DNA from: Oopsacas minuta
Taxonomy: Eukaryota > Animalia > Porifera
Reading direction: 5' to 3'
NCBI GenBank assembly: GCA_024704765.1
Contig: JAKMXF010000318.1
Span: 304,159-368,158 of the forward strand
Length of the DNA: 64,000 nucleotides
Of the stretch, positions 1-64,000 are shown piece by piece. Positions within the stretch are counted from its first letter, which is position 1. Every line of letters starts with the position of its first letter. The notes beneath the pieces are model-generated. The model was not told the origin of the DNA, ran no database searches, and was given only the letters and a program-made list of their open reading frames with translations. The translations under genes and the position numbers were made by a program.

Positions 1-1384
1 GAGGAATGCGGATATTTACAACAATTTCTTGTAAGAGTGTGGCATAAGTTCGCATAAATTGCTTAATTTCAGTCTCATATTTAACTACTAGTACATCTGA
101 GTTATCAAACACTAAATAAGCAAGTCTAGCTAGGGATATAGTATGTGCAGACAATAGTCTTATAGCTGAGCAGGGTGTACATACTAGTATATCAGCTCCA
201 GAGCCTAGACAGTCAACAGCTGATGCTTCATGTCCCTGATAAGCTAGAGCACACAAATTCACCTTACTTTGATCTTTCCAGGATATAATATTCCTACACA
301 CCATATGTACGTACTCTGCTTCTCTAGCGGAACCGCAGAATACTAGGATAAGAGGGCCGCTCTGAGCTTGGAGATGTTCGTAACACTCATCAGTGAATAA
401 ATATCGATGTAGGAGAGGAAGGATATAAGATAGAGTCTTACCTGACTGAGTAGGAGAGATACACAATAGGTCTCTACCAGATAGGATAGCAGGCCATGCA
501 TGAGCTTGTACTAGGGTAGGACCAGGGAAAGATAGAGATTTTAAGCGGGTATTAAATATATCAGAGAAGCACTGGGAAGCAGCTAGCACCATGGGGGGTA
601 TACTGTCTCCTTGAAGGAAAGATTGTGGATGATATGAACTGTGATAAGCTTTGAATGCTGATACTTGTGATTGAGTAGAAATAGCTGTAGATTTACTTAG
701 CTCACTCCTCCTCTCTTGTGTAGTTACTGACTCCTCATCTGTGCGTTCTAGGAGAGAAGGGAAGCCTGTGTACTCCTCTGCTAGCCCTGATGATATCAAT
801 TCTGATCCAATCAGCTGGTTGCTATTCGTATGGTAGCAGGATACAAATGCTACTGAACCAACATAACCTTTGATCTCTGCTCTGAACTCCAGTTTATTAG
901 AATGAGATATACCAAGTTGTTCGTCTATCTTATAACCCCATTGCTCACGTAGGAGAGAAGATGACTCAAACTTCTCAGCTGTTCTTATACCGAACATACC
1001 GTATCTCTTAGCTAGAGGCTTACAGTCCAGGAATAGGGCTGGCATCGCTAAGATCTGCTCCATCCCGATAGTCCGTGTTACTCCAAAGTCTATAAAGAAC
1101 ACTTCTATAAGATAATCTAGTTTACGTCTCAATCTCCTGCCGCATTGACCTCTAGCCCAGATATAATCTAGCATAGCTATGCAGTAGTCATTTCTGTGTG
1201 TAATGTCAATCAGTTCAGCTTCTGGTGACATAGCATACTCAGTTATTCGTTCTGTTATGTCATCTTGTAACGATAATGTACTGTGACCCCCACTGGTACT
1301 GCTCTCTAGAGCCCAGAATAGACTGGGATATGTGAAATGTAGAGGTATAAGCTCTAGAGTATCTGATTCTGAATTATCTGCCAT
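1..1384 (-). CDS. TDRD12: Tudor domain + DEAD-box-like helicase, TDRD12-like (piRNA pathway); 3' end runs off the window
   Basis: Hand-translated open frame from ATG 1384 to base 1; absent from the ORF track, probably because no stop is reached. N-terminal Tudor-like segment (WARGQC...EVFFIDFG), then helicase motifs Q/I (VQAHAWPAILSGRDLLCISPTQSGKT), GPLILVFCGSARE, GADILVCTP and a degenerate motif II (LVFDNSD). Confidence 0.75.
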   Translation of the reverse strand, partial: MADNSESDTLELIPLHFTYPSLFWALESSTSGGHSTLSLQDDITERITEYAMSPEAELIDITHRNDYCIAMLDYIWARGQCGRRLRRKLDYLIEVFFIDFGVTRTIGMEQILAMPALFLDCKPLAKRYGMFGIRTAEKFESSSLLREQWGYKIDEQLGISHSNKLEFRAEIKGYVGSVAFVSCYHTNSNQLIGSELISSGLAEEYTGFPSLLERTDEESVTTQERRSELSKSTAISTQSQVSAFKAYHSSYHPQSFLQGDSIPPMVLAASQCFSDIFNTRLKSLSFPGPTLVQAHAWPAILSGRDLLCISPTQSGKTLSYILPLLHRYLFTDECYEHLQAQSGPLILVFCGSAREAEYVHMVCRNIISWKDQSKVNLCALAYQGHEASAVDCLGSGADILVCTPCSAIRLLSAHTISLARLAYLVFDNSDVLVVKYETEIKQFMRTYATLLQEIVVNIRIP

Positions 1385-1617
1385 CTAACAAGTATCAGTT
1401 ATGAAACAAATGTTAAATTCGTCCGATTTATTTCCAAATCTCTGCTTTAATAATCAAATAATTCGACAAACAAATACTATGTAACTGATTAGATTACAAA
1501 TTTACAATATTCCAAAAGTGTTTATAAGTCAGTACAATTGCCAGATGAGGCTACATTACAACAAGATCAGAGACCTAACTTAGGATACAATTCAGAACAC
1601 AGTGCGCCTCACTGTAC

Positions 1618-2637
1618 TTAGAACATTTTTTGGGGATACATAGTGACAGGAGTAGGACTATCCAGGTAGTCTGGTTTGGAGGTTGTATCAAACTCACCCA
1701 CTGACTGTTGTGACAGGTTCGACAAGGGCATGTCAGTATCCATCATTGAAATAGCGTTAGATTTAGAATCGATTTTCCCTGCTAAAGAAATGTCCTCATC
1801 TTCTTGAGAAGAGAAAGATCCCATCAGCAATGTCCATTCAGAGAGCTTTCTATCTTGATTGTTAGGCAGATTGGCTAAGTTTCTGGGTTGCAATGGCATG
1901 TTCCTCTTCTCCGGGAGAGAGGGGGCTATAGGCTGAGGAACAGGCTCTGTATTCTTGAAAAATTGTGAATATATTTCGTGTGGGATATTTCGCTTGATAG
2001 TAGCGTGTAGGTCTCGTTTTATGAGAGCTAAGGTGTTAGATCGTTTCAAATAGTCCTGAGGGCTAATACTATGTAACAAATTATGTTCTATCTCTTTGAA
2101 GGGAATATCATTATTACTGGTTTGTTGAGAATCTTTGTCTTGCTTAGTTGAATGGCAATTGGATTCTGTAGGTTTGTGTCTTAGTGCAGACTTCTGGTTA
2201 TCAGACTCTGGTGTAGTTAGTTTCGATATGTCCATCATTGTATGTTCTTGGTTCTGAAATGACTGGTCAAGGGATTGCTGACTGTTTTGATTTATTACAC
2301 GAGTTATCATGGAGCTGTCTTCCTGATCCATCATTGAATTGTCCTGCTGAGCTGTGAGAGGTCCTCTGGAAACTGTTTTTGACACCTTAGCCATGTTGAA
2401 TATACCGGCTTGTGTCGTGATCCTGTTCCTAGTGATCATAGTCGGTTTATCTGTCTGTTGAATAGGATTAGGCTTAGGCAAGGTATTGCCTATGTCTGTC
2501 AGCAGACGTGAATTCTTATTCCCAGTAGTAGCTCTCTCTGATTCTTTAACAATTGGAAACTTTGTTGATTTCTTAGGTAGAGGTCTCACCTTACGTTGTG
2601 GTTTCAAAAATATACTATTTTTATTAATGACAGACAT
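1618..2637 (-). CDS. Hypothetical S/Q/N/D-rich, probably disordered protein (~339 aa)
   Basis: 1-kb ORF. The track start at 2643 is GTG; the first ATG is at 2637. No recognisable domain. Confidence 0.55.
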   Translation of the reverse strand: MSVINKNSIFLKPQRKVRPLPKKSTKFPIVKESERATTGNKNSRLLTDIGNTLPKPNPIQQTDKPTMITRNRITTQAGIFNMAKVSKTVSRGPLTAQQDNSMMDQEDSSMITRVINQNSQQSLDQSFQNQEHTMMDISKLTTPESDNQKSALRHKPTESNCHSTKQDKDSQQTSNNDIPFKEIEHNLLHSISPQDYLKRSNTLALIKRDLHATIKRNIPHEIYSQFFKNTEPVPQPIAPSLPEKRNMPLQPRNLANLPNNQDRKLSEWTLLMGSFSSQEDEDISLAGKIDSKSNAISMMDTDMPLSNLSQQSVGEFDTTSKPDYLDSPTPVTMYPQKMF

Positions 2638-2789
2638 AGACACTATTCGACATAATTATCCTTGGTTTAGTTAACAAATTGTGTAGACAATCGAGGCTTA
2701 TATAATTGAGAAATAATAAAATAATGAATACATATTATTTTAGTGCGGGAATTATTGAATGACTGATATTTACTGAATAGCTACTGAAT

Positions 2790-3770
2790 ATGGATTCTAA
2801 TAAAAGCATGGAAGTTATAGACATAACTCAGCCCAGATGGAAACAAAACACATTTCTGGGACGTTTCAAACACTTCACAGAGCTTACTCATCCTAAACAC
2901 ATGTTCCATTCCTCTAATAGACTCAATAAGGCTGACAAGATAATATCTGGTTATAAATCTGGAGAAGATAACTCTCTACAAAAGCTAAGTATCAAAGAAC
3001 AATGGAGAATAAAATACATTTATGACAGTGCTTTCCATCCAGACACAGGCGATAAGATGTTACTTCCATTCCGTATGTGTGCACAGATTCCCTCAGCTAT
3101 TTTAATAGTATCGGGCATACTCACGTATCACCATACACTGAGTGGAGTATTATTCTGGCAATGGTTCAATCAATCATATTGCGCTACACTTAACTTTACA
3201 AACAGAAACGCTACTTCTAAAGTAACAAATAAACATATCCTTATGGCATATACCTCTGCTACTACCGGGGCAGTAGCTGTATCAGTATTACTGAATAGGA
3301 TGGTTACTACTACTCATTCTCTATCTGGTAGACTGGTACCTTTTCTAGCTATAACTATGGCTAATGCTATTAATATACCTCTCATGAGGCAGAATGAGCT
3401 AAAGGATGGAGTTACTGTTTCTACTGAAGGAGGAGAGAGTTGTGGGAGTTCTAGGCGAGCTGCAGCTGTTGGAATATTTCAAACTCTCCTCGGTCGATTA
3501 GTATTTGCAGGTCCCTCGTTCATATTCTCTCCTATAATATATACACGACTTATACGTCACTTCCCTATTCTACACGCAAGCAAATCTCTGTCAATTATAA
3601 TACAAGGACTCCTGACAGGACTTCTATACATACCCTCTATTCCATTAGGATGTAGTTTGTTCCCCCAGAGATCTCACTTATCAGTAAACTCATTAGAACA
3701 TAATGTCAAGCAGTGTGTACAGCGTAAACACCCTAATGCTAAATATGTTTATTTCAATAAGGGCTTATAG
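2790..3770 (+). CDS. SFXN1: Sideroflexin (mitochondrial inner-membrane transporter, SFXN1/3-like)
   Basis: PRWKQNTFLGRFKHF, HPDTGDK, WQWFNQS, NIPLMRQNELKDG and C-terminal YFNKGL are sideroflexin signatures; intronless. Confidence 0.92.
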   Translation: MDSNKSMEVIDITQPRWKQNTFLGRFKHFTELTHPKHMFHSSNRLNKADKIISGYKSGEDNSLQKLSIKEQWRIKYIYDSAFHPDTGDKMLLPFRMCAQIPSAILIVSGILTYHHTLSGVLFWQWFNQSYCATLNFTNRNATSKVTNKHILMAYTSATTGAVAVSVLLNRMVTTTHSLSGRLVPFLAITMANAINIPLMRQNELKDGVTVSTEGGESCGSSRRAAAVGIFQTLLGRLVFAGPSFIFSPIIYTRLIRHFPILHASKSLSIIIQGLLTGLLYIPSIPLGCSLFPQRSHLSVNSLEHNVKQCVQRKHPNAKYVYFNKGL

Positions 3771-3862
3771 TGTTGGGTAGAATAATTCATTCAAATCTAA
3801 TTATCTAATTGATAAATATATTACTGTTATATCTCTAAATTAATTCACGAGTTATACGAATA

Positions 3863-6800
3863 ATGTCAGTTCCAGCTGATTCTGATCGTGTATGTACTAC
3901 CTTCCCGAAGGTTAAGGAGGTAAGGGCCTATATCAAGGACTCCGAGAAGGGAGGACAAGTTGGACAAGGAGGGGATTGTCATGATGTACCCACGGGACAC
4001 TGGATAGGCGGGAGTGCTCCCCACATGCCAATCGCTAACCCTATGTCTGGATACGAGATGTACGAGGACGACCGGAATTCTTGGGGTATCGGAGCTCTAG
4101 GCAGTCTGGTAGTTGAGGTAGAGACGACAGAGGGGGACAAGGGGGTGGGGGTGAGTCTAGGGGGAGAGGCAGGGTGCTATATCGTAGAGAAACACCTCTC
4201 AAGGTTCGTAGAAGGACAGAACCCAGCTGATATTGAGCTCATGTGGGATCAAATGTATAAATCTACTATCAATTATGGAAGAAAAGGATTACCATTACAA
4301 GCTATTAGTGCTGTGGATTTAGCTTTGTGGGATCTGTTAGGACATTTGAGGAGAGAGCCTGTCTATCAGATGCTGGGGGGCAGAACCAAGCCTTATCTAC
4401 CTGTATACTCTACTACATGTGATGCTCTACAGGCTAAGAAGTTTGGGTTCGTTGGTGCTAAGATAGGATGTCCTTACGGTCCTAGTGCAGGGGGGGAGGG
4501 GCTGAAGAAGAACGTAGAAATGTTCAAAAATACTAGGAAGCAGGTTAAGTAATAATATCTATTGGTTATATACTCCTGGATTGAATGCTGTAATACAGGT
4601 AGGAGATGAATTCCCTTTGATGCTTGACTGCTACATGGCTCTAACACTATCATACTCTATACAGCTAGCTAGAGAACTTAAGGATCTTAAGTTCAAGTGG
4701 ATAGAGGAAGCATTACCCCCTGATGATTATCAGGGATACAGAGAACTTACTAGTGTTTGCAGGTAAGATAAATACTTGTCATAAATTTGATTGTATATAT
4801 AAGTGTCAATCAATAACATACGATAGAGATAGCTCAGTGTTTGTGTTCTCTGGATAGGAGAGATACACCCTTGATTAGCGTGTGGTCTGCTACTTCATCT
4901 TGATAACTAGCTGTTGTTAGTACTGTAGCTGTTACAGGGAGAATCAATGTATTGATTTCTGAGATAATCTCTAAATTGTGTTCCACATGTCCTTGTCCTA
5001 TCTCTCCCATAACTCCCACAGGTACTGCATACACTTCTATCTGGAATGAAGAACTCATACCAGCAGCAATTGGATGTGGAGTGTATATGATCTTTATACC
5101 GGTAGAAGGAGGAGGTGGCTTAATCTTATATCTATAATAAATACTAAATAACTTAGCTATCAGATAGCTATATAGTCAATACCTTGTACTTCTTATTCCA
5201 GTATTCTTTATGATTACTGTGTAAGAATAATTGCATCCTTCCTCCAGCATTCCAAAGTCTACTTCTGTCTCTAGGAGACTGATCCCCTGCTTCAGATTCT
5301 TGGAGAGGGGCATAGATAGAGAGGCAGTGTTTAGTTGCCTCTTGGTCTCATCTATGCACTCTCTATCTCCAGGTCTCAATGTCTATAATAATAATAATAA
5401 GCAATAATGTTATAGCAGCTCACGATCTGGTTCGTGACTATTGTATCTATGGTTTTTTGTTTAAATTGCAATAGAGTCACGAGAAATTACATTATTCATT
5501 AAGTTCACAAGCCTGAGAGTCTTGTGATAGTATTTAAATGCTTCTAATTATGAATTACGTAATGGTAATATACAAGGAATGCTAAATTGACTAAAATAGT
5601 TATAGGGATTGGTAACCGAGTTCGTTAGGTATATATTCGAGAATTCAGTAATATGCACACCAAACTGATTCAATGGAAGTTATCTCTGTTCCTTTATCTA
5701 CCCCCTCAAACTCTGAGAAAGAGTTTAGGAAGATGGATGAAGATCCAGATTCTGCTCCCGAGCTAGTCAAAGAAACTTACAGAAAGATGCACACTTTCCA
5801 GACCGTTGAGTTTGGGAAGAAAATGCGAGAGAAGTGGGGCAAATACAATTACTGTGAAATGACAGTTATGGAAGCACTGGACACATTGAATGAGTTGGTG
5901 GATGAGAGTGACCCTGACTTTGTAGGACTGCCCAATAACTACCATGCATTCCAGACGGCAGAACTGTTGCGTAGATACAACCCAGATTTAGATTGGTTAC
6001 ATGTAGTAGGACTTATACATGACATGGGTAAGGTGATAGGACTAGTGGATCCTGATACAGAGCAGTGGGCACTTGTAGGGGACACATTTCCTGTAGGGTG
6101 TGAACCTCAGAAATCTGTGGTATTTCAGAATCTAGGATTTCCTGAAAATCCTGACACCAAAGATCCTCGTTACAACACTAAGCTAGGAATGTATCAAGAG
6201 AACTGCGGACTAGATAACGTAATGATGTCATGGGGACATGATGAATACTTGTACAGAGTACTCAAGAACCATGTTAATATGAAACTACCAGATGAAGCTC
6301 TGTTCATTATCAGGTACCATTCATTTTATCCGCTACACCATCGAGATGATTATCAGTATCTACTCAGTGATGCTGACAAAGATAAGATAAAGTTGGTTAA
6401 ATTATTCCAAAAATTTGATCTATACAGTAAGGAAAAAGATGCTATCCCAGAGGTAGATCAGCTGAAGGATTATTACCAGAAGCTCATAGACAAATATGTC
6501 CCTGGTAAGATAAAGTTCTGACTAGCTTATCTCTCTCTTACTAGCTTATATCCTCGCTAGCTAACTTATTTATTATTCACGAATATCATACGTAATGTTA
6601 GTTACTTTAGTATTTACCTTTAGAGAGTTGGGTAGTTTAACTGGTGCTGTTCTGGGAATTCCTGCTACGTTATAGAATAAATACTCAGGTATAGGGTTAG
6701 CCGTATCCTCAGCTCCTGCTGCTACTGGTGTAGCTTTATTAGGACGGTCTGTATCTGTATCTATTGGCGGTAGCTTAGAGGGAGAGAACACAGGACTCTC

Positions 6801-9800
6801 CTCTGTAGTGACTATACTAGGATCAGCTGATGTAGATATATGAGGTGATGGGTTATCAGGACGATCTCTAGCTAGAGATACAGTAGATGTAGAGTTATCT
6901 GGGAGTAGAATAGTAGTGCTAGCATAACCTGGGACTAACTGTCCAGCTTCTTGAGATAGCTCTGATAGACGTGGGTTAATCAATCTCTCAGATTTAAGGA
7001 CAGGTTCAGGAGGGGTATTACCACGACCTCTACGCATTGCTATAGGGAGTTCATCTGTTAGACGCTGTATATCAGGGGGATTGTTCTGTAGAAATTTGTT
7101 ACCATCTTCGCTATAGAAATAACCAGGTATATCTTTTGTACGTAATGCTTGCAGGTTAGCTTGAAACTCTTCCAGCTCTGCTCTATCAGCTTCTACTCTC
7201 TCAGGCCTTCTCTCAGAGGATGCGTGTATTGTCTCCTGAGTAGGAGGTGATAGCACTAGGTCCTTGAACTCTTGTATCAGTTTATCATCATTATCTTCTG
7301 TGTGTATATTATATCTATTGAATATGTCAGTAGCTTGTTCTTGTACTGAGTCAGTTTTTATCTCTACAGGAGAGAAGGAGTCTCTCTCCTTATTTATTTC
7401 ATCCCACCAGGAATTAACTGCATTCAAGCTAGCTACAAAAGCACTCATCATTTCCTGCCCAATTGGTTTATGTTCTAACAACTCTCTGCGTCTAAAACCG
7501 CGAGGAACCTTCTTATTCTCTGTACGTCTAACAACAGTTCCTATATCCAGGCCACGACCCACCCCGCTACCAAATACCATATCTTTATCTTTCTCACATT
7601 TGTTTAAGCCTAGAGGGAAATAATACTGAGTCCTCAGGTTTATAGGTATAATGTCATCCTCTGTATAAGGGAGGTGTGTCAACTTGTGAGAGGGAGTGTT
7701 AATAGGACTAATAACGGAGTGTACAATAACAGTAGAGTCTCCAGGGAGAGCATGTGATTGTAACAACATCCCATCTTTAGCACGCCATCTCTCCAATTCC
7801 TTTCCTGAGTATTCCTTGCTGAGCAGTTCTATGCCAGATCCGTCTCTTGATAGCACAAACATTCTAGGGATAGGCTTGTTTGGTAATGATTCTTCTTTCT
7901 TACCTTTCTGTTTACACAAATAACTTTTGAATTCTTTGTTTATTGCATGAGTTCTCTCATTCTTAACAGTTATCCAGTCATCTCCACCTATCAGTTTCAT
8001 GTCAACTTGACTGACATTTGACAGGCTGACTGATGAGTTTCCATCTTGTGTGAAGTTACATAATACCTCCTCACTTGTAACAGAATATGTTCCTCTCCTA
8101 TCAGCTACTATATCATTTCCATCAAACAGTGTTATCACTGCTTGTCCCTCAGAAGGTGTTGAAAAGCACACTTTAGCATACCCTGTACACTCAATTTGTA
8201 TTTGTGAGTGTGTGTTGCTAGAAGTGAGTCGGGTTCCATCAGCAAACTGAACTATCCTAGTACCATCCTTCCTCAACACCGTGATCAGCTGATCCTCTCT
8301 ACTCACCAGCTCCTCTTCACTCACTGGGTCTCTCTGCCAGGATTTAAGGAGAGGATCTTTGTAGATAAAAGAACTAAATTTGTCAATCTTTTCAGTAGAT
8401 AATTCAACCTCTTGTCCTTCTTTACCATCTCCCATATCCCTTGTATCTTCACCCACCTCCTCTTGTCGTACCCATTTATACAATACCCTCTGTCCTTGTG
8501 TATCAGTATACATCCATTGCTTATCAGCTAGTGAGTATTCCGTATGATTAATCATGTGTGTAAGAGCTTGGGGAGGAGATAGGTTTGTTAGAGTAGATAG
8601 ATCAGGAGTATTCCTGCTTAATAACTCTAGTTCTCCTTCACAGAGAGAGCGAGCACTGGATCCGTCCGGCCGTAACAACTACAATAAATAATCAATCTAG
8701 CACTTACGTGACGTCATTATACATCTTACCTGCACGCTAGAATTCCTCATAAACCTTATAACTGTACCGTCTTCATAATAAGATCTACTGGCCTCTAGAG
8801 AGGCTGGGTAGAGTCTGAGCTTGTCACAGGGCTGGGAGGGGCAAGGGGGGTTAGGGTAGCATTGTGTTACACACAGAAACCCGTCTGATCCATCTCTGAT
8901 AGTGACATCACTCGACAAGTCTACCTATATTAATATTAAGTCTAATTTTAACTAAATCAATCAATCTATTAATATTTGTAACTCAATATAGCCTGAACTA
9001 CCAGTACTTATAGAACAATATATCATAGTGTATTAGTTATATGGCTATATCAAGTGCAGACAGTATACCTACTCTGTGTAGAGTACAAATAGGAGAGAAG
9101 ATAGGGGGATACAGGAAGGATTTGTTGATAGAGAATCTATCTGAGAGGGATGAGCTGTTCTTAGTGTGTTCCCGGTGTAGTGGAATACTCAGGGACGCGT
9201 GTACTGTAAGCAGTGGAGAACAGGTATGTGAGGATTGTATCGATGAGGATGAACAGTCTCTACCTAACTTGCAAGTTCGGAATACCGTTATACAACTGAA
9301 ATGCAGATGTCCGTTAAGTCAGAGTGGATGTGAGTGGTCTAACGAGATAAAACATTGTGAGTCACATCTACAAACCTGTCAGTTTGTGTACGTCAATTGT
9401 CAGTTCGGTTGTGACATAGTTATGACGCGTGCAGAGGAGCAGTCTCATTTGAAAGAGACCTGTGTACTACGTACAGTTAAGTGCGAGCACTGCGGAGTTG
9501 TGTGTGTGGCTGGGGAAATCAATGAACACTCTGGCGTATGTGAAGAGCTAATGGTGGATTGTGATTTGGGTTGTGGGGTGCGTGTAAAGAGAGAGTTCCT
9601 AGGAAAGCATTTACGGACAGAATGTGAAGAGGGTGAGGTTACTTGTCCTTATGAGAAGTACGGGTGTGATATTGGGGAGGTTACTAGGAAGGAACTTCGA
9701 CCACACTTGGAGGAGAAGAGAAACACACACACAGAACTCAGACTTAACTCAATGGAAGAGCAAATAAAGAATCAGAACTCACTAATTGAATATCTATCCA

Positions 9801-12800
9801 CTAAAGTAGCAGCTCTGGAGAATCACAACCAAATACTAGCTATGAAAACACAGGACAGGACTAATGTGTTAGTATGGGAGATACAGAACATGCATGCTAA
9901 TCTCACTTTCCAAACTATAATAATGAAAGCCCCTAGTTCCCCCGTGTTGAAGATATCCCGGTATGAAATGAGGTTCGGTTGGTGGGTGGAGGGGGATATC
10001 TTAACTGTAGATATATTCTCTGTACTGGGTAGGGATGATGGAGAATTGGAATGGCCATTCATAGCTAACTGTTGTATTCGATTAATATGTGATAGCGATC
10101 CAGTAAACAGATCTCTGGAGATTAAGAAGATGATACAGGTCAAAAGGAAGTCCCCATCTATTCTGAACATGCCTGGTACTAGGATAGCCTCAGTGAATAA
10201 AGCAATTGTACTCGCTCCTGGATTCATGCGGGCAGGAGTATTAAAGATAGAGATAAGACTAGACGGCCTTAACACTATTTAGATACTGTATTCACTATAT
10301 TTACTTTACTCGTTTACATATAAATACTACTATTATAATACCTTACCTTAGAAGAACATGTAACCTGGAGACCATACTCAGTAGAAGCGAATAGAGTTTG
10401 GTATTTGTTCTCTCTCTTGAATTTAAGTAGTTTCTCTTCTTTCAATCTCTCTATCTCTCTTCTCCGTCTATCCCTCTCCTCTGTCAGCTGACGGTGTTGT
10501 TCCACAGCCATCTGATCATCTGTCTTCTTGCCACGACCTCCCTTACCTCCTAGTTTAGATTCTGACGTCATAGGGGGCATGCCAGGAGAAGGTGTGCGAA
10601 TATGTTCCTCCTCTAACAGTCTTATCTCTTCGTCTTCTAGCATTTGTTTGGGGGGAGGTAGTCCTCCTAATTTACCATACGGACTGAGACTAAGCTTAAC
10701 TCCTGTAGGCAGACTAACTCTATAACTAGCATAGAGGATAGGAAGGATTGGTTCTAATACAGTAACAGGACTAATGACATCATCTGTATTATCTCTTGTT
10801 ATATTAGAAGCTTTGTTATCTAGCAGCAAGCTGATACCAGCTAGTACTCCTGATTCATGTGAGTACTGCATGGTAATAGAGCTGTGAGGTGTAGAGTAGA
10901 AAGCTCGTTGTTCTGAACTTATGAATTCACTCTCATTTAACTCTATCTTGCTACTACTTCCTCTTCCAGCATACCATTCATATCCTAAGTCATACCCCGT
11001 TAGTAGCAATAGCTTCTGTTCTATCTCAGACTTCTGAGCACTGAGTAGATCCTCTCTACTACCAGCGGTTTCTCCATCTCGTACACGCTCCACAGAGGAA
11101 CTACTGACTCTAGAACTCTTCAGTCGAGATGATCGTGATGTTCTAATCGTGTTCTTGCTGTGAGAAGATCCTCTCCCATCCTTGGATTTATCCTTTTCCC
11201 CCGAGGGAGTAGAGATCTGTGTTAAAGATACCTGTGACTGGTTAGGTGTCAAATCCTGAGTCTCCAACAACTTATCTCTCTCAAAACTATTCAGCTGCCA
11301 TATCCTATCAACCAGAGGGCTGATATCGGAATGTAAGAACCGTTGATATAGATAGAACCCTGTAGGTGTCAATAACCGCGCGTTCCATTCATTTCTCAAT
11401 GACAATGGGTGGAATAGTATTAGCAACTTATCACTCTGTCTATGGTACTTAGTAACACATGTAGGATACCCTCTATCTGGTGACAGGGCTGTCTGTATTC
11501 TCTGATAGATGACGTCACGTGTTAACGGCTCTGACCACTGCATATTAGCTATGACAGGTGTCAAGCTGTCAACAGACTCTTGTCTATTTGTATCAGGGTA
11601 AGGATCATCAAATAGTTGTTGAGAAGGTGAGTGTACCATCTCTGCAAAGGATAGCATTATGAGTAGAGATTGTAACTGATTATGAGATAGAGGAGGAACA
11701 GACTTAGAGGATAATCTTAGTAGTTGTTGGTAACGAGCATCCACACGGGATCTATCGTCTTGTTGTAGTTGGGGGAATTTCTTTAAGAGTTGAGCTGCTT
11801 TATAATTATCTAACATCTGCCTCTCTACACCTCTCTTGTCTAGTGCATGAGCTGGAGCTTCTAAAATACTTTCTCTTTCACAGATATGATCTCCTTCGTA
11901 TATGACCGGATATCTTATCGTCTTTTCTGATACGTATTTGGAACCTATAATTCTATATAAATCCTACTCACTAGCTCCACTTACTACACCAATTTACCTA
12001 TATTAGGTTTCTGTTTGATTCTATTCAAACTCTCCTGCAATCCTGTACTCTTACTGTCTCCTATATCTGTACTGGGTACTTGTGTAACATCACTCACGCA
12101 CACCTGCTGTAACATAGCATCCATGAGTATATCCACAGAGGAGCACTGGTTAGGAACCCCGTGTAATTGCTCTCTGTACAACAATCCTGGTGTATCTATA
12201 AGATAATATTAATTCAATACTATCTACAGTAGTATAAATATTCTAATTACTTTTGCTAGTGACTCTATTGCTTGTGACGTCAGCTAGAGAGAGGGAGTCT
12301 AAATACTGTTTGTGTAGTCTCTTCTGTTCTATCAGCTGATAGATATGATTAGCTACTTGATCGTATAATGTTTGTACTCTGTCTTGTTCAGGATCTACTG
12401 TGTAATCTACTATAACTAATCCTGTATCTCTCACACCAGATTCTCTAGCTGTATCTAATACTCTATCTGTAGTATTCCAGAACTCTTTAATACTCTCATC
12501 TTTATATACAGATAGTATAAATATATGTCTATTGATACTATCGTATATTAATATACCTGATTTATTCCTCTTTTCTCTCTCTTCTTCTTCAAATTCTCCT
12601 TGCTCCACCCCTCTCTCTCCTCCACTCACCCTCATTAGACAACCGGGTGGTACACCTATTCGTCCCATCTCTGATATGACGTCAGCATTCTTCACTCCAC
12701 TCAGTAACAAATAAGCTTCAGGTCCTTGAGAAGGTTCATCTTCTATAAATACGATCTCTCCTACTTCCTCCCCTCTCTTCCTCAAGATACTCTCAGGCTT

Positions 12801-14944
12801 AGTAGGCATAGGTATCCCTTCCTCTACTCCCTTCCCTGTCTTACCCTGTTTTCCTTTAGAGGTAGGAGTTACCTTCCCTACTTTCTTCTTGCTAGGGCTA
12901 AGAGCCCCTGATCCAGGTCTACCCTCTCGTATAGCGTCCTGCTGTCTCCTAAGGACGTCATCCTGTCTCAGCATAAGTAAACTCATCTTTATAGCTCTTG
13001 CTACAGTATCAGCTGTAACTCCTTCCTCAGAATTAGTCTGTGATTTCACTAGATCTGCTAGTGCTTCAGATCCTGGGGGTCTACTACCAACTGGAGAGGC
13101 AGCTCCTTTACCCTTCCCCTTGCTAGCTTGACTCTTACTCAGAGCAGCTGTACTCCCTTCTAGAGCTTTTTTTATGACTTCTTGATAAGACAGGGAGTAG
13201 AACTTTCTTCTCTGTTTGAACTCTCGACTAAGAGAACTTATCTGTTTAGCTAGAGCTGTAACAAATTCCTCAGAACAAGTATCTACCCCTGCTATAACAC
13301 ATATGCATAATCTCCAGCTGTCTGTGTCTAGAGACTCCTGAATCAGCTGTTCATCCCATCTTGGTCCTCCAGTTCCAGACCCCTTCCCTACTTCCTTTCC
13401 TTTCTTAGCTTTAGACATCTAGCTACTAACACGATACAATATTAATAATCATACAATTACTACTACGGTATATTTAATTAGTTTATTATTCGAAACATAC
13501 TATTACAATACACACAGTATGGTTATATCATTCTCCTGAATATGGAGTTCATCTGGGAGGTACAGTTATAACCATAGAGATCTGTAAAGAATGTATCAAC
13601 TGCGTAAAAGTCCATGTGAGGTATGAAGAAATCTCTCATATATTCCATCTTCCATTTCCCCATCTCTGAGTATTTAGCTCCTACGACTGAGCTATCTCTG
13701 TATAGCCTCGGGTTATTCTCCCCGACATAGAAGTTCTCACTCAGCATAGGGTTAGTCTTCTCGAATATAAAGTAGTCTCCTTCCTTCAGGTACTCGTGGA
13801 AATGTTCTATGATAGCATTTAGATTAACGTGTACATCTTCTATCAACATTAGAGGACGTGGTAGAGCTAATAGGAAGGAGCGAGGGAAGAGCTTTTTCAC
13901 ATTTTTTGTATCTCCTTCTAAGAACTTGACTTGGTTAGACACCATTTCGTTAACCTTATCGTCCCTTAAACTGACGTCACAATCCAGTGAGTATATTCCA
14001 CACTCCACCCCAAAATTACGCATTGTATCATCCAGCCATAAAGCAGACCCCCCAGTGTATGTACCTAGCTCTATGATACTCTTAGGTTTAACTTCTTGCA
14101 ATAATTGTGAGTATACACTCAAATCTAGTCCAGTTTTCAACATGGATACTCCCTTGTAGTTAGTGAGACACACCCCTCTAGCCAGAGCCTTTAATTGAGT
14201 GAGTTGGTATTCTGAGATGTCTCTACGTGATCCTATTGGTTCAAATCTCTCTGGCATAGTTATCAGTCTGTTTCTATGCCAAGCCATCTCTTCTGCAGCT
14301 TTACCATAATTGAATACAGTATCGTTCTTATAGGAAGGAATAGTTATAGTCCTTATGTGTATAGAAGTAGCTGGTCTTAACTTTAGGAAGTTACGTAGCA
14401 TTCTGCTAATAAGTATAAACATTAATTCATTTTATTATTTAGACAGCTGGGAATACTGGTTACTACAGGAGAGCACGAGTACACGCGTTATGGGTATAAA
14501 CAGCTGTTAGAGAGTCCTTCAGCCTGTGACGTAATACAACCAGATATTACATGGATGGGTGGGATTACAGAAGCTAAGAGAGTAGTAGCACTAGCTTCTG
14601 CTTTCAACACACCAGTTATCCCTCATGGTAGTTCAGTATACTCCTATCATCTACAGATAGCTTTCCAGAACTGTCCAATGGCTGAGTATATCAATCTGAG
14701 TAAAGATGGGGATCAGATAGTACCCTATTTTGGGGGATTGTTCCTAGACGAGCCTCTCCCGAAGGGAGGACGTATCCTCCTGGATTCTGATAAGGCAGGG
14801 TTCGGAGTTACTCTAAGAAAGGACGGACTGATGAGACCCTTCGTTAGATCTCAGGAAGAAGTGGATTGTCAGTTCAAGAGGAATGCCGAATATTTGGATA
14901 GCTTCTCTTACGATAGAGAAGTTAAGCCTATCTATCCTTTCTAG
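3863..14944 (+). CDS. L-rhamnonate dehydratase-like enzyme (RhmD/LRA3 group, mandelate racemase/enolase superfamily), 3 exons, 448 aa
   Basis: Exons 3863-4543, 4599-4762 and 14443-14944. Intron 1 is 4544-4598 (55 nt, GT-AG, phase 0). Intron 2 is 4763-14442 (9,680 nt, AG|GTAAGA...TTTATTATTTAG|A, phase 2 at both ends). The junction reads ELTSVCR-QLGILVTTGEHEYTRYG. Motifs: YGRKGLP..AISAVDLALWDL, MLDCYM, WIEEALPPDD, TTGEHEY, QPDITWMGG, PHGSSVYSYH. Confidence 0.88.
4834..13418 (-). CDS. SPAG17: Sperm-associated antigen 17 (axonemal central-pair protein, PF6 orthologue), 8 exons, nested in intron 2 of the dehydratase gene
   Basis: Exons 13418-12557, 12499-12251, 12195-11998, 11944-10347, 8924-8730, 8678-6606, 5382-5183 and 5131-4834. 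All junctions are GT-AG and phase-consistent (introns 57, 55, 53, 1422, 51, 1223 and 51 nt). Recognised segments: LRKRGEE...FIEDEPSQGPEAYLLLSG, KEFW, LHKQYLDSL, and C-terminal RYKIKPPPSTGIKIIYTPHPIAAGM...LILPVTATVL. Confidence 0.88.
5673..6521 (+). CDS. MIOX: Myo-inositol oxygenase (nested in a SPAG17 intron and in the dehydratase intron)
   Basis: DESDPD, HAFQTAE, GLIHDMGK, QWALVGDTFPVGC, SWGHDEYLY, IRYHSFYP and DLYSK di-iron motifs; intronless. Confidence 0.95.
   Translation: MEVISVPLSTPSNSEKEFRKMDEDPDSAPELVKETYRKMHTFQTVEFGKKMREKWGKYNYCEMTVMEALDTLNELVDESDPDFVGLPNNYHAFQTAELLRRYNPDLDWLHVVGLIHDMGKVIGLVDPDTEQWALVGDTFPVGCEPQKSVVFQNLGFPENPDTKDPRYNTKLGMYQENCGLDNVMMSWGHDEYLYRVLKNHVNMKLPDEALFIIRYHSFYPLHHRDDYQYLLSDADKDKIKLVKLFQKFDLYSKEKDAIPEVDQLKDYYQKLIDKYVPGKIKF
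9041..10282 (+). CDS. TRAF-like protein (degenerate RING, TRAF-type zinc fingers, coiled coil, MATH-like C-terminus), nested
   Basis: CSRCSGILRDAC..EQVCEDC, repeated CxxxCx(11-12)HxxxxC TRAF fingers, heptad segment (LNSMEEQIKNQNSLIEYL), VLVWEI..WPF MATH-like region; intronless. Confidence 0.82.
   Translation: MAISSADSIPTLCRVQIGEKIGGYRKDLLIENLSERDELFLVCSRCSGILRDACTVSSGEQVCEDCIDEDEQSLPNLQVRNTVIQLKCRCPLSQSGCEWSNEIKHCESHLQTCQFVYVNCQFGCDIVMTRAEEQSHLKETCVLRTVKCEHCGVVCVAGEINEHSGVCEELMVDCDLGCGVRVKREFLGKHLRTECEEGEVTCPYEKYGCDIGEVTRKELRPHLEEKRNTHTELRLNSMEEQIKNQNSLIEYLSTKVAALENHNQILAMKTQDRTNVLVWEIQNMHANLTFQTIIMKAPSSPVLKISRYEMRFGWWVEGDILTVDIFSVLGRDDGELEWPFIANCCIRLICDSDPVNRSLEIKKMIQVKRKSPSILNMPGTRIASVNKAIVLAPGFMRAGVLKIEIRLDGLNTI
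13523..14401 (-). CDS. CmcI / cephalosporin hydroxylase family SAM-dependent methyltransferase (rhamnosyl O-methyltransferase-like), with a mitochondrial-presequence-like N-terminus
   Basis: YKGVSMLKTGLDLSVYSQLLQEVKPKSIIELGTYTGGSALW, VKFLEGD, LMLIEDVH, GDYFIFEKT. ATG 14401 (MLRNFLKLRPATS...) is preferred; the alternative ATG is 14422. Confidence 0.8.
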   Translation of the reverse strand: MLRNFLKLRPATSIHIRTITIPSYKNDTVFNYGKAAEEMAWHRNRLITMPERFEPIGSRRDISEYQLTQLKALARGVCLTNYKGVSMLKTGLDLSVYSQLLQEVKPKSIIELGTYTGGSALWLDDTMRNFGVECGIYSLDCDVSLRDDKVNEMVSNQVKFLEGDTKNVKKLFPRSFLLALPRPLMLIEDVHVNLNAIIEHFHEYLKEGDYFIFEKTNPMLSENFYVGENNPRLYRDSSVVGAKYSEMGKWKMEYMRDFFIPHMDFYAVDTFFTDLYGYNCTSQMNSIFRRMI

Positions 14945-14992
14945 ATTTATCTTACAAATAACTTTCCTATTCGCTTATTACTTAATATAATA

Positions 14993-15727
14993 TCATTTTT
15001 TGTTATAAACCATTACATTCTCTGCAGTACTCTTCCTTACTCTACTCTCTCTTTTCATCCTGTTCTCCATCTCTCTGTCAGCTGATAATTCATCTATAAC
15101 TACACCAGCAGCACATCCTGAAGCAGGACACTGTGCTCCTCCTTTCTTAGCTCTTATATGTGCTAGAATTGCTTGTCGTGAATACACGTGTCCACAGCGT
15201 GTGTTCTTCATAGGACTCCTTAGTTGTTGCTGTGTTAATGGACATATAGTGGATACCTGTACCTGTGAGAGTAGTAGGTCTCCTTCTAGTCTCTCCGGGG
15301 CTCCCCCTTGCTCCCCTAGAAGGTGCTGTCTGAATGAGTGTATGTATTTGTGGTTAGTTAGGTCAAGATCTGTACTGTTTACTTCATCAAATTTGTTTTG
15401 ATACATACGGGCTAGATCTACACTCTTAGATGTAGACTCAGTATTTGGTATAGACTCTATTACGAATGATAGTGCTTCTTTCATTAGAATAATCTCTGAA
15501 TCTACAGTAGCTAGAGATTCTGTTGTAGAGCTTAGCTGTTCTAGATGGGATTTCCTCCTTCTGGAGTGCTTAACCTCTCCTGCTAGCTCCAGACACAGCT
15601 CAGCCCCCGCATCTATCGTATCCTGTAGATTCGTGAGTGTAGTGTCCAGAGTAGTTAAGCTATCAAGTTGAACCTTGGACCCTGATCCATATGAATTCGT
15701 ATTTAACGGACCAATACTCGTATTCAT
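14993..15727 (-). CDS. NSMCE2: E3 SUMO ligase NSE2/Mms21 (SMC5/6 complex)
   Basis: C-terminal SP-RING CPLTQQQLRSPMKNTRCGHVYSRQAI...CPASGC after a coiled-coil N-terminus. Start placed at ATG 15727; the track ORF begins at 15790. Confidence 0.85.
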   Translation of the reverse strand: MNTSIGPLNTNSYGSGSKVQLDSLTTLDTTLTNLQDTIDAGAELCLELAGEVKHSRRRKSHLEQLSSTTESLATVDSEIILMKEALSFVIESIPNTESTSKSVDLARMYQNKFDEVNSTDLDLTNHKYIHSFRQHLLGEQGGAPERLEGDLLLSQVQVSTICPLTQQQLRSPMKNTRCGHVYSRQAILAHIRAKKGGAQCPASGCAAGVVIDELSADREMENRMKRESRVRKSTAENVMVYNKK

Positions 15728-16022
15728 AGCTGATTCTATATGACATAGAATTACTGTATTAGTAAAGTAATTATACCTCAGATAACACATGTCATCAACT
15801 GTCAGAAGACCGTCGTGTTTACTATCATCATAGGCAACTAGTCCTTACCTAACCAGACTAGTTATATTATTATAACTGTCCCCATATGATGGTTATCTTA
15901 TAAATATAAGCTAAAGTCACAAATAAAACTATTCACTCAAATGCATAAAAGCTGGTGTTAAACTAGTATAGCTAATCCTACAGTAAAATAATGTTCAAAA
16001 GCTTATATACAGCTGTTGCAGA

Positions 16023-18350
16023 TCACACTTTCTTAGCGAAGCTACGAGTAGTATTATTGCACTTTGCCTTAGCCTTAGCAACCAAACACTTGAATTTAGA
16101 GGGGTATATCGCGAAGTATACCACCATATAAACCATAGGTATTAACATCATTAGCAGCAGGACACCTACAATAGTTCCTACTATTACAGGAGCCTCCAGC
16201 AGATATACAGCATATACACCATCTCTATTAGCTGATACAGTAGCTGTCGTTCCATCGAAATTACCATCTATCTGTCTGAATACGAATCCAGTACCACTGT
16301 TAGCGATATATATAGCAGCTGTACTTGATGACGATGCTCTGTTGAGAGTTAAGTCTAGACTAATGTTCATATCATCATTACCAGATCCATCACTAATACC
16401 AGATAACTCTACGAATGAACTGATACTCAGAGAGCTGGGAGTAGACAGCATTTCATTAGCTAGATCATCTGGCCATATTGTCAGGGATATCTGTCTAGAG
16501 TCATCGAATACGTCACTAGCTACATTCAATTGAGCATCATTTACCTGTATAGTTCCCCCCAGAATTCCCAGTACAGAGGTTATGATATACTGAGCTGATA
16601 TTAGTAGAGTACCCTTCTGACTCCTGTTACTGAAGTTGTTATTACGAGTACACATGTAGTTATATATACCAGGATCTGTTACCTTACGAATACCCAGATC
16701 GTAGTAAGTACCCGCGTCATCTAACTCACTCATCTCTCCTCTCAGCTGATTGTTCATTAGGGTAGCTAGATTATCAGCTGTTACCGTTGATGCGTTAAGC
16801 ATCTGGGACGTTTGAATGGACTGGGGGTAGCTGCTGGATAACACGCCATAAATCTCACCAAACCCAACCGGAGCAGATGACTTGGCCAAGTTTTCATTTT
16901 GTCCTAATCCAAGTAATACCATATTACTCCTGTCTGTTCCTCTTAAGCCTTGTCCGTCATTATTCCCAGGATTTGTGTTAGACCCTGTCCACTGGATGTG
17001 CACACAGCTCCCCACAGCCATGAATAGACGATTAGGAACAAAATCGTACTCAACCCCTGGATAAACCTGTACAATGTTACCCCTCTTCCCACGGACGTTA
17101 AGATTATAGATGTTACCATCCAGACAATCGATGTCTTCTGGAGGAGCTCTGACACTGAAGACATGACTCCTGTCTTGAAATGTACGACCGAATTGAGCTG
17201 TGTTGATAGCTAATCGTAGCTTAAAATCATTGCTGCCTGATTCCTCAGTGAATTCATCAAATATCTCTACTTCTGGATTATTCTCAAACACATATCCTCT
17301 CTCTTCTGCTTGCTCTGACGTCAGATCGAATCGGGACCATACATCTAGACCTAATGGATTCCTTCTAGTGTTGTTACCAGCATTTACACCATCCCAGTCC
17401 TCATAGTCACCAGTACTGATGTTATAACGAATACGGAGTACACAATGCTCGTCTAATAGGGTGGGGGGTATAGTCCAGTTATAGTAGTTAGGATAACCGG
17501 GGTAGATGCGTCCGTTTCCTAGATGGTTGTCACGAGACCAGAGAGCTTCTATACAGTCTGGAGCAGTATTAGTCAAGGGGATAGCTTCAACCCACCTACC
17601 GACAACTCCCTCTTCAAGCTCTTGCTCACACTCTTCTTGGGTTATAGGAATTAGACCGCTATCTCTCAGATGATCTCTAATGTACTCAGAGCTAACGGAG
17701 CAATAATACAACGGATTCACATTGAAAGAATTGTTTTTATAATAGTCACACATTTCAGGACGTGACGTCATAATTACGATATCTATCCATGGTGCTGGGG
17801 ACCAGTAAGGATAGTAGTCACGCTCCTCAGCACATTCATAACCATACCGTTGTCCGTTATTGTTCTGACGTGTACGTGTAGCTGTATTACTCACACGCTG
17901 ATCAGCTGTGAATAATCCCTGGTTCCTCTGTCTCAGTCTACAGAGGGTGTAGTAATCAAAATTCTCATTCATACCGTATGTCAGATCTCTGTTGCAATTG
18001 TCATTTATGCACTCAAGAGGATAGTCAGGTATTGTCCTAGTGGTAGCTCCATCCCTTACGTTATCACCACACGTATACTGTAGTACTATATTGCAATGGT
18101 TGTTAGGATCGTTACAACTATGCTGATTGGTCCATTCGACGGATAGAGTGGATCCAACGTAGTAGTACATCCCTCCTACATTATAACCACCCCTATCATT
18201 ATTCTGGGAGTCGAAGAGGCGACGAGCGTTGTTCCTATTTCGGCTATTTTCGTCTAAGCGGTTGTTACTACCTCTGGGGTTATGCAGGTATATGTCACTC
18301 ATACAAACCTGTAGAGCTATTGACAGACAAATGACAGATAGCAGTCTCAT
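16023..18350 (-). CDS. Protein DD3-3-like, secreted/type I membrane protein
   Basis: Signal peptide, then DIYLHNPRGSNNRLDE..RLFDSQNNDRGGYNVG, VEWTNQHSC, GYECAEERDYYPYW, FGRTFQDRSH, NLNVRGKRGNIVQVYPGVEYDF, CTRNNNFSNRSQKG; C-terminal TM helix. Confidence 0.88.
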   Translation of the reverse strand: MRLLSVICLSIALQVCMSDIYLHNPRGSNNRLDENSRNRNNARRLFDSQNNDRGGYNVGGMYYYVGSTLSVEWTNQHSCNDPNNHCNIVLQYTCGDNVRDGATTRTIPDYPLECINDNCNRDLTYGMNENFDYYTLCRLRQRNQGLFTADQRVSNTATRTRQNNNGQRYGYECAEERDYYPYWSPAPWIDIVIMTSRPEMCDYYKNNSFNVNPLYYCSVSSEYIRDHLRDSGLIPITQEECEQELEEGVVGRWVEAIPLTNTAPDCIEALWSRDNHLGNGRIYPGYPNYYNWTIPPTLLDEHCVLRIRYNISTGDYEDWDGVNAGNNTRRNPLGLDVWSRFDLTSEQAEERGYVFENNPEVEIFDEFTEESGSNDFKLRLAINTAQFGRTFQDRSHVFSVRAPPEDIDCLDGNIYNLNVRGKRGNIVQVYPGVEYDFVPNRLFMAVGSCVHIQWTGSNTNPGNNDGQGLRGTDRSNMVLLGLGQNENLAKSSAPVGFGEIYGVLSSSYPQSIQTSQMLNASTVTADNLATLMNNQLRGEMSELDDAGTYYDLGIRKVTDPGIYNYMCTRNNNFSNRSQKGTLLISAQYIITSVLGILGGTIQVNDAQLNVASDVFDDSRQISLTIWPDDLANEMLSTPSSLSISSFVELSGISDGSGNDDMNISLDLTLNRASSSSTAAIYIANSGTGFVFRQIDGNFDGTTATVSANRDGVYAVYLLEAPVIVGTIVGVLLLMMLIPMVYMVVYFAIYPSKFKCLVAKAKAKCNNTTRSFAKKV

Positions 18351-18697
18351 AGCTAATAAACAAACAAATAAAGTATTAAATCACTGCACTATGAGTTATG
18401 ATGTACGACTATAAGATTCATCTTAAATACTCGAGCATGTCTATTGTGAGATATAGAATTACATTCACCTTTTAAGTGCATGTTAAGTTATAATTCAAGA
18501 AACTATCATTAATTCCAGAAATATATCTATATCATTGTACCTCTAGAAAATTGAGATGTACGTAGAGAGCCACGTGTCTCGTATTTCATCATAGCTATGT
18601 ATGGATTAACTGTACGATGGAAGGATAAACTTGAGTAAATAAATAACAACTATATTCAGATGTAACAGCTAACTTAAGTGTGTGTATCAGCTGTCTG

Positions 18698-19474
18698 TTA
18701 CTTTAGAGGAGAGAATGAAGCAGCTGATAGGATAGCAGTATCCATGGTTATAATAAGAGGCACCGTGTTTATAACACAGTCATCCCATCCAGGAGTATTC
18801 CATGCTAGTTGTCGTGTCTCTCTCCTCTGCACCAGGTCTGGATAAGTCCAGAGGTGATAGACAATGTGTAGTTGTCCGATCTGAGCGAACCATCCATGCA
18901 CCGCCTCATTATTTGACCCTCTGTAGTAGATACCCTGTCTCCAGGCTTGCCCCCACTCAATCAGGGACCCAGATTTTAGGTTATAAGTTCTCATCTCGAA
19001 TATCCACCCGCGATTTGTTGGGACTATTTCCGGCCAGAATGTGAACTCATATAGAAGACTGCTCTTACGTCTGTTCACCAACTTACCACTCTCTCTAGAG
19101 AACATCTGCCATTCTTTATCCCTGCTAAGAGCATCAAGGCAATTAGTCTTACCTTTATAACCGTCCTCATAAGCCAGGACGTGAGTAGCTTGGTCCAGGT
19201 TCTTACCTACCAGGGTACCCCAGCTACCGACTAGTGAAACAGGAAGATTTTTATCAGCTGATATTCTAGTTAGTTCCTTCTCTACCAGAGGCCAGTAAGA
19301 TGACTCACATTCAGGCTTTACGTCATGAATAATAAGTTCAAATAACTTGCTGTTCTCTGCTAGAACCTTTGAGTGTGATCTACCATAATATGGTAGTGTA
19401 GTCTTTGATCTGACAGATCGTGTGTAAGAACCTTTCGCTCTAAGACAGGTTATAGCTAGTCTCAGAGCAGACAT
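18698..19474 (-). CDS. NIPSNAP1: NipSnap homolog (NIPSNAP1/2-like), mitochondrial
   Basis: LVGSWGTLVG, IFEMRTYNLKSGSLIEWGQAW, WFAQIGQLHIVYHLWTYPDL..RRETRQLAWNTPGWDDCVINTVPLI, FSPLK. Confidence 0.9.
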   Translation of the reverse strand: MSALRLAITCLRAKGSYTRSVRSKTTLPYYGRSHSKVLAENSKLFELIIHDVKPECESSYWPLVEKELTRISADKNLPVSLVGSWGTLVGKNLDQATHVLAYEDGYKGKTNCLDALSRDKEWQMFSRESGKLVNRRKSSLLYEFTFWPEIVPTNRGWIFEMRTYNLKSGSLIEWGQAWRQGIYYRGSNNEAVHGWFAQIGQLHIVYHLWTYPDLVQRRETRQLAWNTPGWDDCVINTVPLIITMDTAILSAASFSPLK

Positions 19475-19556
19475 CTCTGCTCATAATACACACATTATTC
19501 ACAACATTATAATTAAAGTAATAGTGTATATGCGTTTAATATGTACGGATAGAAAT

Positions 19557-20462
19557 CTATACTTTAATTTTGAGTCTTCTCATTCTAACACGTTTGGGTT
19601 TGGCATAGTTAGCCATTTTCTTTATTTCATCTTTAGAGAGAGTACTGATTTCCTTCTTGAACCAATCGATATGCTCCTTCTTCTCCTCTGGGGTGAGGTA
19701 GGCGTTCTGGGATAGCCCCGTAATAACCAATTCCATAAAGTTACGGATCTCCCCCGTTTTAGGAAAGTCCTTATAGAAATGATCTAATATGACATGATCC
19801 TTAAAACTGACACCCTTCTCTGTAGGTTGTCCATCCTCATTATTCACGGGATAATTCATATCGTAAGACTCCTCTTTCATATCTTTGAATGGATTAGAAT
19901 ACAGTAAACTGTTTAAGAACTTTGTTGATTCTTGGAGATCTCTCTCAAATGGCGATTCCTTTTGGACTGATAGAGTTATGGCATTGGTGGGTTTTATAAA
20001 AAGTTGTGATCTATCCTTATAGGAGAAGAGAGGGGTAAGATCTCTCTTGAAGGGACTGTAGGTATCTGTTTTCTCTCCCTTTCTGATCCTCTCTAAATTA
20101 TCCAAAGCTATAAATTTGGTCCCTTTCATGGGAGAATTATCCAATTGTTTGTTAAGAGTGTTAGTTTCCAAAAAAGAATCATTTGCATTCTTTTTCCGTC
20201 GTTCCCTTGTGTTCTTAGATCTCTGGTTTGGAATTGGTGCAACTATGTCAGAGTGTTTATCTACAAACATTGGTAAATCTGTTTCTGATAGCTTCCTCCC
20301 TTCTCTAGCAAATCTCAAGAAAGCTTTATCCCGAGGAGATATCTTGCCTCTCGTAGGATTTCTATTCTTGTCTTGATGAGTTATTTTAGAGTTAGCTCTT
20401 ATTTGGGAGCTGATGACGATTGGTAGTAATTTAGGGATGTATATTAGACGTATCGATAACAT
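19557..20462 (-). CDS. MRPS31: Mitochondrial small ribosomal subunit protein mS31
   Basis: C-terminal SFKDHVILDHFYKDFPKTGEIRNFMELVITGLSQNAYLTPEEKKEHIDWF matches the MRP-S31 signature; basic presequence-like N-terminus. Confidence 0.85.
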   Translation of the reverse strand: MLSIRLIYIPKLLPIVISSQIRANSKITHQDKNRNPTRGKISPRDKAFLRFAREGRKLSETDLPMFVDKHSDIVAPIPNQRSKNTRERRKKNANDSFLETNTLNKQLDNSPMKGTKFIALDNLERIRKGEKTDTYSPFKRDLTPLFSYKDRSQLFIKPTNAITLSVQKESPFERDLQESTKFLNSLLYSNPFKDMKEESYDMNYPVNNEDGQPTEKGVSFKDHVILDHFYKDFPKTGEIRNFMELVITGLSQNAYLTPEEKKEHIDWFKKEISTLSKDEIKKMANYAKPKRVRMRRLKIKV

Positions 20463-21143
20463 AATAACTGAAGAATAGACTATTTGCTACGCTAAAGAAT
20501 CGAAATTGTTATTGATGTAACAATAAAAGTTACACACTTTTGTGGTTATTCCAGGATTTCCTGCAGATTAATGAAGAGTACCAAAAAGTATGTGTGTTCT
20601 AATTTTAAAGAAGTTAATTAGAATGTCTTAGAAATCACTGAAGGGAGAAGTATAAATATTGTGCCTTTATTGTATAATGTACTATCTGATGGAAATACTA
20701 CTAATTAGTTTACGTAGAACATTTTGAAGATAAAATAAGTATCAAACAGGAATAATTTATGGAAATTACAATGGGAAATAACCACTGTTTTGTTACTTTC
20801 AGTTCAATATAATACAATACTAGCGAGATAAGCTTGCTAGGTCACTGCGCGACAGGCGGAAGTATCCTTAAGCTTTGTCCCTTGTTTTAGCATAAGTATG
20901 AAACAGCTACATTTGTCAGTTCTTTTGGGAAAGATTGGCAGACAAATATTCAAGTACTTGCTATTACAGAACGATTTCCAAAGTCAAACACTTTTGGCTA
21001 AATTTCCAAATATACCTCAGGCTGATGCGTAATATAAATTGAAATTTAATATAATTAAGATTTATTAAACAAAGTGATAAGCAGTACAGAGCATAGCATA
21101 GGATAAACCAAAGGATAAACTAATATTGCAATTATTATTATTA

Positions 21144-21617
21144 TTAAAGCTTTGATTGATAAAATGCTATCTCTCTTTTAAGAGCCGCCTGCTCCTTAAT
21201 TAATCGCAGTTTTTCTTCCGTCATATCATCAATAATATAACTCATAGATTCATTTATATTAGTCTGTTTTCTTCTGAAGTTCTGTGTGTATAATCGTCTC
21301 CTCTCTCGAGTTTGTAACCTAATAAGTACGGCTAATTCCTCTTGGCGAAGACTCATGCAAATTGCAGCATTCTTGATAGAAGATTTCCTGAATTTGCATA
21401 ACAAACTTCTATCAATAGTATCATCTGTGAATTGTGTATTACTGGGTAGCCCAGGAAGTAAGAACGCACTTCTGCCTCTACAGATTAGATCAGTCTCTTC
21501 ACTGTAGTAGGAATGATCAGTAAGCAGGTCTAGCTGAGATATCGAACGAGTGTAGTTAGGGGAAAAACTATCATATTCACTAGAAGGAAAAGATGTATCG
21601 ACATTGTTGCAGGCCAT
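21144..21617 (-). CDS. Divergent Maf-like bZIP protein
   Basis: LRQEELAVLIRLQTRERRRLYTQNFRRK aligns without gaps to the Maf basic region (Tyr and invariant Arg kept), followed by a zipper ending LKREIAFYQSKL. Confidence 0.6.
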   Translation of the reverse strand: MACNNVDTSFPSSEYDSFSPNYTRSISQLDLLTDHSYYSEETDLICRGRSAFLLPGLPSNTQFTDDTIDRSLLCKFRKSSIKNAAICMSLRQEELAVLIRLQTRERRRLYTQNFRRKQTNINESMSYIIDDMTEEKLRLIKEQAALKREIAFYQSKL

Positions 21618-22039
21618 TTTTGACTTAAGTTGATATGTATATTTACTTAAATGAGTTTAATGTTGGTAGTATTTATACTTTAATGAATGACTCAAAAATA
21701 CAAAAATATATCTAAATTTAGGAAATATGACTGGAATTTTTGGTAGCTGGCCCAATCGCAGGGGATATTCCGAAAATGTTTGAACTAGACAATACAGCCA
21801 TTATTCTAAAAATAGATCATTTCAATTTTGTTGCTAGATTTTTTCAAGTTATACCCTGAATATATCAGTTTCACTAATAAAAATGCTATTGAAAGTAGTA
21901 TAAGAGTATGTTATATATAAATATTAAATATCAGCCCTGGCTATAAATATAGATTCTATAAGTTTCAGTGATTAGTAAGAGGTTTAACATAAGATGGGAG
22001 ATATAAGAGAATTCCAAAATAAGAGTCTAATACATGTTG

Positions 22040-25000
22040 TTACATTGGTACTTCCACAGAGTCAAGGATATCGGGTTGCTGAGATTGAACACGTACGTTA
22101 CGTGAGAAGGAAGGGGTAGAGCTAGAGGGGAGGGGAGCTAGATTGACTTGGGGTCTCTTAACGACTTCTCTAGGAGGAGCGTTGTAGTAGGGTAACCTGG
22201 GTCTCTGGTGAGATACAGAGGACAGATAGGAAGAGGAGGCAGATGATTGGGGAGAGTGCGAGGATTCAAAATATCTGGTGTTTGGATTCGTGAAAATTAG
22301 ATCGAATGGAGGTTCAAATTGTGACCGCTTGTCACTGACAGAACTACTGACTTGACTGATGTCATCTCCGAACACAAGATGCAGGTCACTATCCTCTCCA
22401 AGAAGAGTAGGAGGAGCGGGAGATTCTTCGTTATAATCATGTAGTGTTGGAATAGAATTACATTCCTTAACCAAATCTTTATTAGCATCTATAATCTGTT
22501 TGATTTCTTCATCAGTCATAGGCACGAGTGTAGTAGAATTAGAATTAGAATTAATGGATATTCCTATCCCTGAAGATCTGGGAGTAGAATATATGGGTGG
22601 ATTCCCTGTACTCTCTCTTACTTCAGACAAATTGTTGTTCTTTAACACTTCCCATACATGAGAAGACTTAGCAGAATCAACTCTGTACGTAGCATTGAAG
22701 CAGAATATGTAACGACATACATACAAAATAACGAGGGTAATCATGATAAGAGCTATCAATAGTAGCATCAACAGGAGTATAGGAGTTACAACAAAATACC
22801 AATAGCTTGGCAGAGGTAGAAGTATTCTATCATTCAAGAACAATGAGAAAGATAGCGAGCTATTTCTAGGAGGATTTCCTCTGTCAGTAACTGTAACATT
22901 ACCGTAATAGGTCTCATTTGTAATTAACTCGATATCTGCAGTAAAGTCACTGGAAATAGATAGAACACCAGTTACATTATTCAGTACTAACCAATTGAGT
23001 TCAATACTTAATATGTATACCAGCATACCGTCTCTACCTATGTCTTCATCACTTGCTTCAAAACGAGCTACAAACTGGTTAGCAAAGTAATTGCTCAGAT
23101 GAATTCTCTGATCGGAGTTATTAGAGAACTCAGGAGTATGGTCATTTATTGGGATTACTATGATATACAGCGTTGTATCAGCTATGACGTCATTAGACTC
23201 AGCATGTATAGATAGTGTATAGTTGTTTGTAGCATTAGCTAGATCCACCTCTAATAAGCCTGATATGGACAGGTTACCTGATTGTGTCAGTGCAAAGAGA
23301 GATTTTTGATATTCTCCAGAAATAGAAAATACAGGAATGTTGTAGTTGTCATAACAGACGAATAGAGAGAAGTCTCTGAGAGTGTGGTTATCGTATTCTC
23401 CCTCGTTCAGGGATATCTCATATATATCCTCTGTAAATTGTAGAGAAGGTTGGATCTCATTAACAAATAGTACATTCAAAGAAGTGAGCTCTGTGTGATC
23501 AGCATCACACTCATGTTTAAGAGTAATATCACAGAGAGCATAATCTGTACACATGACGTTAGATACCACTGAGACATTATTATCTACAACATTGACTGTA
23601 AAGCTACTGCCATCGGAAGATATGGTAAAATCCACAGAACTACTGTTGGCAGAGAGTAGAAAGAGAGTAGAATTAATAGGTTTGTTAGACTCTAAACAAA
23701 CAGTATATGTAGAGTATAGCAGTATAGGTTCCCTCTTTGTTATATTAATACTGATATTAGTGAGAATGGATTCACAGTCTCGAGAAGGATTGTTTGGATT
23801 AGGACAATGGGAAGCAGAGAATTGTCTACGTATCTGTCCATGAGGGAGACACGCTTTCAAGAAGAGGTCCCCTGTATTAGAGTCGAGTAGGAAGGTATCG
23901 TTACCAGTTTTATTCAGATGATAATAAATAGGTTGATTAGTATTATCAATATCATAGGCATGTAGAGTTAGTAGTTTAGAGCCTAGAGGTGAATTGACAG
24001 GTAATATATAGTCTGTTATGCTGAACATTATAGGATTATCATTAAGGTTTTCTACGTAGACTGATACATTAAGGTTATTGGTTAATGGAGGCATTCCTGT
24101 ATCTGTACATCTAAGAATGAGATTAAGCATTCTCACTTCTTCATAGTCAAGCCCTGTAGTTAGCTGAACTACACCAGTAGAGCTATCTATGATAAAATTA
24201 GCCTCATAGCCTTCTGCGGATTGTATTGAATACTGGAGGTTAGCATTTATACCAATATCATTATCTGTACATTTGAGTGTGTATATTTCACTCAGGTTAT
24301 TCTCAGGTACATGTATACAGTCTGAGGGAGGGCCAAATATCTGAGGAGCATTGTCATTAACATCTGTTATAATGACAATTAATTTTAAATAAGAAGTTCT
24401 ATTTGGTGTATCTGGAAAGTTTGTATCGTTAGTCACATTAAGCTGGAATATGAGCTCATATTGAGATACGGATTCTCTATCTAAACTACCGTCGAATTGT
24501 AAATTCCATTGTAATTTTCTCTCAAGTTTTTCAACAAAGAAAGGCTTTGCAGATGAGTTGTCAGGATACGTCATTACAGCGACAGTAGCAGAGGCATTAT
24601 TTGGCAGGACTGGTTCTAAAGATATGAGAGATAGGGAAATAATTACTTTATTCTCCTCCACCAATATAAAATTTCCATTTTCATTAGATTGCAAATTAGT
24701 AAATGTCATCTGGGAAGGTTCAGACACGTCGATTACCTCCACGCTAAAATTCGTAAACTCGAACAGCCCAGGAGTCCCTAAATCTAATGCTTGTATAGAC
24801 ATCTCAAGATAATCGAACTTATCAAAATCCAACTCTCTAAATAAACTAACATTTCCTGTAAATTTATTGATCCAGAAAGGAGAGAGATACTCGTCTACGC
24901 TCAACTCTTTACCGTCTTTGAATGCTCTTTGTGATATAATTGAGTATACTATTTCGCCGTTAGAACCTTCATCTGAGTCTTGTGCAGTAAACACACCCAC

Positions 25001-25732
25001 TTCACGTCCAGGGGCTGCATCTTCTGAAATCTTAAAGAAGGAATTATGACTACAAAACTGCGGAGTATTATCATTGACATCATTGACTGTAATATTTATA
25101 ATTGCTACTGTATTGTTTCTACCGTCGAAGGCTGTTAGGTTGAAATAGAAATGAGAGGTAGCCTCTCTGTCAATAAGGTTACTGCTAGTGAGGGAAGGAT
25201 TATCAGGATCAGAAGAGAAATTGAAGTATTCAAGGGTTCTGTCAGCTCCAACCAAACTATAAGATTTGACGTCATAAGGTGGATTATCATGGTCTATTGC
25301 CTTAGGTAGTGATATGACTATCGTAACGGATTGATTATTTGAATGATGCTCTGATGTATATATTACGTATTCTGTATTCATAAATTCAGGAAGGTGATTA
25401 TTCGTATCCTTGACGTGGACAGTAAAACGACCAGCAGTATCATTTATGAGAACAGTACAAGAGAAATTTTGCCTAATGAACTCAAGATTGAAGTCAAAAA
25501 CCCGAATGAACCTCAGTCCTCCATTTTCGTATATGAAAAATCTACAATCATCTTGATTAGAATTGTATATTTCGATATTTTCTGGTTCAGCAAACACTTC
25601 AGTACCAATAGTATCGGAGGTTTCAAAGTTGTAATCATTTTGACATAGGACAGTAGTGAGATAGAGAAGAGAGAGCAAGAGAGAGAGAGAGAGGGAGAGG
25701 GAGAGGGAGAGAGAGAGAGAGAGCAGATACAT
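22040..25732 (-). CDS. Cadherin-repeat type I membrane protein (protocadherin/FAT-like), 1230 aa
   Basis: Signal peptide; multiple cadherin Ca-binding motifs (DTNNHLPEF, LIDRE, DVNDNTPQF, AQDSDEG, LDRE, DVNDNAP, LDYE, INDHTPEF, DRGNPP); one TM helix; S/P-rich cytoplasmic tail; intronless. Confidence 0.9.
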   Translation of the reverse strand: MYLLSLSLSLSLSLSLSLLLSLLYLTTVLCQNDYNFETSDTIGTEVFAEPENIEIYNSNQDDCRFFIYENGGLRFIRVFDFNLEFIRQNFSCTVLINDTAGRFTVHVKDTNNHLPEFMNTEYVIYTSEHHSNNQSVTIVISLPKAIDHDNPPYDVKSYSLVGADRTLEYFNFSSDPDNPSLTSSNLIDREATSHFYFNLTAFDGRNNTVAIINITVNDVNDNTPQFCSHNSFFKISEDAAPGREVGVFTAQDSDEGSNGEIVYSIISQRAFKDGKELSVDEYLSPFWINKFTGNVSLFRELDFDKFDYLEMSIQALDLGTPGLFEFTNFSVEVIDVSEPSQMTFTNLQSNENGNFILVEENKVIISLSLISLEPVLPNNASATVAVMTYPDNSSAKPFFVEKLERKLQWNLQFDGSLDRESVSQYELIFQLNVTNDTNFPDTPNRTSYLKLIVIITDVNDNAPQIFGPPSDCIHVPENNLSEIYTLKCTDNDIGINANLQYSIQSAEGYEANFIIDSSTGVVQLTTGLDYEEVRMLNLILRCTDTGMPPLTNNLNVSVYVENLNDNPIMFSITDYILPVNSPLGSKLLTLHAYDIDNTNQPIYYHLNKTGNDTFLLDSNTGDLFLKACLPHGQIRRQFSASHCPNPNNPSRDCESILTNISINITKREPILLYSTYTVCLESNKPINSTLFLLSANSSSVDFTISSDGSSFTVNVVDNNVSVVSNVMCTDYALCDITLKHECDADHTELTSLNVLFVNEIQPSLQFTEDIYEISLNEGEYDNHTLRDFSLFVCYDNYNIPVFSISGEYQKSLFALTQSGNLSISGLLEVDLANATNNYTLSIHAESNDVIADTTLYIIVIPINDHTPEFSNNSDQRIHLSNYFANQFVARFEASDEDIGRDGMLVYILSIELNWLVLNNVTGVLSISSDFTADIELITNETYYGNVTVTDRGNPPRNSSLSFSLFLNDRILLPLPSYWYFVVTPILLLMLLLIALIMITLVILYVCRYIFCFNATYRVDSAKSSHVWEVLKNNNLSEVRESTGNPPIYSTPRSSGIGISINSNSNSTTLVPMTDEEIKQIIDANKDLVKECNSIPTLHDYNEESPAPPTLLGEDSDLHLVFGDDISQVSSSVSDKRSQFEPPFDLIFTNPNTRYFESSHSPQSSASSSYLSSVSHQRPRLPYYNAPPREVVKRPQVNLAPLPSSSTPSFSRNVRVQSQQPDILDSVEVPM
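25677..25723. repeat. (GA)n/(GAGAGG)n microsatellite inside the cadherin signal-peptide coding sequence
   Basis: AAGAGAGAGAGAGAGAGGGAGAGGGAGAGGGAGAGAGAGAGAGAGAG; the minus strand encodes LSLSLSLSLSLSLSL. Confidence 0.9.
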
Positions 25733-25863
25733 CAGCTATCAAATTATGATAAATAATATAAATCATATATAGTAGGTGATACTTTGTATTAAATAATCAA
25801 AAAGAGACAGCCGGTATCAATAAATAAGATATCACGAGATGTTCGGTATGTTGGTTTGTTATA

Positions 25864-27792
25864 CTACTGTTTGCCGGAATAATTCTTTTTGAGTTTCGGA
25901 TTAGTAGTTTGTTGATATTTCTGTAATTTGTTGCTTGTAAGACTAGCTTTGAAATTTCTATCAATTCTCTCACTAATGCTGTTATTTGTTTGTTGTTGAT
26001 TATTTGTATGTCTGTTCTCTTGTTTTGATAGAACCAAGTTCTGTACACAGCTGGACACTTTATAACTTCTGATGTACTCAGTCTCTCTCTGTAGATCTAT
26101 ATTACTCTTACGGGAGCGGAGTAGGTCCCAGGTACAGGCGTTATCTTTCGCATTTTCAGAACACATGCTCTGCTGACTGGATATAGATCTAGATTTGGTT
26201 AGAGAAGAAACAGTTCTTGAATCAGCCTCGCTCTTCTCGTCTTCCTCCCCCTCTGTTCCCATCTCCAACTCTCCGTTAACACTCCCAGTGAATGGTCTCA
26301 TTTTAAGGTTTCTACGACTATTAGAGTCTCTAGAGGATGATCTGTTAGGTCTGTGTTTAATGGGATTAGGTGGGGGTGACGTAACCTCTTCTCTGAGACT
26401 ATAGAACTGACTTCTAGTGAGAGATGTAGTGAATGCGTTCGGTGAGAATAATTGTATCCCTGATAGACTGGTGGTAGCTGGAGGCTCTTGTTGTATGTTT
26501 GTATTAGATTTGGTAGCAAATAAAAGATTGAATTGTAAAGTCAGCTGATTGACAGAACTGTCAAATATATGACGTGTCCATATAGATATATCTGGTGTAT
26601 CTTTAGCTCTAGCTCTTAGCTCTGCTATCTTTTGATTCATAACATCTTCAAAACCGGAAACAGCTGTTTCGTCATACTCTAGACTGTGTAGACTTGTGCC
26701 AGAGGGGAGGAGAGAGGGTATCAATATGAAATTGGAAGGATTGGGTCTCAGTTTACCAACCTGTCCTATATGAGAACATGTATTGACGTCACAAGCAATG
26801 TAGCAGTATTTACAAGCGGAACAGAAGAGAAGGCGTGAATACCCCCAAGCTCTCCAGAATCTGTCTCTAGCTGATGCACCCTGTCTCCTCATATCGTCCA
26901 GCTCCTGACGGACAGACCAGATAGGATCTCTCCTATGCATATAGAATAGACTGCCTTGATGAGATACTCTTATCTGAGTTGAACAACTGCCACACAGGAA
27001 CATAGATTCTAGACCAGAGATTATACAGTGCTGACAGTCTAAGCACTTGTACACTGAGTTAAGAGCAAATGGTTGTGAGTTATCATTATTGTATGAGTCT
27101 ATTATAATCTTTAGTTTAGATGCAAATAGTTTATCTCTTATCAAATCCTTAGGATCTTGTATCTCCTCTACCTGAGCACATGTCAGCAGGTTGGATAGCT
27201 TGTCAATAGATAATTGGTTAAGGCATTCTGTAGAGGTATGCATTGCTAATACAGCATTTATATTCTCAGATATGAACAAGATACAGGTGTATACTAGATC
27301 TGGCATACCTAGATACTCAGAGGATACTAATACACTAAATACACGCTTAGCGTCTAGTTTCGGTCGAGGATGTGATAAGGAGTGAGGAGAAGAGCTCATT
27401 ATGTAGTCCATTAGCCAGGAGAATACTTGTAGATCACAGTGTACTGATATGTCAATCTCCTGCCAATTGTCTTGATAGGTAGACAGATTGTCACGGAAAT
27501 ATGTCATAGAGCTGAGTAGCAGAGAAGCAGGACAGATAAAGTTCTTTGTAAGAGCATGAGCATCATCTATAACCCGTATAGTTATAAGATCAGCACAATC
27601 GGGGGGTGATATGAGTCTAGAATTGGATGGGAGAGGATGTCTGTGTATAGGATCAGGAGAACTGAGGGATGGTAGACTCTTTGAGGATTTGACACCATTA
27701 ATACAGTGAGCATCTTTATTTACTAATCTGTAAGCTAGTCCTGGAGTATTGATATCTTGCTTCTGAGTGTTTCTTTGTTTGAGCGAATTCAT
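25864..27792 (-). CDS. SANBR: SANT and BTB domain regulator of CSR (KIAA1841/DUF3342)
   Basis: ITIRVIDDAHALTKNFICPASLLLSSMTYF...EIDISVHCDLQVFSWLMDY, SVLVSSEYLGM, DLIRDKLF, WDLLRSRKSNIDLQRE. Confidence 0.85.
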   Translation of the reverse strand: MNSLKQRNTQKQDINTPGLAYRLVNKDAHCINGVKSSKSLPSLSSPDPIHRHPLPSNSRLISPPDCADLITIRVIDDAHALTKNFICPASLLLSSMTYFRDNLSTYQDNWQEIDISVHCDLQVFSWLMDYIMSSSPHSLSHPRPKLDAKRVFSVLVSSEYLGMPDLVYTCILFISENINAVLAMHTSTECLNQLSIDKLSNLLTCAQVEEIQDPKDLIRDKLFASKLKIIIDSYNNDNSQPFALNSVYKCLDCQHCIISGLESMFLCGSCSTQIRVSHQGSLFYMHRRDPIWSVRQELDDMRRQGASARDRFWRAWGYSRLLFCSACKYCYIACDVNTCSHIGQVGKLRPNPSNFILIPSLLPSGTSLHSLEYDETAVSGFEDVMNQKIAELRARAKDTPDISIWTRHIFDSSVNQLTLQFNLLFATKSNTNIQQEPPATTSLSGIQLFSPNAFTTSLTRSQFYSLREEVTSPPPNPIKHRPNRSSSRDSNSRRNLKMRPFTGSVNGELEMGTEGEEDEKSEADSRTVSSLTKSRSISSQQSMCSENAKDNACTWDLLRSRKSNIDLQRETEYIRSYKVSSCVQNLVLSKQENRHTNNQQQTNNSISERIDRNFKASLTSNKLQKYQQTTNPKLKKNYSGKQ

Positions 27793-28087
27793 TATTGAGT
27801 GATCGGATTGTTTATAGTAGCTTTATGTGTTTGTAAACTTTGGTTGTCTCTAATTGTGTGCCACATATAACATTCTAATAAATAAATATCCATATAGTAA
27901 AGAGTAGAGTGCAGTAATTTTAGATTCCTCCCATCTCTAATTTGATAAATAGTAGAAATATCATATTGAGAGAATAAGAGTTGTAACTAAATATTCATTT
28001 ATGCAGAGGATGCGAGTATATCTCATATAAAGCTGGGGGAATACATTTGCTTGATCGTTTAATAAGTCTATAATCTTCTAGATAACT

Positions 28088-28726
28088 ATGCTACTAATCT
28101 CTATTGGTATTTTTATCCTTATAACAACTACTATAACAAATCAACTACGGTTAGAGATAGACCTTCCTGCTAGGCCAGATATCTCTGAAAATTTCTTTGC
28201 TAGAGTATTATCTAATCTCTCTACCAATAGTGTTAATGTACAGAATAATATTACACTAAACAGGATGTATTCTGAAGGGAAACAGTGCTCTAGAGGGTGT
28301 CAAGTATGGAAGGGACGGCCTGGTAAGGAGTGTAGCTATACACTAGTGAGAGAGGACCTGAAGCTAGAGTATGCTGCTGATATAAAGAATAATACTCTAC
28401 AGAATTGTTACAAGACTGTACTGAATGGAGACGAAATTATCAAGTTATGGAAATGGATATTAAACGCTACTTATCTTGGCAGAGAAAAGGACAATAACGG
28501 AGACATGGTAGATATATGGCATCAGCTAGAAGCAGACGGAGATACATCAGAATACCTGGAGAATAAGATAGCTGTGAGTACAATAGATCCTAATATACCT
28601 GTGTATGTCAAACAGACATACAGATCTTCTGAAAACTCTGATAACTATGTTTTTCGGTATTACAACTTTACAACTAAAGTCAGTGAGGATGAATTTAAAA
28701 TACCTACAAAATGTAACGGTGTGTAA
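28088..28726 (+). CDS. Secreted ependymin-related (EPDR)-like protein
   Basis: Signal peptide, 212 aa, few Cys, ends YYNFTTKVSEDEFKIPTKC, resembling the EPDR C-terminal F-x-x-P-x-x-C motif. Confidence 0.5.
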   Translation: MLLISIGIFILITTTITNQLRLEIDLPARPDISENFFARVLSNLSTNSVNVQNNITLNRMYSEGKQCSRGCQVWKGRPGKECSYTLVREDLKLEYAADIKNNTLQNCYKTVLNGDEIIKLWKWILNATYLGREKDNNGDMVDIWHQLEADGDTSEYLENKIAVSTIDPNIPVYVKQTYRSSENSDNYVFRYYNFTTKVSEDEFKIPTKCNGV

Positions 28727-28779
28727 AGTGTGTATATTCATACTGATTTAATTATTTTAAAATATAACCAACTAATACT

Positions 28780-31700
28780 TCATTGAGTGTCTTTAACTAA
28801 TTTTAATCTTGGTACTATGTTCATTGATATCAACTCTTGGAATAATAGCTTACAAGCATATGGGATGTTTACACTAGAAATAGTGCTGGAGGATTGACAG
28901 AAGTGACACCAGTTAGAATAAGCGAATAATCCACAGGTATTACATACTTCTACTCTATAGCTGTCACTAGAAATCATAAGACGTTCTATTACTAACATGC
29001 TAGCTCCGTAACCGATTAGACAATCTCTCTCCATCTCTCCCAAGCGGAGGCCTCCTTCTCTGGACCGTCCTTCTGTCGGCTGTCTCGTCATGAGGGACCT
29101 AGGGCCTCTGGATCTAGCGTGCATCTTGTCAATAACCATGTGCTTAAGCTTCTGATAGTAAACAGGTCCCATGAATATATAGGCTTCTAACGGTTCCCCA
29201 GTCGTGCCTGATGTTACCATATCTTTACCGTGGTAATTGAATCCGTGTTCTACAAGCTGTGAGCATACTTTATTTATTTTGCAGTCAATGAATGCTGTAC
29301 CGTATGCAAATTCTCCTCGCAATACTCCTGCCTTACCGCATAGAAGTTCTAACAGCTTGCCTACTGTCATTCTGCTGGGAAATCCGTGTGGATTCATAAC
29401 TATATCAGGACATATCCCGGACTCAGAGAAGGGGAGGTTCTCTTGATTGACGATAAGACCACACACCCCTTTCTGACCGTGTCTGCTGGAGAACTTGTCC
29501 CCTACCTCAGGGATACGAGTCTTTCTTAGGAGGGTCTTAATAATCATTGCATCCTCGTTAGAGGAAGTTATCAGCACTTTATCTACATACATATCTTCTG
29601 TCTGTCCTTTATAGGAGAGAGGTGATTCCTTGTGAGATATTGATGTAAGATTACCTACAGGAGGACCTGTTATCTGTTCAGGAATTAATTTATTAACCAG
29701 CACCTGTCTATTTGATATCTTCTCTCCTGGCATAGCTATACCGTCTACATCCAGGATCTGGTGGAGGTATATAGGTTTATCGAACTCATTCAAATGAGGA
29801 CCGTTAATTATATCTAAGGTTCTATTGGGATAACGCTTGATGGCTGTTTGAAACTTCTTGTATACGGTACAACGAGCAAATCCTCTGTCTACAGAGGCCT
29901 GATTGAGTATGACAGCATCTTCTATGTCATAGCCAGAATAAGACATTACTGCTACTGTAGCATTCTGTCCAGCAGGGAGCTTATCAAAGTTTATAATATC
30001 TAGAGTATGCGTTTTGACTAGCGGGGCCTGTGGATACACTAGTGTATACATGAGGGTATCTATTCTATTCAAATAGTTGTATGCTATAACTCCCATGCTC
30101 TGCTTACCCATAGCACATTGATATGTGTTTCTAGGAGATTGATTGTGGTGAGGAAATGGAATTAAACCAGCACAAATACCTAGAATTGTAAAAGGTTCTA
30201 TTTCCATATGAGTTGTTAGAGTAGTGAGCTTATCAACAGTTAATGCAATAGTAGAATCATCCTCTTCATTTACATCCAAGTACTCAATCAGCCCTAACTG
30301 TACGAAGTCTTGGAATGACATCTTCTCTTCTCTAAGGGAGATAAGATGCTCATTAGTCACAAGAGGACATCCCTTCTCTACCACTATATATGGTCTACAC
30401 AGACGGCCTCCATCTGATGATATAAATACTGACTTTTGTTTCTCAATTACAAAGACGTTAATGAAATGTTCTAGGAAACCTGACCGTCTGGTTAAGCGGA
30501 GTACTCTAACTAGTCTGCGGTAATCTCGGGTAACACCTAACAGCTGGCCATTAAGGAACACAGTGTATACAAATGGATAAGAGAATTCAGCACCTGACAA
30601 GTGTAACACATCTTCTACTCCCATGTTATACAGGAAAGCCTCTAGAGATGATTCCTCACATGATGTGGTTATGTGAGTCATGAGAGCTAAGTTCTTTATG
30701 AGACCACAGGACTCTCCCTCAGGGGTGTCAGAGGGACATAGCATACCCCATTGAGACGGGTGTAAGGCTCGAGGACCGCTCACTTTACGAGTTTTCTCGA
30801 AAAGCGAGTTTATACGTGTCATAATTCCGAGAGCAGAAATGTAGGAGAGACGAGAGAGGACCTGAGTAACTCCGCTTCTGTTCATTCTGAATCTTTTCAA
30901 ATTCCAATTACCTGTACTGATAGCATAGATAGTACCGTTAGTTATAATGGAGGGATTCATTATACTCAGTACATCGAATTGTTCCCCTTTCTTACCAATC
31001 TCTCTGTCTACAGACTTCTTTACATCATAATTAAATGTTTTGAATAAATCCTCAAACAGCAAGCCCAGCAGATCTCCTGCTAGCTCTACTCGTTTGTTAC
31101 CATAGTAATCTTTATCGTCGTATTGATCCTTCTTAGCTGATAATAACCTACGCACCATCATAGCTAGATATACAGCTTTCCTTTTAAAATTCAGATTAGC
31201 TGCTGGGATGTGAGTTAGTATCATTTCTCTCAGAAGTTCTTTGCCTTCATCTACACGAGATCTAGCTGTCCAGCCGGTTAAGTATATCTTGTATAATTTC
31301 GATCGTTGTCCTAAATACTCTAGACATTGATCTCTTGTAAACATCTGCTTCTCCTGCGCCTCTTGTATGGACGGTAACATGTTAGCAATTATTTCTTCAG
31401 ATGATCCCACCATTTGTATAATTTCTTGGTCACTAGATAGTCCCATACCCTTCAGTATTATAACTACGGGAATATCTTCAGTAAGAGAGTTGTGTTTAAG
31501 ATAAACTTTACGATAATGTAGCCATACAGAAGTACGGGATTTCCTCTCGTGTGTAGAACTAGTCACGGCACATTCCATAGATCCCTTCCTGTTCTCATCT
31601 ACAATCATACGATTCATAGAGATCTGTTCTTGTATCAATATTACCTTCTCTACTCCTTTAACCACGAAGTATCCCCCTGGGTCATACATACACTCCTTTA

Positions 31701-32163
31701 CTTTAGCTAGTTCTTCATGAGTCTTATCTCTAAGAACACATTTAGAAGACTTCAGCATGATAGGGATACGACCTAGAGGATGATCTTTCCTGATAACCAC
31801 CTGCTTACCCCGTGTGTACTGCAGATCTACAGTTATAGGGGCGGAGTATGTGAGGTCCCTGAGGCGACATTCCTGTGGAGTAGAGTCCCTCGTAGAAGAG
31901 TATGTCTCTTCTATGTCAGGAGTACCCACACGGATATCCAAATATTTGAGGTAGAATCCTGTGTCTGCGTTTGATAGGATTTTATTGTTAGTTTGAAGGA
32001 TCTTTTTAATTCCAACATCTACGAAGTAATCGTAGTTATCTATGTGTTGACGTACTAGTCCCTTCAGTTGGAGGAAAGCTGGGAGGAGTAAGCCTTTATC
32101 ATGGAGAGGTTTGACAGGTTCTATCTGTCCATCTGAGTTCTGGAATTTTGATTGAAAATCCAT
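28780..32163 (-). CDS. POLR3B: RNA polymerase III second-largest subunit RPC2
   Basis: [131 protein letters not shown]. The track start 32175 is TTG; ATG is at 32163. Intronless. Confidence 0.97.
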
Positions 32164-32347
32164 CTTATTTGCCAATTATTTACAAATAAAGTTGTAAATA
32201 TAATCACATAATTCTATGAGGTATATTAATATGTTATTGTTTGTTTGTTTTAATGTATAAGAAGGAGAATAAAGTTGTAAAAGTAAATATTCTTGTTAAA
32301 ATCGATAAATATATACACAAAGTATATTCACATATATATACAGGAAT

Positions 32348-33451
32348 TCAGTCGATTAGAGAAGTATGTAGCTCCATTGAGTTAACAGTAGTATAACGGA
32401 TACTAGCAATCTTCTTAAGAGTATATCCTTGATAACAGCTGTAAAGTAAATAAGCACAATACAGAAGGGAGAGAGATCCGTTCATTACTAGCAAACCAAT
32501 AAACTGCATGTATATAGCTACCAGTTTGAATGGTTGAAACACATTAGCACTGTAAGCTACAGAGTAATGTATATTGAAGTAATACCCAAACCAACAGGAG
32601 TTCTCAAGCACACTACCAATCACTGTAACGATTATAATATCTAACCACTGGCCTGAGAAATATATAAGCAATAAGGCTAGTATAAACATAGAAAAGTATT
32701 TATAAGACCTCTGTAGAGTCTCTTGATGATGGATCACGCTAGGAGCTAGTTTTTGGGAGAGAGCTTCCAGTTTCCTTTGTCTTAACACAAAATATAACCT
32801 TCTAGTTTGTACAATTAGGATTATCAGCTGTACTAACACTATTAAACTATATGCAATGTTACCGAGTATGAGTGTGTACTGAATTGGTGTTATTATCAGA
32901 GTTATTACAGTTAGAACCATGGATATCGATAAATAGATATTGAGAGATCTCCATCGAGGATGTTCTGAGTAAGATTTAATAAGAAATATAGTTAGAGCAT
33001 TAAGCAATACTAACAGCATTATATCAGCTGTATTTGTAAGAGCATACAGGAAGTAATAGCCAGGACCTCTGTGGTAATAGAAGCCGAGAGAACTAACTGG
33101 GTTAATAGTACAAGAATTGGAGAGATTAAGACTTATAACGGAGGGTGTACCTCGTATTTGTAGCACAATAGAATCTATAACTTCAAGAAACTTCTGTATA
33201 CCTTCGTCTACAGAAATAAAGCACAAAAATAGATCTCTTACAAATATGGTCCTTAAGTTGTAAAGAGAATATTTCCTCTCTAAAGTAGAAGGATCATTCT
33301 TCCTCTCTTTCATATCACTATAAGTGTGTATAGCGTGTTTGACTAACGCAACACATCCTATAACAGAGATTGGTACAAGTATAAGATCAATGATTAGATT
33401 AGCATTGTATAGGATCTCTTGTATCGTGATTATAACAGCTGAAGGAATCAT
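32348..33451 (-). CDS. Orphan multi-pass (about 7 TM) membrane protein
   Basis: 367-aa ORF with about 7 hydrophobic segments and basic intracellular-type loops; no rhodopsin DRY or NPxxY motif. Confidence 0.6.
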   Translation of the reverse strand: MIPSAVIITIQEILYNANLIIDLILVPISVIGCVALVKHAIHTYSDMKERKNDPSTLERKYSLYNLRTIFVRDLFLCFISVDEGIQKFLEVIDSIVLQIRGTPSVISLNLSNSCTINPVSSLGFYYHRGPGYYFLYALTNTADIMLLVLLNALTIFLIKSYSEHPRWRSLNIYLSISMVLTVITLIITPIQYTLILGNIAYSLIVLVQLIILIVQTRRLYFVLRQRKLEALSQKLAPSVIHHQETLQRSYKYFSMFILALLLIYFSGQWLDIIIVTVIGSVLENSCWFGYYFNIHYSVAYSANVFQPFKLVAIYMQFIGLLVMNGSLSLLYCAYLLYSCYQGYTLKKIASIRYTTVNSMELHTSLID

Positions 33452-33570
33452 CTATAATTCTAACTGATTTATATAATATAATAAAACTTAATATCACAAA
33501 CTAATATAGTGCATAAACTCAACTACACAGTTAATCTCCTGACACATGTATTTACATATAATACGTATAT

Positions 33571-34369
33571 CTATTTACAAGCACTATAAGCAGCCTCATC
33601 TACTAGCCAGGATACTAGTTTAGCCTTGACTAGTCCAGCAGGTAATACGTCATCAGGCTTGTCAGGCTTGATACATCTCTTCAGGGCATCTGCCTTGCTT
33701 GATCCTGTGGTGACTATTGCAGTATGTTTAGAGTTATTGAGTACAGGATAAGTCATGGTAATACGATTAGGTGGAGGCTTAGGAGAGTTTGTAATTGGAA
33801 TAATCCATTCTTTGCTTTCATCAAGTCCTATATAATAGACCAAATTGATAAATATTGCAAATATATGAGGTTAATAGAGTACCTTGATGTTGTGGGAAGA
33901 GAGAGCAGGTATGTCCATCAGGTCCCATTCCTAACAGCAACAGATCGAATTCAGGAAGATTCTTACCGAACACGCTCTCAAGCTTGTCTCTGTAACCTTT
34001 AGCGGCTACTTCAAGCTCAGTTGTTGGATCTATGCGGAATATGTTTTTATCTGGGAGAGGGACATGATCAAACAATGCTTTCTTGTACTCTCCATAAGTA
34101 CTGGCTTCATCGTCTAACGGCACGTGACGCTCATCGCAGAAAAATACCCGCCAATTGTCCCACTTAATATCAGCTGACTTCACCTTAAGAACCTCTGACA
34201 ATGCTTTTATCAAACTACCTCCTGACAAACCAATAGTGAATACACCGCGAGCTTGGATAGCTTCCGTAGCTGACTGTAGAACCAATTTATCTAGGTGTGA
34301 GGATAATTCCTCCTGTAGCTTATCCTGTTTCAGCACGATTACCTCGATACTACCTTTAACTTCTGCCAT
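33571..34369 (-). CDS. PGLS: 6-phosphogluconolactonase, 2 exons
   Basis: Exons 34369-33883 and 33827-33571 (55-nt GT-AG intron, phase 1). Motifs GLSGGSL, FFCDERHVP, FDLLLLGMGPDGHTCSLFP, SPKPPPNRITMT, LPAGLV, WLVDEAA. Confidence 0.95.
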
Positions 34370-35227
34370 TCGATATTGCTAAGGATATACGTAGCCGATA
34401 ATATCTACAATCATAGCATTCTATACACAAAAGAATGCTATGCTATTGCTATGACTATGGCTTATAGAAAGTTATGCTAGAAGCTAATTCTAATTTATAA
34501 GTGGTGGAAATTTAAGACCCTTGATTATTATTAGGAAACCAAAAGATTTTCAAATTGTTCAGATATATATCGGGGGAAATACAGATTTAAATTCAGAACG
34601 GCGAAGTCTAATCAATGTTTCTTCAAAGTCATCACTTCTAAATGAAGTGGAGGAGTTGGCTCGTATTCCCGAGTCCGACTCCTTTGTAAATATTAAAAGA
34701 GTGTATAATACACAATTAGTAACCTTGTCTATACAGATGTGTAGCTGGGATTACACTATATATTATGTCAGTACACGCATTTGTAAGTGCCCGTACTTGA
34801 TCCTCTGTATCTACAATTGTTTTCCTATAGGGCTAGGAGATAAATTCCTGATCAATTTTATGGAAGCGTAGTCATTAAAATTTCCAATTTGAGACCGATA
34901 TAACTAAGATTGTTCTAAATAAAATATTTAATTTAACAGTAATAAACAATGCATTAGTGTAAACTTATTGAACAAATGTTGGCGTAAACAATGCCAATGC
35001 TTAAAATGGTAGAATTTATGTATGTATGTATGTATCCTGCATGCAAACTGATAACTTGTAAACAAACATTGGAAGAGTTACTATACAAGGCCACAGGGGC
35101 AAATTATATAACGCTTAAAATCTACAAAGTTTGTAAGAAGTGTGTGAGTACTTCGTAGATAACTTATAGCAACGTAAATAGTCTATAAATATGTACAATC
35201 AGCAGCTCTGTGAAAAGCTAAAAACAT

Positions 35228-38200
35228 CTAATTCTCATCCCAGAGAGGATCTCTTCTTGCATTGATGGTGTATAGCAAATGATCCCGCATAACTTCTAGG
35301 GAAGAGTATTGAGGGAGTTTGATTTGGAATATGCAGGTTTCTGCACGAATAAATCGTTCATCCAGGTTACTAGCACCCTTGGAGTCTGGGGCAGCTATTA
35401 TCATAGGAAAGGGGGGAGTGTGTCGTATTTCTTCACCTCCTTGACTACAAGGACACTCTGATGGAATTCGTTCCAAATTGCAGGCAAATTTGATAAACCT
35501 GCGTAATTCTTCTTGAGAGAAGCTCTTTAGAACTTGCCAGAAGAATTGTATGTGTTTGTCTGCTTCAAGGAGACCCACAGAATATTTGGTATGTCGCATG
35601 AGGAATCCAATCTCTATTTGAGGAGTACCACATATCTTAAACTCTAATCCTTCAGGAGAGAAGAGTTTTAGAATGTGGATTGGTAGGGTAGCTGCTATCC
35701 CACACTTGATGGCATCAACTTTCTTCTCACAGCTGTACTCTTTCAATTTAGCTTTTCTCATAAGTGATACATAAAATTCTCTTTGGGAGAATATTGGAGA
35801 GTTTGGGAGAGATTGTCCACAATGTTTTCTCATAAGTTTAAGAAATTCAGAAGGTTTCTTCTCCTTTTCTTTGAGTTCAGAGGACTCTTGGAATGAAGGC
35901 AGTACCTCTTCTTCTTCTATAGCTTCGTATAGCAGAGAATCAAAATCCTCCATCTCTATGTCTAGCAGTTGCTGAGTCAGGTTATAAGTAACTCTGTCAA
36001 TCTCACAGAGATCTGTATTGTCAGGAGCTAGAGATAACAGCTGTTTCCAGAAGATGGGCATTAAATCTAGTGGAAGAGGTATGTTAGCACGTAGAGATAC
36101 ACCAATAAACATTCCTAGATACATTAGCAGTCTCTCCTCTAAGTATGTCATAGGGGTAGGATTTAAAATGTATCTGTCTTTATGAAAGCCAGCTCCTGCA
36201 CTGGGACAAGAGACGAATAAGGGTAGAGAGGAGGATTTGATTTCTACTACAATTCTCCAAATAAAGTGTCTGAATGAACCAGCATTTCCATGAACTCCAG
36301 GCATCCTAACGTCGAAAGCATAGGTCGGTTCTCCGCCTATTTGTCGCAGGTCTACACAAAGCTGGGGTGAAGGAGTTCTGGTGAGTTGCTGAACTCCCTG
36401 ATAGAATTCTGACCCCCATGGAGAGGTCTGGGTTCCTTCCACACTGTGTAATGCATCAATCTCTATAACAGGGGGATCCTTGCCTGCTCTCCTAGCAGTG
36501 CTTTTAATAAGAAATTCCAATATCTTGGTTTGGTTGTCATAGAATAACAAGTGTCGTTTGGAGAGGAGAGCGTTGCCCAGGCTCTCAGTGTTGGTAGCAG
36601 CACTCCTGAAATCTGTGAAAGGAATAAGATCCTCGAATAAAGCATTCAGTTTTGTTAGAATAACATATCTAACTCGTACCACAGAAATAGGAATATTCTG
36701 CAAGATTTGAGTACAAGGATGTGATAAGAGAGCTTCAGAAGGCCAGATTTCATTAGCTTTTAATACTGATGGAGTAAGAGATAGATTTCTACAGATTAAG
36801 TTTACAAAGTAAACCAGAGCTTGATCCATCTCAAAGCTCCAATCGATATACGCCTCCTCTGTCATTATATCACCTAACAATTCTCCAGTCAAACCATAAC
36901 CACAGCAAGCTAGGCCGCGAGATAGAGAACGAATATCTTTCTTAGTAGCTTCTAAACAAATGTTCTTGAAGGCTACAAGATTAATTGTACCCTCTTTTGT
37001 AAGATCCCATCTCCTGAATATCCTATTCAGATACTCTGCCATGGTTGGTTTGCCTCGAATAGCGTCAAAGAATCGATACAACAAGTTGTCTGGCCTTTCG
37101 CTGTTGAGGATATTTTGCTTGCTAACCTTCTCTTTGGTTCCTCTCTCACTGAGAGTAGTAGGTCTAGATTCTGGGGGAATACAAGACATGAATATTTTGG
37201 TAACAGCTTGTCTAATCTGAGGTTTTATCTCTTTCTTGTCTTCTGTGAATATTCTTGATTTGCAGTATTTGTCAAGAGCTTCGTTCAGTTTCTGGTCCTC
37301 TCCCATAAAGAAGGAGGAGGAGGCCAGAGATACGGATAGGTTAGACGGGACCTTTTCATCCAGAGAAGAAACGTACTTTGGAATTTCTCTGAGTATCTCT
37401 TCTCTAACTTGCGTAGCTTTTGAGGAGTGTTTCAACTCTATAACTGCTATACCTAATAACTCTAATACTTCTTTCTTAGGACTATTGCTCAAAGAAGGAG
37501 AAGATGAGGGAGTAGATTGTGGAGTAGAAGTAGGAATACTGATAGGTGTAGCTTGTATCTTTTCTTCCTCAGTCAATGTCACTGGAGGTGATTGAGAATC
37601 TGTTTGAGCTGATTCTTTAGGAATATCTTCAACGGTAGGTGTGGCTGTTGTAGTTGTTACGTCAGCATTACTCTCAGGCTTGTCAGTTGGAGGAGGAATC
37701 TCTTCAGTCTTCTTCAGAGCACTGGTCTCTACTTTATATATTTTCCTATGTGGTAGATACAGTTCATCATTTACAAGTCCTCCATGCATAACGGTTATAG
37801 ATTTAATAGCATCGATTACGTCATCAGGTTTCAACTGAGAATTCAAGCCGGTAATCACTAATAATCTCCTGCTGGTGTTCAGGTTGAGAATTTCGCGAGA
37901 AGCTTCAAAGGCTAACTTATTCATTGATTCTGTTTCTCGTTGTGTGTACAGATCGTCTAAGAGTGAGAAATTGTAGTAGAGAGATGTCAGCCAAGTATCA
38001 GATATTTTCTCTTTCGGCTTCTCTATCGGTTTCTTTTCTGTAACAGCTGGTCTCCTTGGTCGTTTGTCCTTCTTTCTGCCAGAAGGCAGTCCTCTATCGA
38101 CAGGATCTTTTACACTTATTTCAGCTTTGTGAATGGAAATTGAAGTTTGGTGTTCTGAGTAAGGCGTGGTACGCTGCACCTCTTCGTGAGCAACGATGAG

Positions 38201-41200
38201 ATTTAATAGAGTTTGGAAGTAGGTTGAGAACTTACCGCTACCCCCTTTAGTTACAGAAGTTGGTAAATGTAAACTCTTACTCTCTTCGATAATATTTGTA
38301 GAATCATTACCGGGAAATGAGTTTAATTCTTTCCCAAACAATTCAATTAGTTCTTCCTGTAAATAATGAATCTTCCTGAAAGAATCAATCAGAGAATTAG
38401 CAGAAGCAGGGTCTATACTCATAGCAGTACGAATGAGGTCTGCTAAGAGAGAGAACACTATTTCCCTTAAATAGGGAGGGGAATTGGTAGAATGAATGAA
38501 TTCGGTAATCCACTCAATACACTGCTTCAATAGAGGCATATAATCAGATATCACGAACAGAGCAGGTTTTTCTAGACACTCTTCAACTTCTAAAGAAGTA
38601 TCTTTAGGATCAGAGAGTTCTTCATCAATTAGAAAGCTTGGAACCTCACCAAAGGTTAGAGCGTCCAAAAGATCTTGTTGCTCATCCTTAGTTAAATGTT
38701 CGCTTATCTCGGAAGAGGGGATAGCTTTGCTCTTAGGCTTTGAAGGTTTTGTATCTTCATCGAATAAACTATCTTTTGTGTCTTTGGGAGTGATAGAAGG
38801 TATTTGAATACGTTTGTCTTTGAGGAAGTTAGAAAATTCCTGCAGGAAAGCTAGCCCGAGTGGGAGATCAGGATGTATACCAAATACTTCTACATTTGCT
38901 CCAGGATCACGCATGGTAGTCATCTGCAAGTGTATTCGGTTATCTGGTACAAGGAGAACTGGGAATTTGGCTCCACAATACGGCTGGATAGCAATATCTT
39001 TTGAGAGGACATTAGGGTATCTAACTATCTCGAAAAAGTTAACAGAATTCTTAGGTGGTTTATGAGAAGAAGGATGACCTTTGTACACGAACACTCTCAC
39101 CCATGGTCCTTCCGTTTTAGAAATAACTACGCTAGAAGCCTCGACACGACAAGCTGTGGCTGTAGACGGCTTGGGAGGAGGTTTAGCACCTGTACACATC
39201 TGACAAGAAGTATCAGCTCCAGGATTGCTAAAGGTACAGGTGGGACAAAGCCATTCTTTAGGAGCTTCTTCCTTTTTCGTCATTTCTCCGTCTGATACGT
39301 GTTTACATGCGACTAGCACACACGCAGCTGTAGGAATCTCTATGTCCATACTCTCTCTAGAGGCTGTAATAGGAACACTTACATTGGATATTGCATTGCT
39401 GCTCTGTTGGAAGATAGAACAAATCTCTGCTGAGATACTTTCTAGACTGTGTGCGTCATGACACTCAGAAATGAGTGCATAGAGTGTGCTACTGATGACC
39501 TGGGAATTCTTGTAGAAAAGAGATGCTATCTTGTTATCCAGAGCACTTATACAGTCAGAAGGCTGTAGGGATGATAGTCCTGACCAGGGTATTTGTGTAG
39601 AGTCTGGGAGAGCTGTAGCTAGACTCAAATAGGAAAACTGTTTGAGATAAGATATGCGAGTGATCAGGAGTTCAGGAGGTGAGCAGATAGGAGTCTGTAG
39701 AGGTGAATACTCTGATACAGGGAGTCTAAAATCTGTATGTGCTAGTAAGCTGACCAGGGCAGATTGACAATACTTCATTGTTAGAGCATTTTCATATTTT
39801 ATCAGTGCTCTATGCATATACACGTTGATGGACTGAGATCTAAGGATAGGAATGTTGCTCTTCCTCGCGCCTTTTGGAGGTTTCTCGAGTAAGTCTAGAG
39901 GGTACCAGTAACGTACCAACACGCCTTCATTCTCGAGATAGGTTTCAACTTGCACCAGGTTTGTGGTCTCTTCTTTAGCTAGAACTATTCCGGTCAGACC
40001 AAATGTTTTAGTCATTTCTTTAGTGTTAAACTTAGAACTGCCTCCAGTCTCAGGAGGAGATTTCTTAATTACTAGAATAATATTCTTTCTGACACTCTTA
40101 ATGTTTAGCTTTTCAGCTTCTACTTTCATATCCTCTAGCGTAGGATACTTCAAATTCTGAGGTCGTGTATGTGGCTCGTGTTCGTAAAGACTTTCTGCAA
40201 TCATAACGGCAAAATCACAAAGTCCTTGCTGCAGAGCTCCGACAATATTCTCTCTGCCTAATCTCCTCTCGTTATCGTTTCTGAATCTACGGTCTAGAGC
40301 TGGGAATACTCTCTCTTCCCAGGTTTTGATCAGCAGTTTTATAAGTTTATCTCTTTCAGCCTCTGTCTGGACATCATCTGTAGCTTCCTTATCAATATCT
40401 TCCCCTAATCCGACCCTTCCTCCAGGTCCTATCCACACCATATCATTGAGAGAATCGATCAGTTCGTATTGGTAGAATAGCTTAGCGTTATAGCCAGTGC
40501 TGTCACTTGTCTCTGGATAGAAAACTTTAACTCCTTCTGGCTCTTTCTCAATCTCTTTCTTAGCCTCTTTGTTCTCTGAGTTTTGAACAACTAACGGGTT
40601 TTTTTCCTCTGAATCTGACTCGCTGTCACTAGTGGGAGGGAAGGGCAGAGCCGCGAAGAGACGAACTATTTCCTCAGCAGACTCAGCAGAGGGAAGATTG
40701 AGAGCAGCGTCTCTGTGGTGATGTCCAAGATTGTAGGAGAAGTTTCTAGTACCAAAGTTAGCCCATACTTTTGTTCTCTTGAGGAAGCAGAGACAAGGAA
40801 AGAGAGCTTCTGCAACTCCGTTAACTTCTTGAGGTATCTTTTCTCCATTCACGGTTATATATACTCTGCCTAGAGGAGATTTATTCTTCTCTCGAATCCA
40901 ACCCATACCGACTATATCACGTCCTGTTAGTGGCTTAGGAAGACTGAATACGACATTATTCATTGCATCATCTCCTACACAATGCAACACGTTTCCATTG
41001 GATGCAAGCAGACAGGCACCTTGTGGTACTTTCCAAGCATCATCTTCATCTGCTTTAGGCAATTCCTGAGGTGCATACCCCATATAGAAAATGGGATCTT
41101 GTCCTAAATCCTGTACTGGGTTGAAGAGCTCTAGTTCCCAGTAGAAGGACGGAGTGAGAGGAGGTAAGGGCTCTGTAGAGTAGAGACGAATTCCGAATTC

Positions 41201-44200
41201 TTTCAAATCACAAATTGGATCAATAACAACATCCACACGCGTCATTCCATTAGTCATTATAACACCATACACGCGAGGATATGGCCGCTCTATGTCCCAG
41301 ACCAAATTCTTCCTCTCTATAGTCTTCTTGATGGTTATTGGTGGAGCAGGAGGACGAGCACAGTCCCTGTACATCATTCGCAAACTGATCACTTGTTTCT
41401 CTAATACATTGTCTCTGTCTGCTGGATTGCATTGCTTCGCAACTTCAAGGAACTGGTCGAGACAGGTAGGATGTTGTTTCAATATTATCTTTGCCATTTC
41501 ATAGTTTTGAGACAGACGACATAACAACAGGGCAGCTCTCGTTCGTATTTCATTGTACAGTCTACAGAGAGCATACTCAGGTCCACTAGCATCAACAGTT
41601 GGTGATACGTCTCCTAGATCCAGGCTAGGCTGTGAGAGGATAAACAAGAGAGAATTAATCATATCTTCTGATACATTAAGTTTATCTAGTGCTATCATTG
41701 GCAACGAATCTGCTACCAATCTTGCTTGTGGGATCTCAAATGCTTCTTTAGGCACACGGTGTTTGTTGACATCTACTCCGTTCTGTAAGTTTACAAGAGC
41801 TAAAGATTGTTGATCCAAAACTTCCTTCACAACTCCAATGTCTTTGATACAGTCAGTATTCAGGACTCTGACCTGTGCTCCCTTATGGATAGTTTCCTTG
41901 AACCCTCCTAGTATTGCGAGGACAGCTACAAGTGGTTTACCCTCTGCAAAGTACTTGAGAGGTGCCTGAGGAGGAGTTTGATGCAATTCAGTAGCTTTAT
42001 GAATGTTCTTACAAAGCGTATAGATAGAAGTGATAATACTACTGACTAAACCGAGCGTATCAGATATAACCTCCCTTATAGCAGACACCCAAGCATCAGC
42101 TCCACTAGTGCTTAGACTATGGAGCATGTTTATAATCTCAAATGCCATGGACACTGCTACTTGACCACTAATGAAGGGACGGAGAGGATCATTTCTAAGC
42201 ATTTCGTTCTTCTGTTTGCATTCTTCATAAGACTGTTGTCTCTTCAAATCGAATCCTCCTAGGGAAGAAGCTTTTCCAGAAGTTGGTTTTCCTACACTCA
42301 CCAAGAACTGCTTTCCAGCCAATCTCTGAGCAGTCCTCAGTGCCTGTGATCTAGAGGTGGAGCAGTACTCAGCTTTGGTACTGTCTTTCAAGGCAGTCAC
42401 GAGATTGAGGAGTCTAGCTGGATTGAATGGTAGTCCTGATATGTGACATTCGAAGTTTTCCGGTTGGAATATTGGCAAAGGGAGGGCGTGCTTCGGTTCC
42501 TCACCTCTTCTCCTGTGAACATAGACCGTTAATCTACTGTCGTCTTCAGAAGACTCTTCAGGATTCGTAATAACAATTTCCTCTGAGATATTGTCCTCCT
42601 GTTCTTCTCCTGCATAGCTAGTCGTGTCTGGTACCAAGAAATCTCCGAGTTTGAGTAGAAATAATTTTATAATGTTAGAAGCATTTGATTCTGCAGTTTT
42701 CCTAACCATACTGGCATCAAGGCTCTCTAGATCAGATGAACTGTCGTCTAGCATCGTGAAAGAAGAAGCTTGGAAATTTATGGAAAGCGAGTAATCAGGT
42801 AGTAAGATATCTGCACAATCTCTTTCTGTTAGGAGAGGTAGTACCACTCTACACAGCTGGAGAGTCAGATAGACGAGACTAGGAGAAGGTCTGTGGTCAA
42901 GCAACAGGCGAAGAAGTTTACTTACGAAAGAGGATTGACTGATCAACTCTTTGCCTAGTTTGCTCTTAGAGAGTTTGAGTAGAAGAGAGAGAAGGGAATG
43001 GAGCATGCTCGTGGCTAGAATTTCACAAGTGGCAATCAGATTCATTGTTCTGTCTAGATGCTTCTCGAGAAGGAAAGAGATCTGTTTGGACAATGTAAGG
43101 AGAGTGTCAGATATTTCTGAGGGTTTCTTCTTATCTTGCTTATAAATATACTGTAAAGCTAAGTACTGCAATGAACCCCAGGCTAAGTTTATAGTCTTTG
43201 TTATGTTCTTTTCTGAGATCTCCTCTGTACCAATTTGGTAATGCTCCTCACTGAATCCAGGCCCTGAAAAGTTCTGAGTGGACTGACAAGAGAGCAGAGA
43301 GTCTATTACCTTGATTAACTTACTCTGAATCATGACATCATCATCAAACACATAAAGGTCATTAGGAGAAGTTATGCATAAGTAAATAGAGTTCTTAGAA
43401 TATGCGAAAGGTTTAGAAACACAGAGATTAACTGCATTGAAGAAGGTTTTCTTGAAACTGTTTTTCACTTGTGCTACGCAGCCTGATCCGTATAACTCAT
43501 CAATCATAGCTCCCTCTCCGAGCCACCTAATGATGAAAGATAGAGACAGAGGTCCCCAACGCAATACCTTAGACAGGTCTAACAGCTGTTGGATGTATTC
43601 GATTGCTTTCAATCTAGATTTCGCTCGTTTCTTGCAATGTTTACTAGCATTGATAACATTCGCAGCAGTTATGTTCTTAGTCAGACTGATAGCTATATAG
43701 GAGAAGAGCTGGTCTATGTCAGATTTTGTACAAGCAGGTTTCTGAGTTTCTGCTTCTTTCTCACGATATGCTTCTCCTGTGATTTGGGGCACTGATATGG
43801 TACGGGAATAACTGGGTGGTTCAAGTGATAGGCCTATCATGTCTTTAGAATGGGTACGATAGTATTTAGAGCCGAAACAATCAGCTGATTCAATTTGAAA
43901 CAACAAGTGCAATTTCTCAGATATTGTTTCCAGCAGTAACTTCAGTTTAGAGAAAGGCTGAGATGGTTCAGGAATAGGCCGGGGCTCTGCCTTATGCTCG
44001 GGTTTTGTATGTGAATCTTCTGAAGGTTTAGCTTGTGAATCTTCTGAAGGTTTAGCTTGTGAATCCTCTGGAGTTTTAAATTGTGAATCCACTGGAAGTT
44101 TAACCTGTGAATCCTCAGTAGGTTTAGCTTGTGAATCCTCTGGAGGTTTAGATTGTGTATCTTCTGGAGGTTTAGCTTGTGAATCCTCTGTAGGTTTAGA

Positions 44201-47200
44201 TTGTGACTCTCTTGAAGGTTTAGCTTGTGAATCCACTGGAGGTTTAACCTGTGAATCCTCTGGAGGTTTAGATTGTGTAGCTTCTGGAGGTTTAGCTGGT
44301 GAATCCTCTGGAGGTTTAGCTTGTGACTCTCCTGAAGGTTTAGCTTGTGAATCTACTGGAGGTTTAACCTGTGAATCCTCTGGAGGTTTAACTTGTGAAT
44401 CCTCTGGAGGGTTAACCTGTGTATCTTCTGGAGGTTTAGCTTGTGAATCCTCTGAAGGTTTAGATTGTGAACCCTCTGGAGGTTTAACCTGTGAATCTTC
44501 TGGAGGAATAGGCTCAATTTTCGAAGTTAAGTCTATGTCATTCGGTTGTACTTCCGGATCTTTTGCCAGCTTCTTTTCTTTCTCTTTCTCCTTTTCTAGT
44601 TCCAAGTCTTCCTCTCCCCAAGAAAATGTACCATTGCGGATCTTAACCTCAGTTTTCAATATCTTTTGAATCTTATTGACTGCAACTAAAATATTCTGAG
44701 ATTCTAGTGAAGGTAGAGGTACCTCCAAAATCTGACAAAGAAACTCAAACTCTGTTTGAGAAGATTCCACTTCACTTAGACCAACAAAGAATGGAGTATC
44801 CTCTTCAGCTGAAAATCCCTGCACATAATCATCTATACACATTTCCCATTGATTCTCTAGATTTCCGATTAGCTGTAGTTTTCTTAACAACGCGTAAATT
44901 TTGTTAAATATGTAAGAAAACAATTCTACTTCTTCTTCAGAACTTATGCCTGGGTTTAGGATGTTTACAATAGCTAAGTTGAAGTGTTTCTCAGAAGCTG
45001 CTAACACTCTCTCCATCAAAAGTTTGGGTTGTATGAGTGCAGATAATCTCGGTTGGAATAATGGTAGAGGTTTGTTCAGCTTTGTTATAAGTTTAGAAAT
45101 AGTTTCTTCAGGAATTTTCTCGGATATTTTGTGAATTTGGGCTTGTCCATTAGATTTCGATTCTCCAACAGAAATATCACAACCCTGAAGGAATTTGAGT
45201 CTTAGAATCGGAGCTGCTTTGACCTCGTCTTCGCACTCATCTACACCAAAGTAAACTTCCTCTAAGAAATCTGAAATGACACTCAAGCTTCCGAGGAAAT
45301 GATCCATGAACAATGGTAGACACGATTCAGCTAATGACTCATGACCAAACACATGTACAGAAAATCCCCACACTACTTTGTCAGGTATATTGCCTTCACG
45401 TCTACTTCTCTGTTCGTACTGAATCATAACTGTATCTCCCTCAATTCGGATAATCTCTTTAGGCCACATTAATCCATAGACGGGGCGTGTTCCATAGCCA
45501 TGAACATTCCCTCCGTATTCAGCAACCTTTTTTAGATTATTACAGCGTCCTGAGTAGACTGTGAGGATGTCAGAATCTGCCAATTGAGTAGAACAACGAG
45601 AATCAAAACGCAGAAATAAGAATTTTGCTCCTGGAATAGATACAGAATCTTTGAACTTGTAATCGTCTCTGAGAGGATGGATAGAATCTAATATCTTCTC
45701 TCCTGGTTTGGAGAGATCAGGAATCTTGGGATCAGCGAGGATATTCTTTGCTGAGCAGAAGAATTCATCCAAAGAATTGTAATGAGGAAAAGTCTTACCA
45801 TCTTGAGTAGTGTTTATATAAGAGTAGTATATAGAGGCTACTTTAGCACTTATCGTAATCAGATCAATGACTCTAGCAATTATTTCCTCCTTACTGGAGT
45901 TGTCAGTGCTGGAGAGATAGAAGCACGCAATAGAGGGAATGTAAAAGGAGAGGAGACATCCAAGAATTGTACCGTGAGTGAGACGTGTGAGGCCTGTTAG
46001 TCTCTCTGGGCCAGGTTTAGAGGGATCTGATCGCGTGAAGAGGAGAGAGAGGACATGATACACCTCTTGATAAACTTCCAATGCACAATCCAACACTGAA
46101 TTAATCTCAGCAGCAATTTCGCTTACTTCACGCTTAGGGGTGCTAGGCAAATCAATGGTAGTGTTAAGTTCCTCGCCCCCCTGTGGGTTCTCAGCCATCT
46201 CAGTCATCACCAGAGGGTCTATTATGAGTAGTTTGAGTTGATAGATAAAGTATGACTGTACGTACTGGAGGATAGGACTGATAAACGGACTGGTGGAAAG
46301 TAAGTTAGAGAATTCTTCATCTGAAGCAACAGCACAGCTTCTAATAGTATCAATAGATTCTTTGGTAGCCATTTTAAGCAGACGAGTAGCAATCTCCTTC
46401 CGCAGTACACAAGAAGTTCTCTGATCCAACAGCTGTATGTTTTCCAGATCGTAACTTAAGGACCGCAGCATCTGATCACAAATAAACCTGTGCTCTGGAA
46501 TATCGTATAGCTCTAAGTAATCACTCAATTCAATGTTAACATCATCTTCTTCATAGAGAATTGAGCTATGCTGGAATAGAATATATCTACTCTCTCTACG
46601 GATAGGCTCTATTATCCAATTCAATTCGACTGCAGTCCGAGAACTCTTACAGAGGAACATACAAATAGATTTCAACTTTACAAGGACATCTTTTCCCTCG
46701 TCCTCCTTCTCAAAGGTGAGCATGTGAGAACGAACGAAAGCTCGTATAATGTAAAGCAAGCAGAGGGTAAGAAACTGGTCCGAGATGGCTGTTACCCACT
46801 CCAATAGGTCAACACTCTTCTGCATTATCATCAACTTCAATACAACATACTTGTCAGGAGCTGGCTTATTGTACAGATTGTTACAGGCGAGTAGACCTGC
46901 ATAGTAGAGCATGTTTCTGATGACGTCAGCACATTTAACCGGCTTATTATCGTCATCCTCTTCCGTATGAGATTGAGTTTTAGTTTTATTCATTGGAATA
47001 TCAACATATGACTCACAGCGTACTGCTTGTCCAGGTGGATTATAAACAATATCAAGTGTCAATCCAAAGTGAATATCAACCATTTTCTTGCTGAAATTAA
47101 CTCCCAGCATCCACTGATCAGTCCAAGTATCAGTACAGGACCATAACGAGTTGTTATAAGGATCGTAGCACGTGGTTAAGCTCGTGGCTATAGAGCGTGC

Positions 47201-50062
47201 CATAGAGGAAGATGCCACGTAGTGCAAGTCCCAAATACCTTTGTACTCAGCAAAGTTATCTCCCAGTCTATAGCACAGAGCAGTGAGTAGTGTCTTCTTC
47301 AGAGCTTGTCCCGAAAGAAATAAGAATAATATGTAACTCCCATTAGAGAAGCAAGCACAGTGATAGAGCTGTCTCAGAGTTATACCAGAACTCGTGTGGA
47401 GTTGTTTCGTTGAGTCATAAGTTGGAGAATAGAATCGTTTAAGATACGGTGAGAGACCAGGACTTGTGTAGTAAGGAGAGTCAAAGAACCAGGAAGGAGG
47501 TTTAGGAATATCTTTAACGGACTGATCTCTGAGAAGGATAACACTGCTTACCATACGGACTATCAATACACATTCATCCGTTACCTATAACAGAAGGAAT
47601 AGAGCATATAATTATATAAAGAATATATCATATAGTCACTCACCTCTAATTCAAAAGTCTCAACTCTCGCTTCGAACTCTTCTGAAGATTTCTTGCCAGT
47701 TCTCCTAACTCCTGGGATCTGGTACACTCTGTAGAGACGAATACCGTCCCCAACCAAATGAGAAGTAGATTCTCTTGAATGAGAAGAACTAACAACAGGA
47801 TGGAAGACTGAGCAGACGGGTTTGAGTGTCTTCGTGTCTAAAACATGGCAAAGAAGTGAAGGCTCAGACGGTGTAGCAGAGTGAGTTAACAGAGGGTCAT
47901 CCAGATCGAAATTTTCAGGAGTTTCTGATTCAGTTTTAATAGCGACATTCCAGGTGTCATTGAGAGAAGCCTCACTTTCATCTTCCTGTAATTGAGCTTC
48001 AATTTTAGCTGCTAGGAATTGTATCTTGTCTCTCCCTTTCAACTGTTCTAAGTGGTCTTCGCCCATCGTCCTTACCAATTCTTCTTGTAATATGAGAATA
48101 TCCTCGTTTTTGTAAATATCCATTTCTGGATCATACTTCACTACAATCACTTCTTCCTCTTTTTCAGGTTGGCCCTCTTTCTTTTGTGATTTCTTTTCCG
48201 ATTGATCCTCTTTCTTCTCGGATTTGTCCTCTTTCTTTTGTAATGGATCTTCCTTCTTCTCAGGTCTGTCCTCTTTTTGTAATTGATCTTCCTTCTTCTC
48301 AGGTTTGTCCTCTTTTTGTAATGGATCTTCCTTCTTCTCAGGTTTGTCCTCTTTTTGTAATGGATCTTCCTTCTTCTCAGGTTTGTCCTCTTTTTGTAAT
48401 GGATCTTCCTTCTTCTCAGGTTTGTTCTCTTTCTTTTGTGATTGATCCTGCTGCTTTTCAGGTTTCTCCTCTATTTTTTCTGAATGAACTGCCTTACTCA
48501 CTGACTGAATCTCCTTCTTATCTGCTTGAACTGCCTTCATTTCTTGTTGTTCGTCTTCATTTTCAGCTCTGCCTACTTTCTTGACAGCTTGACTATCCGT
48601 CGTTTCAGCTTGGTCCACTTGTTTTCCAAGTTGATCCTTGTTCTTATCTAATTGATCTTCCTTCACTTTTTGTTGATCTAACTTCTTTTCAAATAGCTCC
48701 TCTTTTTTCTCAGGAACTTCCTTTGTTGGTTTATCCTTTGATTGAGATTCCGTATTTTCCTCTTCTTTAGAATCTTCAGATGTCTTCTTACGTACTTCTA
48801 ATTCAATATCTTGATCCTTTTCTTCAATGTTCATTGGCCTAAACAAGAGCTGCCCGCTTACAAAGGCTAACCAACCAGGTTCAAGGTCTGTGTGTGCGTA
48901 GATTTGTCCACGACAGGTCCCATGTAGGCCAGTGCCAATCTTGATTATGCGACCGTTTTGCTTGTTAACGTAGATATAGTGTCCGTCAGATGCACAGCTA
49001 GGATAGATTTCATTCGCCGGACAGTCTGCCTCATTCTACAAATAAGTAAAAGAGTGTTACAGGTAGATATATCAACCGAAAGCTGCTGAATAGTAACAAC
49101 CTGAAAGGGTAAACTCTCAGGAAGATTAGCGTCATCATAAGACCACGTCACCATATGAAAGGCATTGAAACTCTGCCATCCAACCTCGTAACTCTGTTTT
49201 AATTTCTTCAGTATGCCTCCAACCATAAGACTGGCAGGTGCGTGGTCTTCCAGCTGCCGTATGGTGTGAACTGCGCTTATTATGCTCTTCAGAGTCCCTC
49301 TGGCTTGTGCGAGTGCCACAATACAAGCTACTATCTGAAAAATACAAACAAAATCAGCTAAATTATAATTATTTAATAATATCAACATCTAACCTGTTCA
49401 ATGGGATGTTCAGGGAGAGGAGAAATTTGAGTGAGGTTAGATAACCAACAAGAGAGAAGGTTTTCCAGATTCGTTATGCTCTCTCTCTTCTCTGTGATTA
49501 GCTGCATAGGGTCAAAGTTCCTCAGTGTGTGAAATATAACGAGTGACGTAGAGAGGATCAATTTCACGTCTTTGAGGTCTGTATGTGAGAGTAGAGGTTT
49601 GCTAGTCAATACTATGAAGGCTAACTTCATTTGGAAAGAGATTTTTTCACATTTCTCAATTCCAGAGCACTGATGCTCAAAAGGATCGCCTTTTCTTCGC
49701 TCCTAATAATGATGCTATAAATAGCCGAAATGGTTGAAGAAGTATCTTACCTTTTGTCTGGCTTCTTCCAACTGAGCCTGCTGAACATACCAGTAGTAAG
49801 CAAGAGCTTTGAAACGATACTCTGTGAATTGGCAGTAAGCATTCTGCTCTGCTAGACATCTAGGACAGAGTCTAAGCTTCTGCATAAGCAGATTACTGGA
49901 GCAGGTGTCTACTAATAACAGATCATCTTCAGGGGCTGAAGTTTGTGACGTAGTTTCAGATTTCTCTGTTGGATCATTTACTCGGAATAATCCGTCTCCT
50001 AAAAGGATCAAATGCTCGTTCAGTGCAAGCCACTGTAAGTGTTCGTCCTTCAAAGTTGACAT
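35228..50062 (-). CDS. HECTD4: HECT E3 ubiquitin ligase HECTD4, 5 exons, about 4,870 aa
   Basis: Exons 50062-49751, 49702-49394, 49334-49101, 49035-47644 and 47584-35228 (introns 48, 59, 65 and 59 nt, all phase 0). N-terminal QWLALNEHLILLGDGLFRV..NAY..EYRFKAL; VALAQARGTLK; KIGTGLHGTCRG..LEPGWLAF; internal SPRY domain; C-terminal HECT with FIRAETCIFQIKLPQYSS (catalytic Cys). Confidence 0.9.
44003..44506 (-). repeat. Coding 24-bp tandem repeat x21 (consensus PPEDSQ[AV]K) in HECTD4
   Basis: 504 bp = 21 units such as TTTAACCTGTGAATCCTCTGGAGG on the + strand. Confidence 0.95.
48239..48433 (-). repeat. Coding 39-bp tandem repeat x5 (KEDKPEKKEDPLQ) in HECTD4
   Basis: Near-identical units TGTAATGGATCTTCCTTCTTCTCAGGTTTGTCCTCTTTT on the + strand, with degenerate flanking copies. 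Confidence 0.95.
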
Positions 50063-50386
50063 TCAATGTTTATAAGAGATACATGAACAAAACTAAGGAA
50101 TTTATACAATTATATATTAATTCAATAAGATAGAACTATAAAACAAGTCAAGAACTCGGTATACCAATTAAACAATATCCAGTTTCATATTGGGTAAACA
50201 TGCTATGCTAAATTTAGCATATAAGCCTCATCATAAATGAAAAGATTATTAGAACATTAACACTTTTGTAGTTCTAAATCAAATTGTATAATAAACTGCT
50301 TTTGAAATAATTCGACAAATAAATAGAAATAAATTAACTGCGATAACGGATACAAAATTTTAAGTTCTTAAACCTAAAATATATTG

Positions 50387-51313
50387 TTAATTAGGTTGAC
50401 ATTGCTTAAGTATATTAGGATAGGTTTCCATTCTAAGGTTTTTACTACCAATGTCCCACAACGCTGCTGGAAATCCGTCAAACTTCTTTATACCCCTGTC
50501 TGTTGTATTTATAGTCCCACTAGCTCCCATAATTCCCTTGGGGTCCATCGCGATAAGAGCTACCATGAAAGTGCTATTATTTCTATTAACCATATCTTTA
50601 ACAACTTCCTCACACGCTAGCTGAGGGCTTAATCCTTGATACCGCATCAACATTATAACATGGAAGCATGGACAGTATTGCATTATGATGTCACCATTTC
50701 CAGTAGCACAACATGCGCCATACTTATTGTCAGCATAAAATCCATTCCCTGAGAGAGGGCAGTCTCCTACTCTACCCACCTCTTTCCCTAGAATTCCGCT
50801 GGTAGAAACACCACATGCTAAGTCTCCCTGTTGATCTAGAACAATCATCGAGATGGTGTCATGACTAGGAGGAGCAATAGGTAGAGATGGCTCGGTAGGA
50901 AAGTTCACGATTTGATCAACTTTTGGGCCAGATTTAAGTAGATCTTCATGTGGCTCCATTAGAAAGCCCTGAGTTTGTGCGAACGCTGTGGCTCCTGCTC
51001 CTACGAGAAAACTGTGTTTGGACTTCTCTAAGACACTACAAGCTACACTCAGAGCGTTAGGACAATGCTCTAGAGCACCCACGGCTCCTATCTTACAGTC
51101 TGACCCTCTCATAACTGCCCCGTCATATTGAGGAAATCCTGATGCATTTGGGAAGTTTCCACGACCAACATACCTCGGTCCTAGACTCGCATCGTTTTCT
51201 ACGATTGTAATTCCAGCTTTCAGCGCTTCAATAGAACTCCCTCCTTTCTCTATCACGACAATAGCAGCGGATACTGCCTGATATCCGAATGGCCAAGTAG
51301 CTATACAAGCCAT
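50387..51313 (-). CDS. Glycosylasparaginase (AGA)-like Ntn hydrolase, asparaginase type 2 family
   Basis: IATWPF, YDGAVM, GAVGAL, FLVGAGATAFA, autoproteolytic HDTISM (Thr nucleophile), STSG...GRVGDCP, CATGNGD. Confidence 0.85.
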   Translation of the reverse strand: MACIATWPFGYQAVSAAIVVIEKGGSSIEALKAGITIVENDASLGPRYVGRGNFPNASGFPQYDGAVMRGSDCKIGAVGALEHCPNALSVACSVLEKSKHSFLVGAGATAFAQTQGFLMEPHEDLLKSGPKVDQIVNFPTEPSLPIAPPSHDTISMIVLDQQGDLACGVSTSGILGKEVGRVGDCPLSGNGFYADNKYGACCATGNGDIIMQYCPCFHVIMLMRYQGLSPQLACEEVVKDMVNRNNSTFMVALIAMDPKGIMGASGTINTTDRGIKKFDGFPAALWDIGSKNLRMETYPNILKQCQPN

Positions 51314-51495
51314 CTACTTATCAGATCTTAGATAATAAATATTAACCAAGAATTTAAATATTTGTAAGATATTAAATGCTGTGTAATTCTAATATGCAAG
51401 GCTCAATCCAGAATAAATGAATATACAAATTTACAGAGTCTGCGATACTAAAAACTAAATATAATCCATCTCATGCAAACTAGAGTCAATCAGAA

Positions 51496-54400
51496 CTAAC
51501 AAGTAAAGTTGTAGTACTGCTCCTGCAGATCCATGTCAGTGTTAGTTCGTTGGTTAATAATTTCTAACTTGCCGTGAGCAGAAAGAAGTTTTTCCAAAGG
51601 TATTTTCTTCTTCGCGAGTAGTAACTTCACTCCAGCATCTCCCCTCTTTCCTTTCCTCTTCAGCTCGGGCTCCAGCTCCTTCACTTCTTGAAGGAAGATA
51701 TAGTGTTCCTCCTTCTGTCTGAGTGTCACCATAGAACGTCGCATAAGTGCTTCAGTCTTTTGGAGATGTTCTAGCGCTTCTTCATTTCTCCCCTCCTCGG
51801 CTAGACTAGCAGCCATGTGTATAGCTCCCAGTGCTAATATAGCAATGTTAACGCTGCCATCCTCTGCTGGATTCTCTGAGGTTATCTCTTGGAACTTGGA
51901 TATTACACGCAGACACTTTGAACCATCCTTAAGTTGATAACTAATCTGTACTTGAAATGGAACTTGTTTGAGTTTGTTTGAAACTCCATCTTTCATTTTA
52001 TATTTGAAACTGATATCACTACTCCTAGTCGCATTACCGACAGCCTTTGTTAGCGCTATGGAGTGTGTGTCAGCCTCTCCCTCGAAACACAGATTTGGGT
52101 GTAGGAAGAATTTAACATCTACGTTAGATGCAATGGTCGGGTTTTGGCTGATAAGTCTCAGTTGTCGCATTAACTCCATCGGATGTAGGATGTTAACAGT
52201 TCCATTCGTTTTAGCAGCACATTGAGATAAATATTCCATCGCGCATTCTTGTCCTTCGATTCCAATTATGGAAATGGTACTCTCACTGATCAATGCTTCT
52301 CTTCCAATGTCAACATAGAATTGGACGTCCCCTGCCCCTCCCGTATTGAGAGATCCAACCCCAGAGTTTGGTTCCCCGTCTGTACAAATAATTACTTCAG
52401 CGCCTGGGAACTTCCTTGAGATTCCAACTGACGTAGCCAGACCAGGACCCAGAGCTGTGCCTCCACCCTCTGTAATGGATCCAATCACTTTCTTGAGAGA
52501 TTCAAAAGATGATTCAATCGGCAGGAATCCTGTTTTCATAGCCAGCTCAGTTCCCGCCTTTAGAAGAGATTGCATGTCTGAGTTGTTAGCTGATGAAGTT
52601 ATTGCATTAGAAGATCCATCGCCCAGAATCCTAACGGAACTACTGAACACGACTACACACACTCTTTGCTTGGGAGTTTCTATTAACATGCGCTCTAGCT
52701 GTCGGAGAATTGCTTGCTTGATACACTCCATACGAGAAATATTATCTTTAAAGTTTTCCCCTTCACGGAGTCGCTTCCACTCACTTTGCAACTTAGGCAG
52801 TTGCATAGTGACACCCATTGATCCAGACACGTCTATACAGTAGATAACCAGTTTGTTGCTGTGTGATATTTGTGGAGTTCCGTCATCAGTTGCAGTTGCC
52901 TGTCCAGGCACAAGAATGTAATCATCTAGCTCAGACAGATTCGTCGTGTTAACATTATTCTCTAGGGTATTATCAGTAGCACAAAACTCACAAGTCCATA
53001 TATGGTCAGATATAATAGACGTAGAACTGAGAGCAACCTGACATGAGCTGCAGTAGGAAGGAATCTGTATAACAATATTCTGATCGTCTAGACTCCCAAG
53101 TTTGATAGCTACAAGGTTAGAATCTGCTTTCTTCCTCCTGACTACTCCTTTTTTCTCCTTCTTAAGTTTGTCTTGCTCTTCTTTGTACAGTTGACCTACT
53201 GACTTGTCTACTGTAATGCTCTCTGATTCTACATTAGATACTACTGAGTATTTGGAATCAGTTCTAGTTAGAGTTATATTGAAAACGAATGCGTTAACCA
53301 AATTCGATTTCTCCTCCCCTGATTCCAGACCAGAAGCATTCTTACAGAAAAGAGTTTTGCCTACTTTATCAGCTCCCAGGACCAACACCCTACAAGGACC
53401 ATCTTTCTGTTGAGAGGCAAGATGGGAGTTAAGTATAGTTTCAATAGGTATATCATCATTTTCTTTGAATAAGAGAGATATCTCTTGATAGCTTGCACCT
53501 AATTCTTTAGCCAGATCTTGAGCAGGAGTTTGGTCAATCTTCTTTAACTGATCTTCACACTTATTGCCAACAATAAAATACTTTTTGTTTTGTATATTAT
53601 TTTTGATAGCTTCTAGTTTGGCTACCTCTTGTAATGAGACTAATGTAGTACCATCAGTGACGTCATACATAAGTATAATGTTTGGAGCTAAATCTATGAG
53701 CTGTAGTAGAGTGCTATGGTCTAGAGCAGATAGAACTTCCGATTTGACATCAAACAACTCGAGGGGGCAGCTGATTGGTTCTTGTGATACTGATTGCTGA
53801 GAAGATTTTCCCTTTCGCTTGAATATTGAAGAAATAGAAGAACTGAAGCTTCTCTCAGCGCCTTTGCCCTCATTAGCAGGGGTAGTAGTCTTATAAGAGG
53901 ACTTATCATCCCTGACACCTGAGGGCAGATTACACCCTATCTCACCCAATGGCATAGATACAATCTTGCGGTAAGAGTCCTCTATTGTGGGATCATAGTC
54001 CTGTACGAATATACCTTGAACATAACGGATTGAGAGAGAAGACTTACCGACCCCTCCTGATCCTAATATCGCTAACTTATATTCCTTTCCTTTGAAAGGA
54101 GTTACTCTTAACAATTCAAGAAAAGCTTGTTCTACATTTACACCAGTTTTTGCTGAAGTTTCCATGTAAGGAATTTTCAACTTGTCAGCTACTTGCTTAG
54201 CTTCTGAGAAAGTAACTACACGATTATTTTCAAGATCTGATTTATTTCCTACAAGAACAGCTGGCACTTGAGGTGCGGATTTTATCCGAGCAGTAAAGGA
54301 GTAGAGATTCTCTGCTTCCTGAAAAGAATTACTGTCAGTTATAGAAAACACGAAGAGGAAACAATTAGATACTCGCATGTACTGATCTCTCATAGCAGAA

Positions 54401-54624
54401 AATTCTTCTTGTCCTGCTGTGTCCAAGATATCTAGCATTATGGGTTCCTGATTACCTCCCTTCTTGAAACCAGAAGTCCGAAACTTTTCCTGATATTTCT
54501 CCTCTTCTTGCTTATGTTCTTGCTCTCTTCGCTCAGTGATTGTTAGCCTCGCTTCCTCCTCGAGTGCGTACTCGAACTCATCTTCTGCAGGTGCGTGTAG
54601 TTTATTACCAGCGAATAACATCAT
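51496..54624 (-). CDS. Circularly permuted Ras protein (cpRAS) with a second degenerate cpRAS, Sec23/24-type zinc finger and VWA domain
   Basis: Motif order DTAGQEEF (G3), GNKSD (G4), ETSAK (G5), GSGGVGKS (G1), YDPTIED (G2); second copy GNKCE, EISL, GADKVGKT; CSSC..CEFC; YCIDVSGSM; TDGEPN. The track start 54651 is TTG; ATG is at 54624. Confidence 0.92.
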   Translation of the reverse strand: MMLFAGNKLHAPAEDEFEYALEEEARLTITERREQEHKQEEEKYQEKFRTSGFKKGGNQEPIMLDILDTAGQEEFSAMRDQYMRVSNCFLFVFSITDSNSFQEAENLYSFTARIKSAPQVPAVLVGNKSDLENNRVVTFSEAKQVADKLKIPYMETSAKTGVNVEQAFLELLRVTPFKGKEYKLAILGSGGVGKSSLSIRYVQGIFVQDYDPTIEDSYRKIVSMPLGEIGCNLPSGVRDDKSSYKTTTPANEGKGAERSFSSSISSIFKRKGKSSQQSVSQEPISCPLELFDVKSEVLSALDHSTLLQLIDLAPNIILMYDVTDGTTLVSLQEVAKLEAIKNNIQNKKYFIVGNKCEDQLKKIDQTPAQDLAKELGASYQEISLLFKENDDIPIETILNSHLASQQKDGPCRVLVLGADKVGKTLFCKNASGLESGEEKSNLVNAFVFNITLTRTDSKYSVVSNVESESITVDKSVGQLYKEEQDKLKKEKKGVVRRKKADSNLVAIKLGSLDDQNIVIQIPSYCSSCQVALSSTSIISDHIWTCEFCATDNTLENNVNTTNLSELDDYILVPGQATATDDGTPQISHSNKLVIYCIDVSGSMGVTMQLPKLQSEWKRLREGENFKDNISRMECIKQAILRQLERMLIETPKQRVCVVVFSSSVRILGDGSSNAITSSANNSDMQSLLKAGTELAMKTGFLPIESSFESLKKVIGSITEGGGTALGPGLATSVGISRKFPGAEVIICTDGEPNSGVGSLNTGGAGDVQFYVDIGREALISESTISIIGIEGQECAMEYLSQCAAKTNGTVNILHPMELMRQLRLISQNPTIASNVDVKFFLHPNLCFEGEADTHSIALTKAVGNATRSSDISFKYKMKDGVSNKLKQVPFQVQISYQLKDGSKCLRVISKFQEITSENPAEDGSVNIAILALGAIHMAASLAEEGRNEEALEHLQKTEALMRRSMVTLRQKEEHYIFLQEVKELEPELKRKGKRGDAGVKLLLAKKKIPLEKLLSAHGKLEIINQRTNTDMDLQEQYYNFTC

Positions 54625-54710
54625 AAATCTAGAATAAAATAGAATATTCAAGTTTAACTAATGTATACTTATTTACAAAAAGCAAGGTTCTCATTATATA
54701 CAAAAGTATG

Positions 54711-55139
54711 CTAACGCTTCTTCATCTTATTCTGTATGTTATATTTATTCACAGCCAGAGTACTGCTAACAATGTGTTTCGCAAATTGCTTATTTATCCT
54801 GGGAATTGGTTTCTGAGACCATCCTACCGCGCCCATAGTAACAGCACGCTCTTTTGCATGCTTCGTCTCCAAAAGAATAAGTCTAATGGCTTCAGCTCTC
54901 TCTTGCTTTTCCACAGTAGCTTCTTGACTCAATATATTATAAGGGGTATCTGGGTTATCATGATATTGTGTGATCTTCTTATCTGTTTTAATACATTTTG
55001 ATTTTAAGTGATATTTCTCTCTTTTGGATAGTGAAGAGTTCGTATTATGTTTCTTTTGGGATATAATTTTTGGAATATTTGGAGTATATTTAGCTGTTCT
55101 CTTACAATCATCTTGTCTAGATTTTGCTCTAAACGACAT
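54711..55139 (-). CDS. Protein resembling the POLR1D isoform-2 product (not the AC19 polymerase subunit)
   Basis: EAIRLILLETKHAKERAVTMGAVGWSQKPIPRINKQFAKHIVSSTL resembles the recalled human KAIEELLKEAKRGKTRAETMGPMGW..NKRFLINTIKNTL. Confidence 0.7.
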   Translation of the reverse strand: MSFRAKSRQDDCKRTAKYTPNIPKIISQKKHNTNSSLSKREKYHLKSKCIKTDKKITQYHDNPDTPYNILSQEATVEKQERAEAIRLILLETKHAKERAVTMGAVGWSQKPIPRINKQFAKHIVSSTLAVNKYNIQNKMKKR

Positions 55140-55174
55140 ATAAAGCTAGCCTCAAAATATCAATATTATTAATA

Positions 55175-55507
55175 CAGTAAAACCTCCAAAAGGTGAACAC
55201 CCTGCGGACCAGCCAAAATATTCACTTTTGAGGTGTTCACTTTTCATGACCGGAACAATTCAACTGACGATAACCAGAGATTTCTAAAATTGTTATTTAT
55301 AGGACCTCCATGTTTACACAAATGTGTGAAAGCATTGTACAGGCAAATATGTTATCTCTTTTGCCCATTGTATGAGGAAGCCTCTAGTATATTGTGAACC
55401 ACATCATCAAACATCCCTGCTTTCACATGATAAAAAAGCTGACAGCCAAGTTAAAAATCTGGCAGATAAACCGATGTTCGCTTTTAAGAGGTCATGGAGG
55501 TTTACTG
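55175..55507. mobile_element. MITE-like remnant, Tc1/mariner-pogo type
   Basis: Left end TA|CAGTAAAACCTCCAAAAGGTGAACACC; right end GATGTTCGCTTTTAAGAGGTCATGGAGGTTTACTG|CA, i.e. imperfect terminal inverted repeats; internal subterminal inverted copy GGTGTTCACTTTT; no transposase ORF. Confidence 0.55.
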
Positions 55508-55618
55508 CAGTTAAACATAGAATTATCAAATATTGGTGAGAGTAAGAATACAAAACAAACATACGTGCATTTGATTAAACTTTACACAGTAATAAAATCC
55601 AGCGTAAACATTAAATAT

Positions 55619-57061
55619 TTAAGCTAGTTTCTTTTTACTTTTCATGAATAGCGTACCAAATAGCAGTTGGAATGCTCCGATTAGGACCCATACAACTGTT
55701 ATGTAATGTCCAATGTAATATACACTAGCCCATGCACGAAATATCTTTTCAGGGGTGAGGAGTAGAAAAGCAAACCCATTGTACTCATAGGCCCGCCAGG
55801 CACAAAGAAAATCAAGAACTAGCCATACTTTCTCTGTACCCTTAACTCTAAGAGGCTGGGTAAATCTTATGAAACAGTACTGTGCTGTAATGCAAAACAT
55901 AAACATGAAGAATGCTATGTAATATCCTAAATTCAATCCATGCCAGTAAGCAGATAGTGCGAATGTAACCAAACGACCAAATGTTCGGTTAGGAAAGCTT
56001 TTGTAAATATAATAGTAGAAGAAAGATTGAACAGTCATGTTCCAGTGCTGGAGGGGGCCGTCAATCGTTGTGCTTGTCTCAATCTCCCAAACTTCCAAAT
56101 TTTCAACTGTTTTGTAGTCTACAGTGTTATCTTCTGTTTTCGGGTTACAAGTTGGGCCAATTCCCGGTCTGCATTTAGCGGATTCAGGATAGGCGCCTAA
56201 ACCAGCTAAAATGCAGGAAGCAACAGAGATCGTCCATGCTATATAAAATCTCCATCGAAAAGCAACACAATAAGGAACAAAGTAAGCCAATCGAAATAGA
56301 GCACCCCATTCATGTGCATAATACTCTTCTGTACCGACAAAGTCGAACGGAAATAGTTTTGCAAGTATCAAATGGACTGATATATACAAGGGCAAGTAGA
56401 ATATGACTTTAATGAGTCCGTGTCTGTAAGGAATCCTGTAAAGATTTGGATTACATATCATATCATTATATGTCTTAGCTCTGAAGAAAGGACCAGTAAA
56501 GAGACCAAGGAAGCAATACGAGAAGCACGTATATTGGAAGAATCGAGATAACAGACTCCCTTGCTGGTGATCTAGGAAACGCGAATAGTTATTGGGGAAT
56601 AAATCAATTTTAGAGAGAGGACCGGATAAATATTCCCGTGTGTCAGCAGCCAGAGAGACTAAACGAAGTGTTAGCAATAATTGAACTGCATTAGCTAGTT
56701 TTGAGAATGGAGGCAGACCGAAAAGATAGGAACATCTAAAAAAAGTTAGGTAACCAAAAGACCAAATAAAAGTTGTAATTGTGAGGTAGGAAGAATTATG
56801 AAATATTTCGTGAATCAGGAATGCAATGACTATAGTAACTATAGAATGTAGGACTTGTGTGCCTGACATTAAATAAGTAATAACAAATCCTATCAAACCC
56901 ATATACAACTGCTTTAATCCTTTATGACTTATGAACCTGTTAATCCATCCCAGAGGGAGACACAGAAAGAGAAAGGATATGTAGAGGTAATCATCTTTGT
57001 AACCAAACGCATCACTCAAACTTTCACCAGAAAGGATAAAATTTGTCAAACTAGCTAGCAT
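55619..57061 (-). CDS. MBOAT7: Lysophospholipid acyltransferase 7 (LPIAT1)
   Basis: GLFTGPFF, RWRFYIAW..AGLGAYP..K.RPGIGPT, WNMTVQ, SAYWHG (catalytic His); multiple TM helices. Confidence 0.9.
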   Translation of the reverse strand: MLASLTNFILSGESLSDAFGYKDDYLYISFLFLCLPLGWINRFISHKGLKQLYMGLIGFVITYLMSGTQVLHSIVTIVIAFLIHEIFHNSSYLTITTFIWSFGYLTFFRCSYLFGLPPFSKLANAVQLLLTLRLVSLAADTREYLSGPLSKIDLFPNNYSRFLDHQQGSLLSRFFQYTCFSYCFLGLFTGPFFRAKTYNDMICNPNLYRIPYRHGLIKVIFYLPLYISVHLILAKLFPFDFVGTEEYYAHEWGALFRLAYFVPYCVAFRWRFYIAWTISVASCILAGLGAYPESAKCRPGIGPTCNPKTEDNTVDYKTVENLEVWEIETSTTIDGPLQHWNMTVQSFFYYYIYKSFPNRTFGRLVTFALSAYWHGLNLGYYIAFFMFMFCITAQYCFIRFTQPLRVKGTEKVWLVLDFLCAWRAYEYNGFAFLLLTPEKIFRAWASVYYIGHYITVVWVLIGAFQLLFGTLFMKSKKKLA

Positions 57062-57191
57062 AACTATAAATTGTTGTTAAGAACTTTCTATGTAAAAGAC
57101 ACAGAATTGTGTATCTAAGAATAAATTTTCAAAAATCGTAAAACTTACAAAACTATAAAAGATAGAATACAAATTAGAAATATTCGTAAAA

Positions 57192-60100
57192 TTAAAAAAC
57201 TTTTGAAATACTTTTCCTGAGAAACGGAGCCGAGGCACATCTTGATTTTCTAAGTGCAAACTGATTGTCTTTGAATAGCAATGGTTCTTGGGGAGTGTTG
57301 CCGATTCTAAAATTACATACAGAATCAGTTTTAATTTTGTGTGCATAGTACGACGAGGTAGACAATACAATGGATGAACTAGTAGTTGTAGTTGAATTTC
57401 TTTGGGTCAGATTAGAAGAGTATCCATCTTTGTTATCTGTAGATTCTAAAAAGCGAATAACGTCTATACTTTGACTAACCACCGACTGCTTACGTTCATC
57501 TGGATAATACTTTGCTCTCAACATACATCTGTCCATATCATGCTTAGCCTGGTAAGCCCATACATTCACATTCCTCTCACATTCTTTAAATCTATAAGCA
57601 AGACGTCTGATATACTCTCGTTCTTGCCATCCAACACTGTAATCATTATTCATGTTTAGAGAAAATTTCTTTCTGGGAGTTCGTTTAGCTTCTATTACTT
57701 TACTCGTATTATTTGGTCCCAAAGGTTGATGGGTTACTTCTATGTCGAATTGTGGGGGATCCTGTATGGACTGATGATGTAATAATTCTCCTTCAGTATA
57801 ACTATCTTTAGATTCTTCCACTATTTTACTATTAATCTTTGAACTTACTTTCCTCTTTTTGGGTCGAATAACAGTCTTAATTTGAGTAATACTAACATTA
57901 TTAATGTCACCAGCAGGCTGTGGGATAGGTATAGTAGAGGTTGATAGATTCTCAGTAGATTCTGTAACTTGCCTTGATATACGTTTCTTTCGCAATACTC
58001 TAGTTTTAGGTGTAATAGTAGTAATAGGTTTTGCAACTAAACCGTCTAATATATTAGTTACTACCTCTGTTCTTATCTCAACCAAATCTTCGTGTGTTTT
58101 GACTTTACTTTGAGAAGTTTGTGATTTGATATTTACTCGAGGATTAAACCTAATCGGTTCAGCTCTAAATGTTGGCTGAGTTGGTTTGTTTGGCGGAACA
58201 TTACTCTTCTCTTCATCAATATACTTGCTGTCAATGATACGAGGTTGTAGCTCTATTCTATGTTCATTTACCAGTGAGGAGTCTGTTTGTGAGATTTTAT
58301 CAGCCTCCATTTCTATGAGAGCTATTTCCTTTCTCAAAGTTTCTTTCTTTTCAACTTCTGAAGGTGGAGGAGTTGATGTCCGGCTGACAGTAGGCGTGGA
58401 GAATACAGGCAATGGGAAGTTATCATACGAGAGAATCAAGGGAGTCTGTGAAGGAGAAATAAACAGTTTTGATGGTATTGGCGGAATTTCTTCTGAGTTA
58501 TGAGAGGATAAAGAACAAACACTTTCTTTCGCAACTTTATCAAGCATTTCGTCTAGAATAGATAGACCGTTTGGTCCGTGTAGATCAATATCATATGGTT
58601 TTAAATATGATTGCATTGTATCTACATAATACAGACCGTATTTAGTGCTAACCAGTTCTCCATTCTGACTGTTTGGATTTTCAAAAACGGCAGATTCTGC
58701 CAAAGAATTATTATGGTCCTTGTTATTGCCAGTATCTTGTATAATAGAATAAGATGAGAGCAAATGCTCGTGTCTGATTACATAGAGATGTCTGTTGAGA
58801 GAGACAAGCAAATCTCCACTGTTATTTAGGAAATATACTCCGCCAAGAGAATTATTGAGGGAAATAACTTTGACTAAATTCTTGTGGTGATCCCAGATCT
58901 TGACAAGACCTGACTTATGAGCAGTACAAAAAACATTTAACCGTTCTAACCCATGAATACTTATAATTTCATCAAATGAACCTTTGCCTTCCTTCCCTGA
59001 AGTATTCATTGAGCCACCACACAACGAAGAACCCATGTCTCTAGTAGAATAGAGGGATAACGAACCATCAGTGAATCCAGCCATTATTATGTTGTGTACT
59101 TTCCAATAGGCAATAAGAGATCCGTGCAATTCGAAAGAATATAACAGCTCTAGACCAGGGAGAGACCATAACTTCAAAGCGAATCCACTCACAGATACAG
59201 ATTGGGTGATGAGTTCAGATGAGTTTTCAGAAACTCTCAGACTCGTAACTTCACCTGTTGACACTTGCATCTCGAATAACTTAATAAATTCCTGGCCGGT
59301 AGAAATAAACACAAGTCTGCCATCTTTCAGCCCCACCATTAGCAGATTAGAATGAGTAACAGAATTGTGAGTCCAAAAATTAATAGGAAAATATAGAAAT
59401 GCAAGACATGTACAGATAAATGACTGAAGAGATTTTCCGGTATGTAAGATATCACCTGTATCAGGGTCTACAGGACTTAGGATACGCAGGATAACGTCTT
59501 GTTTATAAACTTCTAGAAGACAAGAGGGATGAGTCTTAGTCGTATAAACCCAAATCTCTTGAGGGCCAATTAGTATATAAAGTAAACTGGAGTTTCTGTC
59601 ATAAGCTACAGATCCGAAGGAAGAAGGAAAATGAATATTAGGTGGAGGTAATACCAAAGAGATAGGCCTACTCTGTGAAATTGAATATATTCTAATAGTG
59701 CCGTCAACGCATAAGGCATGGAATCTATCTGATTTTTGTTCGCATTTATCGAAGCAGATATACAGAAGTGAGTTGTCCAAACGTCCCCAATATTCACAGA
59801 AATAATTGAAATCTAATACTGAAATATTGTCTTTTGAAGCAGCAAAGAGCAAATATTGTTTAGTAATATAAACATTATTAATCTTTTCAATATAACAATC
59901 CATAATATGTTGAGTAAATTCTTCCTCTAATGTCAATAGGTTATAACATTTGATAGAACCTTTATCCGTAGCAACTAGCACTAAGTGTGGGGAAAATGGG
60001 TGCTGAAGAACAGCATTGTTGGATTTCGCAGCTGAATAAAATGTGTGAAGTGGAAAACCACACTCAGACCATAGAGTGAGGGTAGAATCATTAGAAACTG

Positions 60101-61091
60101 TCAGTAACAGACTGTGATGGGTATTATACATACAATCTGTAATAGTTTGCTTATGGAGATGGAAAAAACATTTGCACAACCTGCCGTCAAAGGTTAGGAC
60201 AAAGACGTCATAGAACGAAAGAGCAAATATCCATTTTCTTTCATAGCAGATAATAATTTTACGAATTAATTTATTGTCTGGTATTTTAGTCAAAATAGGT
60301 GAAGATAGAATGTAATTTTCCATCGGCCTTTGAGGACGAATACGGGCATATAGATTCTTATTATTGTCGTGTTTAATATAATTCCAAAGAGAAACTCCAT
60401 TAACTCCAGCTCCAATCAGTAAACACCTCGCGTCAAGGAATGAAATGCTAAGCAATGAATTCTCTAAACAAGTAGTTACATGTAAGCTTTCAAAAATAGA
60501 ATTGAAAATGATTATTGATCTTTTTTTGGTTAGAACAAAGTAAACGTTGAACTTTGAAGAGAAATGGATTTCCAAAAACAGTTTATGTTTGTAAGGCGGG
60601 TAGAGATACTGTCGTTCAATATGGTTATTCTCTGGACACCAGGATAATATCCCCGCTGGGTCCAATAGGATGAACTTATGAGTTCTATCTGAGTATGTAA
60701 CAGATAAAATGGGATTATTCTGATTTCGAGAGAGGAAGTGAGTGGGTTGCATGCCATAGTAGAGGGAAGATACTTGGTTATCGTGAAGATGCATGGATTG
60801 GAGACTAGGGCTAGTGATAAAACTTGTTTCAGATGGGAAACTTATTGTTTCATCGCACGAAAAAGTCTCGTGAATTTCATCACCTGAAACTATATCATTC
60901 GGTTCTTCAAAGCATCCACTCAATTGTGAATGATGTGATAATTCAAGATATTCGTTGTCCAGCAGAGGAAGATTAGGCAAATCGTCTGTAAATTCTTGAA
61001 TGTTCGGTGTGAAACAATCATCATCCAAAAGAGCAGACATGTTACAAGGATAAGAGAGTATGGACTCACTGGAAGATAATGATTGAGTCAT
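57192..61091 (-). CDS. Large WD40-repeat protein with low-complexity C-terminus (WDR87/WDR97-like)
   Basis: WD-type repeats (LLLTVSNDSTLTLW, LMVGLKDGRLVF, MAGFTDGSLSLY, FCTAHKSGLVKIWD). Start placed at ATG 61091 because the track ORF extends into PIGL. Confidence 0.65.
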   Translation of the reverse strand: MTQSLSSSESILSYPCNMSALLDDDCFTPNIQEFTDDLPNLPLLDNEYLELSHHSQLSGCFEEPNDIVSGDEIHETFSCDETISFPSETSFITSPSLQSMHLHDNQVSSLYYGMQPTHFLSRNQNNPILSVTYSDRTHKFILLDPAGILSWCPENNHIERQYLYPPYKHKLFLEIHFSSKFNVYFVLTKKRSIIIFNSIFESLHVTTCLENSLLSISFLDARCLLIGAGVNGVSLWNYIKHDNNKNLYARIRPQRPMENYILSSPILTKIPDNKLIRKIIICYERKWIFALSFYDVFVLTFDGRLCKCFFHLHKQTITDCMYNTHHSLLLTVSNDSTLTLWSECGFPLHTFYSAAKSNNAVLQHPFSPHLVLVATDKGSIKCYNLLTLEEEFTQHIMDCYIEKINNVYITKQYLLFAASKDNISVLDFNYFCEYWGRLDNSLLYICFDKCEQKSDRFHALCVDGTIRIYSISQSRPISLVLPPPNIHFPSSFGSVAYDRNSSLLYILIGPQEIWVYTTKTHPSCLLEVYKQDVILRILSPVDPDTGDILHTGKSLQSFICTCLAFLYFPINFWTHNSVTHSNLLMVGLKDGRLVFISTGQEFIKLFEMQVSTGEVTSLRVSENSSELITQSVSVSGFALKLWSLPGLELLYSFELHGSLIAYWKVHNIIMAGFTDGSLSLYSTRDMGSSLCGGSMNTSGKEGKGSFDEIISIHGLERLNVFCTAHKSGLVKIWDHHKNLVKVISLNNSLGGVYFLNNSGDLLVSLNRHLYVIRHEHLLSSYSIIQDTGNNKDHNNSLAESAVFENPNSQNGELVSTKYGLYYVDTMQSYLKPYDIDLHGPNGLSILDEMLDKVAKESVCSLSSHNSEEIPPIPSKLFISPSQTPLILSYDNFPLPVFSTPTVSRTSTPPPSEVEKKETLRKEIALIEMEADKISQTDSSLVNEHRIELQPRIIDSKYIDEEKSNVPPNKPTQPTFRAEPIRFNPRVNIKSQTSQSKVKTHEDLVEIRTEVVTNILDGLVAKPITTITPKTRVLRKKRISRQVTESTENLSTSTIPIPQPAGDINNVSITQIKTVIRPKKRKVSSKINSKIVEESKDSYTEGELLHHQSIQDPPQFDIEVTHQPLGPNNTSKVIEAKRTPRKKFSLNMNNDYSVGWQEREYIRRLAYRFKECERNVNVWAYQAKHDMDRCMLRAKYYPDERKQSVVSQSIDVIRFLESTDNKDGYSSNLTQRNSTTTTSSSIVLSTSSYYAHKIKTDSVCNFRIGNTPQEPLLFKDNQFALRKSRCASAPFLRKSISKVF

Positions 61092-61201
61092 ACTAAACAG
61101 TGAAACAATATGAGCTATGTAGGAAAGCGGTATCTGCAAAATATAATAAAGGAATGGGGGGAAAATAAGTACAAGTATAAAATAAATAAAGTTCAAATAA
61201 T

Positions 61202-61936
61202 TTAAACTATTTGTTTGAACTGGTTGATATAAACATAACGTGAAAAGAGTATATAAAGAATTCGGTACCATGTGTATTGTGAGTAATGAGAGTACATTGC
61301 AAAATGTGTCTTCAAAATACCAATTGGGTTAGCAATAAAACTTAAAGTATTGTTGTTAGTAAGAAGTACGCAAAGAACATCGAGAATTACTAAATACTTG
61401 CGACAAATACCAACAGTTTCTAACATGTATATTTCTACAGTAAGCATAGTACGACGGGATAAACAGATTGCTGCAGCAATATCACAATGATTTTGATGGC
61501 CAGATATACCCAATTTGTCGAAAGTGAAAATATTTCGTATATGAAAGGTGTTTATAGATTTGCTAATAATATCACAGATTGTCTCTCTATCCCAAATGAT
61601 ATTTGGCCCATCTTGTAAATTCGGATCGTTGATGATAATTCGATTGCTGATCGGGACACCCAATATATTCAAGCTTGAGGCAAATTCTGATTCTCTGAGC
61701 AGTCCTGAGCCATAGAAATTCCCGTTTGACAAGCATAAAACAAAAAGAGATTGTGGCGCAGAATTTGCCAAGTGTATAATAGTCGGAGCAAAGAACATAA
61801 CCTCATCATCTGGATGAGCTGTAACAATCAGGGTATTACCAGGAAGAAGCTTATTCTTAAAAGCTTGAATACGTAGGAGGAGAATAAGGAATAAAATAAT
61901 CAATAGAACGATCAAATTTCCCAAAAATAGATCCAT
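61202..61936 (-). CDS. PIGL: N-acetylglucosaminyl-phosphatidylinositol de-N-acetylase
   Basis: N-terminal TM helix, AHPDDEVMFFAPTI, LCLSNGN, TFDKLGISGHQNH, AMYSHYSQYTWYRILYILFSRYVYIN. Confidence 0.95.
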   Translation of the reverse strand: MDLFLGNLIVLLIILFLILLLRIQAFKNKLLPGNTLIVTAHPDDEVMFFAPTIIHLANSAPQSLFVLCLSNGNFYGSGLLRESEFASSLNILGVPISNRIIINDPNLQDGPNIIWDRETICDIISKSINTFHIRNIFTFDKLGISGHQNHCDIAAAICLSRRTMLTVEIYMLETVGICRKYLVILDVLCVLLTNNNTLSFIANPIGILKTHFAMYSHYSQYTWYRILYILFSRYVYINQFKQIV

Positions 61937-62483
61937 TCATAAATATCGGAAAAACGCAAGTAACTAACAAGCAAAAGATGAAAATAGATAAAACGGGAAA
62001 ACAAAAGAAAATAGGTTATTCATGAAATAGAAATAGAAATAGAAGGCAGTAGAGCAAAAAAATTATAATTACGATGGAGTCTAGTTAATACGTAAGCCAA
62101 AGGGGCCGCCCAAATTCGTAATCTATATCTGTGTTCGTATTAACGAGACTAGACAGTATTAGAGAATGTTCATAGAATTATAAGGAAATGTTAGTATAAT
62201 TATAAGGAGATGTATTCTCATAAGAGCATACCTTATAGTATAGACAGTATAATATAATACTATTTCATCATTTCTAAAGTTCTAGTCCATTATTCAAATA
62301 AATCGTGAAAAGTGATCATATTATCTAATATATTTCTCAATATACAAGAGATTATGTTACAATTGATAGCATCAAATGTATGAATAACTCGATGGTAGTC
62401 CCTCAGCGATGTTGGTTAGTAACTTGGCTGTGATAAACACGCATTGAGACACTCCGTAGTTTCCCCTCCGTTTCAAGATTTGA

Positions 62484-62885
62484 TCAAATGCAGCAATTAC
62501 CTCGATAAGTCTGAATTAAATAGAGGAAAAATATGAGGAAGGGTATGGAGAAAAAGGGAAGCGAAGAGAGAAAAGAAGAGAAGATGCTATTATGTTCAAT
62601 TCTGACCGTATATATACTTGTTGATGAGCTACAGGTGTCACAACACGTTTAGTATAAACTATAACATTTCCTTAGTTACCACCTGCATTAACTGAAATGT
62701 TTGTTACGCTTGCAACACCTGCAACACCTGCAATACTAGTAACAACTGCACCGCCTGCAAGAACTGCGCTAGAGAAAAGAGTATAAATATGAGCAATAGT
62801 TTCATTTCTAATATTTCTTCTACTTCCCTCTAAGATGTCTCATCTCTTCACTCTCTTTCCTTTTCCACGGTCGTATTCTCTCTAT
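62484..62885 (-). CDS. Tentative spliced small ORF or 3' end of a gene (4 exons including an 11-nt microexon)
   Basis: Exons 62885-62824, 62768-62680, 62628-62618 and 62510-62484 joined by GT-AG introns of 55, 51 and 107 nt give one open frame: IERIRPWKRKESEEMRHLRGNAVLAGGAVVTSIAGVAGVASVTNISVNAGAHQQTYRGNCCI*. Manual model only. Confidence 0.3.
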
Positions 62886-62925
62886 CTATTACAGTGCGAC
62901 AGGCATACTCTCAATTCTACACCAA

Positions 62926-63231
62926 CCTCTGCTCAATTTTCTGAAAGAATTCTTTCAATTCTTCACTCACCTCTGCTCAATTTTCTTACAGAATAGTGTC
63001 AATTCGTCAATCACCTCTGCCCAATTTTCTAACAGAATTCTCTCAATACGTCACCCACCTATGCTCAATTTTCTGTCAGAATTCTCCCAATTCATCACTC
63101 ACCTCTGCCCAATTTTGTTACAGAATTCTTCCAGTTCTTTACTCACCTCTGTTCAATTTTCTTACAGAATAGTGTCAATTCGTCACGGACCTCTGCTCAA
63201 TTTTCTAACAGAATTCTCTCAATTCGTCAAT
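62926..63231. repeat. 44-bp minisatellite x7
   Basis: CCTCTGCTCAATTTT anchors at 62926, 62970, 63014, 63058, 63102, 63146 and 63190 (exact 44-bp period). Confidence 0.92.
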
Positions 63232-63530
63232 ATACCAGACATTATCACTATAAATTCCTATCTAACAGATCCTGGAAACATTAGAAATGCTAAAGAAGTG
63301 ACTGGAAAAACAATTATAGTGTATGTTAATCGATTCGGAAAATTGTTAAGAGCATAGGATTATAATGTAAATATCTGAAATACTATTGAACTTGTAATGC
63401 ATAGGGTAGTGGAATAGTTATACTACAAAAAATTCCTAAAATTGATTAAACAAGTAGTACAGTCAATGCAGGTTACAAGAACATCGTCCAGAACTGGAAA
63501 TAATGGACGTAAACCAGAATTTCTTAGACA

Positions 63531-63743
63531 AGAACATGTTCTTATAACCAGCATGTCTTGTATACAAACAAGTTCTTATAGCCAGCATGTCTTATATAAG
63601 AACATGTTCTTGTATAAGACATGCTGGTTATATGAACATGTTCGTAACAAGCATGGCTTATATAAGAATACAATCTTATAACCAGCATGGCATAGATAAT
63701 AACATGTTCCTATAACCAGCATGTCTTATAGCCGAACAAGTCC
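63531..63743. repeat. 34-bp minisatellite (about 6 units) built on palindromic GAACATGTTC, with one inverted internal segment
   Basis: Anchors at 63532, 63566, 63600, 63634, 63666, 63700 and 63734; consensus GAACATGTTCTTATAACCAGCATGTCTTATATAA. Confidence 0.88.
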
Positions 63744-63744
63744 T

Positions 63745-63987
63745 GGATTGAAAGCTGGGTAATGGAGTGTCTTGCTAGTATTATATAAAAACTGGCTAAG
63801 AAGATGGTAGACGATGGACTTTGACATGATTATCTAAGTAGACTTTGTGGATAGCAGTGAAGGATGGATTTTTGGATTGAAAGCTGGGTAATGGAGTGAG
63901 TGATTTTTTGAGAAAACAAGGAAAGAATGGGGAGTGTCTTCACTGTATTAAATTGTTTCCAAGGAGAGTGTCTTCACTGTATTAAAT
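63745..63987. repeat. Short direct duplications
   Basis: GGATTGAAAGCTGGGTAATGGAGTG at 63745 and 63874; GAGTGTCTTCACTGTATTAAAT at 63932 and 63966. Confidence 0.8.
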
Positions 63988-64000
63988 ACAATCAATTCAA

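Follow-up and report, generated by a model that had tools for sequence, protein, structure and literature searches.

Evidence for a three-level gene nest in a 9,680-nt intron of an L-rhamnonate-dehydratase-like gene of the glass sponge Oopsacas minuta

Do two blocks of coding sequence on the forward strand of an Oopsacas minuta contig (JAKMXF010000318.1), separated by almost 10 kb that hold four other genes, belong to one gene? The blocks lie in a 64,000-nt stretch, referred to here as the window. We consider it very probable that they do, and that the locus is a nest of three levels: a host gene joined in RNA across a 9,680-nt intron, four genes inside that intron, and two of the four within introns of a SPAG17 gene.

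The host has three exons on the plus strand. Exon 1 (3863..4543, 681 nt) begins with an ATG at 3863, encodes amino acids 1-227 and contains an MR_MLE_N domain (PF02746). It is followed by a 55-nt GT..AG intron (4544..4598) and by exon 2 (4599..4762, 164 nt), which encodes amino acids 228-281 and two bases of codon 282. Intron 2 (4763..14442, 9,680 nt) is a phase 2 intron with canonical GT..AG ends, and exon 3 (14443..14944, 502 nt), which contains MR_MLE_C (PF13378), supplies the last base of codon 282 and runs to the stop. At the donor, TTTGCAG up to 4762 is followed by GTAAGA; at the acceptor, TTTATTATTTAG is followed by the A at 14443, with a polypyrimidine run and a branch-like CTAAT motif about 33 nt upstream. 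Unspliced translation beyond 4762 ends in SVCR and then a stop, and the three joined exons form a 1,347-nt open frame for an intact 448 amino acid protein. The splice sites and split codon proposed in the initial annotation are as described there.

We predict that the host is an L-rhamnonate-dehydratase-like member of the enolase superfamily. Identity to RhmD family members from bacteria, fungi and other eukaryotes is 50-65%, and the protein is colinear with solved L-rhamnonate dehydratases. Exon 1 matches PDB 2oz3 (E 1.2e-59; residues 13-225 to chain residues 4-204), exon 2 continues the match (residues 1-50 to 207-256, E 2.5e-14), and exon 3 completes it (residues 3-134 to 263-395) and also matches PDB 3fxg (E 5.9e-39). 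The claim that splicing joins the DCYM and WIEE motifs to the TGE motif with no gap is borne out against 2oz3, a one-residue offset at the exon 2/3 join aside. Rakus and colleagues are said to have identified Asp226, Glu252 and Glu280 of E. coli RhmD as metal ligands and His329 as catalytic in 2008. Here, exon 2 carries the metal-ligand motifs LDCYM and WIEE, exon 3 carries the third ligand (TGEHE) and the catalytic histidine (IPHGS), and all four motifs align with the matching motifs in 2i5q, 2oz3 and 3fxg. Because these residues are divided between exons 2 and 3, removal of intron 2 is required for an active enzyme. Like those family entries, the host has an N-terminal capping domain, a C-terminal barrel domain, the D/E/E metal-ligand motifs and the catalytic histidine; unlike them it is an animal gene with introns, and its function is predicted from sequence.

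The public gene set shows only part of this gene. The O. minuta model P0001, to which exon 1 is 100% identical, stops early at 282 amino acids and carries the NCBI name L-galactonate dehydratase-like. Exon 3 is known publicly just as an anonymous 129 amino acid ORF, P0123. The three-exon structure corrects a 282 amino acid fragment without the third metal ligand and catalytic histidine to a 448 amino acid product.

Among the source sample's runs, X4 looks like cDNA, a type that we infer from its behavior, and three others (X1-X3) are DNA-like. The X4 evidence consists of unstranded assembler contigs from that one run, examined over 4450-10449. Two X4 contigs, with a loose end at 4762, pass this position into ACAGCTGGGAATACTGGTTACTACA, a 25-letter string whose sole occurrence in the window is at 14443-14467. 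The 4762/14443 junction therefore exists in RNA, and splicing must skip two genes on the host strand. Support for this junction, for which the initial annotation had called for RNA evidence, amounts to two contigs, with no single molecule seen to span exon 1 to exon 3. X4 also contains the joint of intron 1 and 76% of the sampled words of exon 3; neither the intron 1 joint nor the 4762/14443 junction is present in X1-X3. A 10,679-nt genomic contig (X3 record 14) covers 4450-10449 throughout and, if colinear, would extend from about 4043 to 14721.

The layout is shared with relatives, as a proposed check on synteny had asked. The same gene order is found in ERZ25072730, ERZ25766962, ERZ20067936 and the ERZ2349/ERZ2687 scaffolds, all sponge assemblies from other species. 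The split codon recurs wherever the site is readable, with position and phase conserved. SPAG17 is colinear in four relatives, the CmcI-like gene is at the same place, and the nested ORFs are all intact and conserved. In one merged locus (L005+L004), the orthologous host exons are at 10001-10684, 10756-10919 and 20805-21303; the large intron measures 9,885 nt and splits the same Arg codon, and an intact 448 amino acid protein with 76% identity is encoded. Comparison of the host with this locus, the sole complete orthologous locus behind the selection figures, gave pS 0.75 and pN 0.14, with an exon 3 dN/dS of 0.12. There is saturation at synonymous sites, and purifying selection acts on both halves of the host. 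Given this saturation and the other sponge assemblies, the nested arrangement is old.

Could the split instead be an artefact or a dead gene, produced by misassembly or by a rearrangement into two non-functional fragments? The early end of P0001 and the anonymity of P0123 are what such an origin would leave behind, yet there is practically no chance that it is correct. The junction in RNA, the spanning genomic contig, the recurrence of the layout in a number of independent assemblies from other species, and purifying selection on both halves rule out misassembly and pseudogenization. The frame is intact in both the window and L005+L004, and all catalytic motifs are retained.

Two of the genes in the host intron are on the opposite strand and largely fill it. 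The first is the SPAG17 orthologue (4834..13418, minus strand), with an uninterrupted frame of 1,905 amino acids in seven coding exons (13418-12251, 12195-11998, 11944-10347, 8924-8730, 8678-6618, 5382-5183 and 5131-4834). Eight exons had been proposed; seven suffice for the frame. Its introns are 55, 53, 1422, 51, 1235 and 51 nt long, and four of the six are seen in X4. One X4 joint marks the 51-nt intron 8679-8729, and another, with CT..AC ends, skips the 1,422-nt intron 8925-10346. Loose ends confirm the 1,235-nt intron 5383-6617, where the end at 6618 joins 5383, and the 51-nt intron 5132-5182. Residues 17-381 of exon 1 match residues 13-373 of the SPAG17 chain 9ijj_x (E 2.5e-13), and residues 109-153 of exon 5 match its residues 1434-1478 (E 1.2e-10). 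Exon 3 searched alone gave no PDB match, a Pfam search with the large SPAG17 pieces gave nothing, and a protein atlas search gave a weak SPAG17 lead. The C-terminal PapD-like/HYDIN-type Ig region was searched as two pieces because a 51-nt intron splits the domain (PF22544, E 0.062; PF14874, E 0.15).

The second opposite-strand gene, annotated as CmcI/rhamnosyl-O-methyltransferase-like (13523..14422, minus strand), is a single ORF of 299 amino acids with an AATAAA 36 nt past its stop. The match to RMNT_CmcI (PF04989) is partial, covering profile positions 7-147 of 206 (E 3e-9; 37.3 bits, above the curated threshold of 23.2). Just 20 nt separate its ATG (14422) from the host acceptor, and the intron therefore cannot contain the whole of its 5' UTR and promoter. 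The initial annotation had counted four complete genes in the host intron; this stands for the coding sequences, all of which are inside, and fails for the 5' UTR and promoter of the CmcI-like gene, which are at least partly outside.

The other two genes lack introns and share the host's strand. Myo-inositol oxygenase (MIOX; 5673..6521, plus strand) is a single exon encoding 282 amino acids inside SPAG17 intron 5383-6617, and it matches PF05153 at profile positions 3-249 of 249 (E 1.4e-101). The second (9041..10282, plus strand) is a single exon encoding 413 amino acids inside SPAG17 intron 8925-10346. It contains the zf-TRAF family in two stretches (PF02176, E 2e-13) and no MATH family in Pfam at E <= 0.01. 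Of the earlier name TRAF-like, the zinc fingers hold; with no MATH domain, the product is a TRAF-type zinc-finger protein and not a TRAF. The double nesting of both genes holds as claimed, each in a kilobase SPAG17 intron that has RNA support. X4 contigs cover MIOX, the TRAF-like gene and SPAG17 exons 4-7, and unspliced contigs span the TRAF-like gene from 9027 to 10324.

Together, the SPAG17-like and CmcI-like genes, whose coding sequences both lie within 4763-14442, occupy 9,485 of the 9,680 nt of host intron 2 (98%). The small introns measured or modelled in the window are 51-55 nt, which fits the 48-65 nt given by the initial annotation. Frames that stay open for 100 codons or more cover 88% of the window, and the widest stretch outside them measures 875 nt, too short to accommodate a gene-free kilobase intron. 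Within the window, gene models and frame coverage agree that no intron reaches kilobase scale apart from the three that bear genes. A plus-strand ORF at 28088-28726 was considered as a further nested gene and rejected; its neighbors on either side are separate minus-strand genes, SANBR-like and RPB2, so it is not intronic.

How the two halves of the host come together in RNA has two possible answers. Probably, the host is transcribed as a single long precursor and spliced in cis. In the alternative, which we consider very unlikely, the halves are transcribed apart, and trans-splicing joins a transcript with exons 1-2 to a second one that begins near exon 3. Contigs cannot tell cis from trans, a 9.7-kb intron is far beyond the norm of about 50 nt here, and a spliced leader, and so the machinery, is reported in the main text on the glass sponge Aphrocallistes vastus (PMC10282587). 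Against trans-splicing, the halves share a strand and follow each other in the correct order, with a strong donor (CAG before GTAAGA) and an acceptor with its polypyrimidine run and branch-like motif, and the split position and phase are conserved in relatives. Further, SPAG17 at this very locus removes gene-bearing introns of 1.2 and 1.4 kb, and low-level X4 RNA is present over the inter-gene stretch 5355-5703, as expected of nascent transcripts.

The nested genes probably use their own promoters, since RNA depth over MIOX is high and X4 shows almost no signal over the inter-gene stretch 5450-5649. MIOX has the top RNA depth in the locus, about 10-40 times that of host contigs, with depth a poor measure of expression. 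A different reading is that MIOX and the TRAF-like gene are cut, as in an operon, from the host precursor by 3'-end cleavage and addition of a spliced leader, which would make the nest a device for co-transcription. Both genes do lie on the host strand without introns, the spacers upstream of them are very short (289 nt for MIOX and 116 nt for the TRAF-like gene), a leader is reported in A. vastus (main text of PMC10282587), and X4 has an unexplained 10-letter loose end before the 5' end of the TRAF-like gene, at 9002. This reading is nonetheless highly improbable. The depth of MIOX relative to the host (with the same caution on depth) and the near silence upstream of it argue against a shared precursor, the leader is on just 4% of A. 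vastus long reads according to the same text, and no MIOX is found near the RhmD-like loci of other eukaryotes (L010, L011 and L012). There is no AG acceptor adjoining the loose end at 9002, and a leader spliced to the TRAF-like transcript was rejected as its explanation.

A polymerase that transcribes the host would have to read through the sites where the MIOX and TRAF-like transcripts end. These sites look weak or non-canonical: no AATAAA or ATTAAA occurs between the stop of either gene and the next SPAG17 exon. The initial annotation was right that splicing must skip two same-strand genes; for the poly(A) signals it assigned to them, that short space holds no canonical hexamer.

A broader reading, which we regard as unlikely, is that the nest is no mere side effect of compaction and that long introns survive in glass sponges just as gene holders, with a locked nest, weak poly(A) sites and a trade-off between host and MIOX. 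On that reading, the nest has stayed locked past synonymous saturation because deletion or rearrangement would destroy several genes. If it is true, the poly(A) sites could be deliberately weak and set a regulated balance of host against MIOX, and the two enzymes could share one route from inositol to sugar acids. The genome-wide rule on large introns proposed in the initial annotation would itself add little, because compact, nest-rich glass-sponge genomes are already described in the main text of PMC10282587. A metabolic gene cluster of MIOX and the dehydratase was rejected, with no MIOX near the orthologue in L010, L011 or L012. The idea that the nest grew from an ancient shared intron was only partly borne out. 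Host intron 1 is shared in position and phase with the orthologue of the mollusc Elysia chlorotica; the Elysia intron nearest to the intron 2 site is 17 nt upstream and in phase 0, and two other eukaryotic orthologues (L011 and L012) have no intron at that site.

The locus presents RNA-supported, evolutionarily old nesting at several levels in a genome with very poor annotation of nested genes. A spliceosome of introns of about 50 nt also handles a gene-packed 9.7-kb intron. The locus is a test case for read-through and interference between a host and same-strand nested genes.

Well supported and unusual in its depth, the nest exemplifies a known architecture and no new kind of genome organisation. 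In Drosophila, introns that bear nested genes are far longer than others, and same-strand nested genes are mostly single-exon and opposite-strand ones mostly intron-bearing (Lee and Chang 2013, PMC3814207). The same pattern is seen here, with MIOX and the TRAF-like gene intronless on the host strand and SPAG17, with six introns, on the opposite strand. In the fly, host introns remain long when the nested genes are discounted, whereas here only 195 of 9,680 nt are left besides the nested genes and the remaining introns are about 50 nt. There is also a likeness to A. vastus, for which the main text of Francis et al. (2023, PMC10282587) reports 2,432 nested genes, compact glass-sponge genomes, and many nests conserved between glass sponges; the O. 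minuta annotation, with 83 nested genes, is described there as under-annotated. That main text does not describe the present locus. As in the A. vastus nests reported there, whole genes are inside host introns of a compact hexactinellid genome, and automatic annotation breaks the host, here cut to 282 amino acids. The present nest differs from them in having three levels, with four genes filling 98% of one intron.

The host gene, an L-rhamnonate-dehydratase-like gene on the + strand, comprises exon 1 (3863-4543; ATG at 3863, donor GCAG/GTTAAG after 4543), exon 2 (4599-4762; acceptor ATACAG/G before 4599, donor TGCAG/GTAAGA after 4762) and exon 3 (14443-14944; acceptor TTTATTATTTAG/A just before 14443). 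Joined, these form an open frame of 1,347 nt encoding 448 aa; continued past the donor at 4762, the frame has one further codon and then a stop. Searched one by one against solved structures, the three exons match L-rhamnonate dehydratases in order, covering residues 4-204, 207-256 and 263-395 of chain 2oz3. When the unaligned linker is bridged by extrapolation, the offset amounts to one residue, and the protein therefore lacks nothing. Exon 2 carries the LDCYM aspartate and a WIEE glutamate, and exon 3 the TGEHE glutamate and the IPHGS histidine; we take the first three to be the metal ligands of L-rhamnonate dehydratase (RhmD) and the histidine to be its catalytic base. Because a metal ligand and the catalytic base lie in exon 3, a product ending at 4762 is predicted to be inactive.

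The public record P0001 (NCBI, L-galactonate dehydratase-like, Oopsacas minuta, 282 aa) is 100% identical to exon 1. It is just as long as exons 1-2 with the read-through codon added (3863-4766), and the public model is thus truncated at the donor. Exon 3 is recorded only as P0123, an anonymous 129-aa ORF (14555-14944) on the same 368-kb contig. The dehydratase gene model needs correcting to 448 aa.

Host exons 1-2 are present in four runs of one sample (X1-X4), whose contigs we compared with the stretch 4450-10449. There, X1-X3 behave like genomic DNA: their depth is flat and they show no joints. X4 behaves like cDNA, with depth from 53 to 28,000 and GT..AG or CT..AC joints at predicted introns, including the 55-nt host intron 1. 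The initial annotation had joined exon 2 to exon 3, and this 4762/14443 junction exists in RNA: two X4 contigs extend beyond 4762 into ACAGCTGGGAATACTGGTTACTACA, a 25-mer whose single occurrence in the window is 14443-14467, and X4 contains 76% of sampled words of exon 3. A retrocopy as source of the joined form is ruled out, since neither host joint occurs in the DNA-like runs. A 10,679-nt genomic contig (X3 record 14) covers all of 4450-10449 from its position 408; if colinear beyond 10449, it would extend from ~4043 to ~14721 and hold both sides of the junction. Contigs of X1 and X2 differ from the window at 12 single bases between 6394 and 9776 (~2 per kb), and several of these variants recur in X4 RNA contigs, some alongside the reference letter; they fit two haplotypes of one sample, as expected.

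Host intron 2 contains SPAG17, a CmcI-like gene, MIOX and a TRAF-like gene, as first annotated. Seven SPAG17 exons on the - strand (13418-12251, 12195-11998, 11944-10347, 8924-8730, 8678-6618, 5382-5183 and 5131-4834) encode 1,905 aa without interruption; the introns between them measure 55, 53, 1,422, 51, 1,235 and 51 nt. Exon 1 matches sperm-associated antigen 17 chain 9ijj_x over residues 13-373 (E 2.5e-13) and exon 5 over residues 1434-1478 (E 1.2e-10), so the pieces flanking the inner genes are parts of a single SPAG17 orthologue. Four of its introns are confirmed by X4: 8679-8729 (51 nt) and the 1,422-nt intron by joints, 5132-5182 (51 nt) and the 1,235-nt intron, where 6618 is joined to 5383, by loose ends. 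Four relatives have a colinear SPAG17 that breaks at the same two residues, 989 and 1740, the sites of the TRAF-like gene and MIOX.

Both genes within these RNA-confirmed introns are intronless and on the + strand. MIOX (5673-6521; Pfam E 1.4e-101) occupies the 1,235-nt intron and the TRAF-like gene (9041-10282) the 1,422-nt intron. The latter encodes 413 aa with TRAF-type zinc fingers and no MATH domain detectable by Pfam. At the 5′ end of its transcript, before 9002, one X4 contig carries 10 unmatched letters, AAAAAACTTA; as no AG acceptor is present in the genome at that site, they do not clearly represent a spliced leader. According to Francis et al., 4% of long reads from Aphrocallistes vastus carry a spliced leader of ~37 bp (PMC10282587). 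The remainder of the host intron is occupied by the CmcI-like methyltransferase ORF (13523-14422, - strand, 299 aa). The nested genes leave just 195 nt of the 9,680-nt intron uncovered, with spacers of 71 nt from the host donor to the SPAG17 stop, 104 nt from SPAG17 to the CmcI-like gene, and 20 nt from the CmcI-like ATG (14422) to the host acceptor (14442), the last being ~60-150 nt in relatives. With a spacer of 20 nt, the CmcI-like gene must have a promoter and 5′ UTR that overlap the host acceptor and polypyrimidine tract or exon 3.

Pfam annotation of the window gives a tightly packed row of unrelated genes. ORFs of at least 100 codons span 88% of the 64 kb and the longest uncovered gap is 875 nt, which leaves no space for an empty kilobase intron. 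The three kilobase introns in this one window are all gene-bearing, as the initial annotation had said. Its reading of the nest and splice was right; the general rule it drew for large introns exceeds one window and largely restates published knowledge. Elsewhere (35228-48846), a - strand ORF of 4,112 aa is followed 14 nt on by one of 421 aa, probably a single very large gene with a tiny intron.

Synteny also holds in contigs from other sponge assemblies, presumably glass sponges, reached via proteins 73-85% identical. L001-L003 have the order of the window: SFXN, dehydratase N-part, SPAG17 3′ end (-), MIOX (+), SPAG17 (-), TRAF-like (+), SPAG17 (-) and CmcI-like (-). L006-L009 run from MIOX through the CmcI-like gene to host exon 3. 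The overlapping stretches L005 and L004 of one contig together give a complete locus, with host exons at 10001-10684, 10756-10919 and 20805-21303, an intron of 9,885 nt, the same Arg codon split after its second base and an intact 448-aa frame. This orthologue is 76% identical to that of the window, with synonymous difference of 0.75 per site (saturated), non-synonymous difference of 0.14 and an exon-3 dN/dS of 0.12. Purifying selection acts on both halves of the host, and the nest is older than a deep split. L008:1-9700 is near-palindromic, with SPAG17 5′ ORFs mirrored on both strands, probably an artefact of metagenome-type assembly.

In the mollusc Elysia chlorotica, host intron 1 recurs at exactly the same position and in the same phase; the following intron there is in phase 0 and sits 17 nt upstream of the big-intron site. 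L011 and L012, two further eukaryotic orthologues, lack an intron at the big-intron site, their halves being contiguous or 170 nt apart. So far, the exact big-intron position is specific to the glass-sponge set. The 6.1-kb Elysia chlorotica gene (L010:2857-8475) overlaps an annotated opposite-strand 349-aa gene. In L012:10046-12379, a RhmD-like gene ~65% identical, the exon for residues 115-172 occurs in four tandem copies, which may be duplicated or mutually exclusive exons.

X4 also includes MIOX, the TRAF-like gene and the SPAG17 3′ half, and 5450-5649 is nearly silent. MIOX attains ~10-40x the contig depth of the host, depth being a poor measure of expression. We infer that the host is spliced in cis from an ~11-kb precursor, that the nested genes may be driven by their own very short promoters, and that host transcription would run past the 3′-end sites of MIOX and the TRAF-like gene. 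The intervals from their stop codons to the following SPAG17 exon, 96 and 64 nt long, contain neither AATAAA nor ATTAAA, and the closest + strand AATAAA downstream of MIOX is at 6676, within SPAG17 exon 5. Weak or displaced poly(A) signals, we conjecture, would ease read-through. MIOX produces glucuronate, and its position within the gene for a sugar-acid dehydratase hints that the two enzymes share a pathway. In three eukaryotic loci that do not belong to the glass-sponge set, the host orthologue has no MIOX nearby, so beyond glass sponges this linkage is unsupported.

The locus is an unusually deep example of an already known nested-gene architecture; its value lies in correcting the annotation and in offering a test case for read-through and interference. 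According to Francis et al., the O. minuta annotation lists only 83 nested genes, compared with 2,432 in A. vastus, for which annotation methods are blamed (PMC10282587); the O. minuta genome paper makes no mention of nesting (PMC10280926). [quoted passage not shown] The present locus fits this pattern: MIOX and the TRAF-like gene, on the host strand, have no introns, and SPAG17, on the opposite strand, has six.

Follow-up and report, generated by a model that had tools for sequence, protein, structure and literature searches.

A glass-sponge CPRas1 protein with two circularly permuted Ras domains in tandem, the second a probable pseudoGTPase

Results

Gene structure and protein layout

The window analyzed here is a stretch of 64,000 nucleotides from the glass sponge Oopsacas minuta (contig JAKMXF010000318.1, positions 304,159 to 368,158 of the forward strand). 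It carries a complete, single-exon gene encoding a CPRas1-type protein, composed of two circularly permuted Ras (cpRAS) domains, D1 and D2, and a Sec23/24-like body (Table 1). The open reading frame (51496-54651, reverse strand) has no internal stop codon and yields 1042 aa when counted from the ATG at 54624; the start of the orthologues matches the second ATG (54621) in the alignment. The gene is present as a single copy in the genome. In five other assemblies, orthologues of the same length are called as single genes and the microsynteny is kept.

A preliminary description of this DNA had listed the motifs of two permuted Ras domains separated by a Ser/Lys linker. All these motifs were recovered, with coordinates that differed by a few codons at most. 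Of the 57 linker residues (226-282), 13 are indeed Ser and 6 are Lys, and the linker is modeled at low pLDDT. It is the region with the lowest conservation in the orthologue alignment (45% mean identity, many gaps); the connector behind D2 (residues 456-495) has a mean identity of 56%.

A tandem of this kind could be produced by the assembly or the gene model, for instance if a duplication had collapsed or if one gene had been read through into another. The family offers a possible example in protein P0008 of Pecten, which resembles a merged gene model: its N-terminus holds part of a cpRAS, and a full domain follows at residues 810-975. For the sponge gene such an artefact is hardly credible: the reading frame runs without interruption, and the architecture and length recur in seven clusters (< 90% identity) from several independent assemblies, with the same neighbors and on contigs of up to 2 Mb. 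Moreover, D2 is only ~19% identical to D1 and is therefore not a recent assembly duplicate.

Table 1. Features of the CPRas1-type gene and its product (positions in the window)
Feature	Residues	Position	Strand	Remarks
CPRas1-type CDS, single-exon, complete	1-1042	51499..54624	-	1042 aa; stop TAG 51496-51498
N-terminal segment	1-57	54454..54624	-	three short strands and a long helix, pLDDT 85-94
D1, circularly permuted Ras domain, intact	58-225	53950..54453	-	G3-G4-G5-G1-G2
Ser/Lys-rich disordered linker	226-282	53779..53949	-	pLDDT < 50 at residues 239-280
D2, circularly permuted Ras-like domain, degenerate	283-455	53260..53778	-	Pfam, HMM, hhalign, D2-only model
Connector	456-495	53140..53259	-	strand pair (E458-461) and Lys/Glu-rich helix (H476-489), runs into core
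Sec23/24-type zinc-finger region	496-560	52945..53139	-	Cys 525, 528, 545, 548
VWA / Sec23-24 trunk domain	561-830	52135..52944	-	MIDAS-like DVSGS 598-602
Beta-sandwich and helical domains of Sec23/24-like core	831-1042	51499..52134	-	Pfam Sec23_BS 0.0028, fold

The intact permuted Ras domain and family membership

D1 is canonical in all its motifs, as had been proposed: DTAGQ (68-72), NKSD (127-130), TSAK (156-159), GSGGVGKS (188-195) and YDPTIEDSY (210-218). It matches Pfam Ras at 1.5e-56, scores 257 bits against a cpRAS HMM built from 108 D1 domains and is modeled at pLDDT 89-98 in the full-length AlphaFold model.

The CPRas1 or cpRAS-VWA family was described by Elias and Novotny in 2008 as proteins of 840-970 aa with one cpRAS (PMC2430557); VWA relatives that lack a cpRAS are also mentioned there. 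'Circularly permutated Ras protein 1' is the annotation that the family carries in many invertebrates. The sponge protein is homologous to named members over its full length (E 1e-172 to 1e-116) and has, like them, a Ras-family G domain in G3-G4-G5-G1-G2 order with a TIE-type G2, a four-Cys zinc finger and a C-terminal half with a VWA / Sec23-24 trunk domain. It differs from the 2008 description, which gives a single cpRAS and a short, poorly conserved linker, by an additional block of about 230 residues with a second, degenerate cpRAS. Since the single cpRAS is a descriptive trait and not a requirement, we file the sponge protein as a variant member of the family.

The second domain: motifs and homology

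The motifs recognizable in D2 are FDVKSE (291-296), NKCE (354-357), EISLL (381-385) and GADKVGKT (417-424). The P-loop GADKVGKT and NKCE are thus retained, while G3 has become DVKSE and G5 has become ISL. A PTIE-type G2 is missing, and the invariant sequence GEEKSNL (436-442) occupies its site. None of the seven orthologue clusters has kept the Thr of G2, the Gly of DxxG, the catalytic Gln or the SAK motif. At the former switch face lie two motifs that are both new and invariant, D-x-K/R-SEVL and GEEKSNL.

That this region is a second permuted, degenerate Ras domain is borne out by several profile comparisons, well above chance level. D2 alone matches Pfam Ras (E 2.5e-8, 34.1 bits against a cut-off of 21.6) at profile positions 72-151, and positions 1-37 of the Roc profile match D2 after its Ras match, which is the permuted order. 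In hhalign, D2 aligns to D1 with 97.7% probability (E 8e-12), collinearly across 150 columns, and the cpRAS HMM picks up D2 in every glass-sponge orthologue (5e-8 to 5e-12). When a D2 profile was compared with PDB sequences, the best 60 matches listed were all small GTPases, with solved Rab and Ras proteins at 1e-9 to 1e-14. The top match, at 1.3e-14, is EhRabX3, whose alpha5-to-beta1 junction is crossed by the profile. EhRabX3 of Entamoeba histolytica (PDB 5c1s) contains two small-GTPase domains per chain, one of which lacks several G motifs (PMC5593906). Unlike the sponge domains, these are Rab-like and in canonical order, without a Sec23/24-like body, and the D2 profile spans the junction between them only because this junction mimics the permuted order.

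In a tree of D1 and D2 domains, the D2 branches are very long and are placed at the midpoint root. The long branch leaves the origin of D2 unplaced, so that its derivation from D1 is argued from the neighboring position of the two domains, the permutation they have in common, and parsimony.

The second domain: fold

D2 is a real G domain. It was modeled at low confidence, with a mean pLDDT of 60.9 when taken alone and with values of 52-79 in the full-length model; the order of its secondary-structure elements parallels that of D1, each element being matched. The structural neighbors of the D2-only model (VIA) are nearly all GTPases (Z 8-9.6). For canonical Ras/Rab chains the alignment runs from beta3 to alpha5 (Z 8-8.8, 116-123 residues, ~3 A), and for naturally permuted YlqF-type GTPases it continues into beta1-alpha1-beta2 (Z 8-9.6, 132-139 residues). 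With Foldseek, the Rab/Ras matches of the D2-only model are marginal (E 4e-3 to 1e-2) and some unrelated Rossmann-like folds outrank them. A partial reason is that a sequential aligner can superpose no more than roughly one half of a permuted domain on a canonical GTPase; the VIA comparison gave the clearer picture. Both the model neighbors and the Rab/Ras profile matches speak against a region without G-domain fold.

The preliminary description also noted that the duplication creates an internal path in canonical order (G1-G2...G3'-G4'-G5'), which does exist in the sequence. G1-G2 of D1 and G3'-G4'-G5' of D2 could accordingly form one domain-swapped, canonical-order G domain, with the outer halves paired with each other or unfolded. 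The 57-residue disordered linker is long enough for such a swap, and Archamoebae have relatives in canonical order, so the family tolerates both orders. We nevertheless regard the swap, of which the analysis gave no sign, as quite improbable. Both halves of D1 are modeled at pLDDT 89-98 and match 158 single-domain relatives that do without any partner, while D2 modeled alone is predicted to fold with its own beta1-alpha1-beta2 and aligns to the permuted YlqF-type proteins across the alpha5-beta1 junction. Joining the intact G1-G2 of D1 to the degenerate G3'-G5' of D2 would also wreck the sole working active site.

Conservation of the second domain and its possible remaining activity

D2 is under purifying selection, about as strong as that on D1: dN/dS amounts to 0.145-0.191 for D2 (dS 0.33-0.44) and to 0.164-0.289 for D1. 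Invariant positions in D2 number 55 of 173, among them VGKT, NKC and the seven-residue run GEEKSNL; the fourth residue of the NKxD/E motif is D in three of the seven orthologue clusters.

The designation of D2 as a pseudo-GTPase holds in part. The losses of the G2 Thr, the G3 Gly and Gln and SAK agree with it, but the P-loop and NKxD/E show little or no variation, and nucleotide binding may therefore persist. D2 combines a G-domain fold (model pLDDT 61) with degraded catalytic G motifs that are conserved across orthologues, as is expected of pseudoGTPases. Its motifs suggest that it is closer to class ii (nucleotide-binding, Rnd type) than to class i.

The same conservation could be read as a sign that D2 is still active, as an unconventional GTPase or another NTPase. 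No orthologue departs from the P-loop G-x4-GKT, NKC is conserved together with a following D or E, D2 shares the low dN/dS of D1, and in some GTPases, such as the RGK family, catalysis has outlasted the divergence of the G motifs (PMC5593906). Against this, each of the seven clusters has replaced the Thr of switch I, the Gly of DxxG, the catalytic Gln and SAK, and the positions of Ras G12 and G13 hold Asp/Glu and Lys/Arg. In Ras, G12 and G13 are classic positions for substitutions that impair hydrolysis. On balance, an active D2 seems unlikely.

Distribution of the tandem

The preliminary description gave a single cpRAS as the state of the family, in agreement with PMC2430557 and with our survey of 180 cpRAS-carrying relatives. 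A single cpRAS without any remnant of a second domain in the linker was found in 158 of the 180, so the tandem is not the norm in the family. Among the 180, true tandems occur only in the clade of glass sponges and in a pair of protist proteins (P0097 and P0131, from Logan assemblies). The block of roughly 200 residues with the second cpRAS is absent from 101 other aligned relatives, and the distance from G2 to the zinc finger is ~310 aa here against ~100-140 aa in other members. The family itself can no longer be called rare, as had been claimed, given that CPRas is now known from many phyla of marine invertebrates as well as from Amoebozoa, Heterolobosea and some fungi.

The glass-sponge tandem comprises seven orthologue clusters at < 90% identity. 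Several of the relatives come from ENA assemblies (ERZ20067936, ERZ25766962, ERZ25071281, ERZ25069837, ERZ26869290) that appear to be glass sponges, judging from similarity and synteny. In an exhaustive profile search of 1.84 billion proteins, the only D2 orthologues found were those of the sponge cluster (1e-107), along with one fragment (1.6e-30); an unrelated multi-G-domain protein followed at 1e-17. A word-based search with D2, whose sensitivity is limited by length and shared words, returned the sponge clade only.

The protist proteins have the same order of cpRAS, cpRAS, zinc finger and VWA. The second domain of P0097 lost G3 and retains G1, G2, G4 and G5, whereas that of P0131 lost the G1 Ser, G2 and G3. 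Neither shows specific similarity to the sponge D2 (E 0.3). In a tree of the C-terminal core (FastTree, SH-like supports, no outgroup, deep nodes weak), the two tandem clades are distant from each other and each lies beside single-domain proteins (SH-like 0.83 and 0.99), P0097/P0131 being sister to a single-domain protein. The tandem is thus not unique to glass sponges, and the protist lineage most likely represents an independent duplication.

Alternatively, the tandem could be ancestral and the linker of other CPRas proteins an eroded D2. A linker separates cpRAS from zinc finger throughout the family (PMC2430557), and a second tandem lineage exists in protists. This scenario is nonetheless very improbable: the linkers elsewhere measure only ~100-140 aa and fail to align to residues 282-480, and the cpRAS HMM finds nothing in them with the threshold relaxed to E 10. 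The wide separation of the tandem clades in the core tree, each flanked by single-domain proteins, would furthermore demand many independent losses.

The Sec23/24-like body

The Sec23/24-like zinc finger and VWA domain that had been recognized earlier are part of a core that is more complete than was claimed, since beta-sandwich and helical domains follow (Foldseek E 1e-23, VIA Z 24). For the full-length model, the Foldseek and VIA lists are filled by Sec23/24 and VWA chains. Sec23/24 chains align over 540-640 columns with Foldseek (E 1.8e-23 to 1e-18) and over 466-481 residues with VIA (Z 22.6-24), from model residue 1 to ~1015-1026; VWA structures match residues 585-832 (Z 16-21). The order of zinc finger, trunk, beta-sandwich and helical domain is that of Sec23/24.

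The matched range starts at residue 1 for Sec23a, Sec24, Sec24b/c, ArnB, VWA2 and 4fx5, and the first residues of the N-terminal segment align with the N-terminal strands of Sec23/24-type chains; matches to plain VWA domains, unlike these, begin at ~residue 585-590. Both G domains interrupt a Sec23/24-like core, being placed after its N-terminal strands and before its zinc finger.

At the sequence level, the Pfam Sec23/24 models (zf-Sec23_Sec24, Sec23_trunk, Sec23_BS) stay below their gathering thresholds (16.6 bits against 25; 18.6 bits against 33.5), with zf-Sec23_Sec24 at a sub-cut-off E of 0.0078, and VWA_2 (1.5e-4, 22.8 bits) is under its cut-off of 27. Precomputed PF04810/PF04811 matches exist for several relatives. 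C525, C528, C545 and C548, the Cys residues of the family zinc finger, are at least 90% conserved among 108 relatives.

The C-terminal gelsolin-like domain of Sec23 carries the Arg finger for Sar1. This domain is absent from the sponge protein, which stops at residue 1042 in the helical region, with Sec23a aligned only up to chain residue 617 of 699. We therefore do not file the protein as a Sec23/24 but only as sharing its core.

Discussion

We consider it probable (roughly 80%) that the gene is the single glass-sponge CPRas1 orthologue, that its cpRAS was duplicated in tandem before the glass sponges diverged, and that D2 is a pseudoGTPase with a retained fold and a fixed interaction face. 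The duplication would have taken place within the gene, before the divergence of the sampled glass sponges. D1 has remained a standard Ras-type switch with every catalytic motif present. In D2 the fold of a G domain is preserved, as are the P-loop and the motif for guanine specificity, and the elements for gamma-phosphate sensing and hydrolysis (switch I Thr, DxxG Gly, the Gln61 equivalent and SAK) have been lost. The data above show the architecture, the homology, the fold, the confinement to this lineage and the purifying selection. From them we infer that D2 has ceased to cycle and probably either holds a nucleotide permanently or is empty; the frozen switch face of D2 would probably act as a fixed surface for interaction with D1, the Sec23/24-like body or a partner.

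Tandem domains are absent from the text of PMC2430557, and a literature search of limited coverage found no paper on a tandem cpRAS; the glass-sponge form is apparently undescribed. Related arrangements are known. The pG1 and pG2 domains of p190RhoGAP and other pseudoGTPases (PMC5593906) likewise place a Ras-like fold with degraded motifs beside a working GTPase domain in one protein, and pG1 of p190RhoGAP-B is a structural neighbor of the D2 model (Z 6.9). The p190 domains, however, belong to class i, without P-loop and nucleotide binding, whereas the sponge D2 has a P-loop and NKxD/E and is permuted. The YlqF/YawG (YRG) proteins share permuted G domains and are the top structural neighbors found for D2 when the alignment crosses the alpha5-beta1 junction (Z 7.3-9.6), but their permutation is G4-G5-G1-G2-G3, and they are ribosome-assembly factors outside the Ras family (PMC2430557). 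With Sec23/Sec24 and Sar1, the sponge protein has in common the zinc finger, trunk, beta-sandwich and helical domains (~475 residues aligned) and an associated small GTPase. Its GTPase is instead fused in cis and of the Ras family rather than Sar1/Arf, the gelsolin-like domain is missing, and the Pfam Sec23/24 models stay under their cut-offs.

CPRas is listed as a potential LECA component in a 2026 survey (PMC13393502), and CPRas proteins are possibly ancient members of the eukaryotic Ras family. Our literature search found no paper assigning a function to them. A duplicated, degenerate copy long kept under selection constitutes a natural experiment in this respect. The two new invariant D2 motifs sit where the switch regions were and form a putative binding surface that could lead to partners of the family. 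The sponge protein also adds a permuted case to the few known pairs of GTPase and pseudoGTPase in one polypeptide, and the independent repetition of the same duplication and decay suggests a recurrent solution. The insertion of the G domains in a near-complete Sec23/24-type core sharpens the hypothesis of a coat- or adaptor-like subunit with its GTPase in cis.

A broader reading, which we put forward as a speculation with rather low odds, is that one G domain occurs in three topologies on a Sec23/24-like scaffold: canonical in Archamoebae, permuted in most lineages, and tandem-permuted in glass sponges and one protist lineage, with the sponge D1 and D2 as a built-in GTPase-pseudoGTPase couple. 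The canonical-order Ras domains of Archamoebae score 226-238 bits on the cpRAS HMM against 193-219 bits for ordinary sponge Ras/Rap, a gap too small to tell descent from cpRAS and replacement apart. If the reading is true, the tandem forms would display, in living organisms, the duplication through which a permuted domain can arise or be undone. The frozen switch face of D2 would then control D1 or anchor it to the coat-like body, resulting in a self-contained, switchable coat-like module.

The tandem cpRAS protein of Oopsacas minuta

The cpRAS-VWA gene lies in a single open reading frame (see table) and is present in single copy in the assembly (61.46 Mb, 365 contigs searched), all the remaining matches being small Ras-type ORFs of the usual kind, about 180-250 aa long. 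In Pfam, the whole protein gives a strong Ras match split over three stretches (1.5e-56) and weak matches to VWA_2, Sec23_BS and zf-Sec23_Sec24. The protein has no gelsolin-like domain.

Features of the cpRAS-VWA gene and protein in the window
Feature	Window position	Residues	Strand	Description
Gene neighbourhood	50387-57061		minus	MBOAT, POLR1D, CPRas, Asparaginase_2
Open reading frame	51496-54651	1042	minus	start ATG 54624, stop TAG
N-terminus	54454-54624	1-57	minus	well conserved; family consensus MEFGS..VY, then acidic EFEY
D1 (intact permuted Ras domain, cpRAS)		58-225	minus	DTAGQ, NKSD, SAK, GSGGVGKS, PTIED (G3-G4-G5-G1-G2)
D2 (second, degenerate cpRAS)		283-455	minus	FDVKSE, NKCE, EISLL, GADKVGKT; motif order as in D1
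C-terminus	51499-51516	1037-1042	minus	YY-N/D-F/Y-T-C

The motifs and coordinates that the preliminary description gave for both permuted domains were correct to within a few codons. Judged by its motifs, D1 has all the residues that a working switch of the Ras type should have. D2 lacks the G2 Thr motif and carries Asp/Glu and Lys/Arg at the positions of Ras Gly12 and Gly13. The C-terminus is shared by all sponge orthologues, with an invariant terminal Cys and no CAAX box.

D2 is a G domain in permuted order

On its own, D2 scores above the gathering threshold of Pfam Ras (34.1 bits, E 2.5e-8), covering positions 72-151 of the Ras profile followed by the N-terminus of the Roc profile, an order that is permuted. 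A D2 profile built from seven orthologues aligned with the D1 profile over 150 columns at 97.7% probability. Against all PDB sequences it matched 499 at E up to 1, the best 60 of which are all small GTPases, with Rab3, Rab1 and Sec4 recovered over the region β4 to α5 at 2e-9 to 1e-7. The top sequence was EhRabX3 (1.3e-14), a tandem G-domain protein in which the profile crosses from β4-α5 of the first domain directly into the P-loop of the second.

The full-length AlphaFold model, for which 108 relatives served as input, has a mean pLDDT of 84.9 and a pTM of 0.79, with values of 89-98 in D1, 52-79 in D2 and below 50 in the linker (residues 239-280). Its helices and strands follow the same order in D2 as in D1, one for one. 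Foldseek and VIA searches with this model were swamped by domains other than Ras. A model of D2 only was weaker (pLDDT 60.9) and gave only marginal Rab/Ras matches in Foldseek; comparison with structure representatives gave a clearer picture, GTPases making up almost all of the 50 rows listed. The canonical GTPases DiRas1, Rab6, Rab28, Gem and Rheb (residues about 50-175) align to positions 8 to about 133 of the model (Z 8-8.8), whereas naturally permuted GTPases of the YlqF/YqeH type align to 25-178, across the α5-β1 junction (Z 7.3-9.6). In the model, this is the pattern expected of a permuted G domain, and it argues against a second region without a G-domain fold.

The preliminary description had also proposed that the halves of D1 and D2 could exchange by domain swapping. 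The internal canonical-order path that this would use is present in the sequence, but the D2 model is self-contained and D1 is modelled very confidently, so that the indirect evidence speaks against a swap.

Distribution and origin of the tandem

In the founding description of the family (PMC2430557), members have 840-970 aa, a single cpRAS and a 'poorly conserved putative linker'. We gathered 180 domain-carrying relatives with two full-length queries and counted domains with a cpRAS HMM, which found one domain in 158 of them. The calcareous sponge Sycon has a single domain. Multiple matches were obtained in sixteen proteins of the sponge's own clade (seven clusters at 62-75% identity with the window protein), P0097 and P0131 from protists, a Pecten protein that is probably a merged gene model, and five Archamoebae proteins, in which a canonical-order domain, not a tandem, splits the match. 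The Pecten maximus protein (P0008, 1058 aa) has a partial cpRAS at its start (profile positions 54-167); a complete one stands at residues 810-975, downstream of the VWA core. This layout resembles two adjacent CPRas genes that were merged rather than a true tandem.

In the family alignment, sponge residues about 282-480 stand opposite gaps in nearly all of 101 other sequences, and the HMM detected no cpRAS signal in the shorter linkers of other relatives even at E 10. With the D2 profile, an exhaustive HMMER search through 1.84 billion representative proteins returned the sponge cluster (1e-107) and one fragment belonging to it (1.6e-30), beyond which no match was better than 1e-17; later matches of at least 450 aa all lacked VWA and zinc-finger motifs, and most held several G domains. 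The survey and this search together show that the tandem is not the norm in the family, in animals included. The cpRAS-VWA family itself was already known, and it is now seen to be widespread; no account of a tandem cpRAS or of D2 as a pseudoGTPase turned up in the literature searched. Single-domain proteins also occur in basidiomycete fungi (P0167, Ramaria rubella; P0179, Auricularia subglabra), and fungi are absent from the 2008 list of taxa with cpRAS (PMC2430557).

Trees of the C-terminal core place the sponge clade with holozoan sequences and P0097 and P0131 in a distant protist clade, beside the single-domain P0132 (SH-like support 0.99). Parsimony favours two separate duplications. The second copy decays in both tandem lineages, G3 first. 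The protist proteins, with the order cpRAS-cpRAS-zinc finger-VWA, come from GC-rich, transcript-like Logan contigs (P0097: L001:74-3457, run ERR11260139). D2 of P0097 keeps G1, G2, G4 and G5, but its switch II is shortened and contains no DxxG; that of P0131 has decayed further.

MBOAT, POLR1D and Asparaginase_2 flank the sponge gene in the window and in other assemblies alike. The gene order is kept at loci L002 and L003, shorter loci (L010-L012) hold only POLR1D, CPRas and Asparaginase_2, and one assembly has an inserted adenylate-kinase gene. All these genes share one strand and are apparently single-exon.

The five Archamoebae relatives (P0141; P0161, Pelomyxa schiedti; P0166, eukprot m51a1_g14012; P0143; P0145) have a canonical-order Ras domain, with G1, G2, G3, G4 and G5 at about residues 60, 84, 107, 166 and 196. 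They share the MEFGS motif, the Cys-rich zinc-finger region (four-Cys pattern complete in three) and the VWA core with the family. Together they make up a clade (support 1.0) whose sister is a pair of permuted proteins (0.956), and the m51a1 dataset also holds a permuted paralogue, P0142. Their order may be ancestral, or may reflect re-permutation or domain replacement.

The Sec23/24-like body and its GTPase module

In structure searches, the C-terminal half matched Sec23 and Sec24 across the zinc finger, trunk, β-sandwich and helical domains (Foldseek E 1.8e-23; VIA Z 24, about 475 residues aligned). This supports the earlier proposal of a coat-like module with its own GTPase, as a description of structure and not of function. 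Chains of Sec23a, Sec24, Sec24b/c and the archaeal ArnB type align from model residue 1, and plain VWA domains from near 585-590. The N-terminal strands are conserved and confidently modelled, and since the alignment begins there, they appear to belong to the core, with the G domain or domains inserted between them and the zinc finger. The MEFGS..VY motif opens the N-terminus of the family, which had been called 'poorly conserved'; the motif has a pLDDT above 90 and lies, in the alignment, over the N-terminal strands of Sec23/24-type chains.

Selection on D2 and its proposed role

Across three orthologues whose synonymous divergence is not saturated (dS 0.33-0.44), dN/dS is 0.145-0.191 in D2, 0.164-0.289 in D1 and 0.083-0.133 in the core. 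Invariant positions of D2 include G417, VGKT 421-424, NKC 354-356, SEVL 295-298 and GEEKSNL 436-442, the last a seven-residue run at the expected place of switch I and G2. D2 retains the elements that bind phosphate and the guanine base, and lacks those that sense the γ-phosphate and catalyse hydrolysis. In the classification of PMC5593906, its motif profile seems nearer to class ii pseudoGTPases (nucleotide-bound and inactive, like Rnd) than to class i. The new motifs are strongly conserved on what was the switch face, which suggests that this face may act as a fixed binding surface.
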